Part shown: positions 1 to 64,000 of the stretch, piece after piece | Layout: every line of letters starts with the position of its first letter | Position numbering within the stretch: position 1 is the first letter of the stretch | Source of the DNA: TPA_inf: Saccharomyces | Taxonomy: Eukaryota | DNA length: 64,000 nt | Assembly: GCA_000146045.2 (NCBI GenBank) | Contig: BK006939.2 | Location: 256,001 to 320,000 of the forward strand | Direction of reading: 5' to 3' | Translations under genes and position numbers: made by a program | The notes under the pieces: generated by a model | Seen by the model: only the letters and a program-made list of their open reading frames with translations | What the model was told of the DNA's origin: nothing | The model's database searches: none

Positions 1-295
1 TGCTTTCCAGGACCACTAATTGCGCAATTCAATCACTTCATGCATACGTTATAAAACCTGAAGTTAAGTACAAGCCGTTAAATTTCACTTCAAAGAAGCA
101 TTTAGCGAAAGCTTTAGCCGATCTTATTTCGTAAAATTTCTTCTTGTCCGCCACGTTCTTGTATCTTTTATTTCATCCTATGCTCTCGATGAATGAGATC
201 TACTTTAGCAATTGATACAGTATAACCCTGACATTACATTTAGGGAATAATCGCCCCAATATAGGTTACAAAACATTAATATATATGTAAATATA

Positions 296-303
<8 letters not shown>

Positions 304-326
<23 letters not shown>
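304..326. repeat. (TA)n dinucleotide microsatellite, about 11 units, in the HOM3 3' flank
   Basis: Direct read: 'gcgtatatatatatatatatatatatataaag'. Confidence 0.8.
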
Positions 327-374
327 AAAGGGAAAATTAATATTCTATCATTAAAGTGAAGAAGAAAGGTGGAT

Positions 375-1958
375 TTAAATTCCAAGTCTTTTCAATTGTT
401 CTAAACGTTCATCAATGGCATGTTCAAATTGGTTTGAAGTATTTGTCCGCTCACTTAGTAACTTGGCATGAATACATTGTAGCGCTTTTATGGAGTCAGA
501 TTCATTGATAACGCAGGATATGTTTATTTCATTTGCCCCTTGAGAAATCATTTCAATGTTGATGCCTTCTTCAGCAAGAGTAGTAAACATGGTACCAGCA
601 ATGCCGATGTATTGTTTCATATGTTTACCAACTAATGAAACAATAGACAACTTCTTTGTGATATCAACAGAACCTAAAATTCTCAATTTTTCCTCAGCTT
701 GTCTCAGAGATTTTAATGAGTCTGCATCTGGAATGGGCAAAGCCATCGAAACATGAACTTCAGAAGTAGATATTAAATCTACGACTAACTTGTACTTATC
801 CAGGATGGTAAATATTTGAGCTAGGAAACCATGGGATAGGGTTTTCTTATTGGAATGAATGTTGATGACGAAAATGTCATTTTTGGTGGTGATAGCAGTG
901 GCACCTCTCTTTCTCTTTTCATAGAAAGATGAGGATAAGTTCTCAGGAGGATGTGGTGGAGTAGATTCACCCTTCTTTGCTACATTATCTGGGTAGATAA
1001 TGGTACCGTTACCTAATGGATTTTGAACATTCTTGATTCTAATAGGAATCTTAGCCCTAATAACTTGTTCCATCGTAAAAGGATGTATAACTTCGGAACC
1101 ATAATATGTTAATTCAGAAGCTTCTTCTGGAGTAACACTGTCTAGCAAACGTGCTTCAGGAACCTTACGAGGATCAGCAGTAAATATACCATCAACTTCC
1201 TTCCAAACTTGTAGTTCATCAGCATTTACAGCAACTGCTATCAAAGCGGCACATAAATCGGTATAGCCACGACCAACACCATTCAGAAGACCAGTTGGAA
1301 CTAAACCAAAAAACCCTGTAAAGACTGGAACGATACGCTCTTTAGCACTTACAAAGGGGGCCAATTTTTCTTTCAATGCTTGAACCAGGAAAGTGTAGAA
1401 ACTGTTATCCAAAGCGCTGGCACTGAAATCAGAGGGAACAATGTGGCTCAAATCCACATATTTGGCCTTACAGCCACGGTCATTACATAAAGCAGTCATG
1501 AACAAACAACTCAACTTCTCACCACATGACATCACCAGATCTACTGTACGTGAACTCACTTCACCCAAAACTTTTGAAGCATTTAAATATTTCTTGACCA
1601 GTTCAAGTTCTTTATTGGTATCATCCACTAACTTGGCTTGCAAGGCAGGATTGAGAATGAAGCGGTCGGCATTATCGATATGGTCTTGTCTGATAACTTC
1701 GATAATGTCTTGAAATTCAGATTCTTGCGAAGCCAAATCACAACATTTCAAAAGACGAGAAGTGGTACCTTCAGCCTTGGTGTATGAAGAACGGGCGGAA
1801 CAAACGACAGCGACATTATTGTTTGGGCCGTCAGGTTTAGAATAGTGCTTCACAATGTCATCCACTATTTGGACGGGAAATTTACCGACAGATGTACCAC
1901 CGAACTTTTGCACGACCCAGTTCGAATGACTTGATGTAGGTTGGAAATCCATTGGCAT
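375..1958 (-). CDS. HOM3: Aspartate kinase (L-aspartate 4-phosphotransferase), 527 aa
   Basis: Full-length ORF with an ACT-domain C-terminus; recognised as yeast Hom3 (YER052C). Length matches 527 aa. Confidence 0.93.
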   Translation of the reverse strand: MPMDFQPTSSHSNWVVQKFGGTSVGKFPVQIVDDIVKHYSKPDGPNNNVAVVCSARSSYTKAEGTTSRLLKCCDLASQESEFQDIIEVIRQDHIDNADRFILNPALQAKLVDDTNKELELVKKYLNASKVLGEVSSRTVDLVMSCGEKLSCLFMTALCNDRGCKAKYVDLSHIVPSDFSASALDNSFYTFLVQALKEKLAPFVSAKERIVPVFTGFFGLVPTGLLNGVGRGYTDLCAALIAVAVNADELQVWKEVDGIFTADPRKVPEARLLDSVTPEEASELTYYGSEVIHPFTMEQVIRAKIPIRIKNVQNPLGNGTIIYPDNVAKKGESTPPHPPENLSSSFYEKRKRGATAITTKNDIFVINIHSNKKTLSHGFLAQIFTILDKYKLVVDLISTSEVHVSMALPIPDADSLKSLRQAEEKLRILGSVDITKKLSIVSLVGKHMKQYIGIAGTMFTTLAEEGINIEMISQGANEINISCVINESDSIKALQCIHAKLLSERTNTSNQFEHAIDERLEQLKRLGI

Positions 1959-2234
1959 GTAAAAGTTAAAAAAAATGAAAGCTTCTGTGATAAAATGCGA
2001 TAGCTATGTGAGCTTAAGCGATGGAGAGAGTATTGGCTACACAAATATCCTTCAATGAGTAGAGCACTGTTAAAATAGAAATAAAATAATTATCCAGCAG
2101 TATTCTTATATATGGATATTATACATTATTTCTTCGAAGCTAAAAGAATCTCTGGAGAAGACTGCGTACGGAAAGTGAAAAAAAAAAAAAGTGATGATGA
2201 AATTTTCGTTTGCTAGTGAAAAAGAAAGAAAAGG

Positions 2235-2241
2235 TGAGTCA
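2235..2241. promoter_or_regulatory. Gcn4 response element core TGACTCA (as TGAGTCA) about 280 bp upstream of the HOM3 ATG
   Basis: Motif read at 'aaggtgagtcatggg'. HOM3 is an amino-acid biosynthetic gene under general control. Confidence 0.55.
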
Positions 2242-2736
2242 TGGGCCTGAAAAATACACGTGGTTAGAGCCACAGTAGAGTAAAAAGTTGATATTAGGGG
2301 AGTTCTAGAAAGAAAAGGATCCTGTGAGACCAATGACAGTGATTGTAAATTGTGGGAGTGATATTTGATGTTACTATCAAATAAGGCCTCAGCCTCTGAA
2401 TATGTTCACCTAAAAATTGTAGAAGATTCAATCGCGAGCGGCTGGCAAGTTTGGGCATGCATCGAGTATTGCCGTATATCGAAACTACCTTATAAATGTG
2501 TTTCTGATATGGCACTTTCAAAGTTTTCCTGGGCCTGTTCTTGGCTTGAGAAATTTGGCAATCATAACAAAACTCTTAGTATGAAAAGAAATTGTAGGAC
2601 GAATATTTATTAAGACATATGCAAAGAAGAACAAACTATAAATGCCGGTCATTTACTAACTTTATGAAATCCTGTGTATACAATATTCCTCTAGCACAGA
2701 GTGTTTACGATAAACCTTGCCGATTGAATCGATCAG

Positions 2737-3639
2737 CTAACCGGTGGTTGGTAAGCCTACATAAGCCTTGAACGAATCGTAAATTAGCCATTGGAAACTT
2801 GTCAAAGTACCGATCATGACAATTCTCACCATTAACCCATTCCACAACCCAGTAAAGCCAATTTTTTGATATATTCTTTTAGAGGCTACAGACATGGACT
2901 CGTTGGCCTTTCTTTCGCTATTGATCTTGGAAACCATAACGTCTGCAGGATGTGAGACTGCAGCACATAATATACCTGCCAGATAACCACCTACAAAACT
3001 GACTGATATTTGCTGTAATGCGTTCATTTCTTCTTTCTTTTTAGGTAAAACACTGTATATTTTTTGAACAATTTTTTCGAATGAGGTAAACTTACACATT
3101 GTGTAAGGAATCTGTCTGCACCATAGGGGAACAATACCTTTATAAAATGCTTTCATACCTCCACTTTCTGCATACATTTTTTTCCATCCATCAACAACGT
3201 TATTGCAAAAGGGCGGCATAGTAGTCTGCTGTTTCACTTTAATAGCTTCAAATGGGCACAACATGATATCAGCGAGGAATTCAGCGGTCGCTGAGGCCAT
3301 CAAGTACACAGTGACACCAGGACTTAACCAACTAGAATACAAATGCTTGAAATACTCATAACCACCATACTTACCTGCACCTTGTAGCGAATATCCGACG
3401 AATGTAGCACCAAACCCAGTGTATACTTTCTTCCAGCCTTCATTAGCTATAATCTTACGGAACCCTTGTAAGTTTGAAGTATACAACTTGGGATTGACCT
3501 GTAGCCTACATTTGACAAGATCTAGTGGAGTGATCGAAGAATGTGTTGGACCGCACGCAATTATACCACCTAAGGTACATGTGGCATAAAACTCTTTCGT
3601 ATATAATTGGATTTTACGTGGTTGTTTATTGGACTCCAT
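2737..3639 (-). CDS. PIC2: Mitochondrial phosphate carrier (mitochondrial carrier family), 300 aa
   Basis: Three mitochondrial-carrier repeats. Matches Pic2 (YER053C) by sequence and neighbourhood (between HOM3 and GIP2). Confidence 0.9.
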
Positions 3640-5464
3640 GCTTTACAACTGTCAATGAGTCCGTTCTCTTTTTCCCTTACTTTATTTTTTTAGAATTAAA
3701 ACAATAACAGAACACTTTCAGTTAACAATGTGTCATTGACTGCCTGGAAAAAAAAATAAAATATCTATAAAACACAAGCAAAATGAAAGTATATTTGGTA
3801 GGTCCCGCTGTATTTATATCAAATGTAACAGGGTATGCAGAAAATCGATATATCCATTTTCCTTTTTATTAAGCAAAATGAAACTAAAAACAAGGAATAA
3901 ACCTAAAAAAGATCTCCTTATTTCGCTAATACCCCTGAAGTCCAACTTTTGGTTAGCCGAGATCTTAGCCGAATGAGATTGTGAAATGCAACCCAAAGTG
4001 ACCGTTGTTGCTAGCTAGCATATGAATGAATCTAAGAACTGGAAAGGCAAGTTAAGGGCCAAAAATAATGACTTGAATATTTTGCAGTATCTACGTTGAA
4101 TTAAAGTATTCTTCGTAAGCGGTACTTTTCACTTGCTACTTGTCACCTTATTACCTATGTGCTGAGAGGGTAATGGTACGATGTTCCTTTTTGACACAAT
4201 GCGTCTTTTCCCTATGCTGTAACAAAAAAAACAAAGGCCGAGGTTCGGATTTCTTAGCAGATCACGTGCTGACTTTTTGGAATACACCGTTAAAATTCTC
4301 ACACGGTTAGTATTTACATTTTTTCAAGAATAGGGTTTTGCCGCTTACCTTGATATGCGGGCGATTTTGCGGGATTTCTGACATCTAATAACTTAGTAGT
4401 CATTGAAGGAACAAAGTTTTAGTCTTATTCGGATGTTTCCCTTCTTATTTTCGAAATGAAGCTTTTTGGAGAGATGGGGATAGGTGGCTTTTTGTGCCTT
4501 CCTCGAATGTCTAGCCGAGTCTTGCGATGGAAGGGCTAGACAGCATGTTTTAGAGATGTAGTAAGTTATATTATAATCATATTATAATTGCCTAAATATA
4601 GACGTATATCATATACAATAGCAAAAATACATAATTACGAACATAAAAATGAAAATAACTTTGGTCAAACAGCGTGAGCTGTCAAACGTATAAATCTTAA
4701 AAAACGTGTATTAAGTATGAGCTAAGAAGGCGCTCATCAATAGAAAACCGGATTAAAAACATCGAAAATTATTGAAAAAATATTAAGTGTAGTGTGGAAA
4801 TGAATGAGTAGAAAAAAGATAAATTAGAAAACAGAACATCAACTTCGTAAATAGTAAAACGCTAAGCCAGACTAGGTAGAACTGACTTTGCATACCTCTC
4901 TTGGCGGCAGTAAGCAGATTAGCTGATTTAAATCACTGCAAGTAAGGAACATCGCTCTTGTTTCTGTTCATGACTGTTCTATGAGCACCAAAGTAGAAAA
5001 CGAAAATGAAAGCGAAAATACTCAAAAAAATCTCTAAATCTTGCATTGTAGTGTGTACTGTGTAGTAAAGCTATTGTTTGTTTTTATTATTTCTATGTAG
5101 AATTCTGTAAAAGGACGAAAAGAATGTTTCCAAGCAGTATGTCTACCTCTGTCGTTGTAGAAGGGATTCCTACTTCTTTATATACAAAATGCACATCGGT
5201 AGAAATATCTAATTCTCTATTTAATTGAATGCATAAGGGGTACCAAAAAATCTCTCTTCACGTCTTATAGCTGAACAGTTATCGGATATAGGCTACCACA
5301 TAAAAGAACAGGGATGTCCTAATACAGCAATCATTTTTTTTTTCATTACGTAAAAAGTAAAGTAAACCATCCATTCTCCCTTCTTTCAGTCAAATGCCGC
5401 AGTCCCTTACATTTCAAACTGAAGCGTCGGGATGAGACTGTAGAAAGAAGTAGGAGTAGTATGC

Positions 5465-5486
5465 AAAAAAAAAAAAAAAAAAAAAA
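5465..5486. repeat. Poly(dA) tract, A22, in the long PIC2–GIP2 intergenic region
   Basis: Direct read 'atgcaaaaaaaaaaaaaaaaaaaaaatata'. A nucleosome-excluding homopolymer. Confidence 0.85.
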
Positions 5487-6051
5487 TATAACCTCTGCCG
5501 GAAGTGAAGGCACAAAAATAGCTCTCTCTAAATGGGCGGTGGAAGGGTGTTCAAAAGTAAAGAAATATAGGCGCACTTCTGAAGTCATCGTAGGTGAATA
5601 AGCAAGTCTTTATCGGCATGTTCGGGGTTTTTTTTACCAATGACGATTTCTGTCACTTAACTTTTTAGGCCTTCCGTGGTCGTGTCATAGCAACCCCTAG
5701 TTTTCTCTTCACATTTTGTCGCGTTTCCGTCGCACAGTAAGAGCTGTATAGCGTTGAATGAATGTAAAAAATGCTCACTGAAGGACGGTAGCCTTTACCA
5801 GTCTTTTACGTGCCGAATGCACATTTGTATATACGCCCACACACATCGAAGATCGGCTCCCGATTTCTTGTGAGATATTTATCTGTTTATTTGCTTATTT
5901 GTGATTTATGTATATTTACTTGAAATATTCTAGCATGTTTTAGAGTTATTTATCGGAGTTCGGTCCCAATCATGAGAGTAACTCAGGCCAAGATCTAGCA
6001 AGTCATTTTGCTTTTTATGTCCATTCTTCATCTCCTTCCTTCTGGTTGCCT

Positions 6052-7698
6052 TCATGCTGCCGCCGCGAAGGGATCGTTAAAGCCATCCATTACAACATCC
6101 ACCTTATAATTATTCCCGTTGTTGTTGTCCCAGTACTCTTCGCGCTCATAGTCGTTACGTGTAGAATAATGAATGCAAAATTCTAACTTGCCGCGAGGAT
6201 CCACTTTGCTGACATCATCGATAATGAAGTGGAAAATGTCCATGTTAGTGCCCGGCAATATTCCATCGCCATCACTGATGTAAACGCATTCCACTTCATG
6301 TGTTGTTCTCCAACTATCCCACGTATATCGTACCACCACTCTTTTATCATAGAAAATGTTTTTCACTAGTATCCTTCCAGCAATTAATCTTGTACAGCCA
6401 GCGTTATAACCCTTGGCCACACCATTACAGTCATTACCATTGTGGCTATTGGGAATATTATAAAATGAGGAGGAATTTGAAAAGTAATTGTTGTCTCTAT
6501 GGATGTATAATGACAATTCTTGTAGAAAAACTTTCTTATTTTGTGATAAATTGATAAAAATGTTCAGCTTTAAACTTTTAGGATTCTTGTTGCTTAAAAT
6601 GGGGAAGTTCTTGCTGTATAATCCAACAACATGGTAATTTTTTGAATTACGATCTGAAATTTCATGAGCACCGCCACCATTAACGAATTTTTTATTTGAT
6701 TTTGATGGTGGCATGTCGGTCCTGTTCTTTAGGAGGTTCTGAAATCTTTTACTTTTTCTTAATTTTGTATTGTTGGTGCCTTTACCATTGTTTGGATTCG
6801 AAATTTTAGCAGGATGTGCGAAGCCTTTTGGCGCAACTGTCGTCAAGTCATCATCTATGGATGTCGTTTCTAATCCAGATGATAGCATTTTTGTCTCTTC
6901 TTCCGGGTCCACCATTAAATTCACTGGCTTATGCTTAAAGCTTAGACAATTATCGTGTTGTTCAGTTTTATTAACGTTTATAGGGCTTTCATCCTCAGCA
7001 AAATATTTTACAGGTGCCGCCTGATCAAAGTGAACACTCTTACTCCTAATCAACATCGGACTACCGTCTCTTGCTTGGACACCATTCCCGCTCCTTATAC
7101 CTGGGGTTGTAGGTAATGATTTTGATCTTCTCTTCAATGAGCTCTTCAATAGTTCACCTGACTTTTTATATACAGGTGGCGCAAATGGAATTAGAATTTC
7201 TTCATCATATTCAAAATTCATATCATTGCCAGGTGACTTAGCTTCGGGATATTCTGCTTGAAAAGATTTTGGTACGGTGGATTTGGGGGAAAGGGGAGGC
7301 AGCTCTATTTTGAATGGGGGTCTCGTACTGCCATTTAATGATTCTACGGAAGTGTGATTCTTGGCAGCGGCAATTTTTGACCAGCCGCTCTCATTATCAA
7401 CGTTTTCATCATTCCCTGCGGAGAAAATTCTTTTGTTTAAATCAGTGTTTCTTTGCACTTCTTCCTCTGGGAACCTGTTCGCTCTCATTTGAGTTACTCT
7501 CTGAGGTTTATGTAAAAACTTCAAAGAGTTTAAAGTCTCTTCCGTACTTCCATCTCGTTCTTTGTTGTATAGGTCCGAATTCACTCTGTAACCCTTGAAA
7601 TCTGTTTCAAGATCTGGTAGCTGCTGGTTTTTATTTCTGTCTAGTTTTTCATTCTTCCTCTCAAACTGTTGGGGTTTCTGTTCTGCCTTTATATACAT
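6052..7698 (-). CDS. GIP2: Glc7 (PP1) glycogen-targeting regulatory subunit with a CBM21 starch-binding domain, 548 aa
   Basis: 548-aa ORF; the C-terminal region (VKNIFYDKRVVVRYTWDSW...) is CBM21-like. Matches Gip2 (YER054C). Confidence 0.88.
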   Translation of the reverse strand: MYIKAEQKPQQFERKNEKLDRNKNQQLPDLETDFKGYRVNSDLYNKERDGSTEETLNSLKFLHKPQRVTQMRANRFPEEEVQRNTDLNKRIFSAGNDENVDNESGWSKIAAAKNHTSVESLNGSTRPPFKIELPPLSPKSTVPKSFQAEYPEAKSPGNDMNFEYDEEILIPFAPPVYKKSGELLKSSLKRRSKSLPTTPGIRSGNGVQARDGSPMLIRSKSVHFDQAAPVKYFAEDESPINVNKTEQHDNCLSFKHKPVNLMVDPEEETKMLSSGLETTSIDDDLTTVAPKGFAHPAKISNPNNGKGTNNTKLRKSKRFQNLLKNRTDMPPSKSNKKFVNGGGAHEISDRNSKNYHVVGLYSKNFPILSNKNPKSLKLNIFINLSQNKKVFLQELSLYIHRDNNYFSNSSSFYNIPNSHNGNDCNGVAKGYNAGCTRLIAGRILVKNIFYDKRVVVRYTWDSWRTTHEVECVYISDGDGILPGTNMDIFHFIIDDVSKVDPRGKLEFCIHYSTRNDYEREEYWDNNNGNNYKVDVVMDGFNDPFAAAA

Positions 7699-8891
7699 TG
7701 TTGCGTTGATGAAATCCTAATAAACTTGGGCTGTAAGAATAAAATTTTGACAAGATATCTGTACCCGTTCCTATTAAACTTGTTTCTGAGTACAACGGAG
7801 ATCTTTTTGATGTTCAGCCTACTAAAAACTATACCTTACAGAAAGAAAAAAAAAAGTCCAATGTGGTTCCTTTCTCCTCAATCAAACAGAATGCCAACCT
7901 TCCTTGTTTCTTTTCCTTTTTTACTACTAAAAGGTTTTATAAACCAGACTTCTCTCTTTAAACGTCCCGTCAACCCTGCCTTTAGTAACTGCTTTCCCGT
8001 CTAGCTTTCTTTTCGTTCCTATTGTTTTAACCGTATTGTATGCAGGTTTACCTTCTATAAATATGCACTGAACTGGAAAGGCTATGTTTGAAAAGCTTTA
8101 GTTTTCTTCTGTTGAACGGATGGGCCCTGTGTTGCTTATTACGCAATGCAGTATATATAAAGGAACTCAACCTGAAGAAGAATATGCAAGATATAGAAAG
8201 ACCGTTGCAATATCGAAATATTTCCTGTTGGATAGAACGAACTTCTTGGCCCCTTCATTGAGAAGCGTAGCTGATACACATTTTTGGTAAAAGACCTCAT
8301 GGTAGCAGCCCCTTTCCCCTTAAAAAGACTTAATATGGCATACTGTTTTTCTTTTATGCGCTTCATTCCACGGCAAAAAGAACCTTTCCCCGCCCCCACT
8401 CTGCGACAGGAGTTTGCCGCCCATCTCCACAATAGGCATAGTTGTCGGTACCTTCCAGCGCTACGTCAGCCTCTTCCGGGCAAAAAATCGACGTAGCATG
8501 GAAAAATGCATTCTAGACAGCTTTATGCGTTACGATCCCCAATCTATGCTCCCTGGGGAGAGTTTGTACAGGTTTTCTCCAAAATAAAAATACCTACAAA
8601 ACTCCGAATATTTATGGGTAGCTCCAGTTTTCGAAAATTGGAGAAATGAAGGGGGTTGAAGAAGAAGGTTTCATGAGCATGAAGACGGTAGTAAAGCTGA
8701 CAAATATGCTACGAAGATTTAACTTCCTGGGGAAGTAGCAAAAAAAAAGAAAAAATATTCACAGAGATAACCTCAAAACACACTTGGGAAGTCATGAGGG
8801 GTAACTTAGAATAAGATAGAACTCTATCAAATTATTGCCTATAAAAAATACAAAATTAATCGGGATTTGGCTTCCCTTTTTCTGTTCTATC

Positions 8892-9785
8892 TTATACACG
8901 ACAATTAGAAATTTCGAAAACCATGATATCAGATGCGCCGAGTCTTTTCAATTCATCTAAAACAACACCCTTCGTTTTTCTCTCAATCATGGAACTAACA
9001 GCAACCCATCCTTCATCGTCAATTTTGGAAATGGTTGGTGCTCTACGGCCAGGCGTCACCTTCAACAGTTCAGGCAGCTTGTCTTCAGGTGCGTTATAAA
9101 TACATGAAACGAACCTTTGAGCGGTCATGACACCTTCAATTCTTGATTTGATAGTAGCAATCAAACTCTTATCGCTCTTTGGGTTCTTTGATTCTATTAG
9201 GTAGGCACTTGTGCTTAGGACGGTGGCAATATCAACTAAACCTGCTGCCCTCATTGTCTCACCACTCTCTACAAGATCTACAATAGCATCACCAATTCCC
9301 AGAGCACATGATGCCTCCACGGAACCACTGACAAACTTTATCCTTGTGGTCATTTTTTCAACAGTAGTACCTTCCAAATCGGCAAAGTATTTTTCAGCAA
9401 GTTTCACGAAACTGGTAACAATGGTTTTGCCAATTAACTGTTCTGGCTTTTTATACTCGCCATTTACGGGGACTTGTACCTGCAATTTACAGTTACCAAA
9501 TTGCAAATCGATTGCTAAGTCTACGTCGACGTTAGATTCACGAACTTGGTCAACACCAGTTATACCAAGATCACATTTACCTTCACCAACAAAAGTTGGA
9601 ATATCTGCAGCGGGCAGAAAGACCAACGCTACAGGTAAGCTTGTGCTTAGTGCAATGTCTAATCTTTGAGAGCGGTGAAAGGTAATATCAGCACCATTCA
9701 AAATAGAAACACTTTTAGAATATAAACGACCTTTCTTTGGGATTGCAAACAGTAGTCTATCGGTTAGATGGTTCACCAAATCCAT
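8892..9785 (-). CDS. HIS1: ATP phosphoribosyltransferase (histidine biosynthesis step 1), 297 aa
   Basis: 297-aa ORF recognised as yeast His1 (HisG family). Confidence 0.93.
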   Translation of the reverse strand: MDLVNHLTDRLLFAIPKKGRLYSKSVSILNGADITFHRSQRLDIALSTSLPVALVFLPAADIPTFVGEGKCDLGITGVDQVRESNVDVDLAIDLQFGNCKLQVQVPVNGEYKKPEQLIGKTIVTSFVKLAEKYFADLEGTTVEKMTTRIKFVSGSVEASCALGIGDAIVDLVESGETMRAAGLVDIATVLSTSAYLIESKNPKSDKSLIATIKSRIEGVMTAQRFVSCIYNAPEDKLPELLKVTPGRRAPTISKIDDEGWVAVSSMIERKTKGVVLDELKRLGASDIMVFEISNCRV

Positions 9786-9962
9786 TTTTCTATTGAATTT
9801 TTTAGAAACCTATCCTTTCTTTTCTATTTTCAAAGATTCAAACCGTTAATAGGAGTAAAATGCCAAAGTTTAGACGGTAAATACTTGCAGTTCACTGCGT
9901 ATAAATGGACTTTCAGGCGAGTATATTCTGCAAAAATATTTTATAAGTTCCAACGGTAGAGG

Positions 9963-9969
9963 TGACTCA
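9963..9969. promoter_or_regulatory. Gcn4 response element TGACTCA about 180 bp upstream of the HIS1 ATG
   Basis: Direct read 'ggtgactcacttgg'. HIS1 is a classical general-control target. Confidence 0.6.
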
Positions 9970-10511
9970 CTTGGAAGCTTTTTTTTTCAATCGTTGGCTA
10001 CGTGCGTACACGTGTTTTGCGGTCTCGCTTCGAAATGCCGAAATGAAAGAATTTCCGGGAAGAGTCACGCTGTTATCAATGACTTTGCAACTAATAAATT
10101 AACTAATAAATATTTTAATTAATTTTTTGACAAGGAGTCTAATACCTCGCATGCTAAACAACCTCTCTAGCCGGGTTGCCGGGTTACATCTCGTTCTCTT
10201 TACGTTCACATAGTCACATAACCACTAGTCACCTGTGCATTCTTACTTTTTTTTTTTCTTTTTGGCTTTTATTGTAAGACTGATATGCAGGCCACAAAGT
10301 CTCAATTAGGTCGCAGCCGTGCAAATTGTCTTGGCATTTTTGAAGTTTTGTATATACCATAGAGATTATCTTTGATATGTTACTAATATTGTAAAATACA
10401 GTTTGTAGCTATTTTTATTAAATGAGATGTCTAAATAGTTTACATGAAATTGCATCTATGATACATGACGTGAAATGTGCACGGGGAAATGATCGCCCTA
10501 ATCATTACTTC

Positions 10512-12113
10512 CTAACGACCGAAGTATTTTAATTCTAAAGGTCTTAAGATGTTGTAGATGATGAAGGCCCAACTTGCACCCAACTCGAACCCAATGTCAC
10601 CACCATATTTACCAATTAAGCGGCCAATTTCACCAACCCAATAGGTTTGACACATACCCAATGCAACACCGAAGGCACCAACAATTAAGGCAGCAGTACC
10701 TGCGATACCGATAGGTAGATGCTCCCAATTATCCCAATCATCAATATTGTAAGCACTGAAGGAACGTCTGTAGAAGAAATGTTCTGAACATGAGATGGCA
10801 ATGTAAATAGCTAAGTAGTAACCGATAGAATCCATGAAATTCTCCATAAAGCCATCAAAGTAATAGGTAGCAGGGATGGAAATACCTAAAGTGGCAGCAT
10901 TACCTGCCATTGTCCAGACTACTCTTGGTATTTTAGCCAAAGGTGCCCACAAAGCTTGAGCGGATAAAGCAACAGTATACATATTTGGAATATTATTTGC
11001 AATAGTGGACAGAGCTAACAAAACGCAGCAGAATTGACCAAATCCGTTCAGAGAGTTAGGAACCAGGATAGCATATATGACACCACCCATAGCATTTTTG
11101 TCATAATATGCCTTCCAGGTTGGGTCATTAAGAGCAGCCATAGCAGAAGCAGCACCAAGAATCATGGTGAAAAATAGAGGGAACGCTAGACCAGCAACTA
11201 GGGAGAAAAAAATCTTGTACTTGTTTGTACTCTTTGGCATATAAACAGTGTAGTCAGCTGCATAGGTCGTCCATCCTGCGGCAAAACCGAAAATAGATGA
11301 ACCAAAAGAAAGAACACTACCTGCAGTAGTTGCACCTCCTACCCATTCACCACCTTTAAACTTTCCTGATCTCGATAGTTGGGCAATAATAACCAAAAAG
11401 ACGGCAAAATTGGGTACCCATGACCATTTCTCGTATGCATGAATGACACTGTAACCAAAAAAAGTCACAAGCACGGTACCACCAATAATGATCAGACAAC
11501 CGGCCCAAATAGGACAGACGTGGCCGGAGCCTTCATTCACCATATTCAGCAGTTGTGCGGATACTGAGGTATTCACAATACCCCAACCGACACAAGCAAT
11601 AACGTTAATAAGAGAGAAAATTCTTGCCGTTACATTACCAACCAGATATCTTGATAAAATCATCTGTCTTAAGCCCAGTTCTGCACCAAAGACAGAAAAG
11701 AACGCAACAAATATCAACCCCATTATATTGAAAAATATGATAACTAAAACACTTTGACCAAAATTTAGACCGAACACCATGGGTCCTAAGGCACCCAAAG
11801 CATATGATGCAATGACCATATTAGCTGAAAACCACATGGACGCAGCATTCAGTATGGAATCGTCCGTTTTTTCATCCTCTGTAACTGGTTCAACACCCTT
11901 TGTTTCTGCATTCAAACTGGCAAAGAACTTATGGAACCACGATAATTTTGTGGCCTCTGATGATTCAACGATATACTGTTGGTCATCTTCGGAAGTTGCT
12001 GTGAAAGTTTCAGAAGCGGCTACCTTCTTTTCGTTTTCCAAGCTTGAGCCTATTACAGGAGATCTCTTCTCCAAGTCTTGGATTTCGTAAACATTATTTC
12101 CCTCTTCCAACAT
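10512..12113 (-). CDS. FCY2: Purine-cytosine permease (NCS1 family), 533 aa
   Basis: Polytopic NCS1 transporter. 533 aa matches Fcy2 (YER056C). It is the paralog of the two downstream + strand genes. Confidence 0.92.
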   Translation of the reverse strand: MLEEGNNVYEIQDLEKRSPVIGSSLENEKKVAASETFTATSEDDQQYIVESSEATKLSWFHKFFASLNAETKGVEPVTEDEKTDDSILNAASMWFSANMVIASYALGALGPMVFGLNFGQSVLVIIFFNIMGLIFVAFFSVFGAELGLRQMILSRYLVGNVTARIFSLINVIACVGWGIVNTSVSAQLLNMVNEGSGHVCPIWAGCLIIIGGTVLVTFFGYSVIHAYEKWSWVPNFAVFLVIIAQLSRSGKFKGGEWVGGATTAGSVLSFGSSIFGFAAGWTTYAADYTVYMPKSTNKYKIFFSLVAGLAFPLFFTMILGAASAMAALNDPTWKAYYDKNAMGGVIYAILVPNSLNGFGQFCCVLLALSTIANNIPNMYTVALSAQALWAPLAKIPRVVWTMAGNAATLGISIPATYYFDGFMENFMDSIGYYLAIYIAISCSEHFFYRRSFSAYNIDDWDNWEHLPIGIAGTAALIVGAFGVALGMCQTYWVGEIGRLIGKYGGDIGFELGASWAFIIYNILRPLELKYFGR

Positions 12114-13422
12114 TCTTATAAATCGTTATAATAGAGGATAGGATGTTTTATATGCGAAATTTATATGGATATTGTTGTGAATACTATTACAGTTAAGCTT
12201 ACTTATCTACATTTCAAAGAAAAATGCCTCCAACGCGTTTTAGACTCACCACTATTTTACTGTCTAAATATTTTTAATGGATATTTATATTAAAACCATT
12301 ATCTTGGTTGGTTCCCTAACATCTTGATCATCGAGAAAAAAAAAAAAAAAAGGACATGAAAAATTCTGACAATGAAAAAAAAGAAATTAAAGACTCATAA
12401 TTATTTATTGATAAGGCGAAGACGTAGCAACTATATGTACGTAGAAGTCAATGGCAATCGCGATAAAGCTGTGCATTAATGACCGAACGCGGGCGGCAGA
12501 CATTTCTGAAAAAGAGTCAATTTGTACGAATACGCCCCCCACTCGGGAAAGGCGATAAAATCGACTGATATTTAGTTCCTTGAGGCCGTTCCATTGGTGA
12601 CAAAAGAAAACATGCCGCTCGATTTTCTAACACTAAGCAAATCCGCAGAGGAGTATTGCAGTCACTTTGACCGAATAAGACCAGTATCCATCGATTTTCT
12701 GTCTTGGATGACCTCTTTGCTGTTCTCCACAGGTAAATCACTTAAAAAAGATATGAGATACGTTAGATTAATTAATTTCAGAAATTAATATGATTACGGA
12801 AACTTGGTTGAAAGTGGCTGAATTTACGACGTAATCTGTCTTGACATCTTTTTTTTTTTCAGCGAGCATTCTCTAGGATTTTTTGTTTACTTTCCACTTG
12901 GATTTTATCTGTAGGCTTTATCAAGTTCCTGTATGTATGGTTGTGCAAGGCACTCTTCTTCATAAAGGAAAAGATGTGTTGAGATTTGTAAGGCTTTTCA
13001 TCAGTGTTAGATCTGAGGTGGTGTTCACATTAAATTAATCGACGCAGGATTTGGCGAAAGCTTCTGGCATAATGTTTGGTGTTTGTGGTGTGTGATTTCT
13101 TTTTTTGATTTTTTCTTTTGCAGTTGTATTCCCATACATTAAATTGTTCGTGGCACATGAAAAAAAAAAAATAAAATATGAACAGGTCTTTTTTATAGCA
13201 GAGTTACGTCGTCTACAGTTGGACAGGCGATTGACTACTAAATTCCCATGGCTATGGATGACGATGATTAATGAAGAAATAGTAGCTCGACAACATTACA
13301 AAAAGCATTATTCATAGAGCGCTAGAGCCATGAAAGTTTTCTTGTGATATGAATTATTTTTATTCGTGCTTTATATAAAACAGTTAATTAGGTACATAAG
13401 AAAAGTAACATTTTCTTAAAGT

Positions 13423-14185
13423 TTATTTCTTAGCCTTCTTTTCAGATTTCTTGGCAGCTTCGGTTTGTTCCTTGACAACCTTCTTGACAATTTTTTGTTC
13501 TTCGATCAAGAAAGCTCTAATAATTCTTTCCTTAACACAGTTGGCACATCTGGAACCACCGTAAGCTCTGGAAACAGTCTTGTGGGTCTTGGAAACAGTG
13601 GCGTATTGTCTTGGTCTCAAAGTAGAGATACCTTGCAAAGCGCTACCACAGTCACCACACTTTGGTCTGGTAGCTAACTTCTTGACATGTTGGGCACGCA
13701 AAATACCACCTGGGGTCTTAACAACCTTGATTTTGTTAGAACGGGTGTTGTCTATTTGAAAATGTTTTCAGAAAGTTGGTATACTTTCTCATTTGAAAAA
13801 TATGTTAGTACGAAATGTTTCAATAGGAAGGAGTTCGAGAAAACTTTAAAAGAAATTTTCGTAACACAGATTGAGATTATTAGCTCTAGTCAGTATCAGG
13901 GTTAAAAGTGGCTGCTCTTATTAACTATCGTTTTTCTTCTCATTGCTACTAATATTGTATTATTTCTGGACACAATATTTCGCGCAGAATAAGTTATTGA
14001 TAGTGGATTACAAAAACGGGGTAAATTGCTTTTGATAACTATACTAGGACCCCTGACATGGTATCCTCTCCTCTCTTGCTCTTTTTTAGTTGAATAATCA
14101 TCATCTCGTCAGAATTTCTCGTAATTTATAAGTGTGCCTTTAACATACATGGATTTCTTCTTCTGAAAGTAACACGTTGGGCCAT
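13423..14185 (-). CDS. RPL34A: Ribosomal protein L34 (eL34), 121 aa, interrupted by one intron: exon 1 14149..14185, intron 13752..14148, exon 2 13423..13751
   Basis: Exon 1 encodes [13 protein letters not shown] (reverse complement of 'atggatttcttcttctgaaagtaacacgttgggccat'). Donor GTATGT is read as 'acatac' at 14143-14148. Acceptor AG sits before 'ACAACACCCGT'. Exon 2 continues [24 protein letters not shown]... to the stop. 37+329 nt gives 121 aa. Confidence 0.88.
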
Positions 14186-14486
14186 CTTTGGTTGTTCTGT
14201 TATGCAGTCTACACGTTAATACCGTTTAACACTAAGCGTAATTAATCTATAATATTTCAATTCCTTCTAGATAATATCCTCTGCGCCTAGGCTCACGAAA
14301 TTACACGGAGGAAGCGTCGACCAGGCGACTCGTTGGTAGGGGACCAAGCGCGAGTAACTACCAGAATCGCCTTGGCTCAGTAGAAAATGACGGCCTAAAG
14401 GGAACCTAGCGGGGGAGCGTAGTCGTAAGCGGGAACAGCGAAAGTCAAGCTTCTTTTTTTTTTCACAATATATGGAAAAAAATTTA

Positions 14487-14500
14487 TCACCCATACATAC
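14487..14500. promoter_or_regulatory. Rap1-like site (TCACCCATACATAC) about 300 bp upstream of RPL34A, followed by a T-rich tract
   Basis: Matches the Rap1 consensus ACACCCRYACAYM at 13 of 14 positions. Typical architecture for a ribosomal-protein promoter. Confidence 0.5.
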
Positions 14501-14736
14501 CACTAAATGTGTTATATATTTGAGAACACCTTTACATCCTAATGTTTAATGGAAAAAACAGTCCTCGAAGAGCATCGTATTTGTAGAAGGAACCAAGTAA
14601 ATTAGTATACAATGTACAATGTACATTCTTCAGATGGGAAGGTGATGAAAGTCATACTTCTATGGGCTTTATATTATAAAGCTAAAAAATACGTAGTAAA
14701 ATCCTAAGTTCTAAAAGACGCTATTAAGACTTGCCC

Positions 14737-15126
14737 TTAATCTCTTTCGGCAGCAATGGCTTCCATTTCCATGTCAACGCCTAATGGCAATGCTGCAACA
14801 GCAACGCATGATCTGGCAGGTTTGTGAGTATTGAAGTACTTGGCGTAAACGGAGTTAAACTCAGCAAAGTGATTGATATCTGCCAAGAAAATGTTAACTT
14901 TTACGACCCTGTCCAATGAGGAATTGCTTGCTTCTAGAACATTCTTAATGTTTTGAATCACCTGTTCAGCCTTATCAGCAATGGAACCTTCAACTAACTT
15001 GTTGTCTGGGGTCACTGGAATTTGGCCAGAAAGGAAAATCAAATTGTTCACTTTCATGGCATGGGAGTATGAAGCCGCAGCAGCTGGAGCGGATTCACAA
15101 ATAACGGGAGTTAGCGTGGTGACCAT
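14737..15126 (-). CDS. HMF1: YjgF/RidA-family protein, 129 aa (the ORF-track N-terminal extension is not used)
   Basis: Protein starts MVTTLTPVICESAPAAAASYSHAMKVNN...; RidA/YjgF signature. Matches Hmf1 (YER057C, 129 aa). The track ORF begins 23 codons upstream. Confidence 0.85.
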   Translation of the reverse strand: MVTTLTPVICESAPAAAASYSHAMKVNNLIFLSGQIPVTPDNKLVEGSIADKAEQVIQNIKNVLEASNSSLDRVVKVNIFLADINHFAEFNSVYAKYFNTHKPARSCVAVAALPLGVDMEMEAIAAERD

Positions 15127-15767
15127 AATTCTAATGTAATGATGATGTTCGAAGGGTAAATTTTCTTTCGCTTTTTCGTGGAAACCAAATATCAAAGTTG
15201 TTCCTTATCATGTATCCGTTTGATAATGAAGTAAATTAGTATTTCTTTTGTAGGTCAGCAGCTCGCGCTATGGAGAAAGGAGTTATAATGAAACCACGTG
15301 AGCACGATGAAATAGCAATATGTTACTATTGATTACCGGATTAGAATGGTTAAAATGGTGAAATAAGAAGAATGATTATTGTGTGCTCAGTATCGGTTGA
15401 AACCACTAGTTTTGGCGCTTGACTCCACTCGTGAGTCATGTTTGGACTATATATGTGCCTTGAATATATATAAATATATATATTGCTATATGATCCCGCT
15501 GTTTCCAAGAGTAGTAATTACTAGACGGCTGTTGGCATATGTCAATGAGAGATTAGTGTACTCTTCGTACCATCAATCCGCCCATAATCTTCTAAGTGAT
15601 CTTCCGATCGTATCCATCGAACTTTACTAAAGGCTCTTTTCGGGGTTACCCCTAAATTTTCAGTATTTGATTTGTATTAATGTTTAGCATTCAGGTAGTC
15701 GTAGTAAACGGACACATTTGACATTCAACGACGGTACACACGGTAGGAGACGTCAATTTCGGCTGAG

Positions 15768-16091
15768 ATGAGTAGGGCTAGCAAGATAACGTTTGCAGCT
15801 TCCTGTCTGATAACGGCAGCGACGGTAGTGGGCGTGCATTATGTGCAAGAAATGGAAAGGGAAACTTTGCATCAGGGTCCGATAAAAGATGCTAAACGAG
15901 TCGAAGAAAAGAGGTTGAGAAAGACAAACGGAGTTGCATCATTAGATCCCACAAAAGAAAGGAAAAGGTACTTCAATATGAGTGAACACGAGGAACAAAA
16001 AGAGTTGCGAAAGAAGTATGAGACCATGCAACCGCTTAGTGGAGAAGTTGTGACCAAAGATGGAGAGGTGGTTAAAGAATCTAAGAAATAA
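15768..16091 (+). CDS. PET117: Cytochrome c oxidase assembly factor, 107 aa
   Basis: 107-aa ORF with an N-terminal transmembrane helix. Matches Pet117 (YER058W). It shares a divergent promoter with HMF1. Confidence 0.85.
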   Translation: MSRASKITFAASCLITAATVVGVHYVQEMERETLHQGPIKDAKRVEEKRLRKTNGVASLDPTKERKRYFNMSEHEEQKELRKKYETMQPLSGEVVTKDGEVVKESKK

Positions 16092-16623
16092 ACACCTGTC
16101 GGCAGTAGTTTACCTCTCTATTATAGACTACTCTTGTTTGTATATATGTAAGAATCGTGTAATTATTTTCAAGAAGCCTTCAAATTGAAGGAATAATCTA
16201 AAACTCGAATAATATCAATGTTAATCAATAACTATAATCAAGACCTTAATGTGCCTGCTTGCCCCTTTGGGGATTTTACCTCTATTTTGAAATTCCATTC
16301 AATCAATCTCTCGACGATCTCTAAGGTAAGATCTCGCCTTGATGTGGCTCTTTTTCTTCCGCCCTTGCGGAAAAAATCTGAATGAACGTAATTTACCTAA
16401 GAGATAACAAGGCTAACCTTGATAGAACCTTAAAAAACAGTATTGGTAATTGCAATAGCACCAACCGTAAGTGAGCTAAACTAGTGAAAGATTTTCTAAA
16501 TCATAACGCGCGGAATTCCAGTTAATATATTACGTAGTCATCCCTCATCATAGAACTGTTTTTTTTTTTTGCAAAGTATTGAACCAGTTATTAGTTAAGT
16601 TAATTGTAGCAAATAGCGCCGGT

Positions 16624-17886
16624 ATGTCTATCAAAGGTGATTCCCCCTCATCAACAAATGCCAGTAGTAGTCCGAAGTCTACATATTCAATACAATCGGA
16701 TGATAAAGCAAACCTTGGCAGTGGTAACGTCGATATACGTACAGATAATTCACAACAGGACAGTAATAATAGACGCGATATTGTGGTAGTGACGAGGGTA
16801 GCTTCTGAAGAGACTTTAGAATCACAATCATCTACTTCATCAATGGGAATTAGACCAGAATCATCTTTTAACTATGAGGATGCTTCTAACCAAGCTAGGG
16901 TCGAAATGAATAACAGGGTACATGGCTCAAATATGAACACAATTAACAAATATTATCCAGTACGATTCCCAAAGAATAACGAAAGGCAATTGAGCGACAC
17001 AAATAATTTAAATGAGAAAGTGCAAGGCACACATACAGTTCAATCATCCACCCAGGAAGACAAAATACTCGACGGTGACACAAGCAACTCACAAGTAACC
17101 CCGTCTTTGAACATTGCAGAGTTTCCCACAGACAAGCTTCTTAAAATGCTGACAGCGTTACTAACTAAAATTATTAAGTCAAATGATAGGACGGCAGCGA
17201 CAAATCCTAGTTTGACACAAGAGATTGAGAATGGTAGGTGTCTTGCTTTAAGTGACAATGAAAAGAAATACTTAAGCCCCGTTCTGGGGTTTAGAGGGAA
17301 GCACGTACCACAAATTGGTCTTGACCAATATTTCCAGAGGATCCAGAAATATTGCCCCACAACGAATGATGTATTTTTATCGCTCCTCGTGTACTTTGAT
17401 AGAATATCCAAGAGATGCAATAGTGTCACTACGACCCCTAAAACTAATACTGCAAAACATGAATCTCCCTCAAATGAAAGCTCTCTAGATAAAGCTAACA
17501 GGGGCGCTGACAAAATGTCCGCATGTAACAGTAACGAAAATAATGAAAATGACGATTCAGATGATGAAAATACAGGAGTTCAAAGGGATTCAAGGGCTCA
17601 TCCTCAAATGTTCGTAATGGATTCACATAATATTCACAGATTAATCATAGCAGGTATTACTGTCAGTACGAAGTTTCTGAGCGATTTCTTCTATAGCAAT
17701 TCAAGATACTCAAGGGTAGGTGGGATATCTTTACAAGAACTCAACCATTTGGAACTGCAGTTTCTAGTTTTGTGTGATTTTGAACTTTTGATATCAGTCA
17801 ATGAATTGCAGAGATACGCGGACTTACTATACAGGTTTTGGAACAACGCAAAAGCTCAATCGCAAGCACTAGTTACGGGCATGTAG
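16624..17886 (+). CDS. PCL6: Pho85 cyclin, 420 aa
   Basis: C-terminal cyclin fold. Starting at the second Met (MSIKGDSPSS...) gives 420 aa, matching Pcl6 (YER059W). The track ORF is 15 codons longer. Confidence 0.82.
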   Translation: MSIKGDSPSSTNASSSPKSTYSIQSDDKANLGSGNVDIRTDNSQQDSNNRRDIVVVTRVASEETLESQSSTSSMGIRPESSFNYEDASNQARVEMNNRVHGSNMNTINKYYPVRFPKNNERQLSDTNNLNEKVQGTHTVQSSTQEDKILDGDTSNSQVTPSLNIAEFPTDKLLKMLTALLTKIIKSNDRTAATNPSLTQEIENGRCLALSDNEKKYLSPVLGFRGKHVPQIGLDQYFQRIQKYCPTTNDVFLSLLVYFDRISKRCNSVTTTPKTNTAKHESPSNESSLDKANRGADKMSACNSNENNENDDSDDENTGVQRDSRAHPQMFVMDSHNIHRLIIAGITVSTKFLSDFFYSNSRYSRVGGISLQELNHLELQFLVLCDFELLISVNELQRYADLLYRFWNNAKAQSQALVTGM

Positions 17887-18566
17887 AAATGCGTAATATG
17901 CAAGTAGATATATTTACATACACAGTTTCTCTCAAAGGTAGTAATTATCTTATGTGTTAACGTACGGTTGCTAAGAAATAAGCATGGTAACTTTCTTAGG
18001 TAATTCTTTGGTATTAAGATATATTCTGAATTACGGTTTGGACTACTTTATTGTTCAGAGATAAGAAACATGTTGAGCAGCACTTTATGGTGTTGCTATA
18101 TTCCCGTTCAAATACAACAGCAACAAAAAATGCTTATCCCTCATCAAATTGAACAGAAAAAAAAAAACCATATTATTTTATTCAAGCTTATCGCATGATA
18201 GACTGTATATGGAGCAGTCAAAATTGACTGCTAACTGAGTTTTCATTTTGGAAATCTTATCATTTTGCGTTCACCGATTCTAACTTATTTTCATCACGAA
18301 TACGAGAAGGGCAAAGGTGCCGGCGTCATTATGTGACGGAAAGAAAAATTCGATAAGGCCTTTTTTTTTTCACTCATCGTATTGCCAAGCAATTTTAGTC
18401 AGAAGTAACACGTATATATATAAGGGCGTAGACGTCCCTCTTAACAGATACTCTGTAGTCCGTGCTAACGTAAACACAGCATTAAAAGTGCTTGTTACTT
18501 CACTATTATTAGCATTGAGGCGCGTGTGCTCGGAAAACCTACCATATTATAAAAGGGCTAACAAAT

Positions 18567-20153
18567 ATGCCTCAAACGCACGAAATGTCCCTGAACGGCA
18601 CTCAATACTTAAAATATGAACTTAAAGACCTTGAGTCTCGAGCTCACGATGCAAAGACTCCTTCAACAAATGAATTCTATGATGATGTAGAATCGCACGG
18701 AACAGAAGAATTAGTTGAAGCTAAACTGTCGTTTTTGAACAGAATTGCTGCTGGTTTAAGTGCCGAGACAAAGGGTATTGAACCGATTACAGAAGATGAA
18801 AAAACTGATGATTCTATACTGAACGCTGCATCTATGTGGTTTTCAGCAAATATGGTTCTGCCTGCTTATGCCATTGGCGCCCTAGGGCCTATGGTGTTTG
18901 ATCTAAATTTCGGCCAAAGCGTTTTCGTTATTATTTTCTTTAACCTCTTAGGCTTGGTATCAGTTGCTTTCTTTTCTGTTTTCGGTGCAGAGCTGGGCCT
19001 AAGACAGATGATTTTGTCTAGATATTTAGTTGGCAATATCGCAGCCAGGATCTTCTCTTTCATCAATTTTATTGCCTGTATCGGTTGGGGTATCGTTAAT
19101 ACCGTAGCAAGCTCGCAAGTCCTGAATATGGTTAACCCCGGTCATCAATGTCCTCTCTGGGCTGGTTGTATAGTTATTATCGGTGCTACTGTAATTGTAA
19201 CTTTTTTCGGCTATGGAGTCATTCATGCTTACGAGAAATGGGCGTGGGTACCAAATTTTGCCGTTTTTTTGGTAATAATTGCTCGTTTGGCAAGGTCTAA
19301 AAAATTTGTCCTTGGGGAGTGGACATCTGGTCCTACTACAGCAGGTAACGTGCTTTCATTTGGATCAACAGTTTATGGGTTTGCTGCAGGCTGGACAACA
19401 TATGCGGCTGACTATACCGTTTATATGCCAAGGAAAACGAACAAGTATAAAATTTTTTTCTCGCTTGTAGTTGGGTTAGCAACACCATTATATTTTACTA
19501 TGATACTTGGTGCAGCTGTAGCAATGGCAGCTATCGGCGATCCAGCCTGGAAGACGTATTATGACGAAAATTCCATAGGTGGTTTAACTTTTGCCGTTCT
19601 TGTCCCTAATTCTGTTCACGGATTCGGTCAGTTCTGTTGCGTGTTATTGTCTCTGTCCACTATCGCTAATAATGTTCCCAACATGTATACTATTGCTTTA
19701 TCGGTGCAAGCCACGTGGGAACCTCTTGCGAAAGTCCCAAGAGTTATTTGGACTTTATTAGGCAATGCGGCCGCACTGGGTATTGCCATTCCTGCCTGCT
19801 ACTATTTTTCTACCTTCATGAATTACTTCATGGATTCCATAGGTTATTATTTGGCTATTTATATTGCCATTGCATGTTCAGAGCATTTTATTTATAGGCG
19901 TTCCTTCAGTGCTTACAATGTTGATGATTGGGATAGTTGGGAACGTCTACCTATCGGCATTGCAGGTACTGCTGCCTTAATTGTTGGTGCCTTTGGCGTA
20001 GCGTTGGGTATGTGCCAAACTTATTGGGTTGGCGAGATCAGCCGTTTGATCGGAGACTACGGTGGTGATATTGGATTCGAGTTAGGACTAAGTTGGGCAT
20101 TTATAGTTTACAACATTGCTAGACCCTTTGAGCTCAAGTACTTTGGTCGTTAA
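18567..20153 (+). CDS. FCY21: Purine-cytosine permease paralog, 528 aa
   Basis: NCS1-family protein highly similar to Fcy2; matches YER060W. Confidence 0.9.
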   Translation: MPQTHEMSLNGTQYLKYELKDLESRAHDAKTPSTNEFYDDVESHGTEELVEAKLSFLNRIAAGLSAETKGIEPITEDEKTDDSILNAASMWFSANMVLPAYAIGALGPMVFDLNFGQSVFVIIFFNLLGLVSVAFFSVFGAELGLRQMILSRYLVGNIAARIFSFINFIACIGWGIVNTVASSQVLNMVNPGHQCPLWAGCIVIIGATVIVTFFGYGVIHAYEKWAWVPNFAVFLVIIARLARSKKFVLGEWTSGPTTAGNVLSFGSTVYGFAAGWTTYAADYTVYMPRKTNKYKIFFSLVVGLATPLYFTMILGAAVAMAAIGDPAWKTYYDENSIGGLTFAVLVPNSVHGFGQFCCVLLSLSTIANNVPNMYTIALSVQATWEPLAKVPRVIWTLLGNAAALGIAIPACYYFSTFMNYFMDSIGYYLAIYIAIACSEHFIYRRSFSAYNVDDWDSWERLPIGIAGTAALIVGAFGVALGMCQTYWVGEISRLIGDYGGDIGFELGLSWAFIVYNIARPFELKYFGR

Positions 20154-20571
20154 CGAAAGTTCATTTAAATGTTTCGCTATTTTAGTCTTTGTAATGTAAC
20201 ATAAATGGCTCTAGTATGCAAATCATTAAAAAATAGCATGTATGTTAATTAAATTATCACGGCTCATTCATTTGAGTTGATAACGCAATTCTGATAAGCA
20301 TATCACGTGACTGTGGTTCTAAGAGTTACTCCGATCGCCAGTAAATACTTTATGAGACGTTGCATTATTTCTGTTTAGTTGATAAATTTTGATTTCTAGT
20401 CTGTTGAAAGCCTAATGCATGCAGATGACATAAATGTAGTCTGTTTTTGCACTGGTGATTTGTAAACCAGACAAATATATAACATGATAACCAAATTGTT
20501 TGTTATAAGATACGCTTGTCAGATTGAAATGGAGGGTGTTTCAGAAGGTGACTAAAATATCGAAGAAAAGT

Positions 20572-22164
20572 ATGCCAGAAAAGTTAGCCATGTCAATGGT
20601 CGATATAAAAGATGCGGGGAGTGAACTAAGGGACCTCGAATCTGGAGCTCTGGACACAAAATCTTCCGCCGCTGATGTATACTATGAGGGTGTAGAATTG
20701 CATAGAACCAACGAATTCATTGATAATAAGCCGTCCTTTTTCAATAGGATTGCAGCTGCTTTAAATGCTGAGACGAAAGGTATTGAACCAGTTACAGAAG
20801 ATGAAAAAAATGATGACTCGATACTCAATGCCGCCACTATATGGTTTTCAGCTAATATGGTGATTGTAGCCTATTCCGTAGGTGCCTTGGGTCCTCTAGT
20901 ATTTGGCCTAAATTTCGGCCAAAGTGTTTTAGTTATCATTTTTTTCAATATTTTGGGTTTGATCCCTGTTGCATTATTCTCACTTTTTGGGGTAGAACTG
21001 GGCCTAAGACAGATGATTCTATCGAGATATTTGGCTGGTAACATCACAGCAAGATTTTTCTCTCTTGTTAATGTCATTGCTTGTGTCGGTTGGTGTGTTT
21101 TAAATATTTCTGTTTCTGCTCAACTTTTGAATATGGTGAATGAAGGCTCTGGGCACAACTGTCCTATTTGGGCAGGTTGTTTGATTATTGCTGGTGGTAC
21201 CGTGCTTGTGACTTTTTTTGGTTACAGTGTCGTTCATGCATACGAAAAATGGTCGTGGGTACCCAATTTTGCTGCCTTTTTGGTCATTATTGCCCAACTA
21301 TCGAGATCAGGAAAATTTAAAGGTGGTGAATGGGTAGGGGGTGCAACTACTGCAGGTGGTGTTCTTTCTTTTGGTTCATCTGTTTTTGGGTCAGCTGCGG
21401 GTTGGGCGACTTATGCAGCAGATTACACTGTTTATATGCCAAAGACCACAAGTAAATACAAAATTTTTTTTTCCGTAGTAGCCGGTCTAGCGTTCCCTCT
21501 ATTTTTCACCATGATTCTTGGTGCTGCTTGCGGTATGGCGGCCCTTAATGACCCAACCTGGAAGTCATATTATGATAAAAACGCCATGGGTGGTGTCATA
21601 TATGCTATCCTGGTCCCTAACTCTCTAAACGGATTCGGTCAATTCTGCTGTGTTTTGTTGGCTCTTTCAACTGTTGCTAATAATGTCCCTGGAATGTACA
21701 CTGTCGCTTTATCCGCTCAAGCTTTGTGGGCACCTTTGGCTAAAATACCAAGAGTAGTCTGGACAATGGCAGGTAATGCTGCCACTTTAGGTATTTCCAT
21801 CCCTGCTACCTATTACTTTGACGGCTTTATGGAGAATTTTATGGATTCCATTGGTTATTATTTGGCTATTTATATTGCCATTGCATGTTCAGAGCATTTT
21901 ATTTATAGGCGTTCCTTCAGTGCTTACAATATTGATGATTGGGATAATTGGGAGCATCTACCTATCGGTATCGCAGGTACTGCTGCCTTAATTGCTGGTG
22001 CCTTTGGAGTAGCGTTGGGTATGTGCCAAACTTATTGGGTTGGTGAGATCAGTCGTTTGATCGGAGAGTACGGCGGTGACATTGGGTTCGAGTTAGGCGG
22101 AAGTTGGGCGTTCATCATCTATAACATTGTAAGACCTTTAGAACTCAAATATTTCGGTCGATGA
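20572..22164 (+). CDS. FCY22: Purine-cytosine permease paralog, 530 aa from Met17 of the track ORF
   Basis: NCS1-family protein; matches YER060W-A (530 aa). The middle is nearly nucleotide-identical to FCY2 and the 3' end nearly identical to FCY21 (see findings). Confidence 0.88.
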   Translation: MPEKLAMSMVDIKDAGSELRDLESGALDTKSSAADVYYEGVELHRTNEFIDNKPSFFNRIAAALNAETKGIEPVTEDEKNDDSILNAATIWFSANMVIVAYSVGALGPLVFGLNFGQSVLVIIFFNILGLIPVALFSLFGVELGLRQMILSRYLAGNITARFFSLVNVIACVGWCVLNISVSAQLLNMVNEGSGHNCPIWAGCLIIAGGTVLVTFFGYSVVHAYEKWSWVPNFAAFLVIIAQLSRSGKFKGGEWVGGATTAGGVLSFGSSVFGSAAGWATYAADYTVYMPKTTSKYKIFFSVVAGLAFPLFFTMILGAACGMAALNDPTWKSYYDKNAMGGVIYAILVPNSLNGFGQFCCVLLALSTVANNVPGMYTVALSAQALWAPLAKIPRVVWTMAGNAATLGISIPATYYFDGFMENFMDSIGYYLAIYIAIACSEHFIYRRSFSAYNIDDWDNWEHLPIGIAGTAALIAGAFGVALGMCQTYWVGEISRLIGEYGGDIGFELGGSWAFIIYNIVRPLELKYFGR

Positions 22165-22297
22165 CTAAATGTTAATTGATTAATATTTTTGCTAATCATT
22201 GAAATGATTGGTTTTAATGGATAAATCTCGACATTCGAATAGATAGCATATAATTCAAAAACGATTATAATGGGATATATATATAAGTTTAATAATA

Positions 22298-23626
22298 TTA
22301 ACTCCCTTCCCATTTCTTGAAGAGAAGAGATGTGTTAACTCCTCCAAATCCGAAGCTGTTGCATAATGCGTACTTCGGATTAGCTCCCACAATAGGTTTG
22401 TCTCTTATGAAATGTAGCTTATCGGCCTCGTTATTTTCTAGAGTCAGAACATTGTCCAGGTTTAAGGTATGCGGCATCTTATCATCCTTCAAGGAACAAA
22501 TTGTAAATATACTTTCTACGGCGCCAGCTGCACCTAAAAGATGGCCAATTGCACCTTTGTTACTGGATATGTACAGTGGCTTGCTTTTGGATCTTCCTGG
22601 TAAGAGTGCTGAGGCTACTGCCAGACACTCTGCTTTATCGCCTAGTAAAGTTGATGTAGCATGTGCATTGACGTAGTCAACATCAGTTGGTTCTAATCTA
22701 GCCATTTTTAGAGCCATCTCTATTGCTCTTTTGGCACCATTTCCATCAGCAGGAGGGGAGGTAATATGGCAGGCATCACTGCTTAAACCATAGCCCACGA
22801 GCTCAGAAATTATGTTTGCATTTCTCTTTTGAGCATGTTCTAGCGATTCCATGACAATCATTCCGCATCCTTCACCAAGTACGAATCCAGAACGTTGTGT
22901 ATCAAAGGGTCTAGAGATCCCGTTTGTAGTAATCGACTTTGCTCTGATGAAACCTGCTAAACTTAACGGATGCAAACTCGTTTCACTTGCACCGGCGACA
23001 CAGATGTCTTGCATGCCTAACCGAATAAAATTGAATGCATCGCCAATGGAGTTATTACCTGTTGCGCATGCTGTGGAAACACTATGGGATAATCCTCTAA
23101 GGTTAAACTTGATGGAAACATTACCAGCTGCCATATTTGTAAGGATTTTAGGGACGAAATATGGATTTATTCTTTTATTGTCGTTATGGAATTGTAGAGA
23201 AGTTTGGTATATGTCTTGAATGGATCCTATACCAGAACCTATCAGGCAACCAAAGTGATCCAGATTGCACAGAGATGTATTGATGGTTATATCATTTGGG
23301 TTCAAGAGACCAGCATTGTGAAGCGCTTCATAAGTTGTACGTAGTGCTAGCTTGATAAAGCTTGAGGTTCTTCTCTCATCCTGGCTAGTGAACAGCAGTT
23401 TATTGATGGCTGAATTTTCGTTTTGAAAATTCTCTGGAATCTTCCCCACTGTTATCGTTGATGGGATACTTTTTTCTCTGAGTTTGTAGTCCTCATTATA
23501 GTTGGGCAAAGATGTGATTGGTGTGAGTCCATTTTTGGAAGAGAGCAGATTCCCCCATGACTCACTTAATGATCTTCCCAACGGCGTTACACAGCCCAAT
23601 CCTGTGATAACCACTCTTCTTGACAT
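22298..23626 (-). CDS. CEM1: Mitochondrial beta-ketoacyl-ACP synthase (type II FAS condensing enzyme), 442 aa
   Basis: KAS-II fold with the Cys-His-His active-site motifs; matches Cem1 (YER061C). Confidence 0.9.
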   Translation of the reverse strand: MSRRVVITGLGCVTPLGRSLSESWGNLLSSKNGLTPITSLPNYNEDYKLREKSIPSTITVGKIPENFQNENSAINKLLFTSQDERRTSSFIKLALRTTYEALHNAGLLNPNDITINTSLCNLDHFGCLIGSGIGSIQDIYQTSLQFHNDNKRINPYFVPKILTNMAAGNVSIKFNLRGLSHSVSTACATGNNSIGDAFNFIRLGMQDICVAGASETSLHPLSLAGFIRAKSITTNGISRPFDTQRSGFVLGEGCGMIVMESLEHAQKRNANIISELVGYGLSSDACHITSPPADGNGAKRAIEMALKMARLEPTDVDYVNAHATSTLLGDKAECLAVASALLPGRSKSKPLYISSNKGAIGHLLGAAGAVESIFTICSLKDDKMPHTLNLDNVLTLENNEADKLHFIRDKPIVGANPKYALCNSFGFGGVNTSLLFKKWEGS

Positions 23627-23929
23627 TTCTTTACTAGAAATTAAATTTTAATCCGTTGTGGCTCCTGTCACTTTCAAGTTGCTAATAACCTGATAACGTT
23701 TAAGGATTTTACTTCCTTTTTTATCATTTATTTTTCTGAGATGAGACAGAGTCAGAAATAATAGCACACTATATGTTTTAAAAAAAAAAATCTATCTACG
23801 TATTTATTTAATCAATAAGATGTGATTTTATAAATGTGTCGTTTTTTAGCATCATTACTTGTTTTGTGGCGAATATAGAATAGGACTGTATCTGAGAATT
23901 ATTACTCAAATATGTTCGATTTTAGAGGA

Positions 23930-24682
23930 TTACCATTTCAACAGATCGTCCTTAGCATATAAGTAGTCGTCAAAAATGAATTCAACTTCGTCTGTTTCGG
24001 CATTGTAGCCGCCAACTCTGATGGATTCGTGGTTTTTGACAATGATGTCACAGCCTTTTTCCTTTAGGAAGTCCAAGTCGAAAGTAGTGGCAATACCAAT
24101 GATCTTACAACCGGCGGCTTTTCCGGCGGCAATACCTGCTGGAGCGTCTTCAAATACTACTACCTTAGATTTGGAAGGGTCTTGCTCATTGATCGGATAT
24201 CCTAAGCCATTCCTGCCCTTCAGATATGGTTCTGGATGAGGCTTACCCTGTTTGACATCATTAGCGGTAATGAAGTACTTTGGTCTCCTGATTCCCAGAT
24301 GCTCGAACCATTTTTGTGCCATATCACGGGTACCGGAAGTTGCCACAGCCCATTTCTCTTTTGGTAGAGCGTTCAAAGCGTTGCACAGCTTAACTGCACC
24401 TGGGACTTCAATGGATTTTTCACCGTACTTGACCGGAATTTCAGCTTCTAATTTGTTAACATACTCTTCATTGGCAAAGTCTGGAGCGAACTTAGCAATG
24501 GCATCAAACGTTCTCCAACCATGCGAGACTTGGATAACGTGTTCAGCATCGAAATAAGGTTTGTCCTTACCGAAATCCCTCCAGAATGCAGCAATGGCTG
24601 GTTGAGAGATGATAATGGTACCGTCGACGTCGAACAAAGCGGCGTTAACTTTCAAAGATAGAGGTTTAGTAGTCAATCCCAT
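23930..24682 (-). CDS. GPP2: DL-glycerol-3-phosphate phosphatase (HAD superfamily), 250 aa
   Basis: Protein starts MGLTTKPLSLKVNAALFDVDGTII (HAD motif I DxDGT). Assigned as the YER062C (HOR2/GPP2) copy from the flanking CEM1 and THO1. The track ORF adds 17 upstream codons. Confidence 0.85.
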   Translation of the reverse strand: MGLTTKPLSLKVNAALFDVDGTIIISQPAIAAFWRDFGKDKPYFDAEHVIQVSHGWRTFDAIAKFAPDFANEEYVNKLEAEIPVKYGEKSIEVPGAVKLCNALNALPKEKWAVATSGTRDMAQKWFEHLGIRRPKYFITANDVKQGKPHPEPYLKGRNGLGYPINEQDPSKSKVVVFEDAPAGIAAGKAAGCKIIGIATTFDLDFLKEKGCDIIVKNHESIRVGGYNAETDEVEFIFDDYLYAKDDLLKW

Positions 24683-25655
24683 TCCGAATATTGTTTTTAT
24701 TGTTTTATGTTTTTCCACTGATCTGGTAAACACTAGCTGGTTGGCGCTATTAATATGAAAAGAGTTAGACCAAATTGAGTAGAAAAGAAACCTTTGGCAA
24801 TCCTAACTATGTTGTTTTAGCTTGTGTATTTAAGCGCATATATATATATTTCTGAAAATGACAACATCAAAAGAAACGAACTTATTTAGAATAAAAAGAA
24901 ACGACTTGGCTTCTTATTATTCCTACTTTACGTCACGTGGGAGGCCCGTTTAGGGGGGCAGCTATGTAGTTTTTCCGAGCGTACTTTCTTTCAGCATCCG
25001 AAAAGTCCTCACTTGACGGCTTACACGGAAACGCCGCGGATTGTGGGGCACAGATGATGACGCAGACGGAACACTGCAGAAATCTTTTTACCTTGTCGTT
25101 AAAGACGATATTAGAGAGAAGAGTTTGGCTGGGGACAAAGTGCCAGCTTTTCGTTCAGGGCGAGGTGCCAAAATACTTGAGAAGGCCAAACCCCAAAGGA
25201 CAGGGCCAAATACGTACGCTACGGTAATATCTAATGGGAGAGGGTATAACATTGACCATTTTCGAAGGAGGCATAGGAATTTAGACGCTGATGGATGTTA
25301 TCAATATTGAAGTTTTTCACCGTTTCCCTCTTTCTCTGCTCCTTTAAAGAACGCAAAGTCTCCTCTTGAGAGAAAGCAGACGATTGGAATTGGTATCTTT
25401 CACGTAGCATTGCTTAACCTACGGCCATATTAATGATATGAAGTCATATGAAAATGGCCGAGGCCAGCGGTTCATTCGAGGATATATATTTTATTACCCG
25501 GCGTCTCTAGCCGAAGTAAGAAAACACAATGCAACCAGCGTTGGTGGAAGGGCGTGATAATGCTGAATGGGAGAAGAAAGTTGAATAGTGACTCTTCAAA
25601 TGTGTCCTTTCAGGATGCGCTACTTTCAGAAGTTACAAAGATATCTGTATATTGA

Positions 25656-26366
<711 letters not shown>

Positions 26367-26704
26367 AGGCTCAAGCCGTTTTGGTGGAGTTTTTCATTCT
26401 AGTTTCGGTTCTTTCCCACTTTTTAAACGACCGCAGTTGTTTGTATATGAAGGTGCAAAATTTGTTGCATACGTAAACATGTGTAGATTATTCTAAATAA
26501 ATCTGTGTTATTAAATCCGAAGAGTCGGCGGTTCACTGTATTACACATACAGTGGCTGTCAACGTTGTAAAGTGCTAGTAGAGAATGAGCGGCGAGATTT
26601 ACAGACTGAACATTCTTGTACAAGTTACAATGATGATAGAGGAAAAATAAGCTATGATAAATAGTTCATAGTAATGCAGGTGGGGATGATGCAAGCGGGC
26701 CTAT

Positions 26705-28222
26705 TTATTTTGAAATAGTACTGAATGGTTTGGAAAAGGTGGAATTTTCAATCTGCAACGATATCGCGCTCAACATCTTTAACCTGTCATCATCGTACGT
26801 ATTTGGGACTTCAATTGAAGGCAATGTAATGATAGTGCTATCTGCCGATGTGCTTGACCTCGTCACTCGAGGCTCTTCTTTACCGGGAGTGCTTGCATCT
26901 TTCGTTGAAGAATGTGCACTCAAGACCTCAGATGTGGAGTGTGGCCTCATTGGATTGGACTGTTTATTACTACAAACCAAGGGATATTGATGGAGTGTCA
27001 TGTGATAGATAATTTCGTTGATTGGTGCCAAAGATGCATCAAACCCATAATCTTTGACAAGAGATCCCAGTATGAGATTCAGCACTCTCACCTGAATTTT
27101 TTCTTGTGATAGGTCAGCGAATAGTTGACGTGTAGCGGGCATAAATAGCCTTTGCGATAGAATAGTCAAAAATTCGATTGATGACAGCCGTTCAGTAAGA
27201 TATTGCTTAGTAGAAGACGGTAAATGTGAAAAGCTGTTTTCTACCACAAGGGAAATGGAAGCCATTAGTGAATTTTTGCCCAGCGTTTCTAGATTAGCAA
27301 AAGAATCCAAATTTCTTTCATCCTTAGACATCTCCAAGCACGTCCTTGAGTTATGTATCTTTGACAGGATGAGTTTTCTCAAGTTGTTGGATATTACAAC
27401 TTTGCTTTGGCACCCTTTTTTTTTCGTTAAATTTGGTCTAATGAACTTATCTCTTTGAATTTGTTCAGGTAGTGGAATAGCATTATTTACAATTTCAACA
27501 ATTATTGATTTGGCAATAAAGTCGTATTCTTGTTCACTTTCTAGAGGCTGATCTTCTATATCAAACTTTTGTAATTTTTCATCGCCGCCGTGCGCATACG
27601 GTGCCGATGGATCACGAAGAAGAGATGCGTTCTTCTTAAGTAAAGAGCGAACTTGAGTTGGTACAGGTGGAAGAGTGCGGCCATTCGGATAAGGTAACAA
27701 TTTTTGTGATGTTATAGTATTAAGAGAAGGAAGAGCGTGCTCAGCAGGTTCTTCCTTCACGCTGGCTTCTTCGTCAGAGCTTGATGCATTGGAAGCTGAA
27801 CAAGACCCCATATTACTTGAGCTGGGGGGAGACAAAGGAATTTTTTGAACTTTACCACGGGCTATTTTCTTCTTAGAGTCTAATAATTTTTTCTTGGAAC
27901 GTTTCCTGTTTCTTCTCACCGATTGAACAGCAGCGGTAACCAACTTTTCAAATTCTGCCGAAAACGTATCAGGGTACTCAAATTCACTCCTTAATATGGT
28001 GGCTATTTGTCTTATATTATCATCTTGTTCACTTGCTTTGTGCTGGCTCAAGCCAAATGAGTCAATGAGTTCTAGTCTTCTGCTAGAAAACTTCTTCCAT
28101 TTCTTTTCATCATTAAAGTTTAACTGAGCTCTGATTTTATGTGTAGTACCATAGCCCGTATACTTTCCTGTTTTATGGCTACCTTCCAAATGAATTTTGG
28201 AGTTCTCAGTATCGTCAATCAT
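26705..28222 (-). CDS. VHR2: Transcription-factor-like protein, paralog of Vhr1, 505 aa
   Basis: 505-aa ORF with a Ser-rich low-complexity region; matches YER064C. Confidence 0.8.
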   Translation of the reverse strand: MIDDTENSKIHLEGSHKTGKYTGYGTTHKIRAQLNFNDEKKWKKFSSRRLELIDSFGLSQHKASEQDDNIRQIATILRSEFEYPDTFSAEFEKLVTAAVQSVRRNRKRSKKKLLDSKKKIARGKVQKIPLSPPSSSNMGSCSASNASSSDEEASVKEEPAEHALPSLNTITSQKLLPYPNGRTLPPVPTQVRSLLKKNASLLRDPSAPYAHGGDEKLQKFDIEDQPLESEQEYDFIAKSIIVEIVNNAIPLPEQIQRDKFIRPNLTKKKGCQSKVVISNNLRKLILSKIHNSRTCLEMSKDERNLDSFANLETLGKNSLMASISLVVENSFSHLPSSTKQYLTERLSSIEFLTILSQRLFMPATRQLFADLSQEKIQVRVLNLILGSLVKDYGFDASLAPINEIIYHMTLHQYPLVCSNKQSNPMRPHSTSEVLSAHSSTKDASTPGKEEPRVTRSSTSADSTIITLPSIEVPNTYDDDRLKMLSAISLQIENSTFSKPFSTISK

Positions 28223-28380
28223 CTTGCAATTTTTACTCTGACTGTTGCTGTTTTTTTTGCTGAGATATTTTCCGGTTAAGATGTTTGAATATGCTAAAGG
28301 TAATATACAGCTAGAGAAATATGAAAAGCAAGAATATAAAAATAGAACAGGAGCACTTAGTTCGGTTTTTTGCCATCATG

Positions 28381-28384
<4 letters not shown>

Positions 28385-28423
<39 letters not shown>

Positions 28424-28450
28424 CGTGCGTGTGTGTGTGTGTGTGTGTGT
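28385..28450. repeat. Compound microsatellite (AT)~18 followed by (GT/GC)~15
   Basis: Direct read 'atatatat...atatgtgcgtgcgtgtgtgtgtgtgtgtgtgtgtac'. Alternating purine-pyrimidine, so Z-DNA-prone. It lies in the VHR2 5' region. Confidence 0.9.
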
Positions 28451-28609
28451 ACATGTATGCGGCAGCTAAAAGATGACGAGTACCTTCTAACGGCCATGTT
28501 ATTTTCTACAGAAAGCATCTCACTTTGAGCGCCCAGAAAAAAGAAAAGGGAGAACAAAGTGATTAATTTTGCCTCTCGATTACATTATGAGGTGGCACTA
28601 TTTGTCACA

Positions 28610-28620
28610 TTTTATGTTTT
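28610..28620. promoter_or_regulatory. 11/11 match to the ARS consensus sequence WTTTAYRTTTW (TTTTATGTTTT); a candidate replication origin core
   Basis: Exact motif match in an AT-rich stretch between VHR2 and ICL1. Motif evidence only. Confidence 0.3.
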
Positions 28621-29240
28621 TCATCCCGCACTTGGCTTTCATGAGAAAAGCATGTAGGACGCTTGAGTTTGGCATGCGAGAGAAGAGGCGTGTCAGAAAA
28701 AAAAACGCCTTTTGCTCTTGAGAAGAGCGGCAAAAATTGCCGAACAGGTGGAATTTCTCGACCAAAGGTGGGGTAAATATCGGTTACCCGTTTGCGAGTT
28801 CCTTTACAGTCTCAATGATTTCCAAGATGACTAAGGGAATATTTTCCATGGTGCCTTTTGCCTCGCGTACACTCACGGCACTAATGGGCGATACGATACT
28901 ATGATTGTGTTCGGGATTAGTTCGATTCAATCATTCGCGCACGAGGCATGGACAGAAATGGCACTGATTTTAGTCACCGAGTCAACAAAAATGAGGCGAC
29001 TCGATCAAAGATGTTTATTGACTCGTTTTTGCAACTAGAGAAAGGCATTCTTGCACGGAGAGAATGTTGACTTTAGTTGGAGTACCATTAGAGAGATGCC
29101 ATTAGAGAACATTGTACTGCAGTAACGATGAGTTTAAGTTTTTAAGTACGCATGTTTATATATGAAAAAAATATACATTGAGATTACGAATATATATACT
29201 TGTCAGGAAATGCCGGCAGTTCTAATGGTTAATCCTTGTC

Positions 29241-30914
29241 CTATTTCTTTACGCCATTTTCTTTGAATTGATCTTCTGTGACACCGGTTCCCATAGCAGC
29301 TGTTGCGCTAACACCACCTTGAGCTAACTTCAATAACCCATCGATGTACTCCGCACCAGACCATTTTTGATGTTTCAACACATCAACACCATCGTCCATT
29401 TCCCTCTGCTGAACATTCTGGGCATAAGCTTTCATCCCATCCTTGGCAAAGTCACGAGAGAAGTTATGGACAGCTAAAGCGTTAGTGTGTAAACCGGCCA
29501 ATGTGATAAATTGCCAGATGTAACCTAGATCACCCAGCCTTTGGATGAAGGTGTGTTGTTCATCAACGGACATGGCTTTTGGCCAGTTAAAGGATGGAGA
29601 CAAGTTGTAAGCTAGCCATTGGTCAGGGAATTTCTCTTTAACACCTTCTGCAAACTCCTTGGCCTGTTGGAAGTCTGGGTAGTTAGATTCCATCCATACC
29701 AAATCAGCATATGGAGCAAATGCACGGGCCCTCATGATAGAACATTGCGTCCCACCTCTGTAACGGTACAACCCTTCCCTTACGCGTGGTAGCTCCCAGT
29801 CGAAGAAAATTTCGTGGCCAAGAATTTCTTTAGCGAGCTTCTTGGCTTCTCTGTGGGATGTTTCAGTCAATGGACCCACTTTAGAGGTGAATTTCTTAAT
29901 CAATTCTTGCTTATTTGACAGGGCTGATCTTTCAATTTCATCAATGACGGCTTCATGGAATAACTTGAGTCCAGCGTCTCTACACCATTTTTGTTCAATG
30001 TCAGCTAGTTCTTGTCCTGATGCACCACTCATGATGGCATCATTTAAAACTTCGGCAAATGGCTCGATATTTGGATTGGTGGCACCGACAATGAAATAAT
30101 GATCTCTGGTATCGATGGTTGAGCTAATCAAAGTGGCTGCTTCTGAATCAGTCCTAGCAACGACAATTAAGTCAGAATGCATGATATCAGCACACATTCT
30201 AATAGTCACCAATCTGTTAACATGTTCCTGAACGGGTATAACACATCTTCCTGCCATATGCCCACATTTCTTATTTGTAGATGTCTGGTCTTCCATGTGG
30301 ATCCCAGCAGCACCACGCTCAATGAACATCTTGGTCAATTTGAAGACTGCGGTTAAACCGCCGTGGCCTGCGTCTGCATCAGCGACAATTGGTGTTAGGT
30401 AGTCAATTGGGGCACCCATCTCATCGAGTTCTTCCTGAGATTTAGCCTTTGACCGTGCCTCTAGTTGTTTTCTGTCGTGAAACAATTGGGCCTTGAACAA
30501 ATGTTCCACTTTGTTTGGAACGGTGTCCATTGGATAATCAGCTAAGTCTGGACCAGGTTCATTTGAGGTGGAAGCAGTTGATGAACACTGCCAACCAGAA
30601 ATATAGATTGTGTCTAAGTATTTTGCCATTTGAGAAATCTGGACAGGATCTAGGGCACCGAAAGTTTTAGAGACTGTACCCTCATTGTGATGCTTCTCTA
30701 ATACCTTGAATAATTTTCTGGCCATGACCGAAGATGGGTATTCGATTGGTGGGAATGTCCCGCGTCTAACAGCAATATCTCTGGCTGAATAATTTCTCTT
30801 AGTCTTACTCCAACGTGAGTCAGACCACCATTTCTCAATTTCGGCAGCATCTGCATCTAGTTTTGCTTGTAAAGCTGCAAAATCGTTCTTCGTATTTCCA
30901 ACGGGGATAGGCAT
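29241..30914 (-). CDS. ICL1: Isocitrate lyase (glyoxylate cycle), 557 aa
   Basis: ICL signature KKCGH present; matches Icl1 (YER065C). Confidence 0.93.
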
Positions 30915-31301
30915 TTTTCGTTGACTTTTTGTTATGTTATGCTAAGAGTTTTCTCTCAATTGTTAGGTATTTGGGTGTGAAAAGAAAAAAAGGATAAGAT
31001 GAAATTAGCAAGCCAAGACAAATAATAAGAATTTTGCCAGTGAAGCAGCTCCTTTATATAATAAAGAAACGTTTTGTGAATTCCGATGTGCCTGGTTAAG
31101 GGCGGACTTTGGACTGACTTATGCTTTTCTCTTTTGCACCAATATTGAGTCACATACTGGGATGCTAGTCCGGACTATGGATATTTTCTTCTGTAAAGGG
31201 TAGTGAAAGATGACGTTGAGTGTTAATTTTGTGGTGATTGGCTTCAGTTTTGATTGTTTCGGATGAAATGAAAAAGTGACGAAGTCAGATAAGTGATCGC
31301 T

Positions 31302-31312
31302 CGGATGAATGG
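31302..31312. promoter_or_regulatory. Carbon source-responsive element CGGATGAATGG (Cat8/Sip4 site) about 390 bp upstream of ICL1
   Basis: Exact CSRE consensus read at 'gctcggatgaatggaaacc'. ICL1 is the archetypal CSRE-regulated gene. Confidence 0.65.
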
Positions 31313-31699
31313 AAACCTGGGGCAAAAGGGAACAGTTTTTCTCATCGGATGACGAGTAGCAAAACCCGACCGCCCAAAGCATCCGGGTTACGAGATATTT
31401 ACTTTTCAATAAATAGATTCAATTATTATTATTTTCTCGAGACATATTACTGACACAAGAAATTTCCTATGGGAGCTTGATTTAGTTTTTCCTTCTAACA
31501 TTGTCATTTTAACTGTGTTGCCTTCCCTTGCTCGCAACTATGCTACGCTATATTGTACTCTTGAATTTTATTTATGTTTTGTTCCCAGCGGGCATCTTTC
31601 AATAAAATGAACTCAAGAAGAAGTAAATAATAACAAGCTATAATGGGTGGCCATTTGTGATCAAATTTGGAGTGAAACACGTATGATTATGTTTGAACT

Positions 31700-32065
31700 C
31701 TCTTTCTTTGATACGAAACCTCAAGCGACGTAGGTGATGGATATATTCACAAGATAACAAAGGCCGTGTTACAACATTAGATATGTAAACAACGTGCTAG
31801 AAGTTCTCCTCGAAGATCTCGAAATCTACAAAAGGGAATCGATATTTTATACATAATCCTATTATTATTTTTTCTTCCATTTTATATGCTCACTCATTAT
31901 CCTTTACATTTCCAAAATCATGCATTTCAGCTTCCATTAAATTTTGATGGCTGTCTCTTAATTTTGTTATCTTTCTTTATGTCATCCTCTTACAGAGTAT
32001 ATGGTAATATACTAGTAATATGATTAATAGTCGATAAGTGAGTGTGAATTTTTATTCCGAAAAAT
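31700..32065 (-). mobile_element. Diverged solo Ty1/Ty2 delta LTR (minus orientation) 3' of tRNA-Ser
   Basis: Reverse-complement matches to delta core blocks: 'gctagaagttctcctcgaag' versus TACTAGAAGTTCTCCTCGAGG, 'tttcagcttccattaaatt', and 'atactagtaatat...tttattccgaaaa' versus ...TTTCTATTCCAACA. Boundaries are approximate. Confidence 0.6.
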
Positions 32066-32441
32066 ATATGACGATGATCACACTATATTTTCTAGAAATA
32101 ACTTAAACCATAGTGAATAAGAATCTGTAGTGCTCCTTGAGAACTAATGAAATTGCGCTAAAAACAAACCTAGTTAACATAATGTTTAGGCCAGGAAGAA
32201 TCTAAATACAAACCTTATCAGTCCCAGCGTACGCGTCATTTACATTTGCGTATTGAAAATGAAAAAAAAATAATTCATTTGAAGCACTACTATTACAAAA
32301 TTTATTCCAGCCCAACATTCAGTTTGGAAGCATCAAACGGCCTTCGACCATATGAAGATATTCCAGTAAATATGGTCTCCAAGCAGTTCAACTACTTTTC
32401 ATGAATGTAGCATTTTCAAGGCACCTCTAACAATAAAAAAA

Positions 32442-32523
32442 ACGACACCAGCAGGATTTGAACCAGCGCGGGCAGAGCCCAACAGATTTCAAGTCTGTCG
32501 CCTTAACCACTCGGCCATAGTGC
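32442..32523 (-). tRNA. tS(UGA)E: tRNA-Ser (anticodon UGA), 82 nt with a long variable arm
   Basis: Reverse complement reads GGCACTATGGCCGAGTGGTTAAGGCGACAGACTTGAAATCTGTTGGGCTCTGCCCGCGCTGGTTCAAATCCTGCTGGTGTCG. A-box and B-box (GGTTCAAATCC) are present. The anticodon loop is cuTGAaa. Confidence 0.93.
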
Positions 32524-33629
32524 CTATCATTATGAATTTCCCAAAAAAGAACCACTATCAGAGACATATAAAAATAAGAACACATCCACCGATATCTGTT
32601 ACAATGAAACCCTAAAATATCATCCATTTGGGGTAGTATTCATGCTACCAGTATATCCTGTATGCGTAATATTATAGCCTTTTCCAACAGTGCACCCAAA
32701 TATAATCACAAATCACCCAATTCTCAAATTCACTTGTTAAAATGAAAATACCAAAGCCTCATCATACCGTTCTATTGTCCATCTCCAACACAAAAGTACC
32801 ATAATAATTTTCCGATTCGACACGAATACAGATAGATGGGCACATGGCAAACTTAGCTCAGTATGGGCTTGTAGGTTGTAAACGAGTCAGAAATTTCAAC
32901 AATAAAAAATACATCAGATAGTGTTTCGATGTTCTTAATTACACGTGAATTATCAAAAACCATCAACATACCAGCCAACATCAGTGTAGGTGGAATAAAA
33001 CTTTCTTACCATGTACAGTAAATGGACCATGACGCCGTGCACAAGCTTATGCATAATGAGCTAAGCGGGAAGACATTTTCAAACTACGTGATAGTTCCGA
33101 CTGCCCTTTCAATTGCTAATGTAGCAATATGTTAGGAATGCAATATTCCAAAATGCTGTCTGTGTCAGTGAGAATAACAAAAACATTGAATAAACTTTTC
33201 TATGGTAATAACCACGCCAGATAAGGGCGTTGCCATCGTTTTCATTTTTTTTTTTTTTTCAAATGGTGGGGTCACCGTTGTGAAAAGAAACCTTTGATTC
33301 TCAACCATATCGGTACTCGGACTAATCACTTAAATCTTTCCAAGGGATTATCGAGAATGTCATAGTGCAAAATAATCTTAGCTTTCAATAATTTTTTCAT
33401 TTGGAGTCACACTCCCGTTAAAACCTAGTCAACGGCTTCCACTTAAAGCTATCAACAAGGGGCAATTGATTTTGCATTTTCGTCTAAATGAAAGTTGCAG
33501 CCAGCAATTTACCCGAAGTTTAAATAAATCAATGCAAACCATGTTCAACTTAAACAGCAATCGCTTTCTATTACCTTGGAATTATATCAGAACGTCTATC
33601 TGCGAAGCTTTAATAAAGTACTGGAAGTT

Positions 33630-34799
33630 GTGTCTGAAATGTCTGTTTTGGTAAATTTGTTTGATCCTGATTATACACCTCAAAGGACCACGTTAAGTGG
33701 CCATATGACGAGTGTTATTGCGTGCTTGCAAGTTGAAGATAATTATGTCATTACAGGAGGATGTGATAAAACGATCAGAGTTTATAACTTAGTAAATAAA
33801 AGATTTCTTTTACAACTATCAGGTCATGATGGTGAGGTTTGGGCATTGAAGTATGCCCATGGCGGTATTTTAGTCAGCGGTTCTACAGGCAGAACGGTGC
33901 GAGTTTGAGATATTAAGAAAGGTTGTTGTACCCATGTGTTTAAAGGTCATAACTCTACGGTGAGGTGCCTAGATATAGTAGAATATAAAAATATCAAGTA
34001 CATTGTTACTGGTTCGAGAGATAACACTTTGCACGTTTGGAAATTGCCCAAGGAGTCCTCCGTTCCTGATCATGGGGAAGAACATGATTATCCATTAGTC
34101 TTTCATACCCCTGAGGAGAACCCATATTTTGTTGGTGTTTTAAGAGGACATACGGCGACTGTAAGAACTGTCTCAGGCCACGGTAATATTGCCATTAGTG
34201 GCTCCTATGATAATACATTGATTGTGTGGGATGTTGCGCAAATGAAATGTCTATATATCTTGAGTGGACATACGGATCGTATTTATTCGACAATCTACGA
34301 TCATGAAAGAAAAAGGTGCATCTCTGCCAGTATGGATACCACTATTAGAATTTGGGATTTGGAAAATATAAGGAATAATGGAGAATGTTCCTACGCAACA
34401 AATTCAGCATCGCCATGCGCCAAAATACTTGGTGCTATGTACACTTTGCGGGGTCACAGAGCCCTAGTCGGTTTATTGGGATTATCCGATAAATTTTTAG
34501 TCAGTGCTTCTGTAGACGGTTCAATAAGGTGTTGGGACGCTAACACTTACTTTCTGAAGCACTTTTTCGATCACACGCAGTTGAATACAATCACCGCATT
34601 GCACGTTTCTGATGAGGTATTAGTGAGTGGATCTGAAGGTTTGCTCAATATTTATGATTTAAATAGTGGGCTGTTAGTCCGTTCAGATACATTGAGTGGT
34701 GCTGATAATGTTTGGAACGTTAGTTTTAAGGACAACACACTTGTGGCAGCGGTAGAACGAGACAAGCGAAATCTTTTAGAAATTTTGGACTTTAGTTGA
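33630..34799 (+). pseudogene. RRT13: Truncated CDC4 paralog: WD40-repeat region only, with an in-frame TGA at 33906-33908 where CDC4 has Trp. The downstream ORF portion 34242..34799 (185 aa) corresponds to annotated YER066W
   Basis: The translation (…PQRTTLSGHMTSVIACLQVEDNYVITGG…LSGHDGEVWALKYAHGGILVSGSTGRTVRV*DIKKGCCTHVFKGHNSTVRCLDIVEYKNIKY…EILDFS*) is about 85-90% identical to the Cdc4 WD40 domain. The F-box and N-terminus are absent. The stop falls in the frame of the RVWDIKK motif. Confidence 0.8.
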
Positions 34800-36065
34800 A
34801 GATTGATGTGAGAATGATGCAGAACTTACCTTGTCACGTTTGGAACTCAGTTGTACTTTTTCGGTGTAAACAAATATAAAACTTTAGAATTTACATTAAT
34901 AAGTTATGTGCTATTTATTAGTTTAATATATCAACATTAATTACATGCGAGCTATGTATTATTAGCTCAATCAGCAGGACTAAAATCGAGGAAAAAGTAA
35001 TTTTGTTTATGCCCAGTTCAGTTATCGTCCATTTGTAGCAAATGTGGTACAAGTTGACCCATATTTTCATGCATTGGGCCATGCAGTAATTATCACACTC
35101 ACTTTGTCATAATGTATACAATGGCCGCTTATTTGCGACTCGTCTCATATTTTTCCTGAAACTGTAGCTGTGTGTAATATTATTCATTAACTTCGATAAT
35201 TCGGCTACAGAAGACAAGAGCTACATCCTTACTGGTGCGAATAAATGACATAATCTGTCAAGAGTACCGAAGTAAAAGCAACGATTGCCGAACACATCTT
35301 CCTGAAGTATCATATGCCAATACAAGGTTTCAATAGGAATTATGAAAGCGGCATTATCACCCTTAATCTGAAATATGTAATGATGACGGTGCAGTATGTT
35401 GACTACATTGTAAAGTTGCACTTTCACTCAACTCATGAAATTGATGACATTAATCCTACGTGACTTACACATATGCCATGAACGAAGAAGGTGGCACCAA
35501 AAATCCAGCGTTTCCGATATACACGCAGTCAAATGTTCAGACTAAACTTTGGTATTCTGACAACGTGTTGTCATACCTGTTACGAGCCAGAAACGTATTT
35601 CTTTTTGGGTGATACAATCTCCAGATGACTGCTTTTTTTTTTTTTACCCCAGATTCAGGGGCCGAAGGAACGGAAATGCGGTGTGGCGAGATTGCGGATG
35701 TGCTAAAAAATAATATCCTCGAGGCAACCAGCATAATGTGGACGGCTCTCGGCAATTGACTTCCATAACAAATGCATCCTGTAATCAGGGGTATTATAAG
35801 TTACTGTATGGTTAATTAAATATAGAATGAAAGGGGCAGCGTTCTTAAGGGGTATTGCTGGGTGGAAAAATACAAGTGTCTTTACTTGATTGTGTGCACA
35901 TATATAAGGCAAAAGATTTCTAGCGTATATTTGAATCTTTTGTTCTTCCACGTTCAAATTTCTTTGGTCAAAACATTTCATAAAGGGACAAGTTCTGCAT
36001 TGTATTCTAATAATTGCCCATAGAACATATAAATTAGGTATCGACTGTTTTCGTCTCCACTTTAA

Positions 36066-36551
36066 ATGACAAAGAAGGATAAGAAGGAAGTAAAAGTTCA
36101 AACGGTTACCACGGAGGATGGTGAAACCGTGAAAGTTTTTGAAGACCTGCAGGGTTTTGAAACTTTCATTGCCAATGAAACTGAAGATGATGATTTCGAT
36201 CATTTGCACTGTAAATTAAATTACTACCCACCATTTGTGCTACACGAGTCGCACGAGGACCCTGAAAAAATTAGTGATGCTGCAAATTCTCATTCTAAGA
36301 AGTTCGTGCGTCACCTGCACCAGCATATTGAAAAGCATCTTTTGAAAGATATTAAGCAAGCCGTTAGGAAACCTGAGCTTAAATTTCACGAAAAATCGAA
36401 GGAAGAGACATTTGATAAAATCACCTGGCATTACGGTGAGGAAACTGAATACCATGGTAGACCTTTCAAGATAGACGTTCAAGTAGTTTGCACACATGAA
36501 GATGCTATGGTATTTGTCGATTACAAAACACATCCTGTAGGCGCAAATTAA
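36066..36551 (+). CDS. RGI1: Respiratory growth induced protein, 161 aa
   Basis: 161-aa acidic protein; matches Rgi1 (YER067W). Confidence 0.82.
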   Translation: MTKKDKKEVKVQTVTTEDGETVKVFEDLQGFETFIANETEDDDFDHLHCKLNYYPPFVLHESHEDPEKISDAANSHSKKFVRHLHQHIEKHLLKDIKQAVRKPELKFHEKSKEETFDKITWHYGEETEYHGRPFKIDVQVVCTHEDAMVFVDYKTHPVGAN

Positions 36552-37049
36552 AGGTTGTGTCATAGAGAATGTGTTAGTACTGAATCCTAACCTCCCAAAT
36601 TCATAAGTAGTTTTATGTACCTTTAATGATTTACGATTAGCAACTTTTTGAATTTTTTTTATTGAAATGTTGAGCCCGAAGACGTGAAACGCTATAAAGT
36701 AGTATCACTGTTACGCCGCGAAACCTGATAATGTATTGTTAAACTACTACCTGGTCGATGATTATATCGACGCTTCTAAAATGAATGCTATTACCCGAAC
36801 TTCCACTTGATTGCCGTCTCTTCCCGGGTAACATTGTAAGTGTGAATATGATTTTTTTTTTTGCTTTCTCTTTTCAAAATTTCCGAAAAGCATATCAAGA
36901 CGTGTACTACATACAGTAAAAGCCCTCCTAGGGTTTTCAGTAGTGGTTCGAATAGTATAGATTACTGCTTTTGTTACTCTGCAACAATCCCAAAACTTAA
37001 TAAAAAGTACAAAAGACCAAATAAAAGTATCGTATATAATCCAGTCATA

Positions 37050-38813
37050 ATGATGAATCCACACGTTCAAGAAAATTTGCAAGCAATCCACAACGCCTTA
37101 AGCAATTTTGATACGTCATTTTTATCGGAGGATGAAGAAGATTATTGCCCTCTTTGTATTGAACCAATGGATATTACTGATAAAAATTTTTTTCCTTGTC
37201 CCTGTGGTTATCAAATTTGTCAATTTTGCTACAATAATATCAGACAAAATCCAGAATTAAATGGCCGTTGCCCAGCATGTCGTCGTAAATATGATGACGA
37301 GAACGTCAGATACGTCACATTATCTCCGGAGGAGTTAAAAATGGAGAGAGCCAAGCTCGCTAGGAAGGAGAAAGAAAGAAAGCATAGAGAAAAAGAACGT
37401 AAAGAGAATGAATATACGAATAGGAAACATTTATCTGGTACCAGAGTTATCCAAAAGAATTTAGTGTACGTTGTTGGCATCAATCCTCCTGTTCCATACG
37501 AGGAAGTTGCGCCCACTCTGAAATCTGAAAAATATTTTGGCCAATATGGTAAGATAAATAAGATTGTGGTTAATAGAAAAACACCCCATTCTAACAACAC
37601 AACCAGCGAGCATTATCACCATCATTCACCAGGATATGGCGTTTACATAACCTTCGGATCCAAGGACGATGCTGCAAGATGTATAGCTCAGGTAGACGGG
37701 ACGTATATGGATGGCCGCCTGATCAAAGCTGCCTACGGTACTACTAAATACTGTTCTTCTTATTTAAGAGGATTGCCATGCCCAAATCCCAACTGTATGT
37801 TTTTGCATGAACCTGGTGAAGAAGCTGATTCTTTTAATAAAAGAGAACTCCACAATAAACAACAAGCGCAACAGCAAAGTGGCGGAACTGCATTCACTAG
37901 ATCTGGAATACACAACAATATATCTACCAGTACCGCTGGTTCAAATACCAATTTACTAAGTGAAAATTTCACAGGCACACCTTCACCGGCGGCGATGAGG
38001 GCTCAGTTACATCATGACAGCCATACAAACGCTGGAACACCGGTATTAACACCTGCTCCGGTCCCTGCAGGGTCAAATCCTTGGGGAGTTACTCAATCAG
38101 CAACACCTGTAACCTCTATCAATCTCTCTAAAAACAGCAGCTCCATAAACTTGCCAACATTAAATGATTCTCTGGGCCATCATACTACCCCCACAACAGA
38201 GAATACCATCACAAGTACGACAACTACTACCAATACCAATGCTACAAGTCACTCCCATGGTAGCAAGAAGAAGCAATCTCTTGCTGCAGAGGAATACAAA
38301 GATCCTTATGACGCACTAGGGAATGCTGTTGACTTTTTGGATGCAAGACTACATTCTCTATCAAATTATCAGAAGCGCCCTATATCTATCAAATCCAATA
38401 TTATTGACGAAGAAACTTATAAAAAGTATCCGTCTTTGTTTTCTTGGGACAAGATTGAGGCCTCAAAGAAAAGTGACAATACATTAGCCAACAAACTTGT
38501 GGAGATCCTGGCTATAAAGCCAATAGACTACACTGCTTCTGTCGTTCAATTCTTGCAGAGTGTCAATGTTGGTGTAAATGACAATATTACAATCACAGAT
38601 AATACGAAAACTCCCACCCAACCAATAAGACTGCAAACCGTCTCACAGCAAATCCAACCACCATTAAACGTCAGTACCCCTCCACCGGGTATCTTTGGTC
38701 CACAACATAAGGTTCCTATTCAGCAGCAACAAATGGGTGATACAAGCTCAAGAAATTCCTCTGATTTACTAAATCAACTAATCAACGGAAGGAAAATTAT
38801 CGCCGGTAATTAA
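37050..38813 (+). CDS. MOT2: Ccr4-Not complex E3 ubiquitin ligase (RING plus RRM), 587 aa
   Basis: Starts MMNPHVQENL...; C4C4 RING (CPLCIEPMD…CPCGYQICQFC…CPACRR). 587 aa matches Mot2/Not4 (YER068W). The track ORF adds 63 upstream codons. Confidence 0.88.
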   Translation: MMNPHVQENLQAIHNALSNFDTSFLSEDEEDYCPLCIEPMDITDKNFFPCPCGYQICQFCYNNIRQNPELNGRCPACRRKYDDENVRYVTLSPEELKMERAKLARKEKERKHREKERKENEYTNRKHLSGTRVIQKNLVYVVGINPPVPYEEVAPTLKSEKYFGQYGKINKIVVNRKTPHSNNTTSEHYHHHSPGYGVYITFGSKDDAARCIAQVDGTYMDGRLIKAAYGTTKYCSSYLRGLPCPNPNCMFLHEPGEEADSFNKRELHNKQQAQQQSGGTAFTRSGIHNNISTSTAGSNTNLLSENFTGTPSPAAMRAQLHHDSHTNAGTPVLTPAPVPAGSNPWGVTQSATPVTSINLSKNSSSINLPTLNDSLGHHTTPTTENTITSTTTTTNTNATSHSHGSKKKQSLAAEEYKDPYDALGNAVDFLDARLHSLSNYQKRPISIKSNIIDEETYKKYPSLFSWDKIEASKKSDNTLANKLVEILAIKPIDYTASVVQFLQSVNVGVNDNITITDNTKTPTQPIRLQTVSQQIQPPLNVSTPPPGIFGPQHKVPIQQQQMGDTSSRNSSDLLNQLINGRKIIAGN

Positions 38814-39186
38814 TCCGACTCTAAATATTTTTCTTGTTTGCATTAACCATAATTTTATCTATTTTTATTTCTCATGAATATATAATCTCTCCGTTTATAA
38901 CGAAATGCAAGAAAAAAAAATCTCACCCATTTTTTTAAACCTTTGACGTGGAAAGGTATCTGGGAAAGGTATCTGGCTAATGAATAATGCCATAGCATAT
39001 ACCAGTATAGTCTATTTACTCGTTACAACGTATGAAAGCGTCAGCGCTGCAAGAATGACTAATTCATAGAAAATAATCATCATGATATATATCATAATGC
39101 ACGGAACCTGCTTCGCTAATTTTTTCACTTAAATCACATTTTTTCAACGAAATCTCTTGCGCAGTTGGTTGGAATTCTTATCCGAA

Positions 39187-39193
39187 TGACTCA
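39187..39193. promoter_or_regulatory. Gcn4 response element TGACTCA about 220 bp upstream of ARG5,6
   Basis: Direct read 'ccgaatgactcagtc'. Confidence 0.55.
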
Positions 39194-39397
39194 GTCTACA
39201 TCAAAAAACTGTGGCCGAATGGTGGTAATTGATGACTCTTCTATTTTTTTTTTTCATATAAAGAGCTTGCGCGCGTGTTGTTGTTCGCTATCCATTTCCA
39301 TTAGGAACATTTTTGGATATTATTTTTCAGACCCGTAATATACTTAACACATATACCACTAAAGGCAAAAGAAAGAGAGATCTGAAGTGAGAAATAA

Positions 39398-42001
<2,604 letters not shown>

Positions 42002-42457
42002 TCACTGTGTATAGTAGATCTGCAGCTCAGTCACATGAGACATTAACGTATATAAATATATAAATATATATATATCCATTAAATAACGAAGTAGGACATG
42101 GTCTAAAAATAGTGCTTCTCATGTATTGATTTTGAGTAGCCATAAGAATAATTATTGATTTCAAGATCTTTGATCTCCTTACATCCAAAATTATAATACC
42201 ACTTTATGGTATCACGACATCACCACAACAGAGAAGGATTGCCGCATTTGGATATCGTAAACAAAGGCGTTACCATAGAAATGTACTGATTGGCAGAATT
42301 ACTCTTCAGGAGAATCTTTCATACAAAGGAATTCCATTGGGGAAAATCTCGTTACCAAGTCAATGCTGAACTTTCTATGGCCTTTGTTTACTATCGTTAA
42401 TTATTTTACGACCACTTCTGGGTAGAAATATTTCGTAGCCCTGGAACGAGCTTGTTT

Positions 42458-42649
42458 ACGCGTTTTATCCCATTATATGGCACCCAAATCAAATTTAAAA
42501 AGAAAAAACGCGTAAACAGTGTCGGGTAAGTTCATCCTCTGTTACTTTAATTGCTTCTTTTTTTGAAATTCTAAGTAAACGCGTCATTTTGATCCTCAGG
42601 ACACAGAAATCCTTGCAGAATCTTATTGGGTGTTGAATAGAGGACGCGT
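42458..42649. promoter_or_regulatory. Cluster of four MluI cell-cycle boxes (ACGCGT, MBF sites) 300–490 bp upstream of RNR1
   Basis: ACGCGT is read at 42458, 42508, 42579 and 42644. RNR1 is a G1/S MBF target. Confidence 0.7.
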
Positions 42650-42949
42650 AAAAACGATATGGAAATTTTTTTCATATAGTGTAGAAAGAATAGGTTGGCG
42701 TAGGTAGTTTCGTGTTTGATAGAAACCTCCAACAAAGTCTGCAGCTCACGTTTTAGAATAACAAGTTTAGAGTTTATCTTGTTGCCTTTGTTAAGTCAGT
42801 ACCATTGAATAAAAATTATATAAAGGAGCTAATATTTCATTGTTGGAAAATTACTCTACCATAATTGAAGCATATCTCATCCTTTTCATCCTTTTCAACG
42901 CAAGAGAGACACCAACGAACAACACTTTATTTGTTGATATATTAACATC

Positions 42950-45616
42950 ATGTACGTTTATAAAAGAGACGGTCGTAAAGAACCTGTCCAATTCGATAAG
43001 ATTACCGCTCGTATATCACGCTTATGCTATGGTTTAGATCCAAAACATATCGACGCCGTTAAGGTCACCCAACGTATCATTTCTGGTGTCTATGAAGGTG
43101 TCACAACAATCGAACTAGACAACTTAGCCGCTGAAACATGCGCTTATATGACTACTGTTCATCCAGATTACGCCACCCTAGCGGCCAGAATTGCCATTTC
43201 TAATTTACATAAACAAACCACAAAACAATTTTCTAAGGTTGTCGAAGATCTTTATAGATACGTCAATGCTGCTACTGGTAAGCCCGCTCCCATGATCTCT
43301 GATGATGTCTACAATATTGTCATGGAAAACAAGGATAAATTGAACTCCGCAATTGTCTATGACAGAGATTTTCAGTACAGTTATTTTGGTTTTAAAACTT
43401 TGGAACGTTCTTATTTACTAAGAATCAACGGTCAAGTGGCCGAACGTCCACAACATTTAATTATGAGAGTCGCACTAGGCATCCACGGTAGAGATATCGA
43501 GGCTGCTTTAGAAACGTATAACTTGATGTCTCTAAAATATTTTACTCACGCCTCTCCAACGTTGTTCAATGCCGGTACTCCAAAACCTCAAATGTCCTCT
43601 TGTTTCTTGGTTGCCATGAAGGAGGACTCTATCGAGGGGATTTACGACACCTTGAAGGAATGTGCTTTGATTTCCAAAACTGCTGGTGGTATTGGTCTAC
43701 ATATCCATAACATTCGTTCAACTGGTTCTTACATTGCTGGTACAAACGGTACTTCTAACGGTTTAATTCCTATGATTCGTGTTTTCAATAACACTGCCCG
43801 TTATGTTGACCAGGGTGGTAATAAAAGACCTGGTGCGTTTGCCCTTTACCTGGAACCATGGCATGCTGATATATTTGATTTTATTGATATTAGGAAGAAC
43901 CACGGTAAAGAGGAAATTCGTGCAAGAGATTTGTTCCCTGCTCTATGGATTCCTGATCTTTTCATGAAGCGTGTCGAAGAAAATGGGACCTGGACATTAT
44001 TCTCTCCAACATCAGCTCCTGGTTTAAGCGATTGTTACGGTGACGAGTTTGAGGCTCTATATACCCGCTACGAGAAAGAAGGTCGTGGTAAGACTATCAA
44101 AGCCCAAAAATTATGGTATTCCATTTTGGAAGCTCAAACTGAAACTGGTACACCTTTCGTTGTTTACAAGGATGCTTGTAACAGAAAATCTAATCAAAAA
44201 AACTTAGGTGTCATCAAGTCATCAAACTTATGCTGTGAAATTGTTGAATACTCAGCTCCAGATGAAACTGCTGTTTGTAACTTGGCTTCCGTTGCCTTAC
44301 CAGCATTCATTGAAACTTCTGAGGATGGTAAGACTTCCACATACAACTTCAAAAAATTACATGAAATTGCTAAAGTTGTTACTCGTAATTTAAACAGAGT
44401 CATTGATCGTAATTACTACCCTGTTGAAGAAGCGAGAAAATCCAATATGAGACATAGACCAATTGCTTTGGGTGTTCAAGGTCTCGCTGACACTTTCATG
44501 CTGTTACGTTTGCCATTTGATTCTGAGGAAGCCCGTTTGCTAAATATCCAAATCTTTGAAACTATTTATCATGCCTCCATGGAAGCTTCTTGTGAACTAG
44601 CTCAGAAGGACGGTCCATACGAAACTTTCCAAGGATCTCCTGCTTCTCAAGGTATACTACAGTTTGATATGTGGGACCAAAAACCCTACGGCATGTGGGA
44701 TTGGGACACCTTAAGAAAAGATATCATGAAGCATGGTGTTAGAAATTCCTTGACCATGGCACCAATGCCTACTGCATCCACATCCCAAATATTGGGTTAT
44801 AATGAATGTTTCGAACCAGTCACTTCCAATATGTACTCCCGTCGTGTCTTATCCGGTGAATTCCAGGTTGTGAACCCTTACTTACTGCGTGACTTGGTTG
44901 ATTTAGGTATTTGGGATGAGGGTATGAAACAGTATCTGATTACACAAAATGGCTCCATTCAAGGCTTACCAAACGTTCCACAAGAATTGAAGGACTTATA
45001 CAAGACTGTTTGGGAAATTTCACAAAAGACTATCATTAACATGGCAGCCGATCGTTCTGTCTATATTGATCAATCTCATTCTTTGAATTTGTTCTTACGT
45101 GCCCCAACTATGGGTAAACTAACAAGTATGCATTTTTACGGATGGAAGAAGGGATTGAAGACCGGTATGTACTATTTGAGAACCCAAGCTGCATCTGCTG
45201 CAATTCAATTTACTATTGATCAGAAGATTGCGGATCAAGCTACAGAAAACGTTGCTGATATTTCCAACTTGAAGCGTCCATCATATATGCCTTCCAGTGC
45301 AAGCTACGCTGCCAGCGATTTCGTGCCCGCAGCTGTGACTGCAAACGCAACTATTCCATCTCTAGATAGCTCCTCGGAAGCTTCAAGAGAGGCATCTCCA
45401 GCTCCAACAGGTAGCCACTCATTAACTAAAGGAATGGCAGAATTAAACGTTCAAGAGTCTAAGGTAGAAGTTCCTGAAGTACCTGCCCCAACTAAGAATG
45501 AAGAAAAAGCTGCCCCCATCGTTGATGATGAGGAAACCGAGTTCGACATTTACAACTCTAAGGTTATAGCATGTGCTATTGATAACCCAGAAGCTTGTGA
45601 AATGTGTTCGGGTTAA
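42950..45616 (+). CDS. RNR1: Ribonucleotide-diphosphate reductase large subunit, 888 aa
   Basis: ATP-cone N-terminus, class Ia RNR catalytic core, C-terminal CX2C tail; matches Rnr1 (YER070W). Confidence 0.93.
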
Positions 45617-45946
45617 TGAGGGCTAAGTTTTTATTTCTTCAATTCTATTTATCAAAATTTGGGTGTTTACTTCGAGGTGTAATTTATATTTTCTTTTGTT
45701 TTCTCTGATAAAAAAATTGGTTTCCATTCTAATGCCAAGCTAAAAGGTACCTATATATGTTTACTAATTATTTTTCTACTTTGCATATATACATAAAAAA
45801 AGTCGAATAATTTAACATGAACATTTTAAGCTGTCCTTGTAAGAAGGCCATGATACAGATTCCCCCCTGCCCCGAAATGGGGTCTAGGCAACATTGTTCT
45901 ATAAAGGAACGCAACTTTATGTGGCAACATTAAAGCAAATACATAT

Positions 45947-46327
45947 CTACTTGTGAAGCCAAAGAATTGTAATTAAATAGCACTCATTATTATTTTTGTC
46001 TTCTAGTTTATAGTTGAATATACCATCTTTTTTAGATTCCCAGGATGCGCCTATATCGTTCTTCAATGAGAAATTAGCGTTTTCTTCGTTGAGTCCTTCA
46101 ATGTTCAACGTCGTTACCGAGGCAATATATTTATACAAAGAAGAGTGCTTTTCAAGTTTTTCTAGGACCAGTTTTATAAGAAGGTTGGAAGTTGATTCGG
46201 TCGATAAATTGATTTCATTGTCATCTTTTAAACTATCATAACTTTCTTGAATTAACGTAACTAGTTTTCTTTCGGGCAGAGGAGAGTTATCACTCCTTCC
46301 ATCCTTTATTTCAATCTGCATACTCAT
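45947..46327 (-). CDS. TDA2: Small acidic protein, 126 aa
   Basis: Starting at [10 protein letters not shown]... gives 126 aa, matching YER071C. The track ORF adds 8 codons. Confidence 0.75.
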
Positions 46328-46727
46328 TTTTTTGTTGACTTTCGTAATCACTTACTTTCACTTATCCTAAATAATTTACAGTGCGTTTTGTAAAACTGCA
46401 AGACGGTATCCGCTAATAGAGAGAAGAATACGTATTTTCTAGTAAAGAAATTTACAAAAAAGGAGGTATATTGGCATCGCTATTTTCGGATAGAATGGCA
46501 AGAGCGATTAAGTATAGCAAACTGGGAAATGTATAGAGACAAGAAATAATGAGACTCTCTCTTCAAGTATCTTTGAGCACGTATCAGATAACTAATGGTT
46601 ATATCGCTTGTTACGGTCGGTGATACTTCACTTTGAAATAGATATTAGCACGTGTCTCGGAGAGAAGAAAATGAATGCTGCATTATACAAAATAGATAAC
46701 AGTATTTAAGAGTCCATATTTCCATAA

Positions 46728-47195
<468 letters not shown>

Positions 47196-48029
47196 AATTG
47201 TAATTCCAATATCGTAAGCGTGGGTTACGCACAAACTGTATTTTCAAGATGCTCACAAATAATTTAGTTTCATATATACGCATATATAGAAAGTATCCAT
47301 CTATAGGTAATCATGAACAATAAAAATATTCACGTTTCAGGAGCTATTGTTTGTACTCATTACGTTTTTGGATATCAAGTTGAAAATCAGCCCCTTTCAC
47401 TAGATATCAAGCGCTATAAAAAAATTTTAATTTCGATGAGGCATCTTTCTTTTCTCTTGTGGCTATGTAAGCCTAAGAAGCCGTTTACACATCAATGATA
47501 AATAAGTATACAAAAAGGGTTCCATTTTTTTTTTTGGCCGCTACCGGACTAGCAAGGGCCTAATGGTACGCTGAGCGTAGTACAACCAAGCGCTTGTTAG
47601 CCGTAGAGTTAAGCTCTTGACTACTATTACGGTAAAAGCCGGGAACGTGCGTAACAATTTTTTTTTGCATTAGGTTAAAGAGGCTCGCTCGCGGAGCCTT
47701 TAGAATACCGCTTAAGGCGCCAAAAGATGGAAGCTATTCTCTTTCTTTTTTTTTTCACAAACTGAGAGGGGTTGTGTATCGTTAAAAATGTTGGAAGACT
47801 TCTGACTCATCACTACGCAGATTGTTAGAGTTTTTCGATGAGAATGGCTTCAAAGAACAGAACAAAACACGATTATATAAGCCCCATGTAAAAAGAACGT
47901 CTTAATTTATTTTGAATTTAGGACTTCTTGACATTTTTAGCATATATAACAATACGATAAGTGTCTCATCAAACGTGGTTAAGACAGAAAACTTCTTCAC
48001 AACATTAACAAAAAGCCAAAGAAGAAGAA

Positions 48030-49592
48030 ATGCTTTCTCGCACAAGAGCTGCAGCTCCGAATTCCAGAATATTCACTAGAAGCTTGTTACGTCTTTATTC
48101 TCAAGCACCATTACGCGTTCCAATTACTCTTCCAAATGGTTTCACCTACGAACAGCCAACAGGGTTATTCATCAATGGTGAATTTGTTGCCTCGAAGCAA
48201 AAGAAAACGTTTGACGTGATCAATCCATCTAACGAAGAAAAGATAACAACTGTATACAAGGCTATGGAAGATGATGTTGATGAAGCCGTTGCAGCGGCTA
48301 AAAAAGCTTTTGAAACGAAGTGGTCTATTGTAGAGCCGGAGGTTCGCGCTAAAGCTTTATTCAATCTCGCTGACTTGGTTGAGAAACACCAAGAAACACT
48401 GGCTGCCATTGAGTCAATGGATAATGGTAAGTCATTGTTTTGTGCGCGCGGTGACGTCGCTTTAGTATCTAAATACTTGCGTTCTTGCGGTGGTTGGGCA
48501 GATAAAATCTACGGTAACGTTATTGACACAGGTAAAAACCATTTTACCTACTCAATTAAGGAACCATTAGGCGTTTGCGGCCAAATAATCCCTTGGAACT
48601 TCCCTTTATTGATGTGGTCATGGAAAATTGGGCCTGCTCTGGCTACAGGTAACACCGTCGTATTGAAACCCGCTGAAACAACACCTTTATCTGCCCTTTT
48701 CGCTTCCCAGTTGTGTCAGGAAGCAGGCATACCCGCTGGTGTAGTCAATATCCTTCCGGGTTCCGGTAGAGTTGTTGGAGAAAGATTGAGTGCACACCCA
48801 GACGTGAAGAAGATTGCTTTTACAGGCTCTACTGCCACCGGCCGCCATATTATGAAGGTCGCTGCCGATACTGTCAAGAAAGTCACTTTGGAGCTGGGAG
48901 GTAAATCACCAAATATTGTGTTTGCTGACGCTGATCTAGATAAAGCCGTCAAGAACATTGCCTTCGGTATTTTTTACAACTCTGGTGAAGTTTGCTGCGC
49001 TGGTTCCAGAATATACATTCAAGATACAGTATACGAGGAGGTGTTGCAAAAACTAAAGGATTACACCGAGTCACTAAAGGTCGGTGACCCATTTGATGAG
49101 GAAGTTTTCCAAGGTGCTCAAACATCTGACAAACAGCTGCATAAAATTTTAGACTATGTCGATGTAGCAAAATCAGAGGGGGCTCGTCTTGTGACTGGAG
49201 GGGCCAGACATGGCAGTAAAGGTTATTTTGTCAAGCCAACAGTGTTTGCTGATGTCAAAGAAGATATGAGAATTGTTAAGGAGGAAGTGTTTGGTCCCAT
49301 TGTAACTGTATCCAAGTTTTCTACTGTTGATGAAGTGATTGCTATGGCAAATGATTCTCAATATGGGTTAGCCGCAGGTATTCACACTAACGATATTAAC
49401 AAGGCTGTTGATGTGTCCAAAAGAGTGAAAGCTGGTACTGTTTGGATAAATACCTATAACAACTTCCACCAAAATGTTCCTTTCGGTGGCTTCGGCCAGT
49501 CAGGTATTGGCCGTGAAATGGGTGAGGCTGCTTTAAGTAACTACACTCAAACAAAATCTGTCAGAATTGCCATTGACAAGCCAATTCGTTGA
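48030..49592 (+). CDS. ALD5: Mitochondrial aldehyde dehydrogenase, 520 aa
   Basis: Mitochondrial presequence plus ALDH signatures (ELGGKSP, catalytic Cys in GQICCAGSR-like context). The N-terminus [15 protein letters not shown] distinguishes it from Ald4; matches YER073W. Confidence 0.9.
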
Positions 49593-49984
49593 AGTAACTC
49601 AGGCCCGAGTTGACTGCTCATTGAAGGTATGTATGATAAACATTATAGAATAATGAAAAATGCCTCGTGACATACAGATAAAATCTAACAAGGATATATT
49701 CAAAAAAAAAAAAACAAAACAAAAAAATAATAACGTGATAAACATTAATGAACAATGTATTTACATTCTTAAGCATAGGTGAGAAATTACCTTCTTTACT
49801 TTTTTTTTTTTTTTTGGTGATATTGTATATTGAAATATATAGTAATCAAATTCGTTTCATTGATCAAATTGCTCACTAGTTCTGTTTTTCAAAATTTCAT
49901 CTTTATAGGTAGATACAAGTGCCAGAGAGATATATAAACAGAAAACTCTATCGATGTGATAATGTATGCCAATATCGGGACTGT

Positions 49985-49998
49985 ACACCCACACATTT
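49985..49998. promoter_or_regulatory. Rap1 site ACACCCACACATTT about 330 bp upstream of RPS24A, with a second ACA-rich half-site to 50016
   Basis: Perfect match to the Rap1 consensus ACACCCRYACAYM in a ribosomal-protein promoter. Confidence 0.6.
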
Positions 49999-50322
49999 AC
50001 AAGCCCACACATCCTACAACTTTCTTTTCATTTCTTGCGCTTCTTCCACTGTCATAAAATATGATTGTCCGATGCCGCAGCCTACGCCTCGGCGAGTATT
50101 CATCACCTAAGCGTCCTGTAGGCGGGGCCACGCAGTCACTAACGGAATACTCCAGAAGGCTGCTTCCTTTGGAAGGAAGTTTCACTCGGTTGTCCACCCA
50201 GCGCTTTAACTTTGTCTCAGCGAAGAAGAATTGAATAACTATAGTGAATTTCAAGAGCTAGAGGATGGTTAGGTATTAGTTCAAAACAAAGATTTCAAGA
50301 AACCAACATAGATTAAGCAGAA

Positions 50323-51196
50323 ATGGTATGTTAAAAAGTGCTCAGATGAAAGATGACGTCCCATATTCCATGTTAAAGTTGCCATGAGTTAGTATAAAAG
50401 GCAATAAAGGTACCATAACGAGAAAAGAAAGTAAAAGAAGAAATGTTTTGCAAATTTAAGGTGGCGTAACAGCAACTATTGGCTAATATATTAATGGCAA
50501 TCATTGTGAAAAGAAATGTGAAATCCGTATCGTAATTGGTTAAATTTATAACTCAAATTTAAACACTCGAATAGCTGACCCGTAATATTTTATCCCGCTT
50601 TAAGAGTTCAACGCTAAAAAATGATATCTAGCTAACCATTATGCTACAGGAACCTTTTTTGGACTATTATCCCTATCATGAAAACTGGAAGGATCTTTCA
50701 AGGACGCCATTTCCAAAGATTTCCCCCACACTGGAACCTATTTTACTAACAATTTTTAAAATGGTTTTTTACCTAAATTGTTTTTTCTCAGTCTGACGCT
50801 GTTACTATCCGTACTAGAAAGGTTATCTCCAACCCATTGTTGGCCAGAAAGCAATTCGTCGTCGACGTCTTGCACCCAAACAGAGCTAATGTCTCCAAGG
50901 ATGAATTGCGTGAAAAATTAGCTGAAGTCTACAAGGCTGAAAAGGACGCTGTCTCCGTTTTCGGTTTCAGAACCCAATTTGGTGGTGGTAAGTCTGTTGG
51001 TTTCGGTTTGGTCTACAACTCTGTTGCCGAAGCTAAGAAGTTCGAACCAACTTACAGATTAGTCAGATACGGTTTGGCTGAAAAGGTTGAAAAGGCTTCC
51101 AGACAACAAAGAAAGCAAAAGAAGAACAGAGACAAGAAGATCTTCGGTACTGGTAAGAGATTGGCTAAGAAGGTTGCTCGTCGTAACGCCGATTAA
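50323..51196 (+). CDS. RPS24A: Ribosomal protein S24 (eS24), 135 aa: exon 1 is only ATG (50323..50325), intron 50326..50791, exon 2 50792..51196
   Basis: 'aaATG|GTATGTtaaaaag' donor; branch TACTAAC at about 50754; acceptor 'ttttttctcAG|TCTGACGCTGTTACTATCCGTACT' giving [27 protein letters not shown]…. Confidence 0.88.
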
Positions 51197-51652
51197 GCAA
51201 ACTAACTTCAAAACGTTAAATCATTTTTACGGATTGTTTAGTTTTCTATATATAAATATGTGTATCTTTTTCCAATAAAAAATATAATCAATAATTTTAA
51301 GAGATCCGTGGATTCATTTCGTAATAGAAAATCTCGGAAAAATGGTACAGAATATTGTTGGCTAAGTGCTTCAGATTGCATCATCAGAAAAGTAAAAATA
51401 CCCCCGTAATCCATCTTCTCTACATTTAATCTCATAGTGCTCGTAATGTCTCGAAATTTGTCTTTCGTGATCATTGCACAGTCTTTTCATTTGTCACAGT
51501 CACGTGATTACATTTAAGTACAGTATATCCAAAAAATTAGCTGGACTGGGAGCCTTCTCAATAAGTTGGCGGTTTATATACTCAAACCTATTAATAGGAA
51601 AGAACTCACAAAAGAAGCCTTTTGGAAGAGAAAACTTTGATATAGAGGGGAT

Positions 51653-52123
51653 ATGGTACTGTTTGGACTAGGTAGACTATTTTACGTCATTTTATTATTG
51701 ATTAATGCCGTTGCAGTACTGAGCGAAGAAAGGTTCTTAAGAAGAAGTATGTAAACAGGAGAGGCAACCATAAACAACTTATTTTAAAGCAACAATTAAT
51801 ACTAACTTTATTGAATATGCTAATACATTATTTCACCGATTTTTGCAGTTGGCCTTGGAAGATCAAATGATGAGACACCTGTTTTTGGTCAGGATCAAAA
51901 TACCACGAAGTCCAAGGTTGTTCAATTGATTGGCGCCGTACAGACATTACTGAGGAGTATGTTATGTTGATGGAGAACGGTTAAAGTTACATTTCATCAG
52001 TTTTTTCCCGTTCTTTTTCACCTTTTGTGAGAAAATTTTACTAACGTTTCGTATATTATTCTTGTAGTACCATTAATTGGAATAAATATACTGGTGATTG
52101 TTTATGAATTACTATTGGGATGA
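51653..52123 (+). CDS. YOS1: Small ER/COPII-vesicle membrane protein (Yip1-Yif1 partner), about 85 aa, with two introns: exons 51653..51746, 51849..51956 and 52068..52123
   Basis: Exon 1 MVLFGLGRLFYVILLLINAVAVLSEERFLRR|GTATGT; TACTAAC…ttttgcAG|TTGGCCTTGGAAGA… (IGLGRSNDETPVFGQDQNTTKSKVVQLIGAVQTLLR)|GTATGT; TACTAAC…cttgtAG|TACCATTAATTGG… (IPLIGINILVIVYELLLG*). Frames join cleanly. Confidence 0.78.
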
Positions 52124-52412
52124 ACTAAGCGTACGAAGCAAATATTACATACTACTATATACAAGAAACAGGCTCTAATAGTTTTTTTTTCCCTTCACCT
52201 TTTCGGTTTTAGCTTTATTATAAAAGATATGAACAAAACCTCCAAGGGTAGTGGTAGCATGGTATGTGAAATTAGAGAGTTCATGCATAACTTGAAATGA
52301 AAATAATACTCTGTTACGTAGCTAACTACTGCCAAATATGTATCGAAAATATCAATTATTAAGGGGTTTCGTATTAATAAAATAGAGATCAAATACATTC
52401 ATATTAGCCTAA

Positions 52413-55199
52413 CTATTGTGGCAATTCTTTCAACTTATCATCCACGAATGTCTGCAAGATCTCTAATTTTTCGATTTGTTCAATTAATGCACTTAATGAT
52501 ATATTGTCCTTGTTACTTCCATCACCATCCGTTCTCTCTGTTATGTCATCAAGACGTAATCTAAAGTAAAATAGCAAGCAGTCATAAATGAAAATAAATT
52601 GATTAATGTTCTGGACCATGGATATTCGTTGCTTTCTAAAAATATTAATTGTCCATGAAATTGGATCGAATAACTTTGCCGGGTATTTTAATTTAACAAA
52701 CTCTTTCTGCAACATTTCAAACATTTCGAAATTGGATAGAATGGAATCAATGGTACACAAAGTACCAGTCCTTCCACAACCTGCGGAACAATGAACCAAA
52801 ATGGTAGGAAGTTGGTCGTTTTGATAGTAATTTCTGGCAAATAGTGTATCTATTATGTGATTCTTGACATTGATTGCTTGTAAGATTGAGATAGGATTGA
52901 GTAAAGTGCCCAAATCAGGCCAATTTTTCACCTGAATCTGTAACAATTCATAAGGTTTCTCTTGATCATGATATGTTAGCAGAATTTTTCTTATGAGAAT
53001 TGCGTCATCATCATCATCATCATCATCATCACAAGCAGCAGCAGTAACAGCAATATTACTATTGTTATTGTTATTATTATTGTTGTCATTATCATTATCA
53101 TTATCAGTACTATAGTTACTACTATTTCCCTGAACACCAGCTGAATATAAACTACTATTTTGTGTTCCCATAGTATTTTTCCTCATGCTAGTAGTGCTAG
53201 GCATCTTTAATATTTTTTTTTCTAACAATTTAACGTGAATACCGTTATAATTACCTTCTTGCCAATATCGATAACATTTCTCAATGCCATTTTCGAAATC
53301 ATTTGTCAATGAGAGAACCAACGGAACGCCATTATTCAATATGCATGTATAAAAGTCATGTACAGTGGAGGGCATTGGAGCTTGCGTCGCTATATAGCGC
53401 ACTCTTCTTGTTGTGGTTGTAGTTGTTTGAAATGACGAATTTTGCTCTACAGAAAACCTTGGCAGAGACAAATAGTTTGCGTTGATATAATTGTCGAGGA
53501 TGCCACCATCGGAAGTAGAATGTGAATGCTTGATACCTTTTGATGATTGCAAACCTTTTTTTAGAATCACTCTCGAATGCTCGTAGGGAAAAATATCCTT
53601 GTACCTGTTCTTGGCTCCTAATTCAACGCCTGATGATATTATAACGTCATCTGACTCCGAATCGGAATCTGATTCAAGGCTGAGCATCGATTTATATTTA
53701 CTGTATTGAGTGAAGATTGGCTGAGAATGCGACCTCTTTTGTACTTTGTTCACGTCAGGAAATTTTGGAGGCATGATTGTTGAAGAAGAAGTTGATGTTA
53801 ACTGTTCAGGATATGATGATGGCTTTTCAAGTATAAACGAGTTTTCCTTCTTCCTGAAAGAGACAGAATGGTTCAAGCGCCTTTTTTCCAAAAAATCTAA
53901 TTTTTGAAACTGAGAAACCAACTCGATCTTGGGTATTGACATCAGATGCTGGAACCATTCAGGTATAACGGAGTCAATGACCTCCTTTTCGTAATTTTTG
54001 CTCAGGTTTTCGTATCTGATCTGAAACCCTAGTTTGTCTTTATTAGTGTCCTTTTCTAGAGAATTTTGGTTCTTTGGGAATTGGAAGTTTTGTAAAGATT
54101 TTTTGGCAGAATCGTTATTATACCATCTTTCATGTTCTTCTTTGATGTTGACTGCACTCAAATACGTCTCTAAACCCATTATTTCTTCATTTTGCGAAAA
54201 TTTGAACATTTGGTTTATGTTTGTTTGTGGTGCAGGCAGCTGGAACTTAAATAAGGCAGATATGGGGGAAGAAGAAGACATGGGAGAATCTGATAGGACG
54301 TTACGCGGAGAGGGAGAACTGGAAAAGTTTGAATGATCTGACCTACTATCGTCAGGAACTTTCAACTTAAGGTTCATTTGCGGAGACGATAGTGGTGTTG
54401 TCGCCGTCATATGCGGCGCTGTGTTGTGTAGACTGTTCATAAGGTTTGTCTTGGGGCTTTTAGGTTCAGCCGAACTAATGCAATCTGAGTTAAATGTGTT
54501 GGTGTTTATATGGTCTGGAAATAGAATTTTGAATTGAGGAAAACCACACATTAGTATAGACACGGTTTTTTTAACATTAGTATCAAACTCTATTAGCTTG
54601 GACGCTATTCCATAACAAGGTAAAGAAACAGAACTTTCCGTTTGATTTGCGGTGCTATCATAAATGATAATCCGAAGGTTATCGATGGCCAGTTTAGATT
54701 TCAACACGCTTTGCTCGCTAGGAGTTAAGTTGTCCAAGAGTTTGGAAAAGGTGAAATTTTTCCTCCTCAGCAGCGTGGAAGGCAAACATACATGAATGGA
54801 GTTTGTGATAATGGATTTGGCATGTTCGGTAAACGGCCTAACATCAAGTAAGAGCACCTTTTCATCTGGTAAGGTTTCAATAATCTTGCCCAGTTCTACA
54901 GCAGTAATTAGCGAACAACCCTGCGGCTTATTATATCGCTGTTCCTTGGGCTTGAAGCTTGGCAGGACAGGAGCGGTCGCCCTCTTCAATAACACCGGCG
55001 AAGATGTCTTATAGCTCACCAAAGGGCTACTGGCTTTGGGGCTGTGGTATATGTTGCTGTTCATGCTGTTATGATAACTGTTCATAGGAGCATGCCTCGA
55101 ATATACATGCGAACTCGATCCGACCAAAGTGCTAGTCTCGGAAAGCACTGAAGTGCGGTCGGTGGGTAGAATGCTTGGGCAGTCTACACTGTCCTTCAT
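52413..55199 (-). CDS. PTP3: Protein tyrosine phosphatase with an N-terminal rhodanese-like domain, 928 aa
   Basis: C-terminal PTP signature VHCSAGCGRTG; matches Ptp3 (YER075C). Confidence 0.92.
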   Translation of the reverse strand: MKDSVDCPSILPTDRTSVLSETSTLVGSSSHVYSRHAPMNSYHNSMNSNIYHSPKASSPLVSYKTSSPVLLKRATAPVLPSFKPKEQRYNKPQGCSLITAVELGKIIETLPDEKVLLLDVRPFTEHAKSIITNSIHVCLPSTLLRRKNFTFSKLLDNLTPSEQSVLKSKLAIDNLRIIIYDSTANQTESSVSLPCYGIASKLIEFDTNVKKTVSILMCGFPQFKILFPDHINTNTFNSDCISSAEPKSPKTNLMNSLHNTAPHMTATTPLSSPQMNLKLKVPDDSRSDHSNFSSSPSPRNVLSDSPMSSSSPISALFKFQLPAPQTNINQMFKFSQNEEIMGLETYLSAVNIKEEHERWYNNDSAKKSLQNFQFPKNQNSLEKDTNKDKLGFQIRYENLSKNYEKEVIDSVIPEWFQHLMSIPKIELVSQFQKLDFLEKRRLNHSVSFRKKENSFILEKPSSYPEQLTSTSSSTIMPPKFPDVNKVQKRSHSQPIFTQYSKYKSMLSLESDSDSESDDVIISSGVELGAKNRYKDIFPYEHSRVILKKGLQSSKGIKHSHSTSDGGILDNYINANYLSLPRFSVEQNSSFQTTTTTTRRVRYIATQAPMPSTVHDFYTCILNNGVPLVLSLTNDFENGIEKCYRYWQEGNYNGIHVKLLEKKILKMPSTTSMRKNTMGTQNSSLYSAGVQGNSSNYSTDNDNDNDNNNNNNNNSNIAVTAAACDDDDDDDDDAILIRKILLTYHDQEKPYELLQIQVKNWPDLGTLLNPISILQAINVKNHIIDTLFARNYYQNDQLPTILVHCSAGCGRTGTLCTIDSILSNFEMFEMLQKEFVKLKYPAKLFDPISWTINIFRKQRISMVQNINQFIFIYDCLLFYFRLRLDDITERTDGDGSNKDNISLSALIEQIEKLEILQTFVDDKLKELPQ
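53005..53031. repeat. In-frame trinucleotide repeat (TCA)9 on the + strand, i.e. (GAT)9 in PTP3 giving poly-Asp, flanked by imperfect AAT/ATT repeats giving poly-Asn
   Basis: Direct read 'tcatcatcatcatcatcatcatcatca'. The protein shows CDDDDDDDDDA and NNNNNNNNN. Confidence 0.9.
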
Positions 55200-56022
55200 G
55201 TTCTATATGATAAGTAGATCTGTGTTGCTGATGGAGAAGGGAGATACAATACGGATTTTCTATGAACTTTGCAGTGATAAGAGCACCTACGCTATTATAA
55301 CACCGATGTTAGAATAATATGCAAGTTTGTGGTCTGTGTATACAGTTCTTTGTTTGTGCTTGAAGTGATGATGTTACATGTCAAAGAAAGAAAACCGCTA
55401 AGGTCAATGAAAATATAGTGTTACATCCGCCGGTGCAAATGGCGAGGAGAAGATTGGACTCTTGCGCATCGAACACTACCTATCTGCATCCATCCATGCC
55501 AGGTGCGCAAACTGTTGGGTCTGGCTAACACCACATTCTCGCTGCGCTGTGTTCTCCGATGACGTTTTGCCGCAAAATATTTTTTTCATGAAGGTCTTTT
55601 CTTTTCGTTCAGCGTCAGCGGGCCCAAATCTCAAAGTCGCCGCCATTCTGTTTAATGTTTAAAGTTTCCGCTCACTACACCAAGATGGCAGCAGGAGATG
55701 CCAGAAAAAGCGTGGGGTCTGGTCTGGTTAGATATTAGAAGTACATACACATCGGTGGGTGTGTAGCAGTGGCGACACATAAAATGGCCATAATGGGGGT
55801 GATTTTACGTATAGCATACATAGACATCTGTCGTTGAGGTTCGCTACCAGTGAACGGATTTAACGAGCAAGCAGCGAAAGTAGCCGAAAACCTCTTATTG
55901 TTAATAGTCATTTAGCAGCCGTTCTGCTGCTGTTTTCCTGTGGGGTGAGGTGGGCTGTGATTCGGTAAACTCGCTTGCGGTCTAACAAAAACAGAGAAAA
56001 ACTTGGTACAAAAAGATTTCAT

Positions 56023-56095
56023 TGGACGCAACCGGAATCGAACCGATGACCTCTTCCTTGCAAGGGAAGCGCGCTACCAACTGCGCCATGTGCCC
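56023..56095 (-). tRNA. tA(UGC)E: tRNA-Ala (anticodon UGC), 73 nt
   Basis: Reverse complement reads GGGCACATGGCGCAGTTGGTAGCGCGCTTCCCTTGCAAGGAAGAGGTCATCGGTTCGATTCCGGTTGCGTCCA. It has a G3:U70 pair and a B-box GGTTCGATTCC; the anticodon loop is cuTGCaa. Confidence 0.92.
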
Positions 56096-56109
56096 AGAAT
56101 TTCTGTATG

Positions 56110-56452
56110 TGTTGGATCTCAACACGGGGTACCTCCGTATAAGCAATTTTAACCCGTAGATGATTTTAGAGTTTCGTTCCTACACGCATGAAAAAGGTAA
56201 GATTGAGTATGCCTAAGATGAACCAATCAAAGTTATAAATACCTGAAGAAATGAGTTTAGATCTGTTGGATGGTGAAACATAAAAAACAGAATGAGGAAT
56301 AATCGTAATATTTTTATGTAGAAATATCAAGTCCATTGTAAGGATTCTAATATCCTCGAGGAGAACTTCTAGTATATTCTGTATACATAATATTATTGCC
56401 TTTATCAACAACGGAATCCCAACAATCATCTCAAAGTTCACCAAAAGTCTCA
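56110..56452 (+). mobile_element. Diverged solo Ty1/Ty2 delta LTR (about 340 bp) starting 14 bp upstream of tRNA-Ala
   Basis: Starts 'tgttgga…' and ends '…atcatctcaaagttcaccaaaagtctca' (compare delta …ATTATCTCAACATTCACCCATTTCTCA). The core 'gaatgaggaataatcgtaatatttttatgtagaaatat…atcctcgaggagaacttctagtata…ggaatcccaacaat' matches the delta consensus. Confidence 0.75.
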
Positions 56453-56589
56453 AGATCCGACTTAAATCTTATATAATATGTAGAATTGCCTGCAAAAGTG
56501 TACGATTTTACAATAAAAAACGTCGAATTAGCTTTTCGCATACGTCTCAACCAAGAGGAGAGCGGTAAAAATTATGGGAAACTCAATCG

Positions 56590-57498
56590 TTAACCTTGCG
56601 CCTGATCAAAACAATCATTAATAGCCATATTATTTTTATCAACTTCTGGACAGTCAATACTCCAGGGATAATAATGGGACCAAGCATCATTGGCAACTAC
56701 TCTCAGCTCGGCACGCCAAGAATCACCGTGGCTATAGGTAACACAAAACGCTGTCTTGCCGTGATTGTGCATACTGGATACTGAAACACGAACTGCACAT
56801 GTTAAATTTCCTTCAGAGGCTGTAATATCACAGCTACTGTTTGTTGACCACGTCTTGACAAACAAACTCCAACCCTCTTGCCCATCAAAAAAGATATTCG
56901 TGAACTCCTGGCTGCCGCAAAACTTCTTGTCACCGCTCCCGTGAACGGCCCATGCTACCCATTGCGCTATGTAGCTGTTCAAATTAGTCGTAAGAGTTGT
57001 GGAAGAGACGGCCCTATTGTACAACCTAGACCAAGTTCTTACCTCCACTCCGTAAAACTTGGCTCTACAGAGGGTAGATTCACCTGTTTCCTGGTTGCGG
57101 TTGTATTGCAGGTCTGCTGGTGTTTCCACAGAACCATCGACGGCTACATTAATGGCATTACTGATACTTATTGCCGTGACGTCATTTTGAAGTTGCTCGA
57201 CGAGACTATGCTGAGTGAAGTTGGCTGCTTGGGTAGTTATATTACTGATAATGTTAGGGTATTCAGTAGCATCACGCTTGTTGAAGGACTCAGGTACAGT
57301 ACCATTTGCAGTTAATCCTATCGTCTGGTAAAATTCAACCATAGAAACTGGAGCGATTGCCAAATCATCGTCCATTTGCCAGAATCCTGATGGCAAGCCC
57401 TGGCTTTCACCGCCCGTCAGGTAGATCTCAGCACGTGTGCATGCGCATAACAATAAGATCGCATAAAAAAATGAGACGGTATAGTATCCTGAGGTCAT
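56590..57498 (-). CDS. Uncharacterised protein with an N-terminal signal peptide, 302 aa
   Basis: 302-aa ORF matching systematic ORF YER076C by length and position. It has a hydrophobic N-terminus MTSGYYTVSFFYAILLLCACTRA and multiple N-x-S/T sequons. Confidence 0.75.
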   Translation of the reverse strand: MTSGYYTVSFFYAILLLCACTRAEIYLTGGESQGLPSGFWQMDDDLAIAPVSMVEFYQTIGLTANGTVPESFNKRDATEYPNIISNITTQAANFTQHSLVEQLQNDVTAISISNAINVAVDGSVETPADLQYNRNQETGESTLCRAKFYGVEVRTWSRLYNRAVSSTTLTTNLNSYIAQWVAWAVHGSGDKKFCGSQEFTNIFFDGQEGWSLFVKTWSTNSSCDITASEGNLTCAVRVSVSSMHNHGKTAFCVTYSHGDSWRAELRVVANDAWSHYYPWSIDCPEVDKNNMAINDCFDQAQG

Positions 57499-58533
57499 TT
57501 TTCTCCCTTGGATTGATTGCTTGCTTTTGTATCTTTCTTATAATAGTTCTTTCAGAAGAGCCCAATATGCGGTTATTATATAAGTTAAGTTACGGCTATG
57601 TGAAGATTTTGAATAATGTAAAACTGTTAGAAAGCATTGCCTCTTGTATAAGATGTGGTCGCATTACTTCAGTTAATGACTTGAACCAGTTTGTTTTTCA
57701 ATCCACGGCTGTATTCTTCACTAATAAAACCGATTAGCGGGAGTCAGGGAAATAGAAAGAATATTTGCAAATGGAGCACCATTTTAGAATTAATTTTTTT
57801 TCAGTGCTCACAGGTTGATGATAATGACAAAATATTTTGTTCTTTAGAATTATTTACATATTGTTTAGAGATGAACGATTATTCACACTTATTACTATAT
57901 TGGTTTAAAATGGTTAACAGTTTGCTCGAGATATCAACACAATCTAGTCTTACATAAAACTTTCTTTTTTGTCCCTGGAAATCTGGCGCAAACCCTTTTT
58001 CATAGGATTGACTTAAAATAGTTGAAGAGCGATTTCTCTTGCAAAAAAAGGTGCTAACCCTTCTTACTTTGGTTTATTTTCGTGTTGGAACAAGTAGTAC
58101 AAAAATATACAGGCGAGTTGATATAATAACATTATGTGCGTTCTCATCGTATACTTAGGCACATCTCTTATACGCTTATATATAATTGCAACAGTAACAG
58201 AATAATGAAACTGTTAAAAGCAATATGTAGACAATGACGCAATTGAGTTACAGATCCAATATATACGTGGAAAATATGAGTTGTTACACTGAACATGTTA
58301 TATTTACCTGACATACCACTATATTGTACTGATGATACTTAAGACGTGCCAATTGCGCGTGTTATATGAACCTCTCCTTCATAGTATAGGAAGATGTACT
58401 TTCATTCTTAATTAACACCACCTTTGAATAATTTATCATCAGTAACTTTCAATTAACAAAAAAAATAGGAAAAAAATTTGAAAAAACCTCAAAACTATGT
58501 ACATATTGAAAGGAGTAAATAATCAATTTTTAC

Positions 58534-60600
58534 TTAAAACTTGTCATAGCTGGTTTCAAGTATCAGCTCGGCCAAGTCCTCCATGATGCGCTCTTCACTG
58601 GTACTTGTATTTTCGCTATCACCCTTCCTTCTTGAGTTGCCTTCAATGTCCGCTAAATCTTCCAGTAATATTTGCTTCAGCCTCAAAAGGTGCCTTCTGG
58701 CAAGAAACTTCTTTCTTTCCGTGCCTTTTAAACTGGCTATTTCCTCACTGTCCAGTGACGGAAGCTTGATTCTCTCGGTTAAAACCTTGACTAAACGAAT
58801 TCCCTCCAACGTAACAAACCGCTTGTCTTCTATGCTCGCTTTAAATTCCTTCCCGAACTCACCATTCAATAAAGATTTCAAGTATTCATCTAGTATACTT
58901 TTCAGTTCCACTGTAGACACTTTATCATTCATGTTCAGATTTTTAACGATAGGAAACAGGAACTTCCATGAATTAAACCTGTAAACTTTGCCGTTCAACT
59001 TTGATGAGTATGTGGCCTCTACGCTATCTATAAACCCCCGAATCTTGTGCAAAGTAGCTTCAGCATTTGATGCATCTTTGTTTATAACGGCCTTGAGACT
59101 TTGTCTTTGGAATGCGTTGTACACCAAAATTAACGTCCTCCTGGTTATTGAGATTTGTGCCGACGAGGCTACCCGTTCATAAATGTCCAGACACTCGTCG
59201 CCGCAAGTGATGGGCCTCGTTGTTATGACAGTTTCCATGTATTTGTGGTATATGCTCTGATCTAACATTTGGTTGTTCTGTGCCTCTAATGTCTTAAATA
59301 TTTCCATAGCAAGATCATATTCCTTGTTTTTCAAACAGTAATTCATAAACAATCCCACAACATGTTTGTTGAGAGGAAATGGCTTATTGATGTTCCAATG
59401 ACTTAGTGGAACTAACGTAGGAAAATCGCTTTGTGTCAAATACTTCTTGAAAATGGTCTTATCAAATTGAAAATATTCACAGAGGGCCCATAGTCCCATT
59501 CCTTGCTTCTCAATCTTTGGTGACTTCTGGCTACATATTACTTCACAGTACTCAAATAACAATTTAGAATCGACACAATAGTCTGGTATTTTATTCATCA
59601 AATCATTGAGTACCACCATAAAACGTTTCTCATCGGCAATCCTGGTACAAGATCTTATCATTAAGGTATATGTAATACTATCCTTTTTCAAACCTGGGCA
59701 CTTTTTATTAAGAAGTTTGAACACTAGTGTTTCATCGGTACAATTTATCAGTGCCGCCAAAGCGGTATTATATTCTATTTCCGTGAGCTCATTTTTGTCA
59801 CACAAACTATCTATAGTCTTCAAAACAAGTTCTCCGTATTTTTTTGAGACCAAATTTTCTTGTTTTGAGAGCCCATTAAAGAGGATTGTGATGGAATGTT
59901 GATCAATAGGGACTCCCCATTTTTTTCGCCAATTGAAGATATCTACAGCACTTTGTTGGGACTGCACAACTTCGATATAATATTTCATAATCAAATTCAT
60001 CCCAACGACGCCTTTCTTTTTAGCTAGCCTAGCCAAAAAGACAGCTTTTTCCAGTTGTCCTCTTTTCAAAAATTTTTGAACATCATTGGCGATTAATTTG
60101 GAATCACGTAACTGTTCTCCATTGACGCCTAGTATGGTATAAAAGAGTCTCTTATCTTTGGTTAAGGATAGGAACTTCAAGTCGCTTTGGCTAGTTGGCC
60201 CCAGTTTTGTATCTGCTAATGCCTCATTATTTATTTTATGAAATTTTCGAAGAATATGAAAAGCTTGATCCTTGGGGTATGCTGTCTTTTGCAGTTTTTT
60301 CAATTGTCTTCTTTTCTTAGAATTTATCCTTTCCAATTGTTTGGATGTTTTATTTAATATGAAACCGTGACGTTCTAGCTCATGTAGTCTTTCTTTTACT
60401 TGAGTTTTCTGTAGATTTGTCAGTGAATGAAAAGATCTTCTCAGCAGATGCTCTGTGAGATTAATTGCAGTGTTTATTCGGGGTAGCATTCTAGTAAATA
60501 TACAAGTGTCTACACCTATTCTTGAAGACTGCGATGACTTTGAGGATGATTGATTCAGATCCTTGGTTCTCAGCTGTCCTTTTGTAATTTTTAGACCCAT
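58534..60600 (-). CDS. MRX1: Mitochondrial helical-repeat (PPR-like) protein associated with the mitoribosome, 688 aa
   Basis: 688 aa; matches YER077C by length and position. Helical-repeat composition. Confidence 0.75.
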   Translation of the reverse strand: MGLKITKGQLRTKDLNQSSSKSSQSSRIGVDTCIFTRMLPRINTAINLTEHLLRRSFHSLTNLQKTQVKERLHELERHGFILNKTSKQLERINSKKRRQLKKLQKTAYPKDQAFHILRKFHKINNEALADTKLGPTSQSDLKFLSLTKDKRLFYTILGVNGEQLRDSKLIANDVQKFLKRGQLEKAVFLARLAKKKGVVGMNLIMKYYIEVVQSQQSAVDIFNWRKKWGVPIDQHSITILFNGLSKQENLVSKKYGELVLKTIDSLCDKNELTEIEYNTALAALINCTDETLVFKLLNKKCPGLKKDSITYTLMIRSCTRIADEKRFMVVLNDLMNKIPDYCVDSKLLFEYCEVICSQKSPKIEKQGMGLWALCEYFQFDKTIFKKYLTQSDFPTLVPLSHWNINKPFPLNKHVVGLFMNYCLKNKEYDLAMEIFKTLEAQNNQMLDQSIYHKYMETVITTRPITCGDECLDIYERVASSAQISITRRTLILVYNAFQRQSLKAVINKDASNAEATLHKIRGFIDSVEATYSSKLNGKVYRFNSWKFLFPIVKNLNMNDKVSTVELKSILDEYLKSLLNGEFGKEFKASIEDKRFVTLEGIRLVKVLTERIKLPSLDSEEIASLKGTERKKFLARRHLLRLKQILLEDLADIEGNSRRKGDSENTSTSEERIMEDLAELILETSYDKF

Positions 60601-60806
60601 CTTTATTTTGCCGTAACTAAAAATAAAAACTAAAGAGCAGTGCCCAAGAAGAAGAGGAAAAAAACAAAAAGAAAGCTGAAGAAAAGTATCTCAAGATATT
60701 TTCAGTAAATTTTTTTTTTTTTGAATTTTCCGTTTAATATTAAAAGACCTTAAATCGATAAGTTATGTATCTGTATATACAGGGTGTACTCAATTTAGCA
60801 ATAACA

Positions 60807-62342
60807 TTACAGTGGTGCCACTTGGTCCTCCTCGAATTTTGTAGATAAGCCATTTTGCATGACATTTTCTAAATCGTCAATTTCTTTCACTGCTTCAACA
60901 GTTAAATTAGTGTAAGTATCTTCACCAATGGCTATGTCATCTTCAATTCTTATTCCGACGTTTCTAAAGTAAGATGGAAATGATTCCTCGTTAGGAATAT
61001 ATAAACCCGGTTCAATAGTAATAACTTGTCCAACCTTTAATGGTTCGTACCTGGAAACTTTAGGCACATCGTGAACATCTAGACCTAAATTGTGTCCAAT
61101 ATAGTGCGGATACAATTTTTCAACATTCCAACCGGAGACTTTATCTATGCCCAAGTTTTTCAATTCCTGTTTCATGAGTGTGATACTCTTTTCATGGATG
61201 TCGTGGAGGGAATAGTTATTGCTAGCTTTACATAACTTAATGCAATCACGCTGAACATTTAATACAGCTTCGTAGAGATCTCTTTGTGCATCAGTGAATT
61301 TCCCACTATTGGGCCACGTTCTCGAAATATCAGCACAATAACCACCCAAGGAGCCAGCAGCGTCTACAAGAACCATTTCGTCGTCAAACATCACATCATC
61401 GTTTCTTGTGTAATGGATACACAAAGAATTCGAACCAGTAGCGACCACGGGGATATATGCGTCCTTATCGCAACCACCGGATATAAACTTGTAATGAAGA
61501 AAGGAATCTAAAGTTCTCTCATTCCTAAATCTTTTAGCAAAGGCTTGATTGAACGATCTTCCTGATATTTGGCCAGCTCTCCTCATAATTCTCAACTCTT
61601 GAGGGGACTTGATCTTACGGAACTCTGCAATTCTTTTACTGATGGGTTTGATGGTCTTATTCGCAATGGAATTCAATGATCGATTGCTATTCCCACTGCC
61701 ATCTAACAGGCTCTTGATGTGTTTAAAATTGGACGAACTGGGATTAGAAGTTGATAGCATATCAAAATAGATGAAATCATTCCTGTTAATTATTTTGGGC
61801 AAATATTTAGACAAATCGTTAATGGAAGCAGATTCATCGGCATTGAAAATTTCTTGAACACCATAAACCCCAGACCTAAATCCTTCCCACTTTTCAGCAA
61901 ACGCATCCTTTGGCGGAACCAGCATGTGGAAAATTGTATCACTTAAACTATCCGTTGGCTTTTCTAAAATCATGACCGAATTAGGTTCATTCCAACCACT
62001 AAGATAAAACAGGTCATTTTCCTGTTGGAACGGATAAAATACTGCTCCAGATGCAAATTGGATATCGTTACCAGCTAAAATCACACAACTTTTGGGAGGC
62101 AATGTTTCCGCCAACCTAATTCTTCTTTCATAGTATTCCAAGGCTGAAATGCCTGGTGTCAACTCGCCCGACTTTATAAGGAACGGCCTTGTCTCATGCA
62201 GTGGTTGGCCTGCCTCAATGGGGATTCTGACTCTATTAGTAAAAGTATTACTTTTATGCTGTTCCAATGGCGATACCAACTTCGAGAAGTATCTTTGGCA
62301 AGATTGCATAGAAAACCGTACTGGGTTTATCCTATGTAACAT
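60807..62342 (-). CDS. ICP55: Mitochondrial intermediate-cleaving aminopeptidase (M24 Xaa-Pro aminopeptidase family), 511 aa
   Basis: M24 metal-binding residues (D…D…H…E…E pattern, HGxGHxxGLDVHD) are present; matches Icp55 (YER078C). Confidence 0.9.
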   Translation of the reverse strand: MLHRINPVRFSMQSCQRYFSKLVSPLEQHKSNTFTNRVRIPIEAGQPLHETRPFLIKSGELTPGISALEYYERRIRLAETLPPKSCVILAGNDIQFASGAVFYPFQQENDLFYLSGWNEPNSVMILEKPTDSLSDTIFHMLVPPKDAFAEKWEGFRSGVYGVQEIFNADESASINDLSKYLPKIINRNDFIYFDMLSTSNPSSSNFKHIKSLLDGSGNSNRSLNSIANKTIKPISKRIAEFRKIKSPQELRIMRRAGQISGRSFNQAFAKRFRNERTLDSFLHYKFISGGCDKDAYIPVVATGSNSLCIHYTRNDDVMFDDEMVLVDAAGSLGGYCADISRTWPNSGKFTDAQRDLYEAVLNVQRDCIKLCKASNNYSLHDIHEKSITLMKQELKNLGIDKVSGWNVEKLYPHYIGHNLGLDVHDVPKVSRYEPLKVGQVITIEPGLYIPNEESFPSYFRNVGIRIEDDIAIGEDTYTNLTVEAVKEIDDLENVMQNGLSTKFEEDQVAPL

Positions 62343-62645
62343 ATCAACAGAAAATGACCACTTTTCCTATTAGCTTTTTCTATTATATTCTTTAGAATTG
62401 GTGGAGTTTCTTGCGCAAACGATCCACTTTTGCAGTGCAGTAAGTGATCCCTATACCAGGTGAGTTGATATATATTTACTGTATCTTGTACTATTTTATG
62501 AACAAGAAAGGCTATTACTCACAACAGTTTTGGTTTCAGTCAAAGTTTATGTGTGAGTGTGAGTGTGAATGTGTGCGTGTTGCATAATTGCATTTGGCCT
62601 TTCCGAGAAATAAGTCATTCTTTATTTTTCTCTCTTTACGGTTTA

Positions 62646-62810
62646 ATGGTGCGGCTTTCGTATCTGCGTCTCATCCTTCCCCCTTGCCGCTTGTCAGAAC
62701 TCTCTAGCTTGGCGATTCTCTATCAACCTGTTATTCCAATTCTTATATCTACCATTACCTTCCAGCATTTTTTCAAATGTGTTCACACGCCCTGTAACGT
62801 TTATATATAA
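62646..62810 (+). CDS. Small ORF (~54 aa) at the position of annotated YER078W-A; dubious
   Basis: Internal Met of the 85-aa track ORF (MVRLSYLRLILPP…CNVYI). Assigned by position only. Coding status is doubtful and it overlaps a GT-rich repeat. Confidence 0.25.
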   Translation: MVRLSYLRLILPPCRLSELSSLAILYQPVIPILISTITFQHFFKCVHTPCNVYI

Positions 62811-62919
62811 ATATTTTAATATTTAACTTAGCTTATGCATATATAGTTAAAAGGGATAATAACAATAAGAATAAAAAACACAAACTGCTGAGATAAGAAA
62901 AGGAAGCGAATAGTTAATA

Positions 62920-63552
62920 ATGCCTGATTCATCACATTCAATAAGCTCAAAAGATGTTGCATCTGCCATCTCTCTCTATGATCAGTCCATTTACACTAAT
63001 AACAGGTCTACTAACCTGGACTTAGATCAGAGATCAATGAGCCCTTCCAATATTGCCTCTGGTGAAGATAGGATAACGAGAACGAACTCAGGTTGCTCCA
63101 TCACATCAGGTGCCTCCATGATTGCCACGAAGGATGGTATTCAGGGGATTAATGTCAAAAGAGATGGGATTCCGAAATATTCACTTAATTTATTGAATTC
63201 CATGGTTCGAAAACAATATGATCACAATAATGGAACAAAGTCTCCTACCCCGAAGACTAGCAATATGGTAGACCCTAAGAACAAAAAGAAGAACAAAAAA
63301 AAGAAGAATGACAAGGATGACAAATACAAGGTATCGCATGATCAAACCGAAAAGTTTTACAAACTCAACACCACTTCCAACTCCAATCTCACCTCTGATT
63401 CTACTACTTCGTTATCGGACCAGTTTTATTTCCAGAAAAGTAACGCTGATTCTGCTCCATTAGACAATGCAAATTACCCACTCTCCGACCATTCCCCCTC
63501 CCTAAACTCTATGGATAATACTACAAAGCATAGCAGCAATGTGCACACTTGA
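62920..63552 (+). CDS. Ser/Asn-rich protein of unknown function, 210 aa
   Basis: 210-aa ORF with a lysine-rich KKKNKKKKNDKDDK block; matches systematic ORF YER079W by length and position. Confidence 0.75.
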   Translation: MPDSSHSISSKDVASAISLYDQSIYTNNRSTNLDLDQRSMSPSNIASGEDRITRTNSGCSITSGASMIATKDGIQGINVKRDGIPKYSLNLLNSMVRKQYDHNNGTKSPTPKTSNMVDPKNKKKNKKKKNDKDDKYKVSHDQTEKFYKLNTTSNSNLTSDSTTSLSDQFYFQKSNADSAPLDNANYPLSDHSPSLNSMDNTTKHSSNVHT

Positions 63553-64000
63553 ATCACGTGAACCACAGTAACCTAATTGCTCAAATTTTGAGAGTTAAAG
63601 GAAAGAATAAAATATATAAATGATACGTTTATACCCGCTAAAAAAAAAAAATATAAAACAAAAAAAGGATCTCATAAGACGATTTGTTGGGATATGTCCA
63701 CATCTTTCGGCTATATACTACATTTAGCTGTTTCCCGTTTCTTTGTATTATTCCCTTCTTATGTATAACTTTTACTAGTAATAATTATAATAAATATTCG
63801 TTTTGAAACATGGTAATTTCAAATGTTCAATGTATTTTCGGGCCGATTGCTGACCAGCGACACTTTAAGCCGAACTGTATTTAGTAGACTCCCTTTTCTC
63901 ATCAGCGAAGAAGAAGTAGCAAAAGCTGTTTAGCAAGCAAGACAGCAATACGAAGACCAAGCATGATTAGGTACACTGTTGCTGGCCATTCCAGAAGGTG

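Follow-up and report, generated by a model that had tools for sequence, protein, structure and literature searches.

Three purine-cytosine permease genes, FCY2, FCY21, and FCY22, lie in the 64,000-nucleotide stretch of DNA analyzed here (the window; positions are counted from its first letter), and they raise the question of whether FCY22 is a patchwork of its two paralogs created by gene conversion, as an earlier note on this DNA had proposed, and if so how old the patches are and in which directions they moved. All three window proteins were 100% matches to FCY2, FCY21, and FCY22 of S288C (S. cerevisiae chromosome V), and identical proteins were also found in many independent assemblies. The start of FCY22 was set to the in-frame ATG at 20572 (the open reading frame call itself opened at a TTG, 20524), which yields a 530-aa protein identical to S288C FCY22. 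A profile search with PF02133 (Transp_cyt_pur, NCS1) gave the three proteins 397–401 bits against a cut-off of 23.5 bits, with profile positions 1–440 covered. FCY21 and FCY22 are arranged in tandem, 418 nt (0.4 kb) apart with FCY22 downstream, and the inverted FCY2 is 8.5 kb from FCY22. This three-gene layout was kept in all four Saccharomyces species compared, i.e., S. cerevisiae, S. mikatae, S. kudriavzevii, and S. uvarum, the last three represented by chromosome-level assemblies. In K. africana, FCY genes are already present at both chromosomal positions.

The body of FCY22 contains four FCY2-type blocks of 46–190 nt and 95–100% identity, split by intervals that are 78–85% identical (Table 1). 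The center of the gene had been described as about 95% identical to FCY2, which holds within these discrete blocks; the whole center (21139–21843) is 90.4% identical to FCY2 (vs 70.5% to FCY21) and the stretch given as an example 91.0%, and it is not one tract. Both sequence strings quoted from that region are present, at slightly different coordinates (FCY22 from 21286; FCY2 11296–11366, minus strand). Similarly, the end of FCY22 (21841–22100) is closest to FCY21 as proposed, with a measured identity of 93.1% instead of about 95% (86.2% to FCY2) and an FCY2-type patch inside. The peptide IACSEHFIYRR, previously read as a sign of an FCY21 donor, turned out to be ancestral in all three paralogs, the S288C FCY2 state being derived; the peptide is therefore no evidence for such a donor, and the 3′ synonymous sites are.

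Table 1. Features of the FCY cluster in window coordinates
Feature	Coordinates	Strand	Details
FCY2 CDS	10512..12113	-	533 aa; intact ORF; orientation opposite to FCY21 and FCY22; identical to S288C protein; PF02133 E = 1.5e-118
FCY21 CDS	18567..20153	+	528 aa; intact ORF; PF02133; identical to S288C protein
FCY22 CDS	20572..22164	+	530 aa; intact ORF; PF02133; identical to S288C protein
FCY22 N-terminal region, FCY21-like	20572..20798	+	58 sites in common with FCY21 vs 18 with FCY2
FCY22 5′ core, without conversion signal	20799..21138	+	79.4% to FCY2, 72.6% to FCY21, at about the same distance from each; paralogs monophyletic across species
Block T1, FCY2-type, in FCY22	21192..21381	+	190 nt; 95.3% to FCY2 11295-11484, 71.1% to FCY21
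Block T1 partner in FCY2	11295..11484	-	
Block T2 in FCY22	21484..21529	+	46 nt; 100% to FCY2 11147-11192; 14 polymorphic sites, permutation P = 0.003
Block T2 partner in FCY2	11147..11192	-	CDS nt 922-967
T2-T3 divergence island in FCY22	21530..21705	+	85.2% identity to FCY2; contains VANNVPG (codons 368-374)
T2-T3 divergence island in FCY2	10971..11146	-	IANNIPN codons 10983-11003
Block T3 in FCY22	21706..21839	+	134 nt; 99.3% to FCY2 10837-10970; pS 0.00; holds 116-nt perfect run
Block T3 partner in FCY2	10837..10970	-	CDS nt 1144-1277
Block T4, FCY2-type patch inside T5, in FCY22	21910..21994	+	85 nt; 100% to FCY2 10682-10766
Block T5, FCY21-type, in FCY22	21853..22043	+	191 nt; 95.8% to FCY21 19842-20032; first 78 nt perfect; pS 0.06-0.18
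Block T5 partner in FCY21	19842..20032	+	
3′ zone grouping by species	FCY2 10626..10850 (-); FCY22 21826-22050; FCY21 19815-20039		segment H tree
FCY2 tract of strain L017	10767..10836	-	CDS nt 1278-1347; 15 consecutive SNPs, all identical to FCY22

The switches between paralogs are sharp. When polymorphic columns were shuffled, none of 10,000 permutations reached the length of the 116-nt perfect FCY2/FCY22 run (35 polymorphic sites), and none reached that of the 78-nt perfect FCY21/FCY22 run (12 polymorphic sites). Three informative-site patterns were unevenly distributed over seven regions (chi-square P = 1e-34, an optimistic value because the regions were chosen post hoc with the data in view), and the switches were equally sharp when only third codon positions were used. 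Synonymous divergence along the genes was far from uniform: paralog pS was 0.00–0.24 within blocks vs 0.5–0.8 elsewhere, and the nearest paralog changed abruptly.

Comparison with orthologues bears on the age of these blocks. In the same windows where FCY22/FCY2 pS was 0.00–0.24, S. cerevisiae–S. mikatae orthologues had pS of 0.3–0.85, a range that also applied to the 3′ zone, where FCY22/FCY21 pS was 0.06–0.18; identity in the tracts was higher between paralogs (0.93–0.99) than between orthologues (0.78–0.89). Segment trees were built from a 12-sequence alignment (three genes from each of the four species). Paralog clades were intact at alignment nt 301–690, and segment B grouped by gene (FCY22 clade 99%, FCY21 clade 98%), whereas segments C, E, G, and H grouped by species: S. 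cerevisiae FCY2 joined S. cerevisiae FCY22 in segments C (86% bootstrap) and G (83%), S. uvarum FCY2 joined S. uvarum FCY22 in segment E (96%), and S. cerevisiae FCY21 joined S. cerevisiae FCY22 in segment H (95%), i.e., in the 3′ zone, where species trios were recovered for S. uvarum (93%), S. mikatae (78%), and, more weakly, S. cerevisiae (60%). Tract locations were unlike one another across the four species, and the FCY21 body (alignment nt 301–1365) took no part in homogenization in these trees. Polarization at sites with agreement between two or more outgroup species split the homogenized sites evenly, with 23 of FCY2 type and 23 of FCY22 type. Sequence comparison shows the putative conversion tracts to be younger than speciation. 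The proposal of recent homogenization thus stands for the blocks and does not extend to the rest of the mosaic: the FCY2/FCY22 body baseline of ~78–83% identity and the FCY21-like N-terminus of FCY22 are, by their distribution, an ancestral layer and not recent tracts, since both are found in all four species.

Variation within S. cerevisiae points the same way. Among ten other haplotypes (several of the assemblies probably short-read, as inferred from record types, where paralog cross-mapping could imitate some polymorphic tracts), 39 of 60 SNPs in FCY2 carried the base of a paralog vs 13.6 ± 3.1 expected, as did 15 of 25 in FCY22 vs 5.6 ± 2.0 expected. The uninterrupted SNP run in FCY2 of strain L017 marks a probable segregating FCY22-to-FCY2 tract. 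FCY22 of six of the ten strains had a run of 5–6 FCY21-type SNPs, and within block T4 (at 21931–21972) four to six of the ten, depending on the site, had FCY21-type bases, so this patch is polymorphic. The amino-acid variants of the strains recurred in separately annotated strain proteins, including two-nucleotide changes such as L508G and V199N. These data suggest that transfers run in several directions; FCY2 and FCY21 are putative recipients of tracts as well, and FCY22 is apparently not the sole mosaic.

We consider it very likely that recurrent short-tract interlocus (ectopic) gene conversion among the three NCS1 permease genes produced these patterns, so that the original reading of FCY22 as a conversion mosaic of FCY2 and FCY21 is now backed by orthologues and strain haplotypes beyond a single sequence. 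On this evidence, conversion is recurrent and ongoing in wild strains, because tracts differ by species and runs of paralog-base SNPs segregate in strains, and it is apparently multidirectional.

Other explanations account for parts of the data. FCY22 might be a single ancient chimera, in which unequal crossover or one recombination joined an FCY21-like 5′ end to an FCY2-like body that has diverged passively since; this would fit the FCY21-like N-terminus and the ~78–83% FCY2-like body in all four species, as well as the whole-protein tree, where FCY22 joins FCY2 (98%) despite its tandem position beside FCY21 (the three Saccharomyces FCY genes together are monophyletic, 96%). We nevertheless regard it as highly improbable, as there are blocks where within-species paralogs are closer than orthologues, segment trees group by species, block positions vary by species, and paralog-matching SNP runs segregate within S. 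cerevisiae. An old chimeric duplication may explain the ancestral layer of the mosaic, instead of conversion, and as the sole explanation it is contradicted.

Equal bases could also be maintained with no exchange at all, if strong purifying selection acted on the protein, on codon usage, or on the structure of the mRNA, and two properties of the 3′ zone are compatible with this: its protein is conserved in all twelve genes, and its GC3 is 0.43–0.46 vs 0.34–0.38 elsewhere. However, such constraint would hold orthologues too, and it is contradicted because orthologues differ at 30–85% of synonymous sites in the windows where S. cerevisiae paralogs differ at 0–24%; the sharpness of the switches at third codon positions adds to the case against it, and we give this reading almost no credence. 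An assembly error or a collapse of paralogs, whether in the reference or the strain assemblies, would be a concern insofar as perfect paralog blocks of up to 116 nt can mislead short-read, reference-guided assembly, but an artefact is hardly plausible given that the window proteins equal those of the finished S288C reference and many independent assemblies, that three other species show the same layout and comparable mosaics in their chromosome-level assemblies, and that recombinants were seen in sequenced 5-FC-resistant laboratory clones (PMC3409178).

Mechanistically, recurrent conversion would start when one copy suffers a break or a stalled fork and is repaired from a paralog template without crossover, probably by synthesis-dependent strand annealing with tract length limited by mismatch repair, and each event would paste a tract of some tens of nucleotides up to about two hundred, including its synonymous sites. 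No homology between paralogs was found in the 5′ and 3′ flanks of the three genes; as homology ends at the start and stop codons, tracts would be confined to coding sequence. Purifying selection on each paralog would in turn discard tracts that overwrite paralog-specific residues. The FCY2 segment 371–377, which we take to be the substrate-recognition segment, is IANNIPN in FCY2 of all four species, corresponding to VANNVPG in FCY22 of all four (codons 368–374, 21673–21693) and to IANNVPN in FCY21. The Gly at the FCY2 N377 position (equivalent to N377G) is kept in FCY22 of all four species, as the FCY22-specific residues in general are conserved across them. FCY22 is an NCS1 family member that, judged by its residues at the positions of FCY2 371–377, is predicted not to be an FCY2-equivalent transporter. 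Conserved paralog-specific residues, including this Gly, are shown to leave divergence islands between tracts.

Ectopic conversion from FCY22 or FCY21 to FCY2 has already been published from laboratory selections, and the locus adds an unexceptional example of a process that is well known. An FCY2 segment was replaced by FCY22 in 28 of 59 mutations of 5-FC-resistant clones (Quinto-Alemany et al. 2012, PMC3409178), and under nitrogen starvation, conversion from FCY21 or FCY22 accounted for 10 of 27 adaptive fcy2 alleles (PLoS Genet 2023;19:e1010747, PMC10218751); non-reciprocity of the transfer is known from these published experiments alone. The same genes, chromosome, and short non-crossover replacement tracts are involved in both settings, and the published tract limits coincide with natural identity blocks. 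Specifically, 25 of 27 published endpoints are at FCY2/FCY22 mismatch positions, and the recurrent limits 968 and 1143 adjoin T2 and T3, with the T2 partner in FCY2 lying at the left edge of the recurrent "968-1143" tracts, the T3 partner lying at the right edge of tracts ending at nt 1143, and the FCY2 island between them being the interval swapped for FCY22 in most published 5-FC-resistant recombinants. The perfect blocks T2 and T3, left by past events, may act as homology anchors for new ones, a role that agrees with these endpoints. The laboratory studies selected for FCY2 loss with FCY2 as the sole recipient, whereas the footprints described here are natural, fixed or segregating, involve all three genes and four species, and leave paralog-specific residues intact.

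One further reading, speculative and in our view rather unlikely, is a natural cassette system, in which selection preserves FCY22, and to a lesser extent FCY21, as a divergent copy with specific residues, such as the Gly at the FCY2 N377 position, that inactivate or retune FCY2 once pasted into it. Perfect-identity blocks renewed by past conversion would then keep the exchange rate high, and standing variation in purine-cytosine uptake, 5-fluorocytosine susceptibility, and nitrogen-starvation adaptation would stem mainly from conversion, not from point mutation. FCY exchange may also be much older than the genus Saccharomyces.

The cluster resembles other converted loci in several respects. 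As in concerted evolution by interlocus conversion (reviewed in PMC3924837 and PMC3924818), within-species paralogs are closer than orthologues, synonymous sites are homogenized, polymorphism is common to copies, and diverged islands maintained by selection persist at functionally distinct sites; homogenization here differs in being partial and patchy, with three partners in two geometries and the FCY21 body left out. In human CYP21A2/CYP21A1P (PMC3843699), where disease alleles arise by conversion, an adjacent paralog likewise supplies inactivating residues to a working gene, and loss-of-function alleles come in large part from conversion, but the donor in the yeast cluster, FCY22, is no pseudogene. 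A figure legend in PMC3409178 labels FCY22 "pseudogen", and a pseudogene donor is ruled out by its intact ORF in all four Saccharomyces species, its dN/dS of 0.05 in the unconverted segment, and its conserved specific residues. A phenotype of FCY22 deletion has been reported (PMC12299217).

The sequence matched S. cerevisiae chromosome V, and the FCY2, FCY21 and FCY22 proteins are full-length members of PF02133. For FCY22, where a mechanical open reading frame call opens at an upstream in-frame TTG (20524; extension 20524-20571), we took the in-frame ATG at 20572 as the start codon, giving the S288C protein. The S. kudriavzevii FCY22 annotation extends the N-terminus by 26 residues (556 aa), for which an upstream ATG may be the origin. 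For several S. cerevisiae strain assemblies, the public annotations also contain FCY21-FCY22 fusion proteins of 1055-1066 aa (window 18567-22164) with changed final FCY21 residues (Y525V, G527Q, R528K); these look like an automated gene-model artefact, and one of them represents the 90% cluster containing FCY2 and FCY22.

FCY22 is a mosaic of paralog sequence, as the earlier note had claimed for its middle (FCY2) and 3' end (FCY21), and block identities, switches at informative sites and permutation all confirmed it. In a codon alignment of the three CDSs, whole-CDS nucleotide identity was 81.6% for FCY2/FCY22, 74.3% for FCY21/FCY22 and 72.8% for FCY2/FCY21, and the near-identical blocks T1-T5 (see table) are separated by intervals of 78-85% FCY22/FCY2 identity. 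The roughly 95% identity proposed for the FCY22/FCY2 centre therefore holds inside discrete blocks but not overall (90.4% across FCY22 21139-21843, with 70.5% to FCY21), and the strings quoted for it are present (FCY22 at 21286; FCY2 at 11296-11366, minus strand). Similarly, FCY22 21841-22100 is FCY21-like as stated (93.1% versus 86.2% to FCY2), but with FCY2-type patches interspersed; the alternating informative sites, at which FCY22 agrees with one paralog only, indicate that this 3' end is itself a patchwork of FCY21-, FCY2-, FCY21- and FCY2-type sequence. The nearest-paralog switches are abrupt, with the same pattern at third codon positions. When the polymorphic columns were permuted in the manner of GENECONV, none of 10,000 shuffles matched the 35-site run shared by FCY2 and FCY22 or the 12-site run shared by FCY21 and FCY22, and no FCY2/FCY21 run was significant.

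Features of the FCY cluster (window coordinates unless stated; informative sites are counts of FCY22 sites agreeing with FCY21 / with FCY2)
Feature	Position	Strand	Partner or counterpart	Length	Identity	Informative sites	Remark
HIS1	8892-9785	-					first in gene order
FCY2	10512-12113	-					protein identical to S288C FCY2
Block with HMF1 and PCL6	between FCY2 and FCY21						
FCY21	18567-20153	+					protein identical to S288C FCY21
FCY22	20572-22164	+		530 aa			protein identical to S288C FCY22; followed by CEM1
T1	FCY22 21192-21381		FCY2 11295-11484	190 nt	95.3%		
T2	FCY22 21484-21529		FCY2 11147-11192	46 nt	100%		
T2-T3 island	FCY22 21530-21705		FCY2 10971-11146				
T3	FCY22 21706-21839		FCY2 10837-10970	134 nt	99.3%		
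T4	FCY22 21910-21994		FCY2 10682-10766	85 nt	100%		
T5	FCY22 21853-22043		FCY21 19842-20032	191 nt	95.8%		
FCY22 N-terminal 260 nt	3-sequence alignment					58 / 18	
FCY22 interval	3-sequence alignment nt 601-1305					16 / 154	
FCY22 interval	3-sequence alignment nt 1306-1371					13 / 0	
FCY22 interval	3-sequence alignment nt 1372-1466					0 / 6	
FCY22 interval	3-sequence alignment nt 1467-1535					14 / 1	
FCY22 last 88 nt	3-sequence alignment					5 / 14	
S. mikatae patch	12-sequence alignment nt 1321-1440						FCY2/FCY22
S. uvarum patches	12-sequence alignment nt 961-1140, 1261-1440						
S. kudriavzevii patches	12-sequence alignment nt 601-800, 1021-1140						
Three-way 3' zone	FCY22 21826-22050		FCY21 19815-20039; FCY2 10626-10850				raised third-position GC
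FCY22 N-terminal tail	20572-20800		L005 (S. mikatae locus) 10001-10300; L001 (S. kudriavzevii locus) 11977-12330; L003 (S. uvarum locus) 11958-12260				

The loci of S. kudriavzevii, S. uvarum and S. mikatae, which together with S. cerevisiae gave a 12-sequence codon alignment, carry the identical three genes in identical order and orientation, indicating that the paralogs predate this species set. In all four species, FCY22 resembles FCY21 at its N-terminus and is closer to FCY2, at a baseline of ~78-83%, in its body; part of the mosaic is thus ancestral, and species-specific patches of high identity are superimposed on it. Within the S. cerevisiae blocks, paralogs are 0.93-0.99 identical to each other versus 0.78-0.89 to orthologues, and their synonymous difference (pS) is 0.00-0.24 versus 0.3-0.85 between S. 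cerevisiae and S. mikatae orthologues. Recent homogenisation, as first proposed, accordingly describes the blocks but not the N-terminus or the body baseline. Trees of alignment segments changed along the gene: every paralog was monophyletic at nt 301-690 (98-99%), S. cerevisiae FCY2 and FCY22 grouped together in segments C and G (86% and 83%), as did S. uvarum FCY2 and FCY22 in segment E (96%), and nt 1366-1590 sorted by species (S. cerevisiae FCY21 with FCY22, 95%; S. uvarum trio, 93%; S. mikatae trio, 78%). Throughout segments B-G the body of FCY21 kept to its own clade (87-100% support), outside the exchange. As an example of three-way homogenisation, the derived F of IACSEHFFYRR is common to all three S. 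mikatae paralogs. On DNA from these four species, the tracts can be dated only to after S. mikatae and S. cerevisiae separated, some of them being polymorphic to this day. The FCY proteins of S. paradoxus, S. jurei, S. arboricola and S. eubayanus share 90% clusters with the S. cerevisiae ones.

Ten other S. cerevisiae haplotypes, chosen by sharing the S288C FCY21 protein, provided segregating tracts. With the caveat that part of these assemblies probably come from short reads, and that long stretches are perfectly identical between paralogs, the variant base in FCY2 equalled a paralog's base at 39 of 60 distinct SNPs (13.6 +/- 3.1 expected, maximum 26 in 5,000 simulation runs) and FCY22 at 15 of 25 (5.6 +/- 2.0 expected, maximum 13), with the paralog-matching SNPs clustered in both genes. 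One strain carried 15 consecutive FCY22-type SNPs at FCY2 nt 1278-1347, a different strain four at FCY2 nt 837-849, and one strain four FCY2-type SNPs at FCY22 nt 1329-1335; FCY21-type bases occurred at FCY2 nt 1407-1410 in three strains, one of which also had them at nt 1392. At FCY22 nt 1376-1401, six of ten strains had FCY21-type bases (four of these six also at nt 1360), exactly within T4, and the T4 patch is therefore polymorphic. Separately annotated strain proteins contained the same FCY22 variants (I454V, N459S, H462R) and an FCY22-type cluster in FCY21 (V473A, D497E, L508G, V514I, A518V, F521L) that includes a two-nucleotide change. These strain data, from assemblies some of which are probably short-read, suggest transfers in several directions, and conversion is still happening in S. 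cerevisiae.

All ten strains also differ from S288C at FCY2 nt 796 (G; window 11318, codon 266; S266G, the FCY22 state) and nt 441 (T), so that S288C carries the minority allele at both. FCY2 I375V (nt 1123 A>G), the FCY21/FCY22 state, was found in three of ten strains within the substrate-recognition segment (codons 371-377, window 10983-11003), and another strain had synonymous FCY22-type bases beside it at nt 1137 and 1143.

The gene conversion reading of the earlier note is supported by paralog pS below ortholog pS, by the species-wise segment trees and by the strain SNP runs, and we regard interlocus gene conversion among FCY2, FCY21 and FCY22 as very probably the main explanation. Constraint, artefact and a single ancient chimera were each rejected as the sole explanation of the mosaic. 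A larger duplicated segment was likewise rejected, as no homology was detected in 300-600 nt of 5' or 3' flanks (z < 1), which confines the exchange to coding sequence. No transfer direction is assigned to the S288C blocks: polarisation, based on positions where the three other species all agree, on one outgroup alone or on a two-of-three majority, gave 23 FCY2-type versus 23 FCY22-type homogenised sites, with states mixed even within one perfect block; this even split likely reflects outgroup species bearing tracts of their own. All four species retain FCY2 in the opposite orientation to FCY21 and FCY22, a layout consistent with non-crossover events only. Overall, our data support conversion that is uneven along the genes, in part ancestral, three-way, apparently multidirectional and still under way, with selection probably acting as a filter on the tracts.

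The T2-T3 island contains the FCY2 371-377 segment, which we take to have a functional role in substrate recognition. FCY22 has residues unlike FCY2 and FCY21 that are kept in all four species (AATIW, GWCVLNI, FGSAAGW and STVANNVPGMYT), the last standing in place of FCY2 I-A-N-N-I-P-N (371-377) and placing Gly where FCY2 has N377. Ferreira et al. 1997 name this FCY2 segment in their title as important for the active carrier conformation. Together with a dN/dS of 0.05 among FCY22 orthologues in an unconverted segment and growth defects on fcy22 deletion reported in one paper (PMC12299217), the conserved residues identify FCY22 as a constrained gene, ruling out the label "pseudogen" in one figure legend (PMC3409178).

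Previous laboratory selections documented exchange at this locus. In 5-FC-resistant clones, FCY2 segments were replaced by FCY22 in 28 of 59 mutations, mostly ending at nt 1143 and often starting at nt 968 (Quinto-Alemany et al., PMC3409178), and conversion from FCY21 or FCY22 accounted for 10 of 27 adaptive fcy2 alleles in another study (PLoS Genet 2023;19:e1010747, PMC10218751). In our numbering, 25 of 27 published tract endpoints fall on FCY2/FCY22 mismatch positions; nt 968 is the first mismatch past the perfect block T2 (nt 922-967) and nt 1143 the last ahead of the 116-nt perfect run of T3 (nt 1144-1259), so that natural identity blocks bracket the laboratory-swapped interval. T2 and T3 may act as homology anchors, and swaps of the nt 968-1143 interval, being FCY2-inactivating, would be purged from natural FCY2.

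Copying from a neighbouring gene can generate FCY2 loss of function at high frequency, both in nature and in the laboratory, in contexts such as 5-fluorocytosine resistance and nitrogen-starvation adaptation. Trees, dN/dS and duplication dates for the three genes will be wrong unless analysed segment by segment, and short-read variant calls need care because perfect shared blocks reach 116 nt. The locus offers a compact and genetically tractable case of partial concerted evolution, in which three genes take part in two geometries and islands of selection are visible; tracts that are fixed, tracts that segregate and tracts induced in experiments can be set side by side, nucleotide by nucleotide. 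No new principle emerges from it. As a process, interlocus gene conversion is textbook knowledge, and laboratory selections have already documented exchange at FCY. Our literature search for a prior account of the natural mosaic gave only two experimental papers; older genome-wide GENECONV screens of yeast families, such as Drouin 2002, did not come up in it and may list the genes. The natural-history detail was absent from the literature searched, and is incremental.

Among more distant yeasts, K. africana has the order HIS1 - FCY - FCY - RPL34 - HMF1 - PET117 - PCL6 - FCY (inverted) (L008, its FCY locus, 100-11584), its FCY genes occupying both of the chromosomal positions used in S. cerevisiae, but with the tandem pair on the HIS1 side; N. 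dairenensis also has a tandem pair adjoining HIS1 (L009, its locus, 6200-11623). One K. africana tandem member falls in a separate clade (100%) with NCAS_0E03260, KNAG_0L01430 and NDAI_0E04320. The Saccharomyces trio was monophyletic in a protein neighbour-joining tree (96% bootstrap), which, despite the K. africana layout, could reflect independent duplications or very old concerted evolution. No clear recent tracts were seen in the K. africana FCY copies (72% identical overall, peaks only 0.84-0.86), identities that neither support nor exclude old concerted evolution there.

In the three-way 3' zone, third-position GC was 0.43-0.46 versus 0.34-0.38 elsewhere (four-species average), which may hint at GC-biased gene conversion. 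The FCY22 N-terminal tail has ~13 extra residues in S. mikatae, S. kudriavzevii and S. uvarum, which look like the G-T-(D/E)-E-L-V-E-x-K-L unit just before them repeated in tandem and are missing from S. cerevisiae FCY22 and every FCY21 gene. As FCY22/FCY21 identity in S. cerevisiae is not raised there, loss by deletion on the branch to S. cerevisiae seems likelier than conversion from FCY21.

Follow-up and report, generated by a model that had tools for sequence, protein, structure and literature searches.

The RRT13 locus and its place in the genome

The stretch of DNA analyzed here (the window, 64,000 nucleotides, to which all coordinates refer) contains the annotated yeast gene RRT13 (YER066W), which is already known and whose evolution is under-described. 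It lies in the gene order ICL1, tRNA-Ser, RRT13, RGI1, and a MOT2-like gene (Table 1). Translation of positions 33576 to 34799 gives a single frame with one internal stop and no indels. From its ATG at 33639 to its terminal TGA at 34797 to 34799, this frame corresponds to residues 359 to 744 of Cdc4 (YFL009W), with Met1 aligned to residue 359. Residues 3 to 386 of the conceptual protein align with crystal chain 1nex_B of Cdc4 (E = 4.6e-193), and the protein is 80% identical to Saccharomyces cerevisiae Cdc4 over 392 residues. At the nucleotide level, identity to CDC4 is 84.9% between 33646 and 34882 and very patchy, ranging from 57% to 100% by 60-nt block. The preliminary description of this DNA, which reported a near-complete, WD40-only copy of the Cdc4 propeller with a single TGG-to-TGA change in an otherwise intact frame, is upheld by the translation and the Cdc4 match, and only its estimate of 85 to 90% amino acid identity was slightly high.

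Table 1. Positions in the window of RRT13, its sequence zones, and its neighbors
Feature	Position	Strand	Remarks
Degenerate delta-like LTR fragment	31770..32069	.	3' side of tRNA-Ser; coordinates approximate
tRNA-Ser(UGA)	32443..32524	-	Syntenic neighbor of RRT13 in S. cerevisiae, S. paradoxus, S. uvarum, and the S. eubayanus-type genome
Second, small LTR-like fragment	32645..32733		
RRT13 (YER066W), complete frame	33639..34799	+	386 codons plus stop; full eight-blade Cdc4-type WD40 propeller with one interruption
N-terminal ORF left by the stop	33639..33908	+	89 codons; WD repeats 1 and 2, with E66 and G84
Concerted-evolution zone with CDC4	33686..34436	+	45 of 47 informative sites group by species
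Core conversion tract	33811..34152	+	342 nt; intact allele 100% identical to S. cerevisiae CDC4
Premature TGA, codon 90	33906..33908	+	Equivalent of Cdc4 Trp448
Annotated S288C YER066W/Rrt13p ORF	34242..34799	+	185 aa; WD repeats 5 to 8 only
RRT13-specific 3' third	34457..34796	+	Codons 274 to 386; end of WD repeat 6 and repeats 7 and 8
Decayed, untranslated remnant of the CDC4 C-terminal tail	34800..34882	+	Homologous to CDC4 nt ~2236 to 2335

Homology of RRT13 to Cdc4 begins at residues 353 to 359. Pfam searches of the RRT13 products retrieved WD40 and beta-propeller families only, in agreement with the reported lack of an F-box, and the Cdc4 dimerization (D) domain (PF16856), found among the hits of full-length CDC4, is not among the hits listed for RRT13. 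In the upstream DNA of S. cerevisiae, neither blastn nor tblastn found an F-box relic. At the other end, the ORF closes with EILDFS and a stop, as had been described, and homology to the CDC4 tail persists as DNA only, for about 83 nt beyond the stop. A 228-aa protein of Zygosaccharomyces parabailii that is also named RRT13 looks like a CDC4 fragment model and was set aside.

ICL1 and RGI1 flank the copy in five Saccharomyces species, represented by S. cerevisiae, S. paradoxus, S. mikatae, S. uvarum, and the S. eubayanus-type subgenome of S. pastorianus. Intact syntenic orthologs of 386 and 391 aa are present in S. paradoxus and S. mikatae, respectively. The start codon at the domain boundary is kept in three species. 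Judged by this synteny, the duplication is old, and the CDC4 copy appears to have been placed between ICL1 and RGI1 before the Saccharomyces species split, which does not agree with the recent segmental duplication proposed at first. In the S. uvarum and S. eubayanus lineages the copy is damaged: its first ~44 codons are disrupted in both, and S. uvarum additionally carries a 3' frameshift. Upstream CDC4 relics were found only in these two lineages, as collinear nucleotide relics of CDC4 nt ~270 to 650 ahead of the ORF at the S. eubayanus-type locus and as weak collinear protein-level matches at that of S. uvarum. The 5' half of the copy, encoding the N-terminal region, the dimerization domain, and the F-box, has thus decayed, and the 3' half has stayed as a gene of 386 codons.

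The tRNA-Ser is an ancient neighbor, on the 5' side of which the copy lies, and ~100 nt separate it from the start of a weak CDC4-like match in S. uvarum. Two LTR-like fragments were found with a probe that we take to represent the delta LTR. The tRNA and LTR neighbors, which had been offered as a sign of Ty/tRNA-associated origin, are therefore present, but they lie 0.9 to 1.6 kb from the ORF and do not abut it. The present-day LTR fragments are away from the boundaries of CDC4 homology, and no LTR/poly(A) junction or target-site duplication is recognizable at the RRT13 copy. The neighbors of the two loci differ, being ICL1 and RGI1 at RRT13 versus HXT10-like, WWM1-like, and SMC1 genes at CDC4.

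Exchange of sequence between RRT13 and CDC4

Quartet analysis of RRT13 and CDC4 placed 102 informative sites in blocks, in which 9 sites group by gene, 45 of 47 by species (nt 48 to 798), and 46 of 47 by gene, the last of these blocks being the 3' third. The third grouping pattern occurs at no informative site. In the species-grouped block, the RRT13 of S. cerevisiae and that of S. paradoxus each pair with the CDC4 of their own species. Within the core tract, the only differences of the window allele from CDC4 are at 33835, 33889, and 33908, all of them derived and either nonsynonymous or nonsense. Core dS is 0.06 between RRT13 and CDC4 and 0.63 between RRT13 orthologs. Selection alone as the origin of the identical core is ruled out, because the synonymous sites are identical as well and the informative sites group by species. 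These patterns indicate that the central ~750 nt, two-thirds of the gene, have been repeatedly homogenized with CDC4, through independent events in S. cerevisiae and S. paradoxus. The high similarity of the two genes is accordingly due to recurrent ectopic gene conversion and not to youth. Doniger et al. 2008 document ectopic conversion as a general phenomenon and do not treat the RRT13/CDC4 pair.

RRT13 alleles bear CDC4 patches of varying extent, and among the listed S. cerevisiae alleles none shows exchange with CDC4 past about codon 303. Two bona fide CDC4 loci carry runs of RRT13-type sequence, at 24 of 24 consecutive diagnostic sites in one (L011, CDC4 nt 1589 to 1949) and at 21 of 21 in the other (L012, nt 1134 to 1271). 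CDC4 alleles with RRT13 tracts are also represented by P0197, P0202, and P0203, from YJM strains. By their sequence, some natural CDC4 alleles thus carry RRT13 tracts, which shows conversion in both directions. A chimeric 423-aa model (P0003), with the N terminus of RRT13 and the C terminus of CDC4 including its tail, sits on a contig that joins the 5' flank of RRT13 to SMC1; it was judged an artifact of short-read assembly, fused across the 342 nt that the two genes share, and was not counted as evidence of conversion. Another CDC4 locus (L001) is riddled with frameshifts that are probably long-read assembly errors and was replaced by L006.

Selection on the protein and the premature stop

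The 3' third, in which sites group by gene, has no stops or indels in the three species. Its pairwise dN/dS values, Nei-Gojobori counts over 113 codons that older conversion events could bias, are 0.21 (P = 7e-7), 0.34, and 0.38, with P from 7e-7 to 1e-3; the corresponding value for CDC4 is 0.01. Since these ratios come from the unconverted part of the gene, they show that the protein was under selection, and the codon comparison indicates purifying selection of far lower strength than that acting on CDC4. The pattern that the preliminary description had named as that of a long-dead relic, frameshifts throughout and dN/dS near 1, is absent. A rough neutral simulation left ~4% of replicates stop-free at 0.3 substitutions per site.

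At the position of codon 90, CDC4 and the intact S. cerevisiae alleles both read TGG, as does RRT13 of S. paradoxus and S. mikatae, which answers the earlier question of whether a Trp codon exists at 33906 elsewhere. A cluster of 386-aa sequences at 99% identity (P0001) has 117 member sequences, named S. cerevisiae strains are the source of several of the 386-aa models listed, and 89-aa truncated fragments occur in 31 + 8 + 1 contigs, in a set of distinct database sequences that is no population sample and gives no allele frequency. Stop-bearing alleles are common in S. cerevisiae, and the recurrence of the same 89-aa product in dozens of independent contigs rules out sequencing error as the origin of the stop. 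The stop is a polymorphism segregating within S. cerevisiae, not a disabling lesion fixed in the species, and many strains keep the intact 386-aa allele.

One intact locus (L002) differs from the window allele by only 4 nt. The window allele encodes E66 (A at 33835) and G84 (G at 33889), the latter in place of a conserved WD40 Asp and present only on stop-bearing haplotypes. One product in the set is identical to the 89-codon product of the window (P0182), and another combines the stop with D84 (P0179). The window allele is S288C-type, and the change from TGG to TGA at codon 90 came first, with D84G following it, as predicted if constraint was relaxed after inactivation. This allele is most likely a recently inactivated null, which bears out the suggestion of recent pseudogenization. 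Its product would be a fragment of 89 residues, and its mRNA would likely be exposed to nonsense-mediated decay. The damaged copies in S. uvarum and S. eubayanus, the common nonsense allele, and the many private amino acid changes of intact RRT13 alleles fit a dispensable gene that is decaying in several lineages.

What the gene is, and what the intact allele may do

The explanation that we favor, at a probability of roughly 0.75 as a whole, is that RRT13 is an old, WD40-only copy of CDC4 that has been repeatedly converted by CDC4 and was recently nulled in the S288C-type allele. Alternatively, RRT13 could be a pseudogene that is dead in every species, and repeated repair by conversion from the strongly constrained CDC4, not selection on a protein, would account for the open frame and the low dN/dS. 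Such a reading draws on the frequent conversion, with tracts of varying extent among alleles, on the core held identical to CDC4, and on the disabling lesions in S288C-type strains, S. uvarum, and the S. eubayanus-type genome. It also accords with the literature searched, in which no function of RRT13 was found described; the search on YER066W/RRT13 and its conversion with CDC4 found no description of the locus, and YER066W is mentioned by Wood et al. 2001 (PMC2447204). We nevertheless consider it unlikely, because the 3' third, where there is no exchange, carries neither stops nor indels in three species and has a dN/dS of 0.21 to 0.38, because few neutral replicates stay open, and because a start codon at the domain boundary has been kept in three species.

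That S288C-type strains express the 185-aa ORF as the functional Rrt13 follows the reference annotation, in which Rrt13p (NP_010988.1) is an exact match to positions 34242 to 34796. The gene reportedly owes its name to a screen of the deletion collection, in the S288C background, for altered rDNA transcription, which could be counted in favor of this product. However, its ATG is only the first in-frame Met 3' of the premature stop and is the same internal Met that is present in CDC4, and the unit conserved in other strains and species is an ORF of 386 to 391 codons. The product would comprise repeats 5 to 8 of a closed eight-blade propeller, a predicted half propeller that is unlikely to fold, and its being the functional protein seems very improbable. 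Still harder to credit is readthrough of the TGA (as Trp, Cys, or Arg, or under [PSI+]) that would make some full-length Rrt13. The frame is indeed intact on either side of the single stop, but the stop context is TGA-G, whereas the leaky context is UGA-C, and the same haplotype later gained D84G at a structurally conserved Asp. In the favored explanation, then, the 185-aa reference entry, labeled "protein of unknown function," is the tail of a nonsense allele of a conserved gene of 386 codons, and phenotypes from the S288C deletion collection therefore tell little about the real protein.

The AlphaFold (AF2) model of the intact allele (pLDDT 92.3) is a complete propeller that superimposes on Cdc4 chain 3v7d_B with a TM score of 0.91 and an RMSD of 1.1 Å. 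The phosphate-binding Arg triad R467, R485, and R534 (Cdc4 numbering) is kept in the S. cerevisiae RRT13 alleles, together with the surrounding pocket of R443, S464, T465, W717, Y574, G636, L637, and T677 and with Y548 and W426, which we presume to be pocket residues of Cdc4. Most pocket residues are also kept in S. paradoxus and S. mikatae, the exceptions being Ser at R443 in S. mikatae and Thr at I676 in S. paradoxus. Most of the list of Cdc4 phosphodegron-pocket residues is taken from PMC8341979. Intact Rrt13 is therefore predicted to bind Cdc4 phosphodegrons and to be incapable of recruiting Skp1/SCF. It might act as a nondegradative binder or competitor of SCF-Cdc4 substrates, in the manner of engineered F-box-deleted Cdc4, which is a dominant negative (PMC2819241). 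Selection on the protein and conservation of the pocket residues together make the decoy role that had been proposed plausible for the intact allele, not for the allele of the window.

A broader proposal is that intact Rrt13 is a selected "anti-Cdc4" that buffers SCF-Cdc4 substrates (e.g., Sic1, Far1, and Cdc6) and at the same time a sequence reservoir for CDC4. As a joint claim, this strikes us as doubtful and rather speculative. As a reservoir, RRT13 would, by bidirectional conversion, supply CDC4 with blocks of amino acid changes in the domain with which this essential receptor of a ubiquitin ligase binds its substrates, and in stop-bearing strains a lethal nonsense codon could in principle be passed to CDC4. 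If the proposal were true, loss-of-function alleles such as that of S288C would tune cell-cycle proteolysis between strains. Apart from this, conversion gives the Cdc4 propeller blocks of standing variation, and naive dN/dS or paralog-age estimates for RRT13 and CDC4 are misleading.

With Cdc4 and human Fbw7, RRT13 shares the eight-blade WD40 propeller. It differs from Cdc4 in being without the N-terminal region, dimerization domain, F-box, and C-terminal tail, so that it cannot join Skp1-Cul1, and in being nonessential, polymorphic for a stop, and subject to a far higher dN/dS. Engineered F-box-deleted dominant negatives of Cdc4 and Fbw7 likewise have a substrate-binding propeller without the F-box that recruits SCF, and in such constructs the substrate is bound and its degradation is blocked (PMC2819241). 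Unlike these constructs, RRT13 is natural and chromosomal and is also without the dimerization domain; the window allele, moreover, breaks off at codon 90. In strains whose allele is intact, a natural F-box-deleted Cdc4 is available ready-made.

As in other yeast paralog pairs with ectopic gene conversion (e.g., PMC2515631), the exchanged tracts run without breaks and take in synonymous sites, and paralogs within a species are closer than orthologs between species. RRT13 and CDC4 differ from such pairs in that a truncated, dispensable, and sometimes nonsense-bearing copy is coupled to an essential cell-cycle gene, and in that the exchange is bidirectional and stops short of the last ~85 codons. 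They are a clear-cut natural example of sequence being swapped both ways between an essential gene and a truncated dispensable copy. With the strain-polymorphic disabled ORFs of S288C, RRT13 has in common a single premature stop, an intact frame elsewhere, and annotation only of the downstream ORF. In contrast to them, its disabling site lies within a tract identical to an essential paralog, and conversion could therefore repair the stop as well as, in principle, pass it to CDC4.

The RRT13 reading frame and its stop allele

The window contains 386 codons in a single plus-strand frame (33639-34799), interrupted only by a TGA at 33906-33908. Pfam searches of all pieces of this frame retrieved WD40 and beta-propeller families only, and no F-box. 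Residues 3-386 of the conceptual protein match Cdc4 as crystallised (chain 1nex_B, E=4.6e-193), and alignment with S. cerevisiae Cdc4 (80% amino acid identity) places Met1 at Cdc4 residue 359 and the premature stop at Trp448. At the nucleotide level, 33646-34882 is 84.9% identical to CDC4 nt 1082-2335, showing that the homology extends approximately 83 nt past the RRT13 stop, into a remnant of the CDC4 tail. Translation, Pfam, and the Cdc4 alignment bear out the preliminary description of an F-box-less, WD40-only CDC4 paralog with one nonsense codon, except that its estimate of amino acid identity was somewhat high.

The open reading frame at 34242-34796 (185 amino acids) is identical at every residue to NP_010988.1, S288C Rrt13p ("Regulator of rDNA transcription protein 13"), which identifies the feature as the annotated gene RRT13/YER066W. 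The annotated frame starts at the first in-frame ATG 3' of the premature stop and spans WD repeats 5 to 8 only.

In the protein search, an uninterrupted 386-residue version with 99% identity is the lead entry of a cluster with 117 members, among them several more intact 386-residue models from named S. cerevisiae strains. A fetched locus with the intact allele has the gene order of the window and differs from its RRT13 frame at four nucleotides (window/intact: 33835 A/G; 33889 G/A; 33908 A/G, stop/Trp; 34603 A/G), all of them non-synonymous or nonsense. The truncated 89-residue product is widespread, with D84 in 31 contigs and G84 (S288C type) in 8. The stop is a polymorphism within S. cerevisiae, and the nonsense mutation in the window haplotype is recent. 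G84 replaces a conserved WD40-repeat Asp, and since it is found only on haplotypes with the stop, this change most likely postdates inactivation. The window allele is most probably null. With translation ending at codon 90 of 386, the mRNA would be open to nonsense-mediated decay, and neither the 89-residue N-terminal fragment nor the 185-residue half-propeller is likely to fold.

Automatic S. cerevisiae gene models (P0002, P0005, P0209, and P0219) remove the codon-90 region as a false intron, giving proteins of 336 to 364 residues in several strain assemblies and hiding the stop. In P0218 (strain CPS_HP, 418 residues), an RRT13 allele with a CDC4-type N-terminal patch, the frame is joined to a short upstream frame starting near 33530 (window frame 33466-33654), which adds a 32-residue N-terminal extension. 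A 120-residue "hypothetical protein" of "Streptomyces tubercidicus" (P0188, GAA2247997.1, 523-nt contig) is identical to the C terminus of yeast Rrt13 and is almost certainly yeast DNA contamination of a bacterial record.

Sequence exchange between RRT13 and CDC4

The similarity of RRT13 to CDC4 is strongly mosaic along the gene. Over 33811-34152 (342 nt), the intact S. cerevisiae allele agrees with CDC4 of the same species at every position (100% identity), and over 34153-34449 it has only 10 differences; the flanks of this core have 57 to 77% identity. Synonymous divergence between the paralogs in the core is 0.06, compared with 0.63 for the RRT13 orthologs. In a four-sequence analysis of RRT13 and CDC4, each from S. 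cerevisiae and S. paradoxus, 102 informative sites resolve into three clean blocks (see table), with none showing the third possible pattern. This indicates that the central two-thirds of RRT13 were homogenised with CDC4 independently in the two species. In S. uvarum, RRT13 is nearer to its own CDC4 than to S. cerevisiae RRT13 over the whole length. These sequence patterns point to gene conversion as the cause of the high similarity.

Features of the RRT13 region, blocks of the four-sequence analysis, and CDC4 loci (window coordinates unless stated)
Feature	Coordinates	Strand	Remark
Isocitrate lyase gene	29244-30914	minus	neighbour of RRT13
LTR fragments	about 31770-32069 and 32645-32733		away from CDC4-homology boundaries
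tRNA-Ser(UGA)	32443-32524	minus	neighbour of RRT13
RRT13 nt 3-38	33641-33676		grouping by gene (9 sites)
RRT13 nt 48-798	33686-34436		grouping by species (45/47 sites)
RRT13 nt 819-1155	34457-34793		grouping by gene (46/47 sites)
RGI1-family gene	36066-36551		neighbour of RRT13
MOT2/NOT4-like RING protein gene			neighbour of RRT13
CDC4, S. cerevisiae assembly L011	2501-4840 (locus)		
CDC4, S. cerevisiae assembly L012	2501-4840 (locus)		

Natural alleles show that conversion is bidirectional. RRT13-locus alleles of S. cerevisiae carry CDC4-type patches of differing extent (P0208, P0211, P0215, P0217, and P0218), and several full-length 779-residue CDC4 alleles carry RRT13-type residues (P0197, P0199, P0202, P0203, and P0204). 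Two of the CDC4 alleles were examined at the DNA level and have the normal CDC4 neighbours (a sugar-transporter gene, a WW-domain gene, and SMC1). In L011, nt 1589-1949 of CDC4 present the RRT13 base at 24 of 24 consecutive diagnostic sites, and in L012, nt 1134-1271 do so at 21 of 21, including the RRT13-specific E66 variant. Such tracts alter up to about 11 WD40-domain residues of CDC4, among them G424E, which adjoins pocket residue W426. Because the tracts span stretches of approximately 15% divergence and recur in assemblies of different projects, cross-mapping or polishing artefacts seem unlikely; confirmation in raw reads is desirable. Among the S. cerevisiae alleles listed, no exchange reaches past about RRT13 codon 303.

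One apparent fusion was rejected. P0003 (423 residues, 31 cluster members; gene 1135-2406 of Logan contig SRR31701480_4760) joins the RRT13 5' flank and N terminus to the CDC4 C terminus and SMC1, and is most likely a chimera produced when short reads were assembled through the 342-nt tract identical in both genes. Elsewhere in the window, three purine/cytosine permease paralogs (Pfam Transp_cyt_pur; 10512-12113, minus; 18567-20153 and 20524-22164, plus), two in tandem and one inverted, with repeats 72 to 87% identical, could also be candidates for ectopic conversion.

Age of the copy and selection on its private part

Intact syntenic orthologs are present in S. paradoxus (386 residues, annotated Rrt13p) and S. 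mikatae (391 residues). The copy also lies between ICL1 and RGI1 in S. uvarum and in the S. eubayanus-type subgenome of S. pastorianus, where lesions in the first ~44 codons move the start of the frame to Met45; the S. uvarum copy is further damaged by a 3' frameshift. Upstream of both copies, traces of the 5' half of CDC4 persist. In the S. eubayanus-type locus, the nucleotide sequence aligns collinearly with CDC4 nt ~270-419 (E=1e-11) and ~463-653 (E=2e-4); in S. uvarum, weaker collinear matches fall on Cdc4 residues ~86-127, 195-226, and 297 onward. These relics indicate that the original duplicate held most of CDC4 and that its 5' half decayed later; none is detectable upstream in S. cerevisiae.

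Four of the five genomes (S. cerevisiae, S. paradoxus, S. uvarum, and the S. eubayanus type) have the tRNA-Ser gene at the syntenic position; in S. mikatae, none was found in the 4 kb preceding RRT13. The weakest CDC4 relic match in S. uvarum begins ~100 nt from the tRNA gene. No diagnostic junction of the duplication is left, and the sequences are compatible with a Ty/tRNA-associated origin. A second tRNA gene, tRNA-Ala(UGC) (56022-56096, minus), adjoins an LTR-like element (~56100-56400); this element and the fragment close to tRNA-Ser have a delta-type motif in common.

The main rival explanation is that conversion from CDC4 alone held the frame open, without selection on the protein. In its favour are the lesions in the S. 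uvarum and S. eubayanus-type copies, a stop allele that is common, and numerous private amino acid variants of RRT13. It is weakened by the 3' third (codons 274-386), which is not homogenised with CDC4 and thus tracks the evolution of RRT13 itself. Nei-Gojobori dN/dS there (P under neutrality) is 0.21 for S. cerevisiae versus S. paradoxus (P=7e-7), 0.34 for S. cerevisiae versus S. mikatae (P=3e-4), and 0.38 for S. paradoxus versus S. mikatae (P=1e-3); the same region of CDC4 gives 0.01 for S. cerevisiae versus S. uvarum (P=4e-29). This third has no stops or indels in the three species, which also keep the start codon at the propeller boundary, and in a rough neutral simulation only ~4% of replicates were free of stops at 0.3 substitutions per site. 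The private part of RRT13 is under purifying selection. RRT13 is an old CDC4-derived, F-box-less propeller gene whose similarity to CDC4 is maintained via conversion.

Fold and proposed function of intact Rrt13

AlphaFold predicts the structure of the intact product with confidence (pLDDT 92.3, pTM 0.90), and the model superimposes on Cdc4 of the Skp1-Cdc4-pSic1 complex with a TM score of 0.91 and an rmsd of 1.1 Å. S. cerevisiae RRT13 alleles keep the phosphodegron-contact residues listed for Cdc4 (PMC8341979), namely R467, R485, R534, R443, S464, T465, W717, Y574, G636, L637, and T677. S. paradoxus and S. mikatae share most of these contacts; R443 is replaced by Ser in S. mikatae, and I676 by Thr in S. 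paradoxus. Viable strains tolerate RRT13-type blocks inside essential CDC4, an argument for the functional competence of the corresponding stretches of the Rrt13 propeller.

Public annotation already records the locus, its name, and its resemblance to CDC4. The searchable literature yielded no account that treats the reference frame as the last part of a nonsense allele, and none of selection on the 386-codon gene or of two-way conversion with CDC4. The case is both an annotation correction and an instance of an essential gene exchanging sequence with a truncated copy, and it makes the hypothesis of a "natural F-box-deleted Cdc4" directly testable. Intact Rrt13 would bind Cdc4 phosphodegrons without recruiting Skp1-Cul1. 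By analogy, it would act like F-box-deleted Cdc4 constructs, which are dominant negatives (PMC2819241), a behaviour proposed here also for Rrt13.
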